35,578 nt of DNA from Candidatus Bathyarchaeota archaeon (lineage in GTDB: Archaea > Thermoproteota > Bathyarchaeia > Bathyarchaeales > Bathycorpusculaceae). Positions 1 to 35,578 of this stretch are shown piece after piece. The stretch lies in the NCBI GenBank assembly GCA_963772455.1, contig CAVYXJ010000014.1, positions 1 through 35,578 of the forward strand, in the 5' to 3' direction. Within the stretch, counting starts at the first letter, position 1; the number at the start of each line of letters is the position of its first letter. The translations under genes and the position numbers were made by a program. The notes below the pieces were generated by a model. It had not been told where the DNA came from. It searched no databases and was given only the letters and a program-made list of their open reading frames with translations.

Positions 1-561
1 CAGTTCAAATAGGTAAAAACAAGTACTTTTCTCTTGTGTTTTTTGGAAAGCATATTAAATTCTGACTACTCGCTGTGATACGGGTGCAACCTGCAAACTC
101 ATTTTTTTGCCTTCAAGAGGAAGCTAAAGTTCAAATTCGCGCGGAGGAATGCCGAGCTCGCTGGGATGGGCCTAAACTATTAAGCAATCCCTGCACTATT
201 CATGATGCTGTTATTGAGTGCTTTGGCCGTTTCACTCTTAGCCCTAATGGTGCTAATGCAAGTAGGCGAGATGCTTCAAAAAAGAAGTAATTTAGTGCTC
301 AACTTTCAGCTAATCAAACTGTTTTGAAGTACTCTGACTAGATTGTATTTTCTAAAATTAGCAAACACGCGCTGCTGCAAAAGAGTAGTTGGCATTGTGC
401 AATGACCAGGTTTTGCTCTTGATTCATAGAGAAGACACAAAAAGACAGCTTTTTGCTGCTAATTAACGTATAACAAGCGAGTTATCGTTAATAATCGATA
501 ATTATATATGTGCACAGTCATGCACTAATACTAAGTTTTGTATTTCTGAGGGTAAACTTTC

Positions 562-1578
562 ATGGCAGTGCTGAAAAAGCGAAGTCTCGTAATAATAGCT
601 ACAATCATCTTGGTGTTAGCAATTGTTTTGAGTTCGTTTTTTTATCTTAACTCCCAAAAGGCTTATTCAGGAACGACTGAACAAATTATTCTAGCCGTAC
701 CACCCCATGAAATTAACTCGCTGATATTCGTTGCAGAAAACCAGCAGTATTTTGCTACAAATGGACTCAACGTAACAATGAAAAATTATGCTTTGGGCCA
801 AACCGCGGTTAATGCAGTATTGAGGGGTGAAGCAGACATTGCCCTTGCAGCCGAGTATAATGTTGTTCAAAAAGCTTTGGCAAACGAGAGTATTGTCACG
901 TTTGGGAGTGTCTCTAAGAACGCCAATTTGTATCTGATTGCGCGAACAGATAAAGGAATTAATAGTATTGCAGACTTGAAAGGCAAGGCAATTGGGGTTC
1001 CCCTTGGAAGTTTACCGCAATTCACTCTTGGCAGATTCCTTGAGCTGAACGGATTAGACATAACTCAAGTAACCCTCGTCAATACTTTGCCTGCAGAAAC
1101 AGCCAATGCGATGGAAAACGGCACAATAGATGCAGGCATAATAGCGCAGCCCAACATTGGATTGGTGGAGAGTATGTTTAAGGATAAGACTATTAAATGG
1201 CCCGCTCAAGCCGATCAGCCCTACTATGTTGACGCAATCTGTACAAGCAACTTTGCAAAAACAAATCCCGAATTGATTATAAGATTCTTGAAAACTATTG
1301 TTCAAGCTGAAAAATATGTGGCTAACAATCAGGATAAAGCTATTAGCATAGTTGCGGCAAAGCTAAACTACACTAATGCATATTTATCAAGCGTCTGGTC
1401 TGACCTTCGGTTATCTGTTTCCTTAGACCAGTCGCAAATTTTGGCTATGCAAGATGAAGCACGCTGGTCTATTAGTAACAACCTAACAAACGCTACAAGT
1501 ATTCCTAATTTCCTGAATTATGTCTACGTTGATGGTTTGAAATCAGTGAAACCAGCTGCAGTAAACATCATCGGCTAG
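562..1578 (+). CDS. ABC-type substrate-binding protein, NMT1/SsuA/TauA family, N-terminal membrane anchor
   Basis: N-terminal hydrophobic helix. Motifs YFATNGLNV, GEADIA, GINSIADLKGKAIGV and GTIDA are typical of sulfonate/nitrate/thiamine-precursor binding proteins. Confidence 0.85.
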   Translation: MAVLKKRSLVIIATIILVLAIVLSSFFYLNSQKAYSGTTEQIILAVPPHEINSLIFVAENQQYFATNGLNVTMKNYALGQTAVNAVLRGEADIALAAEYNVVQKALANESIVTFGSVSKNANLYLIARTDKGINSIADLKGKAIGVPLGSLPQFTLGRFLELNGLDITQVTLVNTLPAETANAMENGTIDAGIIAQPNIGLVESMFKDKTIKWPAQADQPYYVDAICTSNFAKTNPELIIRFLKTIVQAEKYVANNQDKAISIVAAKLNYTNAYLSSVWSDLRLSVSLDQSQILAMQDEARWSISNNLTNATSIPNFLNYVYVDGLKSVKPAAVNIIG

Positions 1579-1587
1579 AGGAAAAAT

Positions 1588-2361
1588 GTGCGAATAAAGA
1601 ATCAATTCCTAATCAGCATTACAGCTTTTACCGTCATTTTAGTCATAATTGGGTCTTCCGTGGCTTTTACACAACTGCAGATAACTCAGTTGAATAGTCA
1701 AGAAGCAACTGCTCATGAAATTCAAACAGGGGCAAGCAACCTAAACTACATCTCCAATAACTATTTTCTTTACCAATCCGACTCTTCAATTGGTCTTTGG
1801 CAGACAGAGTTTTCAACCCTATCAGCCGAATTAGCACAACTAAACTCCACTAATACTCAACAACAAACACTGGTAAGCATAGTAAATGATGACTTGTTAA
1901 ATCTAAACTTCGTTTTTAGCGGAGTGATCACTTTTCTGAACAATGCTCCAAGAAATGAAAGCATACGTGTTTTGCCTTCTTTTCAGACTCAGTGGAATAG
2001 AATGGCAGTGCAGATTCAAGCGCTTTCTTTTGATTCTCAACAACTATCGCAAGCCATTAAGGACCAATCGAATCAAGCTATCTTTACAAACACGGTCTCC
2101 ACAATTGCTCTGATGGCGTTATTTGCAGCATTCTTTATCACAATTTACCTATTGAACTTTCGGCGAACGTTAAAGTCGATATCTGAGCTAAAGACGGGTA
2201 TAGATGTTATCGGGTCAGGAAATCTTGAACATGAAGTCCAAGCTGGTAGCAAGGATGAAATTGCTGATATTTCAAAATCTATCAATCAAATGGCAGCCAA
2301 TTTGAAAACTGTAACTGCTTCCAAAACAGACTTGGAACATAGCGCAAGCCTCTTTGCGTGA
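1588..2361 (+). CDS. N-terminal part of a membrane sensor histidine kinase (TM-extracellular-TM-HAMP), split from 2354..3868 by a frameshift
   Basis: Two TM helices, then HAMP motif (GSGNLEHEV...DEIADISKSINQMAANL). Removing one base near 2340 joins it in frame to the kinase (TDLEQAQASLRESEQRW). Confidence 0.8.
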   Translation: MRIKNQFLISITAFTVILVIIGSSVAFTQLQITQLNSQEATAHEIQTGASNLNYISNNYFLYQSDSSIGLWQTEFSTLSAELAQLNSTNTQQQTLVSIVNDDLLNLNFVFSGVITFLNNAPRNESIRVLPSFQTQWNRMAVQIQALSFDSQQLSQAIKDQSNQAIFTNTVSTIALMALFAAFFITIYLLNFRRTLKSISELKTGIDVIGSGNLEHEVQAGSKDEIADISKSINQMAANLKTVTASKTDLEHSASLFA

Positions 2362-3868
2362 GAGTGAGCAGCGTTGGGCAACTACTTTGGCAAGCATCGG
2401 TGACGCTGTCATAGCCACAGATACATCGGGCAAAATAGTATTCATGAACGGTGAGGCAGAGGAACTGACGGGTTGGTCAATGAGTGAAGGTTTAACGAAA
2501 CCGGTGAAGACCGTATTTAATATTATTAACGAACAGACTCGTTTGGAGGTTGAAAGCCCAATTGAACGCGTTCTCAGAGAAGGCATGGTTGTTGGTTTGG
2601 CTAACCACACAGTCTTGATTTGTAAGGATGGTACCGAGGTTCCAATTGATGACAGCGGAGCACCCATAAAAGACAAAGATGGCAATACTACAGGTGTTGT
2701 GCTCATCTTCCGAGACATCACTGAGCGCAAGAAAGCAGAAGAAGCCTTGAATAGAATTAACCAAGAGTTAGAGGAGAGGGTTCAGAAGCGCACTCAGGAA
2801 GTTTCAAATGAACGCCAACGCCTTTATAGGGTCCTTGAAACCCTTCCAGCGTATGTTGTTCTCCTCGACAAAGACTACCGCATGCCCTTTGCCAACAAAG
2901 TCTTCCGGGAAACTTTCGGCGATTCTCTCGGGAAACGCTGTCACGAATATTTATTCGGACTTGACTCAGAATGCGAGAACTGTGAGACATATAAAGTTCT
3001 CAAAACCAATAAACCCCAGCACTGGGAGTGGACTGGACCAAATAAGCACGATTATGAGATTTACGATTATCCGTTTGTTGAAGCAGACGGTTCCACTCTC
3101 ATTTTGGAGATGGGTATCGATGTTACCGAACGCAAGAAAGCTGAACGGGAAGCGCAGGAAGCAGCAAAGAAACTAAAAGATGCTGAGCGTTTGGCTGCTA
3201 TCGGTGCAACTGCTGGTATGGTTGGGCATGATATTCGCAATCCATTGCAGGCCATCGCTGGAGATGTTTATTTGTTGAAAGAAGAACTCAAAGCCATGCC
3301 TGACCGTGAAGAGAAAAGTAGTGTAGTAGAAAGTTTGGAAGGTATCGAGAAGAACGTTGATTACATTAACAAGATTGTTGCTGACCTTCAAGACTACGCT
3401 AGACCGCTTAATCCACGCGCCCAAGAAACAAACATAAAATCGCTATTCAACGAAATATTAGCTAAGAATGGTATGCCCAAAAACATCAAGTTAGCTGTCG
3501 ATGTTGAGGATAAAGCGGAAAAAGTAATGGCTGATCCTGACTATCTTAAGCGTATAGCTGCCAATTTGACATTGAACGCAATCCAAGCCATGCCCAATGG
3601 AGGTAAATTAACGATTCGAGCTTATGCCGATATACAAACTAACGAGGTTGTGATAACGGTTAAGGACACAGGAGTTGGCATCCCTGAAAACATCAAGCCT
3701 AAGCTGTTTACTCCTATGATGACAACCAAATCTAAGGGTCAAGGATTCGGCTTAGCGGTGGTTAAAAGAATGACTGAAGGCTTAGGTGGAACAGTAACTT
3801 TTGAAAGTACTGAAGGAAAGGGCACAAGTTTCATTGTACGTTTGCCCCTCCCCCCAAAAAAGAGCTAG
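2354..3868 (+). CDS. PAS-PAS sensor histidine kinase (HisKA + HATPase_c), C-terminal part
   Basis: PAS/PAC (SIGDAVIATD...FRDITERK), H-box GHDIRNPL, N-box NLTLNAIQAM, G1 DTGVGI, G2 GQGFGL. Confidence 0.92.
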   Translation: MRESEQRWATTLASIGDAVIATDTSGKIVFMNGEAEELTGWSMSEGLTKPVKTVFNIINEQTRLEVESPIERVLREGMVVGLANHTVLICKDGTEVPIDDSGAPIKDKDGNTTGVVLIFRDITERKKAEEALNRINQELEERVQKRTQEVSNERQRLYRVLETLPAYVVLLDKDYRMPFANKVFRETFGDSLGKRCHEYLFGLDSECENCETYKVLKTNKPQHWEWTGPNKHDYEIYDYPFVEADGSTLILEMGIDVTERKKAEREAQEAAKKLKDAERLAAIGATAGMVGHDIRNPLQAIAGDVYLLKEELKAMPDREEKSSVVESLEGIEKNVDYINKIVADLQDYARPLNPRAQETNIKSLFNEILAKNGMPKNIKLAVDVEDKAEKVMADPDYLKRIAANLTLNAIQAMPNGGKLTIRAYADIQTNEVVITVKDTGVGIPENIKPKLFTPMMTTKSKGQGFGLAVVKRMTEGLGGTVTFESTEGKGTSFIVRLPLPPKKS

Positions 3869-4001
3869 ACGGTAAATGGACCTACAAATAGTCAATTTAG
3901 CGCAAGTTAATTGCGTCGATAGGTATTGTTCGATTCTCTACCGAGAATATTATCGCTATGCTTTCCAAATCATTATCAACTACCAGCAAGAAATTTTGAC
4001 G

Positions 4002-4041
4002 CATAATTATCTTGTGGATTTCAAGGATAATTCTTAATTAA
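4002..4041 (-). repeat. Partial minus-strand copy of the AATTAT 24-7-24 symmetric site
   Basis: Reverse complement reads ttaattaagaattat...gataattatg, with the same 7 and 24 bp core spacing as 9831-9870. Confidence 0.7.
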
Positions 4042-4159
4042 TCCTATCAAAAAATTATTTGAAGTAATTTTGCTCAATATTCTTGCGTGCAATTGCAGTA
4101 GTATTTCAGAAGTACAGTTCTCATGTGGATGAGCTATTGGATTATCCTTCCCTTCTAGA

Positions 4160-4413
4160 GTTGGACTTTTTGCCGCAGTGCTTATCGTCACTTGGCTTCT
4201 CTTAGGTCCATTTCTTACAAAGTTTTCAGAGTAGACCTGTCAGATGAAAATAATTCTTTATGGACTATCTTGAAGATCAGGAGAATTCCAACACTAATTG
4301 CATTACATAATGGAAAGGAGTTCTGGAGAAGAGAAGCAACCTATATGATTGGTCTTCGAAAAGCTGACTTCAAAGAAGCAGATACGACCATGAAAACTGA
4401 AGCGCCTGAATAA
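4160..4413 (+). pseudogene. Degenerate thioredoxin-like gene fragment
   Basis: ORF 4192..4413 has the thioredoxin C-terminal half (FRVDL...IRRIPTLIALHNGKEFWR). An upstream out-of-frame VGLFAA strand lacks the WCxxC motif. Confidence 0.55.
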
Positions 4414-4624
4414 TGTTTGTCCTGACTAATTATTAATACATCCACCTTTCTCTTTTTTTTAACCAAACAGCGTTCTATTTCTGTTTGAATATTGATAATT
4501 TTCAAGAAGAAGACTCATTTGGAAAAATCAGATTATTTTATATATAAAGTTGAGTAATATTAGAGTTGACATAGCAATCTCATTCTTGAAATTGTTTTGT
4601 TAAAAATGAAAGGAAGAAAAAGAC

Positions 4625-5962
4625 TTGAAAACTTTATGTAATAAATCAATGACTATTTTCTTGACTTTAATATTGCTTTTCTCAATTGCAACTACAATTA
4701 TTACTTTGCCAACAGTTAAAGCACACACCCCCAAATGGGAGATTCCTACTTATGCTTATTTGAGCGTTGCACCAAATCCAATAGGTGTCGGACAACGATT
4801 GTTCATTGTCATGTGGCTTGATTCAGTTCTACCTGGAGCAGCTGTAGAAAACAACATCAGATATCATAATTTCCAACTTACAATTACAAAACCCGATAAT
4901 ACAATTGAAACAAAGGATTGGCCCCTCATTACTGACACTGCAGCTTCACAGCCTTTTCTGTATTACCCTGACAAAGCTGGTAATTACTCATTTAAGTGGA
5001 CGTATCTTGGAGAAACCTTTACTTGGAATGCGGCAAACACCCCTGGTCTTTCAACTGCAAATGCACTTTATGAAAACGACACATTTTTGCCATGCGAAAG
5101 CAAACTAGTTACAGTTACTGTTCAGGACGAACCAGTTTACTCGCCGCCTAGTAGTTATCCTATGCCCACTGAATACTGGACACGCCCAATAGAAGGAGAG
5201 AACTCAGATTGGTGGACAATCTCGTCAAACTGGCTGGGTAGACAATCGCCGCAACTTGCAGAGGAAAGACTCAGAAATCCAGAAGATGGTATAGGACCTG
5301 TCACTTCTCACGTTATGTGGACAAAGCCCATTCAAGAAGGAGGAGTTGTTGGTGGCACCAATAACTTCGTTGAAGGCGAAGGATACTATATTGGAACAAC
5401 TTACAATCGAAGATTCAACAATCCAATAGTGATGTATGGAGTACTCTACTATACAGAACCTGAAAGTATCGAGGTTACAACTAATACGGCAGGCGGATTA
5501 ACAAAGGCTGTAGATTTACGCACTGGAGAAGAACTCTGGTCACAGAGAATTCCAGGACCCAACAACTTATTCCAATTCGGTTATGTCTACACTTCTGGAG
5601 ATAACCCAAACATGCACGGCACATGGCCTGGCATTCTATTCACAGCAGACTTTGGAAGAGCATTCGATGCACGCACGGGAAACCCTCTATTTAATGTCAC
5701 TTACATGCCTGTAACTCGTTCCATTAGTCCATCAACTAGCGTAGGAACAGAGGCATTAGGCGAAGATGGCACAATATATCTCTATCAACTCAACGCTGCA
5801 GCCAAGTGGATAGCACAATGGAATTCATCTAAACTTTGGACATGGGGAACAACACCAACTATCCAGAAAGAAGTAGTTGGAAACATACCTATAACTCCAG
5901 CTGGCCTACAACATCAGCAGGAACTGGACAAGCGTGGAATTGGAACGGATCCGCATGGGTAG
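4625..5962 (+). CDS. Secreted PQQ-like beta-propeller surface protein, N-terminal part (frameshifted)
   Basis: Signal peptide, IPTYAYLSVAPNPIGVGQ, PTEYWTRPI, HVMWTKP and AVDLRTGEELW propeller motifs. The sequence continues in another frame near 5902. Confidence 0.8.
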   Translation: MKTLCNKSMTIFLTLILLFSIATTIITLPTVKAHTPKWEIPTYAYLSVAPNPIGVGQRLFIVMWLDSVLPGAAVENNIRYHNFQLTITKPDNTIETKDWPLITDTAASQPFLYYPDKAGNYSFKWTYLGETFTWNAANTPGLSTANALYENDTFLPCESKLVTVTVQDEPVYSPPSSYPMPTEYWTRPIEGENSDWWTISSNWLGRQSPQLAEERLRNPEDGIGPVTSHVMWTKPIQEGGVVGGTNNFVEGEGYYIGTTYNRRFNNPIVMYGVLYYTEPESIEVTTNTAGGLTKAVDLRTGEELWSQRIPGPNNLFQFGYVYTSGDNPNMHGTWPGILFTADFGRAFDARTGNPLFNVTYMPVTRSISPSTSVGTEALGEDGTIYLYQLNAAAKWIAQWNSSKLWTWGTTPTIQKEVVGNIPITPAGLQHQQELDKRGIGTDPHG

Positions 5963-7332
5963 CCGTACCTTCAGCTCAAGCAACACAAATATCAACTCGC
6001 TATGACTGGAACATAACAGTGCCAGGGTTACAATCAAACGCGGCAATTATCTATACAATCCTTGATGATATGATGCTGATTAGAAACGGTACTCTGCCAA
6101 CACCAAGAGTTCATGATCCTTACACTGTTTATGCTATTAACTTAAACACATCAAGAGGACAGAGAGGAGAAGTTTTATGGATGAAGAACTATGATCCGCC
6201 AGCAGTCTCACGAAGCTTTCCAGGAAAACTTATCGATACAGTGAACAATGTCTTTATTGGCTACGATAAAGAGGTCTCACAGCTAGTAGGTTTTAGTCTA
6301 GTCAACGGAGAACAATTATGGACTACTACTCTTCCTGCAGATTCTTCTGACTTTATCCTCTACAGTTACTTAGGTGCAATTGGTATGCAAACTGCTTATG
6401 GTCTAGTTTACTTTGGTGGCTACGGTGGAATAATGCATGCTTACGACACAAAAACCGGCGAACTAGCATGGACCTACGGCAATGGTGGACCCGGAAACAC
6501 AACTTATTCTGGTACTGGCTTAGCCTATGGCAGGTATCCGATATATCCAGGTCCCATCGCAGACGGAGTACTTTACTTAGATACTGGTGAACACAGTGCT
6601 CAACCACCATTATACAAAGACTCGCTAGTACGCGCCCTCAATGCTACAACCGGTGAAGAAATCTGGACTTTAACCGGATGGGGTGGTCACCATAGACGCG
6701 AAGGGTTTGCTGTTGCTGACGGCTTCTTAGTTTATCTCAACCACTATGACATGCAAGTATACAGTGTAGGAAAGGGACCCAGTGCTATTACAGTCGAGGC
6801 GCCAAAAGCAGCAGTAGAGTTAGGCAGATCTTTAGTCATTAGCGGTATGGTTACAGATATTGCTGCAGGGACAAAGCAGAATGAACAAGCTGCGCGGTTT
6901 CCATATGGTGTTCCAGCTGTTTCAGATGAAAGCATGAGCGATTGGATGAGGTACATTTACATGCAGAAACCACTGCGAACCAATGTTACAGGTGTTCCAG
7001 TGGCAATCAATATTGTTGACTCAAATGGCAATTATAGGCAAATCGGTTCGGTTACAAGCAACTCTGATGGTTTCTATAGTTTGACTTGGAAGCCAGACAT
7101 CGAAGGTCCATACACTGTTTATGCTTCGTTTGGTGGTTCGGCAGCTTATTGGCCATCACATGCCATAACCTCCTTTGCAGTTGATCCAGCACTACCAACC
7201 CCAGCGCCAACCCAAATACCCCCACAGTCAGCAGCTGATATCTATATACTACCTGGAATAATCGCTATAATCGTAGCAATTCTGCTAGTCGGCGTCGTTT
7301 TGGCGCTACTGGTATTAAAGAAACGACCATAA
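5836..7332 (+). CDS. Secreted PQQ-like beta-propeller surface protein, C-terminal part with C-terminal TM anchor
   Basis: Propeller motifs AYDTKTGELAW and ALNATTGEEIW, Ig-like segment, PT linker, TM helix and KKRP tail. The coding part probably starts near 5903. Confidence 0.8.
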   Translation: MDMGNNTNYPERSSWKHTYNSSWPTTSAGTGQAWNWNGSAWVAVPSAQATQISTRYDWNITVPGLQSNAAIIYTILDDMMLIRNGTLPTPRVHDPYTVYAINLNTSRGQRGEVLWMKNYDPPAVSRSFPGKLIDTVNNVFIGYDKEVSQLVGFSLVNGEQLWTTTLPADSSDFILYSYLGAIGMQTAYGLVYFGGYGGIMHAYDTKTGELAWTYGNGGPGNTTYSGTGLAYGRYPIYPGPIADGVLYLDTGEHSAQPPLYKDSLVRALNATTGEEIWTLTGWGGHHRREGFAVADGFLVYLNHYDMQVYSVGKGPSAITVEAPKAAVELGRSLVISGMVTDIAAGTKQNEQAARFPYGVPAVSDESMSDWMRYIYMQKPLRTNVTGVPVAINIVDSNGNYRQIGSVTSNSDGFYSLTWKPDIEGPYTVYASFGGSAAYWPSHAITSFAVDPALPTPAPTQIPPQSAADIYILPGIIAIIVAILLVGVVLALLVLKKRP

Positions 7333-7440
7333 AACAACAATCTTTCCCCTTTTTTAGTCTCAAAAAATGAAGTGTCTTAATAGCTAAATGTTATTTGAAA
7401 AGGAGCCAAAAGAGGTCATATTTTTTGAATCTGACATTAA

Positions 7441-7458
7441 AGGAAAGTTTTAATTAAT
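7441..7458 (+). promoter_or_regulatory. Putative archaeal BRE-TATA promoter
   Basis: Purine-rich aggaaag followed by ttttaatta about 30-40 nt upstream of ATG 7488. Confidence 0.4.
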
Positions 7459-7487
7459 GATGAGATTGAAATTATTAATGATTAATT

Positions 7488-8006
7488 ATGAAAGTCTCTA
7501 AATTAGTAGTTGCAGTGATACTTTTAATTGTCGTAGTGTTAAGTGCAGTTGCGATCTATTATTTTGCTCAGAACGGAACAGCCAAACCAGATGTTTTTAC
7601 TGTGCAGAATGCTACAAGTCTTCAGGTTAATGCTGATGTAGTTGGAAGTAACCAAGGTCCCTCAAACCCATTCAAATGGTTAGTAGCAGATATTGGAACA
7701 ACTGATCAAAAAATTCGTTTAACCATTTATGCTAATGCATCAGATCAAACTGGCTTTACTTACATTGTGAATTCGGAAAACCAGGAAGCTTGGAGAAATG
7801 AAAACGGCACATGGGTCAGTACCAATTATAACGAATTAAATAATCTCTGGGGATCCGAGTGGATTCAATACTTAAACCAGCTAAAGGCAAATTGGACTGG
7901 AAACGGAAACGTCTCGTTCAATAATTCATTTGGCGACAGTGTGACAGTAACGAATGTTGTTATAAATCCGGAGCTTGCTGATTCAACTTTTGAACCTACA
8001 ACCTAA
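7488..8006 (+). CDS. Hypothetical N-terminally anchored extracellular protein
   Basis: ATG start, N-terminal TM helix, many N-x-S/T sequons, oligo-T run after the stop. Confidence 0.75.
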   Translation: MKVSKLVVAVILLIVVVLSAVAIYYFAQNGTAKPDVFTVQNATSLQVNADVVGSNQGPSNPFKWLVADIGTTDQKIRLTIYANASDQTGFTYIVNSENQEAWRNENGTWVSTNYNELNNLWGSEWIQYLNQLKANWTGNGNVSFNNSFGDSVTVTNVVINPELADSTFEPTT

Positions 8007-8103
8007 TTTTTTCTTTTTTTATTCGTAGTGATAAAAAGTGTCATTTGTCAGAATAATATTCAGAGATGCTTTTTACTTTGAAAATAAAGCAGTAATTGTA
8101 ATT

Positions 8104-8655
8104 TTAGTTTAGTTCTTTTATGTTTGTGTCTTTAAGGTTAAATTCTATATGGTAGGTTTGATTTTCAAAAGTTGTAACATAAATGATTCTAACGGGCCAC
8201 AGGAGAATTTTGTCTAAATAATATGTAGCGTTAATTGCTTCGGTGGTGTAATCGTAGGCTATGCATTCTCGTTTTCCTATGTTTCTGACGGTTATTTCTG
8301 TATTATAGGTCTTTTCAAGTGTTACACCTTTGGGTTGAAAGTTGATGTTTGTTTTGTTGATCCATAACGTAGTTTGGTCGGATAATGTTGGTGTAAAAGA
8401 TGTAGTAATTGATGAGTTTGTCTTGATTTGTATGTGTGTGGTGTTTAATTCAGTAACTTGTATTGTTTCATCTAAGCTAATTGGTGTGGATAGTGCGTTT
8501 ATTTTACCTTCATATGTTGCATATGCCCCTTTAAACATCCAAGAATCAGCCATGTTTTGCTGGGTATTATCAATGGCTTGATATCCTATAATTAAAACTA
8601 ATGATGAAATTGCTAAAACCAAGGCGAACACAACAATTATCCAGCCTTTTCTCAT
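8104..8655 (-). CDS. Hypothetical N-terminally anchored extracellular protein
   Basis: N-terminal TM, WMFKGAYATYEG, Thr/Asn-rich beta-type sequence. Confidence 0.75.
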   Translation of the reverse strand: MRKGWIIVVFALVLAISSLVLIIGYQAIDNTQQNMADSWMFKGAYATYEGKINALSTPISLDETIQVTELNTTHIQIKTNSSITTSFTPTLSDQTTLWINKTNINFQPKGVTLEKTYNTEITVRNIGKRECIAYDYTTEAINATYYLDKILLWPVRIIYVTTFENQTYHIEFNLKDTNIKELN

Positions 8656-8757
8656 ACTTGACTAAAGAATGATTTGTGTTAAAAGGATTATTATTAATTA
8701 ACCAATTTTTAGCAATAAAAAAAATTGAGAGAATAGTTTACTTGACGCTAAAGTAGC

Positions 8758-9039
8758 TTATCCGAATTTTGTGAGCACTTCTCGACCTAAATCGGATATT
8801 TCGACAGCGTAGAAATCGTAAGGTCCCATTTTTTTTGGTGTATCAAGTATGTCGATGAGACCGGATTTTGACAGGTGCCTCACTGCGTCGTTTAGGCCTT
8901 CAGGCATCAAACCTGTCTTTCTATGTAAAATGTCCACTTTCACCAACAGACCTTTCTCAAATTCAGATAGGACCACGAGAACCTGTTTAACTGATTGGTC
9001 AAGCATATCAAAATCGTCTTGTTCAAAATCTTCAACCAT
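8758..9039 (-). CDS. Small winged-helix-like hypothetical protein
   Basis: AGGTG RBS before ATG 9039. HTH-wing pattern LHRKTGL...LNDAVRHLSKSGLIDI...ISDLGREVL. Confidence 0.6.
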   Translation of the reverse strand: MVEDFEQDDFDMLDQSVKQVLVVLSEFEKGLLVKVDILHRKTGLMPEGLNDAVRHLSKSGLIDILDTPKKMGPYDFYAVEISDLGREVLTKFG

Positions 9040-9224
9040 AAAAAACACCTACTCATAACATAAGCAGTCTTCCCATAAAAACCATTTGAAAGTTGAAATT
9101 TTCCTTGATCTTGGAGTTGTGTCAGTTTTCCTTAACAATGATATTCTTGGGCAGCTGAGGAGCGAGGGTGTTCTTTAGGAAGCCTTTAATTTTGTTGCCG
9201 TAATTTGTTTGGCAGGTTAATTCG

Positions 9225-9668
9225 ATGAATCCAGTTGTCATTTATTCGACAAAAAGTGGTAATACTGAAAAAGTTGCTATCGAAATCGCCCAAGAATTAA
9301 ATTGTAAAGCAATAAAAATATCGCCAGAATCAAATTTTTCAACAATATTACATAAGGATTTTGATCTTGTGTTTATTGGGACTTGGGTTCGCGGTGGAGA
9401 ACCAAGCCCGGATATGCTTTGTTTCTTAAAGCAGTTGAATTTTGAAGATAGTTGTAGACATTTTGCTCTTTTTATGACATGGGCTGGTGGCGGCAAAAGT
9501 GACTGCTTGACGTTTAATCGAGTAAAACAGCTTTTAGAAGCTAAGAATCAAAGGTTAATTGATGATTGCTTCAAATGTTTTGGGAAGACCTTTGGTTTAA
9601 CAAGGCGTGGGCATCCAGATGCAAAAGATTTATCCGACGCTGGTAAGTGGGCTAAGAAAGTGCGTTGA
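9225..9668 (+). CDS. Flavodoxin-family protein
   Basis: FMN-binding loop YSTKSGNTEKVA, DLVFIGT, FALFMT, C-terminal GHPD. Confidence 0.88.
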   Translation: MNPVVIYSTKSGNTEKVAIEIAQELNCKAIKISPESNFSTILHKDFDLVFIGTWVRGGEPSPDMLCFLKQLNFEDSCRHFALFMTWAGGGKSDCLTFNRVKQLLEAKNQRLIDDCFKCFGKTFGLTRRGHPDAKDLSDAGKWAKKVR

Positions 9669-9701
9669 TGTGCTTGAAAAATCATCCTGAACTGCTGATT
9701 C

Positions 9702-9785
9702 TATGGTTAATCTCGGCTTTGTCGTGATCAATACTTCATTTCCTGAGTCCAATAGTTTCTTTAGGACTTTAAAGCAAGCTTCCAA
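9702..9785 (-). pseudogene. Internal fragment of a probable radical-SAM/SplB-like protein gene
   Basis: Hand translation gives LEACFKVLKKLLDSGNEVLITTKPRLTI. The LITTK strand resembles SplB-like radical SAM proteins, and no intact surrounding gene is present. Confidence 0.45.
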
Positions 9786-9805
9786 CGTAAGAGCAGATAA
9801 TTAGT

Positions 9806-9870
9806 GATAATTATCCTTCCATTTTCAGAGCTAATTAAGAATTATGTTGGAAAATGGAGCGATAATTATG
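9806..9870 (+). repeat. Symmetric ~65-bp site (AATTA cores at 9809, 9833, 9840, 9864)
   Basis: gataattatc-cttccattttc-agagctaattaagaattatgttg-gaaaatggagc-gataattatg. The outer arms are 18/20 inverted repeats. Confidence 0.85.
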
Positions 9871-9918
9871 TGGAAAACATCAAAGCATAGTCGACTAAGG
9901 GACTTTCAAGGAGAGTAG

Positions 9919-9957
9919 TAATTTAAAATTATTGTGATAAAATAGCTGATAATTATT
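9919..9957 (+). repeat. Partial copy of the AATTAT site
   Basis: taatttaaaattat...gataattatt, with cores at 9920, 9927 and 9951 (spacing 7, 24). Confidence 0.55.
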
Positions 9958-10059
9958 GGTTTTAACTTTTTTCCAGTTGTGTTCCAGCTTTGGAACGTTT
10001 TGTTTCTTGAGTAGAACTAAAAGCGGCTATTCCAAATAGGGATATTTGAGAGTACAACT

Positions 10060-10830
10060 ATGGTGACAAAGAAAACTAAAATAATCTTTGCAGTAGCCGT
10101 GATTGTTGTATTTATTGTAGTTGCCATTCCAGGTTTTTATCTTATAAACCCCCCATCAGCTTCTAAACCCTTTACGTTCAGCCTGAGTATGTATCCAAAT
10201 AACGCAACAATTATGCAAGCACAGAACTTAACAATCAGAGTGGATGTCGCCTACCTTAAAGGCACGCCTGAACCTGTCACGCTCTCGGCGAGTGATGGTC
10301 CAAACGGAACCATCTACCAATTCAACAGTCAAACGGGAACTCCCAACGCCACGAAGCCATTCAGCAGTAACCTAACAATTTTTGCGCCAGCTTCAGCAGC
10401 CTCTGGCTCTTACTTCATCGATGTCTCGTCGAATACAAGTGCCCAAACCTGTCGAGCCACATTCACCTTAATCGTGGTGGCTGCAGAAATCCAAGTTTCT
10501 GGTATAGTCACAATAATATCTCAAGTAACCATTAATCAAGTAACCATTGATGTTATCCCAACGGATATACTCTTTGAAAGTAACACTACCGGCCAAGCCT
10601 ACCAAGTAAAAGTTCACAGATTTACCGATACAAGCGTTGCGCCTGGAAGAACTGGAAATTATTCTATCTCACTGCCTAACCAGCAAAGCTACCGCGTCGA
10701 ATTTTATTGCTTCAGCTATCCTCACTTCGTTCCAGTCTTTCGTGTAGCTACAAGCGGCATTGAAGACGGGTACTTCACAGTTGACTGCGGCGCAGGCATA
10801 GACTCTTTGGTCGCAAACTTTATAGGCTAA
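10060..10830 (+). CDS. Hypothetical membrane-anchored extracellular protein with Ig-like segment
   Basis: N-terminal TM. FSLSMYP...VTLS...SNLTI...GSYFIDV pattern typical of archaeal surface Ig-like modules. Confidence 0.75.
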   Translation: MVTKKTKIIFAVAVIVVFIVVAIPGFYLINPPSASKPFTFSLSMYPNNATIMQAQNLTIRVDVAYLKGTPEPVTLSASDGPNGTIYQFNSQTGTPNATKPFSSNLTIFAPASAASGSYFIDVSSNTSAQTCRATFTLIVVAAEIQVSGIVTIISQVTINQVTIDVIPTDILFESNTTGQAYQVKVHRFTDTSVAPGRTGNYSISLPNQQSYRVEFYCFSYPHFVPVFRVATSGIEDGYFTVDCGAGIDSLVANFIG

Positions 10831-10838
10831 AAGCCGAT

Positions 10839-11309
10839 ATGGCAAATAAAACGAGGATTCAGTTGGACATAATTCAGTTACTTTGTGTATTTGGTTTAAG
10901 TATAATTGAGTTGTGGATTGCTATTCCTGCAGGTTTTGCCTTTAATCTCAATCCGGTTGCAATTGCAGTTATGGCTTCATTGGGTTCCATTTTTGGCGCT
11001 ATAATTGATGTTTGGGCTGGTGACAAGCTCCGAAGCAGAATAATAAAATGGCGCTATGGAGAAAATGGCGGTCCTAAACAAGGTCGACTCTTTAAATTAT
11101 GGAATAGATATGGAGTAGTTGGATTAGGTTTGTTTTCTCCATTGCTCTTAGGTGCACCACTTGGAGTTGCGGTAGGACTTGTTTTTGGTGCTGAAAGGTG
11201 GCGGTTATTACTTTGGATAAGTGTGGGAATAATCGCATGGAGTATTTTGTTGACTGCAATTGGTTCTGTAAGTTTTGAAGTAATAAAGACTCTTCTAAAA
11301 TGGTCTTAA
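10839..11309 (+). CDS. Putative small multidrug export family membrane protein
   Basis: IELWIAIPAG and WNRYGVVGLGLFSPLLLGAPLG motifs, about 4 TM helices. Confidence 0.75.
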   Translation: MANKTRIQLDIIQLLCVFGLSIIELWIAIPAGFAFNLNPVAIAVMASLGSIFGAIIDVWAGDKLRSRIIKWRYGENGGPKQGRLFKLWNRYGVVGLGLFSPLLLGAPLGVAVGLVFGAERWRLLLWISVGIIAWSILLTAIGSVSFEVIKTLLKWS

Positions 11310-11350
11310 TTCCTAATTACCATTTTTGGACTGAAGTTACCAAGAACCAA

Positions 11351-11382
11351 AAATTATGTTGCAATTACCCAAAATAATTATG
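11351..11382 (+). repeat. Partial (right-half) copy of the AATTAT site
   Basis: aaattatgtt...aataattatg, with cores at 11352 and 11376 (24 bp apart). Confidence 0.6.
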
Positions 11383-11418
11383 CTCGACAAGTCTAAAAAA
11401 ACCCTGCTATGTTTTAGT

Positions 11419-11590
11419 CTACTCATTTAGTATTGTCGTTAATAGTCGTCTTTCTGCTTTTATTCGATCTTCTATCAAAGCAGAGCTTTTCAATCTCAAC
11501 TTAACTGCGAGCTCTCTTGGCTCAATCCTTCTTGGAATATCATAGTAACCCTCTCTAAACGAAGTAACAAGCACTTCTCGTTGCTTCTTT
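11419..11590 (-). pseudogene. C-terminal HTH fragment of a Bat/HTH_10-type transcription regulator
   Basis: KQREVL...GYYDIPRRI...ELA..L......KAERRLL is the HTH_10 signature. The N-terminal domain is missing. Confidence 0.65.
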
Positions 11591-11645
11591 CTTTGCTCAG
11601 TCGTGCCGTAATACTCACGCATCGAAAAACCGCTTAACTTGCACT

Positions 11646-11710
11646 AATAATTATCCCAAAATTTTCTAGCCTAATTAAGAATTATGTTAGTATTTCCTGC
11701 GACAATTATA
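11646..11710 (+). repeat. Second complete AATTAT 24-7-24 site
   Basis: aataattatc...ctaattaagaattatgtt...gacaattata, with offsets (0, +25, +55) identical to 9806-9870. Confidence 0.85.
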
Positions 11711-11819
11711 CCAGAGACGCTTTTCTTTCTTGTTCCTTCGCCTTTTTTAATTGTTTTCCCAGTTTTTAATGTATCCTTTTAAGAACCCTTGCGCCATTGT
11801 TTTAGTGAAGGGTTTAACT

Positions 11820-12992
11820 ATGGGAGAAAAAAATGACTCACTCATAGCATACAATATTTTGGAAAAAAGAATAATTAACACCGGATTGTGCACTCTTTGC
11901 GGCGCTTGTGAGGCCGCGTGTCCAGTGGGTGCCTTGCATATTGAAGATGAAAAAGTCAAGCACACCTGCGATTGCTCTAAAAACATTGATTTATGTCCCA
12001 TATGCTACGAAATTTGCCCTCATTCAGAGGCGCTTTTACTCAAAAGTTTGAGTGTTGTGGCTGATGCTCCGATAAAGAATGAAGCACTTGGGTACTACCG
12101 TAAAATAGTTCTCGCTCAAGCGGTTGATCCTAAAATAAGGGAACTAAGTCACGGTGGAGGGGTAGTTACTTCTCTGCTGAAATTCGGTATCGAAACCAAA
12201 ATTTTTGATAGTGCTATTGTTTCTCAGGGCGAACCTGAAAACCCTGCAAAACCTAAGCCTTCTGTAGCAACGGTGCCAGATGACGTACTTTCAGCGATAG
12301 GGAGCAAGTTTTTTCCCTCCTCAATAGCTACAGCGTACGGAACTGCAGTTAAATGCTATGGAAAAACAAATATTGCCTTTGTTGGCGTGCCCTGTCATGT
12401 GCTAGCTCTTCGAAAACTGGGGGCATGGCAGCATAGAATTAGCGGTAACTTACGAATAACTATTGGGCTCTTCTGTTTTGGCACACTATCTTTTGGTGCT
12501 TTACTGAAATATCTAAAAAACAAATATAATATTGAATTATCGGATATCAAGCACTTACGCTTGACTTCGGAACTTGTAATTCAAACAAGTAAAAGCGAAC
12601 TTAGGATTCCATTGTCTGAGATTTCAAATGAAATTTTGCCAAGCTGCCGAAAATGTACAGACTTCACCTCAGAACTCGCAGACATATCCATTGGAAGCGC
12701 TTATCCTTTGAAGGATTGGTCAACGGTAATTATCCGAACAAAAGACGCAGAAAACTTCTTTTATAAAGCGGTGGAAAACCACGTCATCAGCACACGGGAT
12801 ATCGAGGAAGAACCAAATGTCATCGAAGGAGTAACGCTTGCTGCGATAGAAAAACGAAAGTCGGGTCTCAAAAAAGCTAAAGAAATTGAAGAAAGCACGG
12901 GGCATGTCGTTTCAGAGCCGTCTATCTATGAAGGAGTCTTTGTTTTAGAGGATCTGATTTCAAGGTTCTCTTTGTTATCCGGCAGCAGCTAG
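11820..12992 (+). CDS. Coenzyme F420 hydrogenase/dehydrogenase beta-subunit (FrhB/FdhB) family protein with N-terminal 2x[4Fe-4S] domain
   Basis: CTLCGACEAACP, CPICYEICP, GGVVTSLL, VGVPCH, IGLFC and CRKCTDFTSELADISIG motifs. ATG 11820 is preferred over TTG 11751. Confidence 0.9.
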   Translation: MGEKNDSLIAYNILEKRIINTGLCTLCGACEAACPVGALHIEDEKVKHTCDCSKNIDLCPICYEICPHSEALLLKSLSVVADAPIKNEALGYYRKIVLAQAVDPKIRELSHGGGVVTSLLKFGIETKIFDSAIVSQGEPENPAKPKPSVATVPDDVLSAIGSKFFPSSIATAYGTAVKCYGKTNIAFVGVPCHVLALRKLGAWQHRISGNLRITIGLFCFGTLSFGALLKYLKNKYNIELSDIKHLRLTSELVIQTSKSELRIPLSEISNEILPSCRKCTDFTSELADISIGSAYPLKDWSTVIIRTKDAENFFYKAVENHVISTRDIEEEPNVIEGVTLAAIEKRKSGLKKAKEIEESTGHVVSEPSIYEGVFVLEDLISRFSLLSGSS

Positions 12993-13041
12993 AATGCCTG
13001 AACCATTACGTTAGCCTATATTTTTGTTCTTTAGGTTCTGC

Positions 13042-13629
13042 TTATTGTTTGATTAGTTTCAGTCCGTTGGTTGATGTGTAGACGTTTTGTTCCCATACTC
13101 CGTTCCAGTGATCGTGCCATGTGCCTTCCATTAGCGTAGAGGTAAAGGTAAAGACGCCAACTGGTTCAACTTGATTTATTGGACCAGCATCCTCCTTAGT
13201 TAATGTCAGTTGAGTTCCATTAACAATGCCCCTGAGCTGCATGAATGAAGCATCTGGAACATAGCCGGAATCATCGATCAATTGTCTGTTTGCATAACTA
13301 AACTCTACAGTCACTAACACGATGTTATTGTCGTTTGTGGGGCTGATAGTCCATGTCATTGTGCGTTCTTCTGAGCCGACGTTTTCGATTTGACCAAAAT
13401 TTTGATAATCCGTGGCAATGTTAAAAGTTGCTGGCAAGGTTGTTTTCCAGGTTCCATCGACATCTCTTGTTGGTGTCAATACACCTGCTGGTGTCAATGC
13501 AAATGTATCATCGAAGAATCCTGAGAAGTAAAGAGCTCCAGTAATGGAAACAATTATGATTACAACAGGAATAACTTGATTTATTTTGATTTTTCCTTTT
13601 CCTTGTTTTTGTACTTGAACAGCAGCCAA
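13042..13629 (-). CDS. Hypothetical membrane-anchored extracellular protein
   Basis: GTGA RBS before TTG, N-terminal TM, DVDGTW beta-barrel-like start. Confidence 0.7.
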   Translation of the reverse strand: MAAVQVQKQGKGKIKINQVIPVVIIIVSITGALYFSGFFDDTFALTPAGVLTPTRDVDGTWKTTLPATFNIATDYQNFGQIENVGSEERTMTWTISPTNDNNIVLVTVEFSYANRQLIDDSGYVPDASFMQLRGIVNGTQLTLTKEDAGPINQVEPVGVFTFTSTLMEGTWHDHWNGVWEQNVYTSTNGLKLIKQ

Positions 13630-13722
13630 ATTTGATCACACTTTCATGAATAGAAACAGAAGTTTAGGTAAAAGCGTTATGAATTATCACTAAATATTTT
13701 TAGTTAGTGGGGAAGTTACTGG

Positions 13723-13764
13723 TTTTGTTTAGTTTTTCTGAGAGTTTTAGTTCGCATGGACCGC
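13723..13764 (+). repeat. Dispersed 42-bp repeat, copy 1 (copy 2 at 33676-33717)
   Basis: 27 identical bp (ttttgtttagtttttctgagagtttta), then gttcgcatggaccgc versus ttccgcgtggaccgc. Confidence 0.85.
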
Positions 13765-14176
13765 CAAAACAGTTCTTCAAGTTTGTTGCTTGGGAATGAG
13801 TTCCCGCGTTTATTTACTTTGGAGGATTTTTTTCCAAGCAGCACAATCTTTGTTTCTTTCAAACTTAAGCATTACATAAAGCTCAAGAGAACAACAGTTG
13901 AAAAATATGTATTGATGTTCTTTCAGGCATTTTTCATTGAGATACTGTCTGCTAGAAGAAGAAGTTCTGTTGGTGCACCAAAAGTTGGGTGAGTTTGTTT
14001 TAAGTTGCTTTTTTAATTTGGGCTTTTGGAAAGCTGTAGGTTGCGTCTGCACCCGTCTTTGCACGTCTTAGTGCGTCTTAGAAAGTCTCGGGAAGTCGGT
14101 GTGTTTAATGTTGTTGTATAAAAAGTTGGATAGAAAAGACAAAGCCCCCATAAGAGAGTGCGAAGGATGTTTTGTT

Positions 14177-16750
14177 TTATGGTTTTGGGGATTTTTTGGC
14201 TCTGCTTTTGAAGACAACCGCTACGACTGCTATTGCTGCGACTAGTGCGATGGGAATTACATACAGTAGCCATAGAGGAAGTGAATCATTGTTAGTATTG
14301 GATACCTCATGAACATCGCCCATTGCCATAGTTATTGTGTGTGTGCTGTGTGAGTAGGTGAAGGATATGAGCCATGAGTCTGTTTGGGATTCACTAGTGA
14401 AGCTTGTTTGGGTGCCATCAATGTATGCTTTGAGTGTTGAAATGTCGCTTAGAATTGTTTTTGGGATATAGATGTTGACATAGCCTTTTGTTCCTGAAGC
14501 TCCAGAGGCAATGAATCTTAATTCTTTGGTATCTGGGTTGAAGGTAAACTGTGTTATGGTTGAGTTAGAGGTTAAAGTGAATACGTTGTGTTCTAGATCA
14601 GGTGTTAATGCTAAGTTAATGGTTTTGCTTGCTGCGTTCATTGTTGGTGTTTTGTCTGAGGTTGCTTTGATGAGGTAGTTTCCGGTTACATCTGGGTTCC
14701 AGATGGCTTTGAAAGTGCCGTCGGGTAATGTTTTTACTAGTGTTAAGCTTTCCCATGTGTTGCCGCCGGTTACGCTGTATGAGATTAGTATTGGTGAGTC
14801 AGCGACGGGGTTGCTGTTGAGCATTAAGTTTCCGCTTATTTCGACTTTGGGGCCGGTGGCTGAAGTTGTGCTTTTGCAGGTTAGGGTTATTGTTGGTGTT
14901 GGTAATGAAGGGTTGGAGGTGGGTGTTGGGGTTGGGTTGTTTGTTGGTGTTGCGGTTGGTGTAATTGGGATAGGTGTTGGTGTTGGAGTTGGAATTATGG
15001 GTGCTGTAACGTTTATTTTGGTTATTAGTTTTGTTTGTGAATCCTCGATGGATAAGAAATGTGGTCCACCGCTAGCGGTTGGAATTGTTACGGTTGTATT
15101 GAAAGAGCCTTTTATGTTGGCACTTGTTGTACCGATTACTTGGGCATTTTGCCATTCTTGTCCGGTAACTGTACCTACTACAGCAGTGCCGTCAAATTTG
15201 ATGTAAACTAGGCCAGGGTAGAACCATTTGCCAGAAATAAATAAGCTATTGCCAGATTTTATACTTACAGATGAAGATAAATCTGTTCCGTTACCGAAAA
15301 GTGCGTAGGCAGTGCGGGATCCAACTTGTTGGAGACCTCTTGCGAATTCGACGTAGTCTGCATAAGAGTAGGGGACATCGTTTATTTGTGTTCTAAAAGA
15401 AAGTGTGGTAGAATAGTTGCTGTCAGCATTAGTTGTTGACTGCTTTAGGTCGGGCATCTCTGCGTTGAAGGATATTCTTCCTGTTGGATCAGAGATGGTG
15501 GAGGTCCAGTAGTTCCAAATTCCATATGTAGGATCTAAGTAGTATACGCTAACAGAGGTTGAAGAGGGGTAGCCTGAGCCGCTGTATTGGACAATTGCGC
15601 CTCCGGGTCCTGAAGCGGGTGTAAGTTGTAATGAGGCAGTGGATACGAAGATTTTCACAGTTATTCTTGTTTGGGAGTCTTCTATGGCTAAGTAGTGTTC
15701 TCCTGCATTGGCGTTTGGAATTACTACGTTGGTGTTAAAGCTGCCAGTTGCATTTGTGGCGGTGGTTCCGATTATGTTTGCGTTTAACCATTCATTACTG
15801 GAGACTGTTCCGACGACGTTAACGCCATCCCATCGGATGTATATTGGGCCTGGGTTGAACCATTTTCCTGAAAGGGCAATTGTGTCCCCGATAATGGTTC
15901 TTACGTTTGAAACTAAGTTTGTGCCATTGCCAAAAAGTCCATAGGCGGTTGTGTTTCCAACTGTCTTTAATCCGCGTTGATATTCGTTGTAGTTGGTGTT
16001 GCTCAATACTTGAGTTCCAACTGTTGATCTATAGTAAATTGAGGTGTACGTTTCTGGGTAATCTGAGGTTCCAAGAGATTTCTTTAAATCTGGAGCGGTT
16101 GATGTTGCCCAGATTTGTCCGGATGCGTTTGCTATTGTTGTTGTTAGGTAATTCCAAGTGTTAAAAGCTGTGTCAAGATAGGATATTACTACTGTGGCTC
16201 CGACAGGGTAGTTTGAGCCTGTGAATGTTATTGGGATTCCTCCGGGTCCTGAAGGAGGCGATATGCTTAGTTGGGCATTGTAGTTTATGGGGTTGACTGT
16301 GATGTATGTGTCAGTTACGGCGACAGATGCCCCGATTTGGTCGACGGCTTTGATATAGTAACTTCCAAGGGGAGTTGTTGAGGGTATGCTGCCGTTTATC
16401 CAGTTGTTCCCAACAAGCCAAACTCCGTTTTCACCTGTATAGTTAGAGATTCTAGTTGTGTCTGCTAGATCGTATGGTGAGAAAGTCGGAGTGTAAACTG
16501 AACCTGATGTAAGTTGTGTGGTGCCATCAGGGCTTAGAAATAGGAAAAATTGAGGTCCATCCCAGATGATTTCCCCCAAATATAGATTTATGTTGTCTCC
16601 AGCTTGGACTTGTTGTCCAGGAATGCTGGCGCCTAAAGTGTTAATTTTTATGTTTCCGGTTGAGGATGAAACAAAAGTAAGATATGTTGGTAAAATTAAT
16701 GCCAGTATCAATAAAGCTATTAAGAAAATTTTCGTTTTGCCCTTTAGCAT
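14177..16750 (-). CDS. Large cell-surface protein with tandem ~213-aa Ig/IPT-like repeat, PT linker and C-terminal TM anchor
   Basis: Signal peptide; SGPGG...GNGT...SGKWF...IEDSQT block present twice; (PT)n linker; TM helix with basic tail. Confidence 0.85.
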   Translation of the reverse strand: MLKGKTKIFLIALLILALILPTYLTFVSSSTGNIKINTLGASIPGQQVQAGDNINLYLGEIIWDGPQFFLFLSPDGTTQLTSGSVYTPTFSPYDLADTTRISNYTGENGVWLVGNNWINGSIPSTTPLGSYYIKAVDQIGASVAVTDTYITVNPINYNAQLSISPPSGPGGIPITFTGSNYPVGATVVISYLDTAFNTWNYLTTTIANASGQIWATSTAPDLKKSLGTSDYPETYTSIYYRSTVGTQVLSNTNYNEYQRGLKTVGNTTAYGLFGNGTNLVSNVRTIIGDTIALSGKWFNPGPIYIRWDGVNVVGTVSSNEWLNANIIGTTATNATGSFNTNVVIPNANAGEHYLAIEDSQTRITVKIFVSTASLQLTPASGPGGAIVQYSGSGYPSSTSVSVYYLDPTYGIWNYWTSTISDPTGRISFNAEMPDLKQSTTNADSNYSTTLSFRTQINDVPYSYADYVEFARGLQQVGSRTAYALFGNGTDLSSSVSIKSGNSLFISGKWFYPGLVYIKFDGTAVVGTVTGQEWQNAQVIGTTSANIKGSFNTTVTIPTASGGPHFLSIEDSQTKLITKINVTAPIIPTPTPTPIPITPTATPTNNPTPTPTSNPSLPTPTITLTCKSTTSATGPKVEISGNLMLNSNPVADSPILISYSVTGGNTWESLTLVKTLPDGTFKAIWNPDVTGNYLIKATSDKTPTMNAASKTINLALTPDLEHNVFTLTSNSTITQFTFNPDTKELRFIASGASGTKGYVNIYIPKTILSDISTLKAYIDGTQTSFTSESQTDSWLISFTYSHSTHTITMAMGDVHEVSNTNNDSLPLWLLYVIPIALVAAIAVVAVVFKSRAKKSPKP

Positions 16751-16940
16751 GCTATAATACCCCAGTTTAGTTTAGATTCTTTTAACTTATTAATACTTCG
16801 GAAACGAGCAAATGAGAAAATATTGAACTACAGATGAACGGCATCTATGCATTTTAGCTGTGTAGTTTTTTCATAACATTCATATTGGGCATTGTTTTTT
16901 TTGAGGCTGATAACCAAATGCTGATGTTGGAACGTTGTTT

Positions 16941-16957
16941 AAAGAAAGTTTTATCAA
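16941..16957 (+). promoter_or_regulatory. Putative BRE-TATA promoter
   Basis: aaagaaag-ttttat about 40 nt upstream of GTG 16992. Confidence 0.35.
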
Positions 16958-16991
16958 CTAACCACGATTAACCATACGTTGTGGGCGTCTA

Positions 16992-18335
16992 GTGAAGAGG
17001 AAATATGTAGCAACTTTGGCGGTCATTGTTATAATCACGGTTTTGTCGGCGGCATTTTTTGTCGTTAAATTTGATGGTTCTGATAGACCTGCGGATGCTT
17101 TTGTTGGGGTGGCTTATTGTGGGAATTCTGTTGCTGATGGAAAAATGTTGATTGATAAAGTTAAGGGTTATACGAATCTTTTTGTTTTGCAGTCTGGCTT
17201 ATTGCAGCGGGATTTTAAAAGTGTGGATGAATTGGGTGATTATGCGGTTTCTGCGGGAATGTTTTTTTTGCCTTATTTTGGTGCTTATGTTCAGGCTTCT
17301 TTTTCAAGTTGGCTTGATAGTGCAAAAGTGAGGTGGGGTGATCATTTCTTGGGTGTTTATTATGCTGATGAGGCGGGTGGAAAAATGCTTGATAGCTACG
17401 TTACTTTTGAAGACTCAGCAAATGGAGATAAAATAACTAAAACTGAGTATGGTGATGTTTTTGTTCAAAAGCCCAACGGTGTTCAGATTAACTATGATTT
17501 TAATGGAGTTATCCATTTGTTTGAGCCAAGTGGCACAGACATCAATAGTGAAGCTGTTTTCTACCAAAATGGCACTGTTGACATCGTTAATGCTGCATCC
17601 AAAGGTTTTAGTTTCCAAAGCTACCAGCAACTTCAAAGTATTCGGCCTTTTAAAGATGTAGATGATGCGGCTCAAAGGTTCATTGAGCGCGATAAGGTGA
17701 ATATTGATTATTTGAAGGGCAATACGAAAGTTTTCACTTCAGATTATGGTCTTTACTGGTTTGATTATTTGTCGGGTTATGATGTGATTTTAAGTCAGGT
17801 GGGATGGAATCTTACGTTGAATCAGCAGATTGCACAAATTCGTGGAGCTGCACAGGTTCAGGGCAAAGAGTGGGGTGTGGTTATAACTTGGAAGTATCAG
17901 CAGCCGCCTTATCTTGATAACGGCACGCAAATTCTAAGTCAAATGCGTACTGCCTATGAATGCGGAGGCAAATACATTGTTTTATTTGACTATTATGACT
18001 CTGATTCTAACCCATTTGGGACATTGCAAGAAGAGCATTTTCAAGCGTTAGAATCCTTCTGGAAAGATGTCATTAAAAACCCCAATGAAATCCGTGGTTC
18101 CATCAAAGCTAACTCTGTTTTGGTTTTTCCTCAAAACTACGGCTGGGGAACAAGATGGATGGAGGATAAGATCTGGGGTATATTCAAGGCGGATAACCAG
18201 ACAAGTCAAATTTGGGATTTCATGCAGTCAACGTTGCAGAAACAAGGTTTAAAAACAGACATAGTTTATTCGGACAACCAATTTGCTCTGCCTTCTCAGT
18301 ACCAAGATGTCTACTCTTTAAACAGCTCCGGATAA
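16992..18335 (+). CDS. Hypothetical membrane-anchored extracellular protein, possibly glycoside-hydrolase-like barrel
   Basis: N-terminal TM; FLGVYYADEAGGK, FTSDYGLYWFDY and WGVVITW. The YxxDE motif suggests a TIM-barrel GH-like fold (inference). Confidence 0.75.
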   Translation: MKRKYVATLAVIVIITVLSAAFFVVKFDGSDRPADAFVGVAYCGNSVADGKMLIDKVKGYTNLFVLQSGLLQRDFKSVDELGDYAVSAGMFFLPYFGAYVQASFSSWLDSAKVRWGDHFLGVYYADEAGGKMLDSYVTFEDSANGDKITKTEYGDVFVQKPNGVQINYDFNGVIHLFEPSGTDINSEAVFYQNGTVDIVNAASKGFSFQSYQQLQSIRPFKDVDDAAQRFIERDKVNIDYLKGNTKVFTSDYGLYWFDYLSGYDVILSQVGWNLTLNQQIAQIRGAAQVQGKEWGVVITWKYQQPPYLDNGTQILSQMRTAYECGGKYIVLFDYYDSDSNPFGTLQEEHFQALESFWKDVIKNPNEIRGSIKANSVLVFPQNYGWGTRWMEDKIWGIFKADNQTSQIWDFMQSTLQKQGLKTDIVYSDNQFALPSQYQDVYSLNSSG

Positions 18336-18699
18336 CGAATTTTGAGTTTGCTCAAAATTTTTGGGAATAGGCTTTTGCTTTTTTTCTTTCGAACTTGGTG
18401 CCATTGCAGTTTTCTTGAGCATAAAGCACTTGAAAAATATTGTCTATCGGTTGCAGGGTTGCAGTAAGAAATAATATTTAAGAGAAGAAGAAGAGCAAAT
18501 TTTTTTCACACTCTTCTACTCTTGGCGAATTATTGTTTTAGTTGGTGGGATCGATAACTTTTAATTCCAGGTTTTTTGTCAAATACCTAAGAATATCGTC
18601 GTGAGAGTTTTTGTTTTATTCTTAATTTGGTCTATCTAGGGTTGGACTGACTAGAAGTAATAAGCAAATATTGCCGAATTAAGTTTTGAGGAAAAATTT

Positions 18700-20364
<1,665 letters not shown>

Positions 20365-20430
20365 ACTATCCACTTTCTTCTTTTTTTGGAACCAAATTAT
20401 AGTTTCAATTAACGGTGTTGAAGTGGGAGA

Positions 20431-20769
20431 TTGAGTCTGGATCGGGTGATTAAGATCTTGGGAGGCTTGGGTTTTTCTAAAGCTGATGCTGAGGTTTACA
20501 TTTATCTTGCAAAGAAGGGTCCAAGAAAGGAAACAGACCTTTTTGAGGCTTTCAAGTTTACTGATAAGAAGCTTGATTTAATTCTCAATAACTTGAAAAG
20601 CAAGGGTTTAGTAACGGCTACCGTCGAGCACTCCGAGGTATTTTTAGCTATACCATTCGAATCAGTTCTTGATCAACTCGTAAAATCCAATATTCAACAA
20701 GCCTCTGCAATAAGAGAAAATAAAGAGGAAATTCTTTCCAGATGGCGATCCTCAATTAGAAGGAAATAA
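20431..20769 (+). CDS. Short TrmB-family HTH protein
   Basis: LGFSKADAEVYIYLAKKGP...LNNLKSKGLV...FLAIPFE is the TrmB wHTH plus coiled coil. Confidence 0.8.
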   Translation: MSLDRVIKILGGLGFSKADAEVYIYLAKKGPRKETDLFEAFKFTDKKLDLILNNLKSKGLVTATVEHSEVFLAIPFESVLDQLVKSNIQQASAIRENKEEILSRWRSSIRRK

Positions 20770-20877
20770 TATAGTTCAAAAAGACAATTTAGCTTCACGC
20801 AAGGTTTTCATGCAAAAAGTATTATGTACTGTTATCATGTATTAGTTATTCTAGAATTTCAGTGTTCAACTTGAGGA

Positions 20878-22989
20878 TTGATTAGGTTGAGTCAGGAAAA
20901 AGCGCTTAAAACTCTTGAAAGTTTAGGGTTTACTCAGTTGGATGCTAAAGTATATGTTTTCTGCGCCAAAAAAGGTCCTCAAAAAGCAGGAGATTTGGTT
21001 AAATGCTTGAAAATCCCCAAACAGTCAATCTACTTTATTATTAGGAATCTGGAAAGTGATGGAATAGTCACTTCTACTGTTGAGCGACCTGCAAGGTTTA
21101 GTGCTGTTCCATTTGAAAAAGTACTTGATCTTTTCGTGAACGGCAAGTTGGAGGAAGCAAAACGAATTCAACGCAATAGAGATGAGATCCTATTGGATTG
21201 GAAATCAATTGCGTTATCTGAAGCCGATGAGGATACTCCTAAATTTGCGGTTCTAAAAGGTAGAAATGCGATTTATTCAAAGATTCAAGAAATGGTTGAG
21301 CGAACCGAGAAACATTTGGTAGCAATGATTACTGTTCCAAACTTGTTGAGAGCTAGTCAACTCGGATTATTAGATGCTATTTTTGCTAAGTCTGAGAAAT
21401 ATGGTGTTCAATTTAGGTTATTGACTGAATTGTCTGAAGAAAAACTGGATAAATTGATAAGCATTATCAAAATGTTACCAAAGAAGAGGAAGGGGCTTGA
21501 AATTCGAGTTCCTGATTTAGGTTTGAAAATTTCCAGTCGAATAATTATTAGAGATGATAGGGAAGCAGTATTTTTTATTGATCGAGGAGATAGTTTTTTA
21601 GACTCTGACAAGAACGAGGTATGTTTATGGACAGACTGTGGATCACTTGTCCACTCATTTGCCGGCGTTTTTGAGGATTTGTGGCTTAACGCGACTGACA
21701 TACAGAAAAGGATTGGTGAAATTGAATCTGGCAAGATGTCTCCAAGAACATTCTTAATCAAGGAGGCGGAAACGGCTCACAAGAAATATGATGAAATCAC
21801 CTCTTCAGCTAAGAAAAGCATCTCTGTGATAACTTCTAGTTTTGGGCTTGTCGAATACTTAAAAAATAGGAATAAATTAGTTGAGTTGGTTCATCGAGGT
21901 GTTACTGTTAAGATCTTAGCACCTGTAACGAACGAGAACCTGGCAACTGCTCACCAACTCTTAAAGATTTGCGAAGTCAAACATGTTCCAACAGACTATG
22001 TTGGAACAACTATTGTTGATGGACAACATCTTTTTCAATTCAAAACCTTGTCATCCGGAAAAGAGACTCTACAGTTGCCATTATATTTTGAAAACACCTT
22101 CTACACAAACGATTCCGAATACGTTGAAAAAACAGAAAATATGTTTAACGATATTTGGAATAATGCTCAGATTCCTTCACTCACTACTCTCAAAGAGCTA
22201 ATAGAAAAGCCCAGTTCCTTAAACAAAAATACTAAAGCAGACATTTTTACTGAGTACAGAAAAGAGTTCATGAAAATAGTTGGATTCCAGTACAAGATGG
22301 AACCTCAACCCAACAAAGTAACGGAAAAAGAGATTCTTGACAAAATCACGAATGCTGTCAGAACTCCAGCCAAAGATCCTGACAAAGACACTATCAAATT
22401 CTATGGTACCTTGGGTATTGCAATTATTTATCCTCCTAAAGATCTCAATTTACCAGCGTTTATGATCCATGTTAACCACTACAACAATAAGTCTTCGTTT
22501 GCAGCTGGGAGTTCTCTTTTTATATATATTCAAACAGCAATTGCAGATCAACAATCCTATCTTCCGGCAGCATTCGTAACGAATAATCGGCAAGGATTCA
22601 ATTTTCGAAAAACCATGCACGCACGTCTTCACAGTAACGAAATTATCAGTTTAATGAAAAAGAACCAACTGAAGGTAAGCATTCAAGGTGAAACTTTGTT
22701 CGCTGGATGGACTGTACCGATTCCATTGCTTCCGCCAAAATACATTCTTCCGCCAGGTTGCCTAACAATTGAAGGATATGGAAAAGTAAGAACTTATATA
22801 AGTGAAGCGAAGGGACCCATGAACAGAAGAATCTCATATGAATTTACATCCAAAGATGCATTTGTATCTTTTACGTATCCTTCTTCAAAGTACAATGGAC
22901 CTGGATCCGATGCGGTGTTACATAGAGATATTATTACGACGTCACGCCCGCCGTCTGCTTGGAAAGAAACAGACATTTCTGCTCATTAA
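20878..22989 (+). CDS. Long TrmB-family regulator: HTH, two PLD-like effector domains and an unknown C-terminal domain
   Basis: LGFTQLDAKVY...PARFSAVPFE wHTH. Two effector-domain copies end in FEDLWLNA and FNDIWNNA, followed by ~260 extra aa. Confidence 0.85.
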   Translation: MIRLSQEKALKTLESLGFTQLDAKVYVFCAKKGPQKAGDLVKCLKIPKQSIYFIIRNLESDGIVTSTVERPARFSAVPFEKVLDLFVNGKLEEAKRIQRNRDEILLDWKSIALSEADEDTPKFAVLKGRNAIYSKIQEMVERTEKHLVAMITVPNLLRASQLGLLDAIFAKSEKYGVQFRLLTELSEEKLDKLISIIKMLPKKRKGLEIRVPDLGLKISSRIIIRDDREAVFFIDRGDSFLDSDKNEVCLWTDCGSLVHSFAGVFEDLWLNATDIQKRIGEIESGKMSPRTFLIKEAETAHKKYDEITSSAKKSISVITSSFGLVEYLKNRNKLVELVHRGVTVKILAPVTNENLATAHQLLKICEVKHVPTDYVGTTIVDGQHLFQFKTLSSGKETLQLPLYFENTFYTNDSEYVEKTENMFNDIWNNAQIPSLTTLKELIEKPSSLNKNTKADIFTEYRKEFMKIVGFQYKMEPQPNKVTEKEILDKITNAVRTPAKDPDKDTIKFYGTLGIAIIYPPKDLNLPAFMIHVNHYNNKSSFAAGSSLFIYIQTAIADQQSYLPAAFVTNNRQGFNFRKTMHARLHSNEIISLMKKNQLKVSIQGETLFAGWTVPIPLLPPKYILPPGCLTIEGYGKVRTYISEAKGPMNRRISYEFTSKDAFVSFTYPSSKYNGPGSDAVLHRDIITTSRPPSAWKETDISAH

Positions 22990-23086
22990 GTGTCTTTCCA
23001 TTTGACCAATAAATTTGTAAAAAAACCCTGTAAAATATTGTTTTATCTAAGTTATATATAGCTAAAAGTTAGTAATTTATATTGGT

Positions 23087-23671
23087 TTGACTGTGAATAC
23101 CAAAGCAATCACATTAATTATTGCTTTTACAGCTCTTACTATTGCCTTGGATCCTATTAGGGTTCCATCAGTAATTCTACCCGGAGTCTACTTTAGATTC
23201 TGTGAAATAATAATAGTTGTAGCTTTCCTGCTTCTTGGGCCAGCAATCGCCATTTCGATAGCGGGTTTAAACACCTTGGTTGAAATAATTCTTTTTCCAG
23301 GACCCACGGTTCTTGTTGGTCGACCGCTTGTTTTTTTGCTGACTCTTAGTATGCTATTTGGCATCTATTTAGCTGGCAAACTCTTGAAGCGCAAAGGGCT
23401 GCAGAACCAAAATCATAAACTAAAACCAGTCATCTATTATGCTGCACTTGGAGCTTTGTTTAGAGCGGCAGTTGCGCCATTGTTAAACTATCCAATGTGG
23501 CGTTTTGTCATACCCGCTCTCGCAGGTGTGCCTCTTTCCTTTGAGCAAGTAATGGCACTAATGCCTGCCTTCATGCTTTATGCCATTATATTTTGCCTTT
23601 ACACAATACCCATCGGTTATTTACTGGCTGGAGTTGTTAGTAGAAGCCTTAAAATCGGAAAAATTTCATAA
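23087..23671 (+). CDS. ECF transporter S-component-like membrane protein
   Basis: NTKAITLIIAFTALTIAL (AxxxA-type helix 1), EIIIVVAFLLLGP, about 5-6 TM helices. Confidence 0.75.
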   Translation: MTVNTKAITLIIAFTALTIALDPIRVPSVILPGVYFRFCEIIIVVAFLLLGPAIAISIAGLNTLVEIILFPGPTVLVGRPLVFLLTLSMLFGIYLAGKLLKRKGLQNQNHKLKPVIYYAALGALFRAAVAPLLNYPMWRFVIPALAGVPLSFEQVMALMPAFMLYAIIFCLYTIPIGYLLAGVVSRSLKIGKIS

Positions 23672-23848
23672 TGCTTTGAAGGCAGAGATCATTTAACGAT
23701 TTACGACTATGTCAGTATAACGAATTACTATGTTTTTGGTCACGCATTGTTCAAAGGAACTGGAGCGTTTGAGGGACAGACATTAAATGTTGGAGTAGAT
23801 AGAGGATTTATGAGCTTACAATGGGAAGGCTATCTGTTGAAACCATGA
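23672..23848 (+). pseudogene. 3' remnant of an unidentified protein gene
   Basis: 58 stop-free codons lacking an N-terminal start: CFEGRDHLTIYDY...FKGTGAFEGQTLNVG...WEGYLLKP*. A hairpin/oligo-T follows. Confidence 0.5.
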
Positions 23849-23901
23849 GGTCAAATGGAAATGAGGGAGTAAACCACCCTCTCCTTTTTTGTTTGTATGA
23901 G

Positions 23902-23990
23902 TTTGTTTTAAGGTTTTGGAGATTTTTTGATTCTGCTTTTGAAGACAACCGCTACTGTCGGAGTGGAAGTTGATTGTGTGGGAAGTGTTA
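23902..23990 (-). pseudogene. 3' remnant of a paralog of the 857-aa surface protein
   Basis: 23902-23955 matches 14171-14224 at 50/54 nt. It translates to ...PTQSTSTPTVAVVFKSRIKKSPKP*. Confidence 0.8.
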
Positions 23991-24036
23991 AACGCTGTGC
24001 CACGCTTTCTCTGCTCGAGAAAAATTGCAGTATCCC

Positions 24037-24059
24037 GTGGGTTAATAAGTGGGTTAATA
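24037..24059 (+). promoter_or_regulatory. Tandem 11-bp direct repeat over the TA promoter (putative operator)
   Basis: gtgggttaata at 24037-24047 and 24049-24059, overlapping a ttaataa TATA-like box. Confidence 0.45.
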
Positions 24060-24084
24060 CTACTTTTACCACCGTTGATGTGAT

Positions 24085-24333
24085 GTGACCGCTGAGCTTA
24101 AAGCAGTGAAAATTAGCAAAGAAACATATTCCGAATTAAGTGCTATCGCAGGCGAATTACAGATTAAAAGAAAACGACCCGTATCGATGGATGAAGCGAT
24201 GAAATATCTGATACGGCGAAGTAGAAAAGGAAAAAAGATTTCGGATTTAGCGGGTTCATGGATTATGAGTGACTCTGAAGCAGAAGAAATCAAGACTTCA
24301 ATTGCCAAGGCATGGGAAACATGGAAACCTTAA
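24085..24333 (+). CDS. vapB: VapB-type antitoxin (RHH-like N-terminus)
   Basis: KAVKISKETYSEL...SMDEAMKYLI...LAGSW...EAEEI; overlaps the downstream PIN gene. Confidence 0.75.
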   Translation: MTAELKAVKISKETYSELSAIAGELQIKRKRPVSMDEAMKYLIRRSRKGKKISDLAGSWIMSDSEAEEIKTSIAKAWETWKP

Positions 24334-24728
24334 AAACAGTAATTGATACCGACCTCTTAATTGATCTGCTAAGAAATCAGAAACGAGCAACAGCCTTCGT
24401 TGCCAAGCTGGAGGAAAAAAACTATGTTTTGGCAACTACCACAATTAATATTTTTGAACTCCATCATGGCGCGCATAAATCTCAGGAAAGCGAAAAAAAT
24501 CTTCAAGCAATCCACATACTCACAAGCAGGTTAATTATTCTTCCGTTTACTTCAAAAGCTGCTCAAAAAGCAGGCCACATATACGCACAATTAGAGCGTC
24601 AAGGGCAACCGATTGGACTAAGAGACACTCTTGTTTCTGCCATCGCTCTAACGCTGGAATACAGTGTCGCCACACGCAACAAAGCGCACTTTAGCAGGAT
24701 TTCTGAATTAGAAGTCATTACACCCTAA
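24312..24728 (+). CDS. vapC: PIN-domain VapC toxin
   Basis: IDTDLLID, FEL, DTLVSAIAL and TRNKAHF PIN motifs. Confidence 0.92.
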   Translation: MGNMETLKTVIDTDLLIDLLRNQKRATAFVAKLEEKNYVLATTTINIFELHHGAHKSQESEKNLQAIHILTSRLIILPFTSKAAQKAGHIYAQLERQGQPIGLRDTLVSAIALTLEYSVATRNKAHFSRISELEVITP

Positions 24729-25048
24729 AACCTAATCGCTGATTTTATCATTCGTTTAAGGATGAAGAATTAACTTTCAGATCTAGGAGAGATTGATTTT
24801 TCCTCTATTTCCGTCATTTAGTTATTGGTTTGATTTTTCAGAAAGCATCTATTCACAAATGTTTACTCTTAGATAGGGAAATTGGTTTGAAGACTGATTC
24901 TTTCCATAATGCCTTTACTGACAAATGGGCTTTTAGAATTAAAAAAATAATCTTTTTTGCGTTGACAGTTTAGAATTCCAGATCTTGCAAAATATCACAA
25001 AAATCCATGTAAGAACTGAAAACCCCGACCCATGAGTATAGAAGCATC

Positions 25049-25309
25049 ATGGCTTACTATCTTGCTGGTGCACAAAGAGCAAAGGTGTTTTGTTTGAGTT
25101 ATGATAAGTATTATCTTGATAGCTACCACGAATATAACAACGTGGAATATGCTTCCCTAAAATTTCTTAAGGTTCATTTCAACCTCACTGGGGAACAAGT
25201 GAAGGTAATTCGCGATAAGGTTAGATGTAGGATTTTTCACGATGGCGAAATGAAGTCTGTTACGTGTTATGCTGTTGATGATGTAAAGAGACTTTTTCAA
25301 TTTAATTAA
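25049..25309 (+). CDS. Hypothetical protein
   Basis: 86-aa ORF with ATG and plausible composition; no motif recognised. Confidence 0.45.
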   Translation: MAYYLAGAQRAKVFCLSYDKYYLDSYHEYNNVEYASLKFLKVHFNLTGEQVKVIRDKVRCRIFHDGEMKSVTCYAVDDVKRLFQFN

Positions 25310-25583
25310 AGAGTGTTTTGTTTTTCGAGAGTTAATTTCGCATAGGCGCCAGTCTAATTTGTCTTTTACTTTGCAGATTATGTAGGTGTTTATGCCAAAA
25401 TCAAAGGTCAGTCTGCACAGAGATTTTGCATGTAACGCCAATTCTTCAAGAGTGTATTCTGTTCCCGATCAAGTCATACAATATCTGGAGGTTTGTTTTG
25501 CTCTCTTCTTTCAAGCTTACTCCTATTTAGAAAAATCTGCCAGATCTACTTCACTTACAATTATTTTCTTTATTTTGGGTCCA

Positions 25584-26060
25584 TTAGAAGTGGTCGATCA
25601 TGAAATTCTTCAAAGACTTGTGGCCGTTTAGGAAGGACACGATCTTTGTGGTGAGTTTCACTATTTGGTTATCAAACAATCTCGATATTACAAGAGGTAG
25701 GACAAATCCTCCTATTCCCAACACTACTCCTAAGGTAAGGTTTATTGAGCCAAAATACAAAAGGAAAATAACTGTTATCCCGGCGCTGATCAACCCCATG
25801 ATGAATGATCTGACTACGAAGTATAGTCTTTGCGTCCAAGTAGTGAGCACCAGTTCCTGCACTAATGCTCTTTTTCCACTGTCGCGTTCAGATTTAGTTG
25901 AAGCTTTATCCATAAGATCTAAAAGCTTCTTTGCTTCACCAACGTTCGTTAAATGCAAAGTTCTTGAAGTATAGTCTGAACCCTTTTCAAGACCGTCCAT
26001 TATTTTTTGAGTAATTTCATCTAATTCCTTATTAATAGCTGCTTTCTTCTTTTCCGCCAT
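25584..26060 (-). CDS. Hypothetical membrane protein (2 TM)
   Basis: Charged N-terminal half followed by two hydrophobic helices. ATG 26060 (MAEKKK) is preferred. Confidence 0.7.
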   Translation of the reverse strand: MAEKKKAAINKELDEITQKIMDGLEKGSDYTSRTLHLTNVGEAKKLLDLMDKASTKSERDSGKRALVQELVLTTWTQRLYFVVRSFIMGLISAGITVIFLLYFGSINLTLGVVLGIGGFVLPLVISRLFDNQIVKLTTKIVSFLNGHKSLKNFMIDHF

Positions 26061-26318
26061 AAAAAAAACCAACCTTGCAGTTGAAAATATCTGCTTTTAC
26101 TATTTTTCTCTAACTAATTTTTTTTCTTTCACCGCGGTTGCGCCACCTTGTCGGCAAATAAAGAAAGAAGGATTTAACGCAGTGGTTTCTCACCCTAAGA
26201 CTAAGTTTATTGTGGAAGTTAAAATCAAAAGCGAATGCTTGGTTTTCTTTTAAATTAATTGTGGTGAGAAAATATGGCTGGTGTGGGTTTACTTTTACTG
26301 ACTCTTTTTTAGCTTAAT

Positions 26319-26438
26319 TTATATCAGGTTAAAAAGGAATCTTAAAGCAACGATGAGAACTATTACTAATACTACTACTATGATAGCATACCAGAGCCAT
26401 CCAGCTAAACCAGCTTTGATATTACGGAAAAATTTCAT
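26319..26438 (-). CDS. Unannotated 39-aa single-TM small protein
   Basis: GGTGA RBS 7 nt before ATG. MKFFRNIKAGLAGWLWYAIIVVVLVIVLIVALRFLFNLI*. Confidence 0.6.
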   Translation of the reverse strand: MKFFRNIKAGLAGWLWYAIIVVVLVIVLIVALRFLFNLI

Positions 26439-26622
26439 TGGCTAATCACCTCTTGTATACCTGATTTATTGTCTTTTTTTGTACTTAACGATTTGTGATT
26501 GTAGAACCACAGCTACAAGCGCTTGCTGGCATTGAGTGACAAACAGGCATTGAATGACAGGCGTTAGGCAGGCACGTGGACGCGGGTGAGAGTACGTCGT
26601 CTTAGATGTTCCTTTAAAAGAG

Positions 26623-26664
26623 AGATCAAAATTTGATCCTGTATTGTGCATTAAATTTTAGTGC
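26623..26664 (+). repeat. Two adjacent variants of the 17-bp palindrome
   Basis: agatcaaa-a-tttgatcc (26623-26639) and gcattaaa-t-tttagtgc (26648-26664). Confidence 0.6.
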
Positions 26665-26773
26665 TATAGTCGGAATCGAGTATAAGTGACTTACAATCTT
26701 ATAATAATAGAAAAAACTCTTAACCTAATTCGCTGAAATAGTTTTTACCCAAAATTGATATGAGGCTGTTCAA

Positions 26774-27361
26774 TTGACTAAGTTGAATCTTCGAGAGGAA
26801 CAATTGAAAAAGATAAGACAACTCACGAAAATTGGAGCAGACAACACATACCAATTCTTAGGTTATACCCTTAATTTGGAAACAAAGCAATTTCAGGACT
26901 ATCTTGAGAAGGGCACTGTGAATAACGATTGGGAGATCCAAAATATGACTGCTCTATTAGCTCATTATTCTTTAGCTAACGAGACTACAAAGACAAGTAA
27001 GTTGGTGAAGTTTAAGGATCTGCCAGGAGGATACGCTTACGAACATGCATTTAAACAAAGAGCGGTTGATCCGATTGCACAAACTTTTGGCAGTAACCCG
27101 GCTGAACTCGCGGAAGCTGCAAAGATATTTGGTGGAAAAAGGGTGAATTACGGTGATATGTCTGTAGAGATTCCTGCTTTAGAGGGAATACCTATAGTGT
27201 ACATACTTTGGGCAACATCAGAGTTTCCAGCATCGGCAAATTTACTCTTCGACGAATCGGCAAGTTGTTTTTTGGATACTGAAGCCCTTTCGAGTTTAGG
27301 TGAACTTTCAACGCATCGACTTTTAAAAGCTCAGTTAATTCTAAAGGAAAAGAAATTCTGA
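26774..27361 (+). CDS. DUF3786-like protein
   Basis: FKDLPGGYAY..AF and IPIVYILW...EFPASANLLFD motifs. Confidence 0.8.
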   Translation: MTKLNLREEQLKKIRQLTKIGADNTYQFLGYTLNLETKQFQDYLEKGTVNNDWEIQNMTALLAHYSLANETTKTSKLVKFKDLPGGYAYEHAFKQRAVDPIAQTFGSNPAELAEAAKIFGGKRVNYGDMSVEIPALEGIPIVYILWATSEFPASANLLFDESASCFLDTEALSSLGELSTHRLLKAQLILKEKKF

Positions 27362-27371
27362 AATTATCGTC

Positions 27372-27400
27372 GGGTGGAATAAATTTTGATCCATCCAACC
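27372..27400 (+). repeat. 17-bp palindrome copy with extended arms
   Basis: gggt-ggaataaa-t-tttgatcc-atccaacc, 10 nt after the DUF3786 stop. Confidence 0.75.
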
Positions 27401-27613
27401 GATCAAAAATCTCCACATGAGCTAAGCGAGCTTTCCACTGTTACATACTGCAGTAATTTTTTTGATTTAAGTTTAATTAAAAAAAGTACCTCGACTATTC
27501 CTGATAAATAACTTGTTGTGTGATTGCGAAGGGGCAACCACAACAACTTAAATCGCACTGCTATCTAAGTAAAATCTAATTATTTTATCTTCATTAGATG
27601 GAGGTGAAAATTT

Positions 27614-27877
27614 ATGATTTTTGTGAGTCTGGGTAAAATGAGAAAGAAGCCTGACAAAGCAATGGCGGGGAACGCGACCGAAAAGGTAGAAGAGTTCAAG
27701 AAAAAAGGAATAAACATTCTCAATTGGTATTGGACGTTAGGGCGATATGATACAGTCGTTGTATTCGAAGCAGCAAACGAAAAAGAAGCATTAAAATTCT
27801 CCTTAGGTGTTGCGGAGTTCGTAGCTACAGAGACCTTGGTTGCCATTCCCAGGCAAGAAGCCGTAGAGCTTCTTTGA
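27614..27877 (+). CDS. GYD-domain protein
   Basis: GGAGGTGA RBS; YWTLGRYDTVVVFEA and TETLVA signatures. Confidence 0.88.
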   Translation: MIFVSLGKMRKKPDKAMAGNATEKVEEFKKKGINILNWYWTLGRYDTVVVFEAANEKEALKFSLGVAEFVATETLVAIPRQEAVELL

Positions 27878-27957
27878 GATAAATCGTTATCTCGTGCGAT
27901 GTTTATGGAACAATAGTTCATCCCTTTCTTAATTAAAATTTTTTCCCACACGTGCCT

Positions 27958-28221
27958 TTAGATAAAACCGTTTTGTTTGCACGATTTCTCAACTTCTATG
28001 AATATTATGTTATCAGCATAGTTTTGGCGAAACTTGTCAAGTACGTCTCGGAGATCTTCTTTGCTTATCCCGCTAATTCTTATTTTTTCAACTAGCCACA
28101 CTAAGACCATATGTCCGTTTAAAAGACGGTTAATAGCGAATTCTACATTCTCTTTCATGCTTTCTTTGTCAGATTTCACCTTATCCAAAACAACACACCT
28201 TGACAAACAATCAATAAACAA
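27958..28221 (-). CDS. Hypothetical protein (start uncertain, possibly ATG 28158)
   Basis: Helical, charged ORF; no motif recognised. Confidence 0.5.
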   Translation of the reverse strand: MFIDCLSRCVVLDKVKSDKESMKENVEFAINRLLNGHMVLVWLVEKIRISGISKEDLRDVLDKFRQNYADNIIFIEVEKSCKQNGFI

Positions 28222-28252
28222 ACTACTAATTCGTTAGGATTTGTTCTTTAGG

Positions 28253-28353
28253 GGATTAAAATTTAATCCAACCAACCAACTACTTCACGCTTAGCAAATA
28301 AGGCATCCTTAATAGTAGACATGGTTTAGCATACATAGTAACATAAGCATACT
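28253..28353 (+). repeat. Palindrome plus type-A extension
   Basis: Perfect ggattaaa-a-tttaatcc, then aaccaaccaactacttcacgcttagca...aaggcatcctt...agtagacatggtttagcatacatag. Confidence 0.9.
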
Positions 28354-28469
28354 AAATCGGAATTGAGTATAGGGACCTTTTAAACTAACGTTTTATCACA
28401 AGTGATTTAAGCTAAGAACAATAAACTGCTATTTATTGTGTTTCAGTTTTTGAGGAGGAAGTCAGTTAA

Positions 28470-28709
28470 ATGAAAAATACCTTGATAATCCTTGGAGCTC
28501 TGTTATCCCTCATAATATCAAGCGTAATCCTTCTAATCTATCTCTGGACTCAGGTGCCCATGGGCTTGCCGTTGGCTCTTCTGCCATGGGCTTTGGTCTT
28601 TGTAATCTTCGCTTTTGTCGGTTGCTTTATTTGGCTGGCTAACGGGTTGCGACGAAAGAAGAAAGCTGAAACTCCTCAGCTACATACGAAAAGTCAAATG
28701 AAGGGATGA
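28470..28709 (+). CDS. Small 2-TM hypothetical membrane protein
   Basis: GAGGAGG RBS, two hydrophobic helices, RRKKK stop-transfer. Confidence 0.7.
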   Translation: MKNTLIILGALLSLIISSVILLIYLWTQVPMGLPLALLPWALVFVIFAFVGCFIWLANGLRRKKKAETPQLHTKSQMKG

Positions 28710-28848
28710 GGGCATCCTTTCTTTATTCTTTGTATTAGAACCTGCAAAAGGCGATCGAACTTTTTTCTAAGTAGTTTTTTAATTAACTTCGTGGATTATG
28801 CTCTTTAGAGTTTGAATTGTAACTCAGAAAGTCAGAATTAGTGCGGCG

Positions 28849-28948
28849 AATTTAAATTTTAATCCAACCAACCAATTCAACGTACCGCAGGTACACGTAA
28901 AAAAGCTCTATTCAGCGTAGACACGGTTCGGCATACATAGAGCATACT
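28849..28948 (+). repeat. Palindrome plus type-B extension with A-like tail
   Basis: aatttaaa-t-tttaatcc-aaccaaccaattcaacgtaccgcaggtacacgtaaaaaagctct...gtagacacggttcggcatacatag. Confidence 0.9.
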
Positions 28949-29007
28949 CAAGCTTGAGAGTGAATTGAAAATGGATAGCTAATTCGAAATTATTGGAGAC
29001 AAAAGTC

Positions 29008-29385
29008 TTAGATTATCTCCTTGACTTCGATGTGTTCCTTGTCGTCGTGGACTTTGTTCGTTCTTATGTCGAGCCAGCAATGGAATATGTCTTCGTTGTG
29101 CAATCTGTGGCTATGAGGTTCAGGTTGAACGTGGGATTTTATCATGCTAAAGCATACATCGGAAATTATCACCTTAAAGTTTCCGTTCGGTAGAACTTGA
29201 ACGGTTACGTGGCTTTCGTCCGTTGGCAAGTTTCCGTAGGTGCCTTTGTTTTCGATGCTGAGTTCTCGTTCTAGCCAGAGCTCTAAGAGTTGGGTGTTTG
29301 GTCGTTTTGGTTTTTTTATTTCTTTGTTGATGAGGTCTAGGTACTGTGGGGGGATTGTTAACTCGAATGTTTTCACGTTAAGCAC
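29008..29385 (-). CDS. Hypothetical protein with His-rich C-terminus
   Basis: 125-aa ORF with GTG start; SHVQPEPHSHRLHNEDIFHC...VHDDKEH. Confidence 0.6.
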   Translation of the reverse strand: MLNVKTFELTIPPQYLDLINKEIKKPKRPNTQLLELWLERELSIENKGTYGNLPTDESHVTVQVLPNGNFKVIISDVCFSMIKSHVQPEPHSHRLHNEDIFHCWLDIRTNKVHDDKEHIEVKEII

Positions 29386-29479
29386 CTGTTTTATTAGAAA
29401 CTGACAAATGTGGTATAAATACAGATTGGAGAAGCTTTCTGATGGCGAGTTGGATGGTGGTTATTGGTGTGTGCACAGG

Positions 29480-32032
29480 TTATGCTCCCAGTTTTCCCTT
29501 CTTAACCGCCTTGTATACCTCAAACCAAATAATACTGCCAAAGCCTGCAATAAAGCAAATCAACAGATTCATAGGTGACAACGCCGAGAAGGTGAAAAGA
29601 CCGCTCAGCGGCGGCAAATAAATTACTAACAATAGGGCGACTAGTGTGAGCGCTAGTATTTCCCAGAAAGCTTTGTTTGGTCTGCGGAAGATACCCACGA
29701 TAGATTGACTCCATGAACGGTTCGTAATTATAAGCGCCAAGTTTGTCAAAACTATTGTTGCAAATGCCATTGTGCGAGCTATATCTATGCCTGATCCTGT
29801 TGAAGCAGCATACAAGTAAACTGCAATTACCAAAACCAAGGCAACTATCCCTTGGAGCGCAGAAATAACGGCTGCTTTCATGTTGAACAGCCTAGAGTTT
29901 ATGCTCCTCGGTTTTCGCTTCATAATATCCTTTTCTTCAGACTCCGCTTCAAAAACTGTAGTGCAAGCTGGGTCGATAATGAATTCTAAGAAGACGATGT
30001 GCACTGGCATTAGAATGAGTGGCCAGCCGAAAAGCACAGGCAATGCTGAAAGTCCCGCGATTGGAATATGAACTGAAAAAATGTACGCAATTGCTTTTTT
30101 GAGGTTGTCAAAGATTCTGCGACCCATCTTTACACCCCCTACAATAGACGTGAAATCATCGTCTAGTAACACCAGCGTTGAGGCTTCTCTGGCGACGTCT
30201 GTTCCTCTACCACCCATGGCGATGCCTATGTTGGCTGATTTGAGAGCGGGTGCATCGTTTACGCCGTCGCCAGTCATTGCAACTATTTCGCCGTTTGCTT
30301 TGAAAGAGTCAACAATTCTAAGTTTTTGTTCAGGAACAACTCGCGCAAAGATGTTTACATTTTTAATTCTATCCTTCAGGTCTTCATCGTTCATTTTTTC
30401 TAGTTCTGGTCCAGTTATAATGTTCTCGGGATTTCGTAGACCTATTTGTCTGCCAATATTCTGTGCTGTCAGTGGATAGTCACCAGTGATCATAACTACT
30501 CTTATGCCTGCGTTGTAGCATTCGTTAACTGCATGAGAAACGTTCGGTCTTACTGGATCGACGAAGCCGATTAAGCCAATAAACTTGAATGAGAAATCAT
30601 GCTGCTCTTTAGGAAGCTGTCCTTCTTCCATTCTGAAGGAAGTTTTAGCCACGCCCAAAACGCGAAGACCATCTTTAGCCATTTTCTTAATGTTGGCAGA
30701 GATTTCTTTTGGTTCCGCTTCTTTTAGGTGACACAACTCTATTATGGCTTCAGGCGCACCTTTAGCCGCGATGATATAGTCAGTGCCATTGGGTGAACCC
30801 CAAACGTTTGACATGGCTAACAGCTTTTGGGATAGTGGATATTCTTGAATAAGTTGCCAGTCTCCATGGACATGTTCTGTTTTTGCGAAGTCTCCTTCTA
30901 CGAAGTTTGTGATAGCTTTCTCCATAGGATCGAAGGGGTCTTTTTTGCATGCAAGAACACTGAATTCAACTAGTTCGTGGCAGCAATCGGGTGGACTCTT
31001 TAGAGCTGAGTCGATTTCATATATTTCATTTCCTGCACAGAGTTTAGATACGGACATTTTGTTGAGTGTTAGAGTACCAGTTTTATCAACGCAGAGCACT
31101 GTAGCTGATCCAAGACTCTCTATTGCATGAGGCTGTCGTGTCAGCACGTTCTTTTTAGACATACGCCACGCGCCCAGCGCCAAGAAAATAGTTAAAACAA
31201 CAGGGAACTCTTCTGGCAGAAGCGCCATTGCCAAGGTTACTCCCGCCAGTATGCCTTCTATCCAGTCGAAGCGTGTTAAACCGTAAACGATGATGACTAA
31301 TGCGCATAAGGATAAACCAAAGATAGCAAAGTTGCGGACAAGCTTTGATACTTCAACTTTTAATTTGGTTTCATCGCGTTCAACTTTTTGAAGAACTATT
31401 CCTATTTTTCCCATTTCGGTTTTGGGGCCTGTAGCTTTGACTATTGCAAAGGCTTGACCTTGAGTCACAAGGGTTCCGGAGTATATGTAAGGTTGGTCGT
31501 CTCCACCTGGCCGCCAAGTTTGATCTTCTATTTTTCCAACGGTTTTGCGAACTGGGACTGATTCACCTGTCAGAAGTGATTCATCAACCATTAAGTTGTT
31601 TGATGATAGAAGCAATGCGTCTGCTGGAACGCGGTCACCCTCCGCCAAAATCATGATGTCGTCAAGTACTACTTCTCGACCTGCGACTCGAACTTGTTTG
31701 CCGTCTCTAATAACTAGTGCTCGAGGGCTTGATAAATTCTTTAAGGCATCGAGAGCATTCTCTGTTTTCCGTTCTTGAAAAACGGTTATGCCCATGACCA
31801 CAAAAACAAAGCTAAGCAAAACTAAGCCTTCAGTGACATCGCCTAAGAAGAAGTATATGCTGCCACTAGCGACAAGCAGAAGAAAAATAGGCTCTTTAAG
31901 TACGCTCAACGCAATTTGAAAGACGCTTCGCTTCTTAGACGAGGGTAACTCATTATACCCCTCTTTCTTCAGTTTCTCTTGGGCTTCGTTGGATGAAATT
32001 CCAGTTAATGTATCAACGTCAAAGTTACGCAT
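29480..32032 (-). CDS. Cation-translocating P-type ATPase (P2-like)
   Basis: TGES, DKTGTLT, KGAPE, MITGD and TGDGVNDAPAL motifs; PEEFP in TM4. ATG 32032 is preferred (ORF open to 32095). Confidence 0.95.
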   Translation of the reverse strand: MRNFDVDTLTGISSNEAQEKLKKEGYNELPSSKKRSVFQIALSVLKEPIFLLLVASGSIYFFLGDVTEGLVLLSFVFVVMGITVFQERKTENALDALKNLSSPRALVIRDGKQVRVAGREVVLDDIMILAEGDRVPADALLLSSNNLMVDESLLTGESVPVRKTVGKIEDQTWRPGGDDQPYIYSGTLVTQGQAFAIVKATGPKTEMGKIGIVLQKVERDETKLKVEVSKLVRNFAIFGLSLCALVIIVYGLTRFDWIEGILAGVTLAMALLPEEFPVVLTIFLALGAWRMSKKNVLTRQPHAIESLGSATVLCVDKTGTLTLNKMSVSKLCAGNEIYEIDSALKSPPDCCHELVEFSVLACKKDPFDPMEKAITNFVEGDFAKTEHVHGDWQLIQEYPLSQKLLAMSNVWGSPNGTDYIIAAKGAPEAIIELCHLKEAEPKEISANIKKMAKDGLRVLGVAKTSFRMEEGQLPKEQHDFSFKFIGLIGFVDPVRPNVSHAVNECYNAGIRVVMITGDYPLTAQNIGRQIGLRNPENIITGPELEKMNDEDLKDRIKNVNIFARVVPEQKLRIVDSFKANGEIVAMTGDGVNDAPALKSANIGIAMGGRGTDVAREASTLVLLDDDFTSIVGGVKMGRRIFDNLKKAIAYIFSVHIPIAGLSALPVLFGWPLILMPVHIVFLEFIIDPACTTVFEAESEEKDIMKRKPRSINSRLFNMKAAVISALQGIVALVLVIAVYLYAASTGSGIDIARTMAFATIVLTNLALIITNRSWSQSIVGIFRRPNKAFWEILALTLVALLLVIYLPPLSGLFTFSALSPMNLLICFIAGFGSIIWFEVYKAVKKGKLGA

Positions 32033-32170
32033 ATACACGAGTTCCTTTTTGCTGTGGAGACAAACCCAATTGTCTTCTATTGGAGTTGAAGCCATCCACT
32101 TTCTATTAGTAATTGCTTACTTGAAAAGAGAAAACACTTAAAGGTCTTTTGTCACTGTTATTTTTTATCA

Positions 32171-33013
32171 GTGGTGAAAAAAGTGAAAAGTATTGACCTT
32201 CAAAAAGCACTTGAAACATTAGGTTTAACTGAATACGAGGCCAAAGCATACATCAATCTGATACAAATAGGCACTTCTAACGCAGGTAACCTTAGTAAAC
32301 TTACTGAGATACCACACTCAAAAATATATGAAGTCCTAATTCGCCTCGAAAAAAAGAGATTATTAGAAGTCCAAAAAGGCCGACCGCTTTTCTTCAAAGC
32401 GATAAAACCCTCCGCCGCCTTAAAAGGAGTCGAAATCGAGCTAAAAGACAACCTAAAACGCGAACTCTTGAAAAGAAAAAATGATTTAGAAGTCCTCTAT
32501 GAAAAAAAGATGGGACAAATATCTCAAGCTCATACAGAGCTTGGAGAATTGGACAATTTTTATGAGAAAAATGCTGCTTTCGAACCCTCCGAAGAATTCA
32601 TTTGGACGATTCGAGGAAAAGACAACTTGAGTAGCCAGGCCAAGGAGATCATTCAAAGTGCTTCGGCAGAGGCGCGGTTAATGATGCCCCTTGATGATTT
32701 CTCTGAATTGATATCGACAATCAAAACTGTATCCTCAAAAGGAGTTAAGGTTCTACTTGTGATTCATGAGCTTTCTGAGAGTGTGAGGAAACTCAAAGAC
32801 TCAGCTGAAATTTTCTACGACAAGTCTCCGTTGCCTACGAATTGCGGAATGATTTTAACTGATGATAAGAGAGGTATGTTTATTTCAGAAGACTCTAATA
32901 GTGGGTTTAAAGCATCAAGTAAGAGTGTCTTGATGGTTCTTGCCCAATTCTTTCAGCATGAACTTGAGGAGTCAGCGAAAATAGAACTTAATCAAATTAC
33001 CCCTACAGATTGA
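32171..33013 (+). CDS. TrmB-family transcriptional regulator
   Basis: LGLTEYEAKAY...IPHSKIYEVLIRLEKK wHTH plus one effector domain; divergent from the ATPase. Confidence 0.9.
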   Translation: MVKKVKSIDLQKALETLGLTEYEAKAYINLIQIGTSNAGNLSKLTEIPHSKIYEVLIRLEKKRLLEVQKGRPLFFKAIKPSAALKGVEIELKDNLKRELLKRKNDLEVLYEKKMGQISQAHTELGELDNFYEKNAAFEPSEEFIWTIRGKDNLSSQAKEIIQSASAEARLMMPLDDFSELISTIKTVSSKGVKVLLVIHELSESVRKLKDSAEIFYDKSPLPTNCGMILTDDKRGMFISEDSNSGFKASSKSVLMVLAQFFQHELEESAKIELNQITPTD

Positions 33014-33142
33014 GTCAACCCAAGTAAAAGGACCGAATTCAACATAGTCTCGATTAGACCAATGAACAACTAGATTACACAACATCGAGAAGATTGACCA
33101 TTAAGATAACCAACAAAGCACTCCGTCTTGTTACTCTTAGTT

Positions 33143-33217
33143 TTGGTTTGGTTGGACCAAAATTTAATCCACCACCAACCAATTCAACGTATCTCAGGGA
33201 CACGTAAAAAAGGCTCT
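33143..33217 (+). repeat. Palindrome plus type-B extension
   Basis: ttggtttggtt-ggaccaaa-a-tttaatcc-accaccaaccaattcaacgtatctcagggacacgtaaaaaaggctct. Confidence 0.9.
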
Positions 33218-33265
33218 GACTACTGAGAATTCCCTTAAGCCACCGAGCGTAAAAAATGTGTGTGT

Positions 33266-33340
33266 GCTTTAAATTTTAATCCAACCAACTACTTCACGCT
33301 TAGCAGGTTAAGGCATCCTTAGTAGACACGGTTTAGCATA
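33266..33340 (+). repeat. Palindrome plus type-A extension
   Basis: gctttaaa-t-tttaatcc-aaccaactacttcacgcttagcaggttaaggcatccttagtagacacggtttagcata. Confidence 0.9.
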
Positions 33341-33598
33341 TGTTAATAATAGAGATTTTGAGAAAAAAACAGGTAATGACAAAAGCGATTACACAGAGCA
33401 AAAAGATATTCGCGAAAAAGAGTTTAAAGAAAAATCTGAAACTGACAAAAGCGAAAACAAAGAACGAAAAGCCGGCCAAAAAAAAGTTTTTAAAGAAAAA
33501 ATCGATAAAGAAGAAAAAGATTTTAAGAACAAAGATTCTGAAAAATGAAAAATTGTCGATTAGATAAGCATCTCAAGTGTTTGGGATCGTTATGTTAC

Positions 33599-33618
33599 GG
33601 TGGATTAAATTATAGTTA
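33599..33618 (-). repeat. Inverted copy of the palindrome's conserved arm
   Basis: ggtggattaaatt (33599-33611) is the exact reverse complement of aatttaatccacc (33161-33173). Confidence 0.7.
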
Positions 33619-33675
33619 AAAAAACAAAAGGAGACAATTTCTAAAAATATTATTTTTAGGTTATGCCCAACTCGT

Positions 33676-33717
33676 TTTTGTTTAGTTTTTCTGAGAGTTT
33701 TATTCCGCGTGGACCGC
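33676..33717 (+). repeat. Dispersed 42-bp repeat, copy 2
   Basis: Matches 13723-13764, including 27 identical bp. Confidence 0.85.
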
Positions 33718-33913
33718 AAAGAAAATTTCTATGAGATGTCGATTCTTTGACTTGTTTGTCAGAGGTTTGTTCCCGAGTTCCCAAGTTGTACCACTTTTTA
33801 TGGTGTGCCCAAAACTATCTGTTTATCTTAAATTTATTGAAGGGTAGTATTTCCATAGTTGAATTAGGATTATGCTTTTAGGGTAGTACTGATATTTGGT
33901 TATATTGATTAAC

Positions 33914-34144
33914 ATGACCAGTGTTGTAAAGGTTACTCGAAAAGGTCAAACAACCATACCAATAGAAGTTAGGCAAAAACTTTTGATAAAGGAAGGAGAC
34001 AAACTTTTAGTTGAAACAACAGAACATGGACAAGTTATTTTTACGCCACTCAGAAAGCTGGAAGATTGCGCAGGTATCTACTCAAAATATGCTAAGCCAG
34101 AAGAAATGAAAAAGCACATAGACAAGCTTAGAGAGGAGTATTAA
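33914..34144 (+). CDS. AbrB/MazE/SpoVT-family antitoxin
   Basis: KVTRKGQTTIPIEVRQKLLIKEGDKL; directly upstream of a PIN gene. Confidence 0.9.
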   Translation: MTSVVKVTRKGQTTIPIEVRQKLLIKEGDKLLVETTEHGQVIFTPLRKLEDCAGIYSKYAKPEEMKKHIDKLREEY

Positions 34145-34147
34145 GGC

Positions 34148-34546
34148 TTGAAGATGGTGCTTGACAGCCGATTCGTCATGGAATATTTCTATTCAGACAA
34201 GACTGAAACTAAACAGAAAGCTACAAAAAAGTTAAAGGAACTCATACAGCGCAAAGAAGGTATACTTCCAACAATTGTTATCAGTGAAACTATTCAGACT
34301 ATTTGTGAATATATAGGAAAAGATGAAGCGGAAATCTGCTATGCAAATCTTACTGAAAGTGGTCTGAAGATCCAGACTCTTACATCGTTAATAGCCAAAC
34401 ATGCAGGCTTACTCAGAAGTAAGTACCGAAATATACCTATGGGCGATTGTATAATTGCTGCAACAGCATTAGCCAATCAAGCATCTATTTTGTCTGATGA
34501 CCCTCATTTTGATGTAATAAAGGAAACAAAGAGAAATTGGATCTAA
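34148..34546 (+). CDS. vapC: PIN-domain VapC toxin
   Basis: VLDSRF, ISE, DCIIAATA and SDDPHF motifs. Confidence 0.9.
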   Translation: MKMVLDSRFVMEYFYSDKTETKQKATKKLKELIQRKEGILPTIVISETIQTICEYIGKDEAEICYANLTESGLKIQTLTSLIAKHAGLLRSKYRNIPMGDCIIAATALANQASILSDDPHFDVIKETKRNWI

Positions 34547-34597
34547 GTGGTAGTAGTCGACTTTGCTGCAAATTTCACTTCGACTGCTACTATTTTT
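34547..34597 (+). terminator. Hairpin followed by oligo-T directly after the vapC stop
   Basis: gtggtagtagtcga (34547-34560) pairs with tcgactgctactat (34580-34593) over 14 bp with 3 G-U pairs, ending in a T run. Confidence 0.55.
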
Positions 34598-34791
34598 GAA
34601 GGATGAAAAATAAGAACTTTTTTTTACCGATTACTTAGAATTGTGTTTCAAAAATGAATAGTTAACTTAGTAGAAGAAGACTAATTTTTTTATCTTCTTC
34701 TTTTGATGTTGATTTTTTTGTTTGCCCATTAGAGAAGTAGTATAAGTAAACAATTTATAGTATTTTGATATATAATTTAGTAGGTGAAATT

Positions 34792-35052
34792 ATGGCTTAC
34801 GAAGTTAAAGTAACCCGCCAATGCCAAACCACCATCCCCCACGCCATACGGAAAAAATACAAAATAGATGAAGGCGACAGTGTAATCTACGTTGACTTAG
34901 GAGACCACATAGCAATTGTGCCTGTTTCTAAAAATCCCCTTAAGACATTAAAAGACTTCAAAATTGACGTAAAAGAATCCGTTCCTGAAATGCGCAGAGA
35001 AGCGTTGCAGACCGCTCAGAGGCTTGTGGACAAAAAATTAAAAGGTGACTAA
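34792..35052 (+). CDS. AbrB/MazE/SpoVT-family antitoxin
   Basis: AGGTGA RBS before ATG 34792; KVTRQCQTTIPHAIRKKYKIDEGDSV. Confidence 0.88.
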   Translation: MAYEVKVTRQCQTTIPHAIRKKYKIDEGDSVIYVDLGDHIAIVPVSKNPLKTLKDFKIDVKESVPEMRREALQTAQRLVDKKLKGD

Positions 35053-35471
35053 TAATCCTGATTGAATCCGACCTTTTACTTGCAACTATTAAAAAGGAGG
35101 ACCGTTTAAAGCCGGTGGCAGAAACTATCCTTGAGAGGATAGATTCAGGTGAACTCAAAGGTGTTTATGCCTCAACAGCTGTTATTCAAGAGGTTATTTT
35201 CTGGTTTTACAATAGAGAATTATTCAGTGAGCTTGCTTTAGCTGTGAATGTTCTGTCTCACCTGCGGAACGTTGAGTGGGTTGCCGTAACCCCTGAAATA
35301 TGTTTAACCGCTTCACTTTTGATTAACGAATACAAAACCTCACCTTTCGATGCTTACCACGCAGCAACTGCAATGCCCAGAGATAAAACCATCCTTAGCA
35401 CCGAACACATATATGACAAAATCAAAGGAATAACGAGAATAGAACCCAGAATGTTTGCCAACGACCTGTAG
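35052..35471 (+). CDS. vapC: PIN-domain VapC toxin, probable non-canonical or mutated start
   Basis: The frame is open back to 35049 and encodes IILIESDLL upstream of GTG 35115. VIQE, FDAYHAATA and STEHIYD PIN motifs are present. Confidence 0.85.
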   Translation: MILIESDLLLATIKKEDRLKPVAETILERIDSGELKGVYASTAVIQEVIFWFYNRELFSELALAVNVLSHLRNVEWVAVTPEICLTASLLINEYKTSPFDAYHAATAMPRDKTILSTEHIYDKIKGITRIEPRMFANDL

Positions 35472-35578
35472 CTCATAAGTTAAATTTTGTGTTTGCTTAT
35501 TCATTTTTTTATTTAACCTTTCGGACAGTTTTAGTCTGCAATAACCGCAAAGAAAACCCCATGAGTCCATAGAATTCT

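Follow-up and report, generated by a model that had tools for sequence, protein, structure and literature searches.

In the lambda-type tyrosine integrase scheme, recombination between attP and attB generates attL and attR. The locus described here resembles that scheme in having an identical short core in element and chromosome, repeated boxes of protein-binding type on the element side only, directly oriented hybrid sites around the insert, and empty sites in relatives. It departs from the scheme in that the inserts lack an integrase gene and are small (0.7-2 kb and at most two cargo genes), arrays arise by reuse of the sites, the arms are much shorter (about 50 bp in total), and the target is a promoter core rather than a tRNA gene. 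Xer-dependent modules, such as the pdif modules of Acinetobacter plasmids and the IMEX elements, are likewise small gene modules that lie between short recombinase-type dyads and encode no integrase for their own movement. Here, however, the sites are direct rather than alternating inverted pairs, the core is not 11-6-11, and no accompanying Xer gene was found. Correia elements are promoter-bearing small repeats which, like the elements of this study, place a near-identical short sequence before unrelated genes.

The same likeness extends to the reused or "mobile" promoters of prokaryotes, as set out in the part of PMC3575422 available to us, and the core studied here does lie at the TATA position at ilvC. 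In contrast to that description, our elements are oriented independently of neighboring genes, bound whole modules on both sides, and form a series of empty and occupied sites with core duplication. Integrons and integrase-less attC clusters (CALINs), the latter reported also in Archaea in the accessible portion of PMC9668308, share further properties with this locus: small cassettes of accessory genes are separated by recombination sites that point the same way and lie less than 4 kb apart, additions are stacked at one primary site, most arrays have no nearby integrase, and the cargo is patchy among relatives. Compared with what that portion describes, however, the element is not an attC site and conserved hairpin pairing is absent, the primary site is the ilvC promoter instead of an attI beside intI, gene orientation is mixed inside arrays, and no IntI was found in searches with the Phage_integrase family. 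Because the crossover would fall in the middle of the element, unlike in attC, each cassette would keep a half-site at each end.

Results and Discussion

Anatomy of the repeated element

The window, by which we mean the whole 35,578-nucleotide stretch of DNA that was analyzed (Candidatus Bathyarchaeota archaeon, contig CAVYXJ010000014.1), contains two direct repeats of 63-66 nt, E1 at 9806-9871 and E2 at 11646-11711 (a repeat search paired 9807-9869 with 11647-11709, 75% identity over 63 nt). Their AATTA cores lie at 9809/9833/9840/9864 and 11649/11673/11680/11704, respectively, and the 18-nt centers are the same, with no differences. These data agree with an earlier sequence-only reading, which had described two full copies of this position and geometry flanking the gene pair at 10060-11309. 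That reading also called for a genome-wide pattern search against a null, and the strict four-core pattern proved to be enriched: it matched twice in the window and in none of 100 dinucleotide shuffles, and five times in the 2.45-Mb genome, where 1.3e-4 matches were expected from the AATTA frequency and each of six order-3 Markov genomes gave 0. The exact 14-mer core has eight copies in the genome, all eight of them family members.

A full element consists of this 14-bp core TAATTAAGAATTAT, a 5-3-5 dyad (or one with a 7-nt spacer), flanked by two AT-box arms. To its left stands the end-arm of the preceding cassette, composed of the box ATAATTATC and about 16 variable bases including ATTTTC, and to its right the start-arm of the next, GTT followed by about 13 bases of type GGTAAATNCTGCG and the box GATAATTAT. 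The two arms mirror each other at the box ATAATTATC and also at an ATTT(T/A)C block. We read the E1 left arm as the right-hand terminus of the upstream module (flavodoxin side), the E1 right arm as the left-hand terminus of the next cassette, and the E2 left arm as the right-hand terminus of the window's cassette; the E1 core is proposed to be the crossover segment. Inverted linkers in the first copy (tccattttc/gaaaatgga), which had been remarked on earlier, are present but are a one-off: across 34 full elements, left and right linkers were complementary at 7.53 of 19 positions as compared with 7.68 for shuffled partners, and the observed value was reached by 1,696 of 2,000 shuffles. The partial copies are real as well, but are of three different kinds (3999-4042, 11347-11381 and 9919-9963, the last covering the partial copy read earlier as 9919-9957), and the supposed HTH remnant is the ORF for the HTH_10 protein of Table 1.

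Table 1. Positions of elements, genes and related features in the window.
Feature	Position	Strand	Description
E1 left arm (U_L)	9806..9831	+	outer box ATAATTAT 9807-9814, then 17-nt linker
E1 14-bp core TAATTAAGAATTAT	9832..9845	+	exact core
E1 right arm (U_R)	9846..9870	+	GTT, 13-nt linker, box ATAATTAT 9862-9869
ORF-less module	9871..9990	+	leader of recurrent 'gtggaaaaca' class and companion box 9919-9963
Cassette gene, 256 aa	10060..10830	+	no Pfam family
Cassette gene, 156 aa	10839..11309	+	Sm_multidrug_ex/VTT membrane protein (Pfam)
Degenerate internal site	11347..11381	+	decayed core and intact right arm; AATTATGTT 11352-11360, ATAATTAT 11374-11381; inverted match in repeat search
67-aa HTH_10 protein	11419..11622	-	Pfam HTH_10, 1.5e-9
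E2 left arm (U_L)	11646..11671	+	unlike C9 E2 left arm, which matches C5_down
E2 14-bp core	11672..11685	+	exact core
E2 right arm (U_R)	11686..11710	+	outer box ACAATTAT 11702-11709; common to C9 E2
Solo site, opposite orientation	3999..4042	-	core 4027-4040 and right-arm variant
Segment of about 9.5 kb also on contig C9	4091..13709	.	same order except the stretch between E1 and E2

Empty and occupied sites at ilvC

The element family is restricted to one Bathyarchaeia genus, with the center present in 56 of its 101 genomes, which are non-independent observations, and absent from all 16 genomes of the order's other genera. Its commonest site is the ilvC promoter. This site is empty in 13 congeners, where a lone core without arms stands 38 nt upstream of the ilvC start codon; most of these genomes are without the family, 11 of the 13 giving no 17-mer hit anywhere. 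In G000 (the genome of the window) and at least four others the site is occupied by one to several gene modules between two hybrid copies: nearest ilvC, a core with a right arm, and on the far side, a left arm and core that run into the native flank. Such an arrangement corresponds to attB/attL/attR. A search of the 101 congeners for the core followed by CCCT returned 21 sites, one per genome, and the reversed-pattern control returned 0. Thirteen of the sites were ilvC-adjacent and armless, four were preceded by a complete left arm and one by an incomplete one, these five marking the distal end of an array or a single cassette, and three were of other kinds.

For two of the four sites with a complete left arm, those of G057 and G112, the "core plus right arm" site on the ilvC side lies 723 and 720 nt upstream, respectively. 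When occupied L049 was compared with empty L163, identity was 78% over 74 nt for the ilvC-side flank plus core and 96.4% over 28 nt for the core plus native flank; the insert that separates the two is 723 bp long. The G086 array runs ilvC, core-right arm, two ORFs, left arm-core-right arm, two ORFs, left arm-core-native flank, and conserved neighbor gene. For the G000 array (C7:142876-146251), the end flank aligned with native flanks at local scores of 25-32 in 7 of 13 comparisons, whereas shuffled controls averaged about 9 and did not exceed 16. The sequence-only reading had named promoters with conserved synteny as an argument against its own proposal; such synteny was found on the left side (ilvC) of the site but not on the right, which differs in almost every species.

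Break points and proposed exchange between loci

Comparison of break points in relatives, also suggested earlier, revealed that homology between loci and between species breaks inside the core. When the flanks of 88 instances were compared pairwise, the resemblance was confined to the left flank in 62 pairs, to the right flank in 7, and extended to both in 2; the left-only pairs break after the core and the right-only pairs at its left edge. Contigs from four metagenome runs (soil, wetland and sediment) accumulate at E1 and E2. Twelve contigs from three runs lose homology at 9831/9832, further loss points lie at 11645/11646, 11688-11692, 11709 and 9870, and the joints show different cassette orders. 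Adjacent sites no more than 10 kb apart have the same orientation in 33 cases and the opposite orientation in 1 (47 to 1 by a hand tally among the matches listed). The cargo genes are accessory and patchy among congeners: only one of 100 has a homologue of the 156-aa membrane protein at E<=1e-20, and no element precedes any of the 24 FrhB-like loci retrieved from 23 congeners.

The segment shared with contig C9 is 97.3% identical by blastn from 4166 to 9870 (C9:18636-12917) and 91.6% identical from 11646 to 13709 (C9:12029-9969). Between the elements lie 1,775 bp in the window and 887 bp on C9, where the stretch holds a nitroreductase-like gene (named from its sequence) in a module that is 96.4% identical over 996 nt to C5:45507-46501. 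Both C9 elements are mosaics: C9_E1 joins a left arm identical to that of window E1 to a right arm that is unlike the window's and matches C5_up, and C9_E2 joins the left arm of C5_down to the window E2 right arm. The only overlap of the two junction intervals is near core positions 6-8. Core-to-core exchange would swap cassettes between loci, such as the E1-E2 interval of the window and its C9 twin. Because the assembly is a metagenomic bin (completeness 92%, contamination 3.4%), the twins on C14 and C9 may come from two strains instead of being paralogues.

Searches for a recombinase

No integrase gene was detected in the 74 ORFs around the L024-L030 arrays that were put through Pfam, and the only genes recurring in 2,373 flanking frames were ilvC and its neighbors. 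Profile searches of G000 gave no Resolvase, Y1_Tnp or Cas1 match, one TnpB-type match below the cut-off, no transposase family above it, and a sole Phage_integrase-like ORF at the Pfam cut-off (27.2 bits versus 27.1). With that protein as query, its family was found in 49 of 101 congeners, with no match in the element-rich G002, G012, G086 and G108. Phage_integrase genes occur in 94 of 101 congeners, with or without elements, and element-rich G086 (90% complete) has none at E<=1e-5.

A model of cassette integration and its alternatives

Taking together the anatomy of the element, the series at ilvC, the break points in the core, the co-orientation of sites and the patchy cargo, we consider that the ~65-bp elements are, on balance, probably the joints at which small mobile gene cassettes are integrated and exchanged. 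The native copy upstream of ilvC would be the primary chromosomal core. Recombination of this core with a cassette bearing left arm, core and right arm would leave a core with a right arm next to ilvC and, at the distal end, a left arm and core followed by the native flank; co-oriented arrays would arise as such events were repeated. The free cassette may be circular, and the reaction may be conservative site-specific recombination by a recombinase, probably of the tyrosine type, that binds the arm boxes; since no recombinase was linked to the sites, we can only infer such recombination. The earlier proposal of a tyrosine-recombinase-like core with symmetric accessory boxes survives insofar as the center acts, according to the break points and the ilvC series, as a recombination joint between symmetric boxes of protein-binding type, but its likening of the center to Xer dif does not. 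That the elements are archaeal Xer/dif sites for chromosome-dimer resolution, or modules mobilized by host Xer, we regard as very improbable. In favor of this reading, the short dyad at the center has an asymmetric middle, in some copies an 11-6-11 palindrome can be made out in the right arm, and flanking AT-rich inverted repeats of about 23 bp are reported at Thermococcales dif in the available part of PMC2958812. The same part describes archaeal dif as 11-6-11, however, whereas the breaks here fall in a 5-3-5 center and not in the right-arm palindrome; there are eight cores in the genome and up to 12 center matches per congener instead of a single site, the sites are in variable accessory regions and a promoter, and G000 lacks a strong Xer-like gene, its best integrase score being the one at the cut-off. 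The Xer/dif reading is thereby largely refuted.

Homologous exchange of promoters is an alternative that we hold to be possible though rather unlikely. The core would be a TATA/BRE-type promoter core whose copies travel with accessory genes, and the arms (box, linker, box, 24-nt spacing, mirrored) would serve a back-to-back promoter as promoter-proximal or regulator-binding sequences. As nothing else in the variable regions is conserved, ordinary homologous recombination (with DNA acquired from relatives, for instance) would break and join at the elements, and a dedicated recombinase would be unneeded, in keeping with searches that linked none to the sites. The ilvC core lies at -52 to -39 of the start codon in element-free and element-bearing species alike, which is the usual place of TATA boxes in G000 (upstream of 380 Shine-Dalgarno-anchored gene starts, TATA-like hexamers are most frequent at -55 to -41); because of this position, the conservation of the ilvC core needs no recombination function. 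The 38-nt spacing recurs between the C15 site and a divergent DUF1801-like gene, the start of the HTH_10 gene is 24 nt beyond the outer box of the left arm in E2, and the companion box holds a canonical TTTAAAA with GATAATTAT about 24 nt on. Mirror-alike boxes without hairpin covariation are expected of duplex protein-binding sites, and promoter reuse has its precedent in prokaryotes, as far as the portion of PMC3575422 goes. Against this, the first large ORF to the right of 86 sites was opposite in 47, co-oriented in only 34 and absent in 5, and the co-oriented frames start at least 88 nt from the arm in every case; 7 of 26 full elements are flanked by convergent genes or lack a gene that they could serve; and the 33:1 co-orientation of sites is unexplained by mixed gene orientation. 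The FrhB-like gene downstream of E2 retains its own upstream region, common to the element-free locus of congener G086, where homology to the window starts only at 11725. Moreover, the native ilvC site and the cassette share only 14 bp, which is short for recurrent homologous integration, and the arms are confined to the cassette side, as in attP. Two further observations speak against the cassette model: the outer ATAATTAT box is another point at which linker classes and leader classes have been shuffled, which fits exchange by homology at any conserved block, and some ORF-less modules measure 81 or about 170 bp from center to center and are therefore implausibly small as circles.

We find it improbable that the cassettes are instead non-autonomous and transposon-like, with arms as imperfect terminal inverted repeats, the 14-bp core as target-site duplication, and a strict-target integrase or transposase supplied in trans. 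The model for this is the casposons, which produce 14-15-bp duplications and tandem insertions. A direct 14-bp repeat does flank the cassette, the arms do mirror one another at the blocks described above, and arrays at a single target fit repeated insertion into a regenerated target; in G086:C36, about 40 nt past a site, there is a Cas1-like fragment of 45 residues containing stop codons. No site lies near the two other Cas1 fragments that were inspected (L197 and L198), however, and Cas1 was not found in the element-bearing G000, G002, G010, G012 and G013, yet is present in 43 of 101 congeners, element-free ones included. The left-arm bases beside the core are the least conserved of that arm, whereas transposon tips are usually the most conserved, and G000 has no transposase family over the cut-off.

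Further features of the window

A search for the HTH_10 protein near elements elsewhere returned only the self-hit in the 2,373 flanking frames. In contigs of relatives, position 10826 is joined to an element center, and an element right arm (11708) is joined to 10847. The ORF-less module next to E1 recurs behind unrelated left contexts in L036, L072, L095 and L063; its consensus RNA structure had 0 pairs and it had no Rfam match. Its companion box is a separate box seen again in other loci, the reverse complement of which resembles, by eye, the left arm plus core, and one metagenome contig carries another core 21 nt past it (joint 9963 to 11673). The right-arm variant of the solo site (L178) recurs in G080 (L183), and this site is followed by a 35-codon remnant that by eye resembles the N-terminus of a receiver domain.

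Element copies in the source genome and their anatomy

The window makes up all of contig C14 of a genome bin (G000) that comprises 24 contigs and 2.45 Mb at 39.7% G+C, and is 92% complete with 3.4% contamination. A repeat search recovered the two full elements of the window, E1 and E2, as a 63-nt direct repeat, and re-reading confirmed both the box positions and the shared 18-nt centre reported in the sequence-only reading. The strict pattern of four spaced AATTA boxes occurred twice in the window and in none of 100 shuffled versions of it. Genome-wide it was found five times in G000 and not at all in six order-3 Markov genomes (expected number 1.3e-4). A profile search added two copies on contig C5, C5_up and C5_down, and three right-half copies, among them the minus-strand partial copy that had been proposed on the far left of the family. 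The exact 14-bp core was present eight times in G000.

The anatomy of the element was read by eye from 51, and later 88, distinct instances. Its invariant portion consists of the centre and a right arm, namely the core TAATTAAGAATTAT, GTT, about 13 bases like GGTAAATNCTGCG, and GATAATTAT. The left arm, found in 26 of 86 instances, reads ATAATTATC followed by about 16 bases that include ATTTTC and lead into the core; some sites carried a left arm and lacked the right one. Inverted repeats in the linkers had been pointed out in E1, where they are present, but they are peculiar to that copy: across 34 full elements, left-right linker complementarity was 7.53 of 19 positions versus 7.68 with shuffled partners. 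A hairpin or cruciform site was rejected on the lack of left-right covariation across the 34 full elements. RNAalifold predicted zero conserved pairs in 10 leader plus companion-box modules, and window positions 3800-12200 gave no Rfam match at E<=1. The companion box recurred about 57 nt behind the right arm at other loci, in 13 of 104 instances under a strict pattern and in more by eye; to the eye it resembles an inverted, decayed left arm plus core.

A further recurrent unit is an 81-bp centre-to-centre module without an ORF, seen in the window, at loci L046, L047, L071, L073, L108 and L028 and at other loci, in many species. Judged by eye it opens like the N-terminus of a receiver domain, and it resembles a response-regulator gene start that has been propagated as a remnant.

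Coordinates of the elements and of associated features. Positions without a contig name refer to the window; C numbers are contigs of G000 unless another genome is named.
Feature	Position	Strand	Remarks
E1	9806-9870		full element
E2	11646-11710		full element
63-nt direct repeat	9807-9869 and 11647-11709		75% identical
Right-half copy	4002-4041	minus	
Companion box	9919-9963		
81-bp module	4003-3896	minus	window frame of 35 codons
Segment shared with C9, left	4166-9870; C9:18636-12917		97.3% identical
Segment shared with C9, right	11646-13709; C9:12029-9969		91.6% identical
Inter-element cargo, window			256-aa protein, Sm_multidrug_ex/VTT protein and 67-aa HTH_10 protein (Pfam run)
Inter-element cargo, C9			nitroreductase-like gene (named by sequence alone)
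Second copy of the nitroreductase-like gene	C5:45507-46501		96.4% identical over 996 nt
FrhB/FdhB-like 4Fe-4S gene	11820-12992; C9:10741-11853		390 aa in the window
Tyrosyl-tRNA-synthetase-like genes	C5:44235-45323; C15:13213-14130		named by sequence
ilvC array of G000	C7:146251 to 142876		
Cas1-like fragment	L196 (G086:C36) 7096-7282		45 residues, with stop codons
52-nt direct-repeat family	13723-13774, 33676-33727 and 35507-35558		67-87% identical
Short repeat families	27378-33345		recur together at about 28255-28340, 28851-28940 and 33174-33345
54-nt direct repeat	14171-14224 and 23902-23955		93% identical, 9.7 kb apart
Tandem repeats	19210-20174		period about 156 nt, inside 554-aa ORF 18700-20364

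A module swap between two contigs

When the window was compared with its own genome by blastn, two long segments aligned with contig C9, and within the region that they span the differing part was the stretch between the elements, 1775 bp long in the window and 887 bp in C9. The nitroreductase-like gene of C9 has its close copy on C5, also between two elements. Base-by-base reading revealed that the first C9 element (C9_E1) combines the left arm of E1 with the right arm of C5_up, and that the second (C9_E2) combines the left arm of C5_down with the right arm of E2. The two junction intervals overlap near core positions 6-8; the argument depends on the C5 copies differing at two points, possibly through later mutation. 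The twin regions may represent two strains in one bin instead of paralogues; under either origin, the difference between them is, on these alignments, a module swap at the elements.

Several genes near these elements deserve mention. In congeners the FrhB-like frames run to about 505-520 aa, and their match to the window protein is confined to its residues 1-363; the C9 copy contains an in-frame TAG. Truncation or rearrangement may have affected the 3' end of both G000 copies. The two tyrosyl-tRNA-synthetase-like genes of G000 both lie downstream of an element copy, with flanks 82.7% identical. The 156-aa cassette gene was found at a single congener locus (L134).

Empty and occupied sites at ilvC

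A divergent ketol-acid reductoisomerase gene (ilvC), identified by Pfam KARI_N and KARI_C on the G013 copy, adjoins 25 of 86 instances, and the core stands 38 nt upstream of its start. The sequence-only reading had named consistent mapping to promoters with conserved synteny as the pattern that would speak against it; the ilvC side is indeed conserved, but the opposite side differs in almost every species. Element-free congeners carry the 14-bp core at the same place beside ilvC, with a native flank that starts CCCT(C/G)AAA and no arm. Genus-wide, the core followed by CCCT was found in 21 of 101 genomes, at exactly one site each, with no matches for the control. Thirteen of these 21 sites were adjacent to ilvC and armless (three were assigned by eye after the pattern missed them), and 11 of the 13 genomes with such an empty site had no centre match anywhere.

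Occupied loci supply the other end of the series. A full left arm precedes the core and native flank in four congeners (G057, G112, G051 and G086) and a partial left arm does so in G002; the ilvC-side core plus right arm lies 723 nt (G057) or 720 nt (G112) upstream of the far site. Comparison of an occupied locus (L049) with an empty one (L163) gave 78% identity over 74 nt for the ilvC flank plus core and 96.4% over 28 nt for the core plus native flank, with an insert of 723 bp that carries a DUF1801-like gene on the other strand. The G086 array begins with ilvC, core-right arm, two ORFs and left arm-core-right arm, and it ends with two ORFs, left arm-core-native flank and then a neighbour gene conserved in G000 and G013. 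For the G000 array, local alignment of its end flank to the native flanks scored 25-32 in seven of 13 comparisons and 8-16 in the other six, where the shuffled control averaged about 9 and never exceeded 16. The series fits a step in which a unit with left arm, core and right arm would recombine with a bare chromosomal core.

Break points in relatives and in metagenomes

When break points were compared in relatives, their intervals fell in the core, in loci, species and metagenome contigs alike, as the recombinase-like centre of the sequence-only reading had suggested. A pairwise flank test on 88 instances yielded 62 pairs alike on the left only, seven on the right only and two on both sides. 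Homology in right-only pairs ended at the left edge of the core, and in left-only pairs just past the core or within the right arm.

Four DNA runs from soil, wetland and sediment supplied contigs that accumulated on E1 and E2, with a summed depth of 37-167 at the elements versus about 10-30 between them. They lost likeness to the window at 9831/9832 (12 contigs), 11645/11646, 11688-11692, 11709 and 9870. Their joints revealed relatives in which an element separates the 256-aa and 156-aa genes, which are 8 nt apart in the window, and relatives with the core directly behind the companion box. No same-strain circle junction was seen among the metagenome contigs. Joints that lead back to the region were rejected as traces of an excised circle because their linkers belong to other strains.

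Distribution and orientation

The 17-nt centre, with one mismatch allowed, was found in 56 of 101 genomes of the genus and was missing from the other 45; a reversed-pattern control gave seven matches in all. When the count was restricted to genus genomes with completeness of 90% or more and contamination of 5% or less, 32 of 62 carried it; none of 16 genomes from other genera of the order did. Congeners had 0-12 matches each, and these were clustered. A 25-base version of the element recovered 95 stretches from a collection of species-representative genomes; among the 80 listed, 75 were Bathyarchaeota or Bathyarchaeia, two were named 'uncultured archaeon' and three bore bacterial bin names. 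The samples with element-bearing stretches came from soil, peat and bog. Adjacent sites at most 10 kb apart in the fetched sequences were co-oriented in 33 cases and opposed in one, and a hand tally among the matches listed counted 47 versus one. Arrays of three to seven sites were found in G001, G002, G010, G086 and G108.

Promoters, transposons and known site types

At 380 Shine-Dalgarno-anchored gene starts of G000, TATA-like hexamers peak at -55 to -41. The core occupies -52 to -39 of ilvC, and for ilvC only does it stand as an AT-rich box at the usual distance upstream of a gene that it would serve, so that by position the core is probably the ilvC TATA region. A promoter role is insufficient for the arms and the dispersed copies, which need another explanation. 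The reading as a portable promoter or operator swapped by homologous recombination draws on the coincidence of the core at ilvC with the genome-wide TATA-like peak and on a site on contig C15 that stands at the same spacing from a divergent DUF1801-like gene. However, the first large ORF to the right of the element was co-oriented in 34 of 86 instances, opposite in 47 and absent in five; the open frame in co-oriented cases begins at least 88 nt from the arm; and seven of 26 full elements have no gene that could be served. We regard this reading as rather unlikely. A regulon operator tied to particular genes was rejected, since no elements occurred at 24 FrhB-like loci from 23 congeners; G086 has a 92% identical FrhB-like protein, and the upstream region that it shares with G000 starts only at window position 11725, 15 nt past E2. 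Even under a promoter reading, a 38-66-bp module that unrelated genes share across 56 of 101 species would illustrate promoter reuse in Archaea with unusual clarity.

A transposon-like element with a 14-bp duplication seems improbable to us. Casposon-like and MITE-like transposons have terminal inverted repeats and a target-site duplication, which in casposons measures 14-15 bp. Here the arms mirror each other at the boxes, and the inserts stand between direct repeats of 14 bp; however, that repeat is always the same sequence, the adjoining tips are poorly conserved, and no matching transposase or casposase scored over the cut-off in G000. A MITE with variable target duplication was rejected, as the flanks of the full copies lack any duplication besides the core. 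The likeness of the centre to a Xer dif site, drawn in the sequence-only reading, did not hold, and we give an archaeal Xer/dif site hardly any credence. The archaeal dif site is described as a 28-bp imperfect inverted repeat with 11-bp arms and a 6-bp spacer (PMC2958812), whereas the core forms a 5-3-5 dyad, which can equally be read as a 7-nt spacer between weakly symmetric outer parts. The 11-6-11 form could be forced only onto the right arm of some copies, and the break points lie elsewhere. A dif site is one conserved site per chromosome in the terminus region, served by a conserved xerA; here G000 has eight cores, 45 of 101 congeners gave no centre match, and the best Phage_integrase match in G000 is marginal and from a sporadic family.

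The logic of the system is closest to integron arrays and integrase att sites, while the defining attC/IntI and dif tests came out negative. An attC site is a single-strand hairpin with paired outer and inner boxes, in contrast to the arms here, which show no pairing excess and are exchanged independently. Integrons and CALINs are recognised by two or more sites that are spaced by less than 4 kb and have ORFs in the intervals (PMC9668308); E1 and E2 qualify at 1840 nt, as do the longer congener arrays. An integron has IntI and an adjoining attI, whereas the primary site here is the ilvC promoter and the arrays examined had no integrase. As in an att system, the same core stands in the empty site and at both insert ends, with hybrid flanks (13 empty and four to five far-end sites), but the element-encoded or site-tracking integrase of such systems was not found; an enzyme that acts in trans, or one of a new family, may serve the sites.

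Search for an enzyme and binding proteins

Searches of G000 for Resolvase, Y1_Tnp and Cas1 gave no match, and a TnpB-type domain gave one match below the cut-off. The sole Phage_integrase-like ORF scored 27.2 bits against a Pfam cut-off of 27.1. Its relatives occurred sporadically, in 49 of 101 congeners, and as a query it found no match in the element-rich genomes G002, G012, G086 and G108. Its presence does not track the elements, and we set it aside as a candidate recombinase. Phage_integrase genes were found in 94 of 101 congeners, element-free ones included, and in G086 there were none at E<=1e-5. No recombinase gene recurred beside the sites, where only ilvC and its neighbours did, and none of the arrays inspected showed an integrase gene. 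A 14-15-nt stretch of the integrase-like ORF that resembles the right part of the centre (nhmmer E=7.5) was taken as chance. The HTH_10 protein was dismissed as a candidate binder, not being recurrent near elements, as were the ArsR-like and PNPOx genes that head the G001 and G010 arrays, which by tblastn lack a homologue in G000.

The latter two arrays (L024, G001:C1; L025, G010:C19) are syntenic and begin beside the PNPOx gene, which diverges from a gene whose product, 254-285 aa long, carries an ArsR-type winged helix at its C-terminus; their cassette content differs between species. At L196 a left arm plus core site closes the array, and about 40 nt farther on comes a Cas1-like fragment; two similar fragments elsewhere had no site nearby.

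A reading as cassette joints

On balance we lean towards the reading that small mobile gene cassettes meet at these elements, the 14-bp core being where crossover occurs and the arms being carried by the cassettes. The likeliest chemistry under this reading is conservative site-specific recombination, since arms are confined to the element side and conservation is poor at the bases that adjoin the core. A bolder version, which we put forward tentatively and with more doubt than confidence, is that Bathyarchaeia of this genus in soil and peat have an integron-like capture platform of their own. The 14-bp core inside the ilvC promoter would be its docking site; small cassettes would bring a two-armed site of about 65 bp, which every insertion would divide at its centre; the enzyme would be a recombinase or integrase of an unrecognised family, or one borrowed from unbinned mobile elements; and the platform would spread cargo genes between species. 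Judged by Pfam names, many cargo genes are of redox type.

Among the papers listed on archaeal integrons and attC, on mobile promoters, and on Bathyarchaeia integrases and attachment sites, none described this element. Bathyarchaeia are an abundant, uncultured group whose ways of exchanging genes are little known. If the elements are integration joints, they would belong to a new archaeal cassette-capture system, distinct from integrons (having no attC and no IntI) as well as from proviruses. Its docking site and cassette ends would be defined, and nature would provide loci in every state, from empty through singly to multiply occupied. Synthetic substrates could then serve to test recombination, finding the enzyme would become tractable, and the sites would flag hot spots of accessory genes in metagenome bins. 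Assembly breaks at these positions would likewise be explained, because many contigs share the element.

Other repeats in the window

The 52-nt direct-repeat family is unrelated to the elements. One of its copies follows closely on the right end (13709) of the C9-matching segment, and the family is possibly the first site family of the sequence-only reading. The short repeat families of the right part of the window look like repeated upstream regions of small genes. The window further contains a 54-nt direct repeat and, within an ORF with a collagen-triple-helix Pfam match, a run of tandem repeats.

Follow-up and report, generated by a model that had tools for sequence, protein, structure and literature searches.

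A conserved promoter-like element at the borders of accessory-gene modules in Bathyarchaeia

A short palindrome repeated in a Bathyarchaeia contig belongs to a longer, directional sequence, here called Box 1, which is a new conserved promoter-like element at the borders of small gene modules; its role in recombination is plausible but unproven. The window analyzed here is a stretch of 35578 bp from contig CAVYXJ010000014.1 of Candidatus Bathyarchaeota archaeon (assembly GCA_963772455.1). According to the explanation that we favor, with a probability of about 0.45, Box 1 is a putative promoter at module borders, and modules are exchanged via its repeated copies with no dedicated enzyme. Box 1 would then close off, on the outer side, an intergenic unit that is portable and in its full form 110–190 nt long. 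Such units are seen where small accessory-gene modules begin and end, within the hypervariable islands that one Bathyarchaeia genus and its family have. Box 1 would act as a promoter of the BRE/TATA type, the remainder of the unit (Box 2 to Box 3) may be a transcribed leader or an operator, and the gene modules would travel with their own promoter and leader. With the same 20–30 nt present at one module border after another, modules would tend to be exchanged and rearranged at or beside Box 1, and recombination between the repeat copies would be the most economical mechanism, rather than an integron-like or Xer-like enzyme.

Bathyarchaeia are abundant, and to our knowledge there are essentially no genetic tools for them, nor is anything known about their promoters or the movement of their accessory genes. 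A 25–30 nt motif that stays identical from family to family and marks the edges of shuffled modules allows two readings. If it is a promoter or operator, it may be the first defined class of its kind in Bathyarchaeia and useful for annotation and expression tools; if it is a cassette junction, it would work without a known integrase.

The window was scanned with the pattern GGATTAAAWTTTAATCC, allowing up to 3 mismatches, and 100 shuffled sequences served as the background. The 17-bp palindrome matched 7 times in the 35578 bp (26623–33282), as compared to 0.24 matches expected from the shuffles, in which the maximum was 3 and none of the 100 reached 7 or more. This confirmed an array proposed in a sequence-only reading of the DNA, with copies at 26623, 26648, 27376, 28253 (perfect), 28849, 33154 and 33266, every one of them intergenic as claimed. 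An additional inverted copy, placed at 33602, stood as an inverted half-site (an 18-nt arm with 89% complementarity to 33156–33173) but not as a full site, having 4 mismatches by eye and being absent from the scan. The same reading had noted that one arm is conserved and followed by an AxCCAAC-like sequence, and this was confirmed and led to the real motif: TTTAATCC+AACCAAC(CAAC) follows five window sites, all in direct orientation, with the single half-site inverted. In the whole 2.45-Mb genome, the 17-mer was found at approximately 31 places with up to 3 mismatches (62 rows, since palindromic matches are counted on both strands), and about a dozen places carry the tail, five of them inside the window. 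The sites and the boxes that accompany them are as follows.

26623..26639, no strand: palindrome copy F1, 3 mismatches, without tail (pattern scan, sequence checked)
26648..26664, + strand: palindrome copy F2 (3 mismatches), which runs straight into a Box 3 copy (pattern scan, sequence checked)
26664..26685, + strand: copy of Box 3 differing from the 22-mer consensus at 2 positions; the DUF3786 gene starts ~90 nt downstream
27376..27399, + strand: Box 1 copy E with tail, beginning 15 nt past the DUF3786 stop
27464..27485, no strand: AT-only palindrome, left edge of the GYD module (inverted-repeat search, relatives' loci)
27925..27941, no strand: AT-only palindrome, right edge of the GYD module (inverted-repeat search, relatives' loci)
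28253..28281, + strand: Box 1 copy A, in which the 17-mer is perfect and the tail is (CCAA)3; the genes on either side diverge
28315..28338, + strand: Box 2 of element A (repeat search, alignment of copies)
28350..28373, + strand: Box 3 variant of element A
28849..28879, + strand: tailed Box 1 copy B (type-2 head), on the 3' side of the His-rich gene
28917..28940, + strand: Box 2 of element B (repeat search)
28941..28966, + strand: degenerate Box 3 of element B, itself a palindrome (by inspection)
33154..33185, + strand: tailed Box 1 copy C (type-2 head), left flank mirroring the tail
33266..33289, + strand: Box 1 copy D with tail and type-1 head
33322..33345, + strand: Box 2 of element D, containing the ATG of the 75-aa Lys-rich ORF
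33599..33618, - strand: inverted half-site past the Lys-rich ORF (inverted-repeat search)

The core of Box 1 is rGATTAAA-W-TTTAATCC, with a (CCAA)n tail behind it and, ahead of it on the same strand, a G-rich or purine-rich flank. This flank is of the (GA)n type in some copies and of the GGTT or GT type in others. With up to 1 mismatch allowed, the scan of relatives suggested in the earlier reading found Box 1 with its tail 75 times, in 22 of 41 genomes; 18 of the 24 other genomes of the same genus were among them. The reversed control pattern matched 7 times. Of 301 genomes of the class, 16 contained the exact 18-mer of Box 1, with 34 matches in all (control, 1) and a patchy spread over four families (f1, f7, f24 and f31), and outside the family the flanks are unrelated. 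The copy number is low, 1–9 per genome. A literature search at the level of result listings found no description of the Box 1 element.

Many Box 1 copies are followed by two more conserved boxes within 110–190 nt. In the full unit, Box 1 is followed by a stretch that differs between types and contains a short hairpin, then by Box 2 (GTAGACACGGTTYAGCATA-like); Box 3, a 22-nt near-palindrome, closes the unit. Boxes 1–3 align across 17 copies, and Box 1 lies 130–200 nt upstream of Box 3 in approximately 22 of 30 fetched copies. Allowing 3 mismatches at most, Box 3 was present in 47 of the 120 genomes of the genus, own genome counted, and the control gave 0 matches. The next gene after Box 3 was co-oriented in 20 of 32 cases and convergent in 12, with 40 to over 280 nt between Box 3 and the start codon. 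Within arrays of the window and 7 further genomes, 9 of 10 adjacent pairs of Box 3-bearing elements were co-oriented, which is not foreseen by simple repeat-mediated exchange.

The sites partition the window into modules of one to three genes, as had been proposed, and the same holds for similar islands in at least 7 other genomes, where 3–6 Box 1 sites stand between such modules. The contents of the modules were also correctly described (DUF3786; GYD and an ORF; a two-TM protein; His-rich protein, ATPase and TrmB; an A-rich stretch), with toxin-antitoxin pairs on both sides of the array, VapB/PIN on one side and two MazE/PIN stretches on the other. In relatives, these modules are dispersed and found separately. 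Three genes of the window belong to the TrmB family. The genes are listed below.

24085-24728: VapB/PIN toxin-antitoxin pair
26774-27361: DUF3786 module
27614-27877: GYD gene
27958-28221, - strand: 87-aa ORF of the GYD module, without a family
28470-28709: 79-aa two-TM protein
29008-29385, - strand: 125-aa His-rich protein, without a Pfam family
29480-32095, - strand: P-type cation ATPase
32171-33013: TrmB
33340-33567: 75-aa Lys-rich ORF inside the A-rich stretch
33896-34546 and 34765-35471: MazE/PIN toxin-antitoxin pairs

The earlier reading had asked whether modules change exactly at the palindrome centres and had expected synteny breaks to coincide with the sites; both ideas were borne out in part. 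Among 90 unique ends of conserved blocks, 45 fell in Box 1-containing intergenic regions, and 17 of these were within 15 nt of Box 1, as compared to 4.9 expected from uniform placement, all counts being based on naive ORF calls, on loci chosen because they hold the motif, and on BLAST pairs that were in part reciprocal. Between the own genome and relative G011, identity across the GYD block is 94%. This homology reaches from the palindrome on one side to the middle of that on the other, at 27925..27941, and the sequences outside the palindromes are unrelated; genome G061 has a perfect Box 1 at the position of the AT-only palindrome on the left (27464..27485). Homology to the DUF3786 module of G011 ceases at Box 1 copy E. 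In a metagenome contig that is 99% identical, with 2 differences over 168 nt, the match is lost after 28268, when a single base of palindrome A remains; the metagenome joints at sites are accounted for by the repeat itself. In two genomes, a DUF4760 gene has one Box 1 approximately 160 nt upstream and another 9–10 nt past its stop codon, and G011 and G116 share 92% identity in the DUF4760 module, as compared to 85.5% in their rpoB loci.

On the other hand, intergenic regions without Box 1 are breakpoints equally often: homology crossed 1 of 31 regions without Box 1 and 0 of 27 with it. The ATPase-TrmB module lacks Box 1 sites in 9 relatives; among the His-rich loci 9 of 14 are without sites, among the DUF3786 loci 5 of 7, and site-free modules (toxin-antitoxin pairs, a GNAT gene) move just as freely. 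Upstream of DUF3786, the element is present in the own genome, G011 and G067, in all of which Box 3 is retained ~80–95 nt before the start, but in G002 the whole element is absent and the proximal upstream region is kept.

The promoter reading draws on the tRNA genes of the own genome, which have AAAG[GC]-TTTAAAT approximately 35–45 nt upstream. Box 1 copies with the (GA)n flank (..GAAAG-ATTAAAT..) match this consensus, and they combine a TATA-like 8-mer with a purine-rich BRE directly upstream. A Box 1-like palindrome is located 22–25 nt before the start codon at 4 of 14 loci of the His-rich family, and by inspection the window's own His-rich copy has a TATTTATA box at the equivalent position. 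In one genome of another family, the motif is located 34 nt before a tRNA-Gly gene. Gene starts concentrate 150–260 nt from Box 1. No RNA run was found that contains the region. The likeness to an archaeal BRE/TATA promoter thus lies in the AT-rich 8-mer, the purine-rich upstream flank and the position at -22 to -25 of starts in the four loci, but Box 1 is extended, palindromic and low-copy, has a conserved C/A tail, and is also found right behind stop codons and between convergent genes (approximately 8 sites). On the tail side of 41 Box 1 sites, the gene was co-oriented at 19 and convergent at 15. A plain mRNA promoter would be unexpected where the next gene after Box 3 is convergent, as in the 12 of 32 cases above. 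The AT core TTAAAWTTTAA occurs 19 times in the own genome as compared to 15–19 times for non-palindromic controls, and is therefore not its general promoter. Two sharp breaks, one at the palindrome centre and one at the very edge, remove the would-be BRE, so that a crossover inside the site fits them better than selection for an intact promoter unit.

Such breaks would suit a dedicated cassette system, in which Box 1 is the crossover site of a recombinase encoded elsewhere, its flanks included in two inverted arms of 9–11 bp around a 7-bp AT spacer, and the enzyme inserts, excises and inverts modules of 1–3 genes; we consider this unlikely. Box 3, as an 8-6-8 structure, could then be a second crossover site. 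Most intergenic regions of the islands in 8 genomes hold sites, block ends are enriched at Box 1, and one arm is conserved and the other variable, as in hybrid sites. The co-orientation of the composite elements, the high identity of the DUF4760 module and the toxin-antitoxin pairs adjoining the arrays point in the same direction, as do the conservation across families of the motif alone, in the manner of a protein-binding site, and the cassette-like cargo of small accessory genes (GYD, cupin, SnoaL, lipocalin, CMD, HTH_45, DUF4760 and ferredoxins). These observations are countered by the site-free loci and freely moving site-free modules, by the intergenic regions that are equally uncrossed without a site, and by the metagenome joints, for which the repeat suffices.

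For the cassette-shuffling system that the sequence-only reading had put forward, no tyrosine, serine or Y1 recombinase was found in the window or linked to the arrays. PF00589 had no match in the window, and in the own genome, which is 92% complete, one marginal match (27.2 bits, contig C6) and two fragments. No resolvase or Y1 transposase (Y1_Tnp) was found in the own genome, and no TnpB-type protein above the family cut-off, with one weak match of 21 bits on another contig. Among 150 listed of 811 integrase matches, none was consistently linked to arrays, no link between XerA and the sites was found, and G116, with 3 Box 3 copies, had no integrase match. We know of no tyrosine recombinase whose core is an 8-1-8 palindrome, which also counts against a dedicated enzyme. 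There is a small chance of an archaeal gene-cassette system of a new kind, in which the recombinase would act in trans and Box 2-Box 3 would supply a promoter or a guide. If so, Bathyarchaeia of several families would insert, invert and swap promoter-bearing modules of 1–3 genes in chromosomal islands.

The comparisons with integrons and pdif modules that had been drawn were borne out only in part. Integron attC arrays likewise separate small unrelated accessory genes by structured, co-oriented sites, and have been reported in Archaea (10.1101/2022.02.06.479319). By inspection, however, no attC of 57–141 bp with paired R''/R' cores was seen here, and IntI and attI are missing. Integron cassettes mostly lack promoters and point the same way, but genes of the window and of 7 other islands lie on both strands, apparently with their own promoter-like sequence. 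The attC core consensus is RYYYAAC; the tail ATCCAAC fits it by eye, and inspection found no partner GTTRRRY at the far end of the unit. Acinetobacter pdif sites are similar in that short, partly palindromic sites with one better conserved half flank accessory and toxin-antitoxin modules that reassort between replicons, with no adjacent recombinase gene. The pdif sites measure 28 bp (11-6-11), resemble the host dif and alternate in orientation. In contrast, Box 1 has an 8-1-8 core, or about 9-7-9 at best with flanks, carries a (CCAA)n tail, is direct in five of six tailed window copies and resides on archaeal chromosomal contigs. Inverted site pairs were observed elsewhere around single genes (loci L013 and L030, and GYD). 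Archaeal dif is given as single-copy and 11-6-11 (PMC8371274).

Alternatively, Box 1 and Box 3 could be operators of one or two transcription factors that co-regulate accessory genes, with no role in rearrangement. Box 3 would be the operator of a TrmB-family protein, and the elements would lie at borders because each gene keeps its own control region. Both boxes are operator-sized near-palindromes, Box 3 forms tandem copies 46–60 nt apart in several genomes and keeps its position before DUF3786 in three, and small wHTH (HTH_45) genes repeatedly adjoin the elements. The commonest form of Box 3, TAGT-N7-GAGTA, is one letter off the TACT-N7-8-GAGTA motif of a Halobacterium TrmB regulator (PMC4158304), an inverted repeat near promoters whose other form is TACT-N3-AGTA, and in the window Box 3 of element B reads TACT-N7-GAGAG. 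The half-sites, their spacing and the three TrmB genes nearby would fit such an operator, but the 22-mer is conserved far past the half-sites, and the likeness concerns Box 3 and not the 17-bp palindrome. A fixed distance to gene starts, named earlier as the mark of an operator, was not found; the distances vary between approximately 22 nt and more than 700 nt, and at many copies the neighbouring gene ends rather than begins, or the genes on both sides converge. The spread of Box 3 to start-codon distances, the intact proximal region of G002, the Box 1-free ATPase-TrmB loci, neighbour genes without a common functional theme and the breaks at the palindrome centre, which regulation leaves unexplained, make a pure regulon improbable.

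It is quite doubtful that the stretch from Box 1 to Box 3 is a selfish unit or one that stands alone, independent of its neighbours: either a gene for a small non-coding RNA that brings its own promoter, or else a non-autonomous mobile element. Its orientation is unrelated to that of neighbouring genes, it is present or absent at one spot upstream of DUF3786, its middle part falls into discrete subtypes, each conserved across species and, by inspection, with a short hairpin, and it is multi-copy, with assemblies often breaking 100–150 nt from Box 1. However, Rfam 15 gave 0 matches in the window at the gathering score and chance-level matches at permissive thresholds, single-sequence folds of 12 copies had only the Box 3 hairpin in common, the Box 3 variants were not clearly compensatory by inspection, and there was no consistent T-run after Box 3. 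Terminal inverted repeats and target duplications were not seen, the copy number is low and the own genome has no transposase. A MITE or IS-derived element was dismissed, as its ends (Box 1 and Box 3) are unrelated and neither a duplication nor a Y1_Tnp match was seen.

REP elements follow a GTAG rule, and Box 2 begins with GTAG; REP/BIME elements with RAYT are also extragenic palindromes, sometimes in inverted pairs. They differ in being GC-rich and present in hundreds of copies, as compared to 1–9 copies of the AT-rich Box 1, and the own genome has no Y1 transposase.

Box 1, a 17-bp palindrome followed by a (CCAA)n tail, is a real, conserved and undescribed border element of accessory-gene modules; no earlier description was found in a limited literature search. 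A scan of the window with GGATTAAAWTTTAATCC at up to 3 mismatches returned seven matches, all of them at 26623-33282, as compared to 0.24 expected from 100 shuffles, none of which (0/100) reached seven. The array described in the sequence-only reading is thus real, as is its conserved arm with an AxCCAAC-like tail: ATCC-AACCAAC(CAAC) follows five window sites on the same strand. At 33602, however, an inverted half-site is present (pair I13) but not a full palindrome copy. Pfam analysis recovered the expected gene content, namely DUF3786, GYD, a two-TM protein, a P-type ATPase and TrmB, with VapB/PIN and MazE/PIN toxin-antitoxin (TA) pairs on both sides of the array. A 125-aa His-rich protein and an 87-aa ORF matched no family, and a tRNA scan of the window found none. 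The genome spans 2.45 Mb in 24 contigs and is 92% complete, the window being one entire 35.6-kb contig.

Among relatives, Box 1 has the directional consensus rGATTAAA-W-TTTAATCC-AACCAAC, and simple G-containing repeats, (GA)n, (GT)n or GGGTTT-like, are found on its head side. With the tail included and at most one mismatch, 75 matches were obtained in 22 of 41 genomes, as compared to 7 for a reversed control pattern; 18 of the 24 other genomes of the genus carry 1-9 copies each. Of 301 genomes sampled across the class, 16, from four families, contained the exact 18-mer, with 34 matches in total (control 1). Outside the family, the flanks have nothing in common with those observed here while the motif is kept, so that the Box 1 motif itself is under constraint. 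The AT core is not a common word (19 copies in the genome versus 15-19 for controls).

Many Box 1 copies are the first part of a composite unit, with Box 2 (GTAGACACGGTTYAGCATA-like) 60-75 nt downstream and Box 3, a 22-nt near-palindrome, 110-190 nt downstream of Box 1. The stretch between the boxes occurs as alternative sequence types, each of which contains a short hairpin and recurs in several species. When up to 3 mismatches were allowed, Box 3 by itself matched in 47 of the 120 genomes available for the genus, own genome counted (control 0); it has two common spacer forms, and some copies are in tandem, 46-60 nt apart. The following units are present in the window.

Composite and partial units in the window
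28253-28373: element A, full or nearly full composite unit
28849-28966: element B, full or nearly full composite unit
33154-33345: elements C and D (Box 1 at 33154 and 33266), partial
26648-26685: palindrome fused straight to Box 3, upstream of DUF3786

One class of composite elements has one or two GGGGTAA - A-rich loop - TTACCCC hairpins before Box 3 (loci L068, L071, L073, L074 and L077, in relatives G042, G081, G098, G099 and G101).

Our preferred but tentative reading, at a probability of roughly 45%, is that the composite is a promoter with its leader, portable as one unit, and that its repeated copies act as favored points of exchange. Regarding the promoter, the motif AAAG[GC]-TTTAAAT lies 35-45 nt upstream of tRNA genes in the own genome and is matched by those Box 1 copies whose flank is (GA)n, and in a genome of another family the Box 1 motif is located 34 nt ahead of a tRNA-Gly gene. 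A Box 1-like palindrome was observed 22-25 nt before the start codon in 4 of 14 loci of the His-rich family, and the window gene has a TATTTATA box at that same position. A search for RNA runs covering the region listed none.

Regarding exchange, the genes at 26-34 kb are dispersed in relatives, only ATPase and TrmB being kept together; this pair has a paralogue in the own genome (C11:146084-149590, 82% identity at the DNA level). The proposal that the sites partition modules of 1-3 genes holds for the window and for seven other genomes, which contain islands with 3-6 Box 1 sites between such modules. Adjacent Box 3 elements were co-oriented in 9 of 10 pairs in the islands and the window. Across 28 loci, conserved blocks, defined by a length of at least 200 nt and an identity of at least 75%, gave 90 unique ends, 81 of them intergenic. 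For loci chosen for holding the motif, with crude ORF calls and many reciprocal BLAST pairs, 45 of the 81 intergenic ends fell in a region holding Box 1 (base rate 60/188 regions), and 17 of these 45 were located within 15 nt of Box 1, as compared to 4.9 expected. BLAST-matched blocks crossed a Box 1 in only 2 of 58 cases (15.2 expected). This rarity is no evidence for the sites, since homology crossed intergenic regions without Box 1 just as rarely (1/31 versus 0/27 with Box 1). The predicted coincidence of synteny breaks with the sites is supported by the positions of the block ends, but not by the crossing counts.

The GYD block is 94% identical to relative G011 over the stretch that starts at one flanking palindrome and stops at the midpoint of the second, with unrelated sequence beyond, and relative G061 has perfect Box 1 copies at both of these positions. 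For the DUF3786 block, the similarity to G011 begins at the edge of palindrome 26648-26664 and ends shortly after 27376-27399; in G002, the DUF3786 gene is present without the element. A metagenome contig with 2 of 168 letters different diverges at 28268, one base short of where palindrome A ends, and another departs from the window at 27957, each of these loose ends being on a single low-depth contig. Two apparent deletion joints (27373>28853 and 28281>33321) were rejected because one side consisted of only about 21-26 letters, the repeat itself, and two others (24783>33677 and 33721>25422) because they belong to another repeat. A DUF4760 module was 92% identical between two genomes with rpoB loci 85.5% identical.

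A dedicated site-specific cassette system, as proposed by the sequence-only reading, would explain the block ends and islands by recombination at the sites, but appears unlikely. A search of the own genome yielded neither a Y1 transposase nor a resolvase; its single TnpB-type match was weak, below the family cut-off and on another contig, and the only integrase was marginal and also off the window contig. Although integrases were detected in 113 of the 120 genomes of the genus, no link between a recombinase and the site clusters emerged: among the 150 matches listed of 811, none was consistently beside the elements, and one genome with three Box 3 copies had no integrase match. Mobility is also seen for TA pairs and a GNAT gene that lack such sites, no site was found within 1.5 kb of the ATPase-TrmB loci of nine relatives, and 9 of 14 His-rich loci and 5 of 7 DUF3786 loci lack one. 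The G011 GYD locus, used as an empty-site query, returned only further scattered modules. The His-rich protein (29008-29385, minus strand) was considered as a hidden HUH nuclease and rejected: it belongs to a conserved hypothetical family with 149 relatives at E ≤ 0.001, identities of 63-86% among the relatives listed, no Pfam domain in the 120 listed of 149, and no PDB match at E ≤ 0.001. In its predicted model (pLDDT 81), a beta-alpha-alpha-beta unit appears to be duplicated.

A pure operator regulon, in which the boxes would only bind a regulator, is similarly improbable. In its favor, Box 3 is one base apart from the halobacterial TrmB operator (TACT-N7-8-GAGTA; PMC4158304). By naive ORF calls, 37 of 41 Box 1 sites in the fetched loci are intergenic, with a co-oriented gene on the tail side 19 times and a convergent gene 15 times; about 8 of the 41 lie between convergent genes, and a stop codon is located within 36 nt of Box 1 at six sites. 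Distances from Box 1 to gene starts cluster at 150-260 nt. Of the 32 genes that come next after Box 3, 20 are co-oriented and 12 convergent. Small accessory genes with no relation to one another adjoin the sites (GYD, CMD, HTH_45, DUF116, lipocalin, NosD, cupin, SnoaL, ferredoxins, DUF4760). Thus, orientation and distances vary and the neighbours are unrelated, rather than the sites standing at a fixed distance from the starts of a coherent regulon, the arrangement that the sequence-only reading had set against its cassettes. Least probable is a stand-alone small-RNA or selfish element: neither the composite unit nor the window has an Rfam family match, the folds of 12 composite copies, of subtypes too few and too alike for covariation, have nothing structural in common except the Box 3 hairpin, and the unit is without terminal inverted repeats.

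Several minor observations were made. An HTH_45 winged-helix gene of 78-81 aa is repeatedly accompanied by a Box 3 element some 74 nt upstream of it and a Box 1 roughly 10 nt past its stop (loci L072, L074, L101 and L030; relatives G097, G099 and G013), and its product is a candidate for binding the boxes. Three TrmB-family genes are found in this one 35-kb contig (20431-22989 and 32171-33013), one of which encodes 703 aa and has a weak PLD-like match. The C11 ATPase-TrmB paralogue has degenerate Box 1-like sites about 45 nt past the ATPase end (146026) and about 420 nt past the TrmB end (150039), the latter having a further conserved tail in common with C12:152111. The (CCAA)n tail varies from 2 to 5 units depending on the copy, and long microsatellites or low-complexity tracts, e.g. 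(GA)n of about 26 units, (GACG)n and (CAACT)n, adjoin Box 1 copies in the own genome (C6:50197) and in relatives (L005 in G030, L029 in G019). Another dispersed repeat (..GGAATTAGAAGTTATTGATCCCACCAACTAAAACAATAATTCG..), met during the tail-motif scan, is located at 18538 (minus strand) and at C9:3534, 5190 and 31864 of the own genome.

A 55-66 nt non-coding stretch at 33671-33736, upstream of MazE/PIN and with a partial copy at 13723-13764, recurs at 86-95% identity in several relatives (G067, G060, G059, G002). In metagenome contigs, it is joined to other TA-side positions, and it constitutes a repeat family of its own that may be associated with TA genes. At 26400-26575, a conserved non-coding stretch also takes in the beginning of an ORF for a 32-aa TM peptide (26344-26440, minus strand). 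This stretch is shared by five relatives at 75-83% identity, with paralogues at 85% in the own genome (C15:16194-16350 and C5:48130-48286); its TGTGATTG...CCACA hairpin resembles the GYD-leader hairpin (27510-27545).
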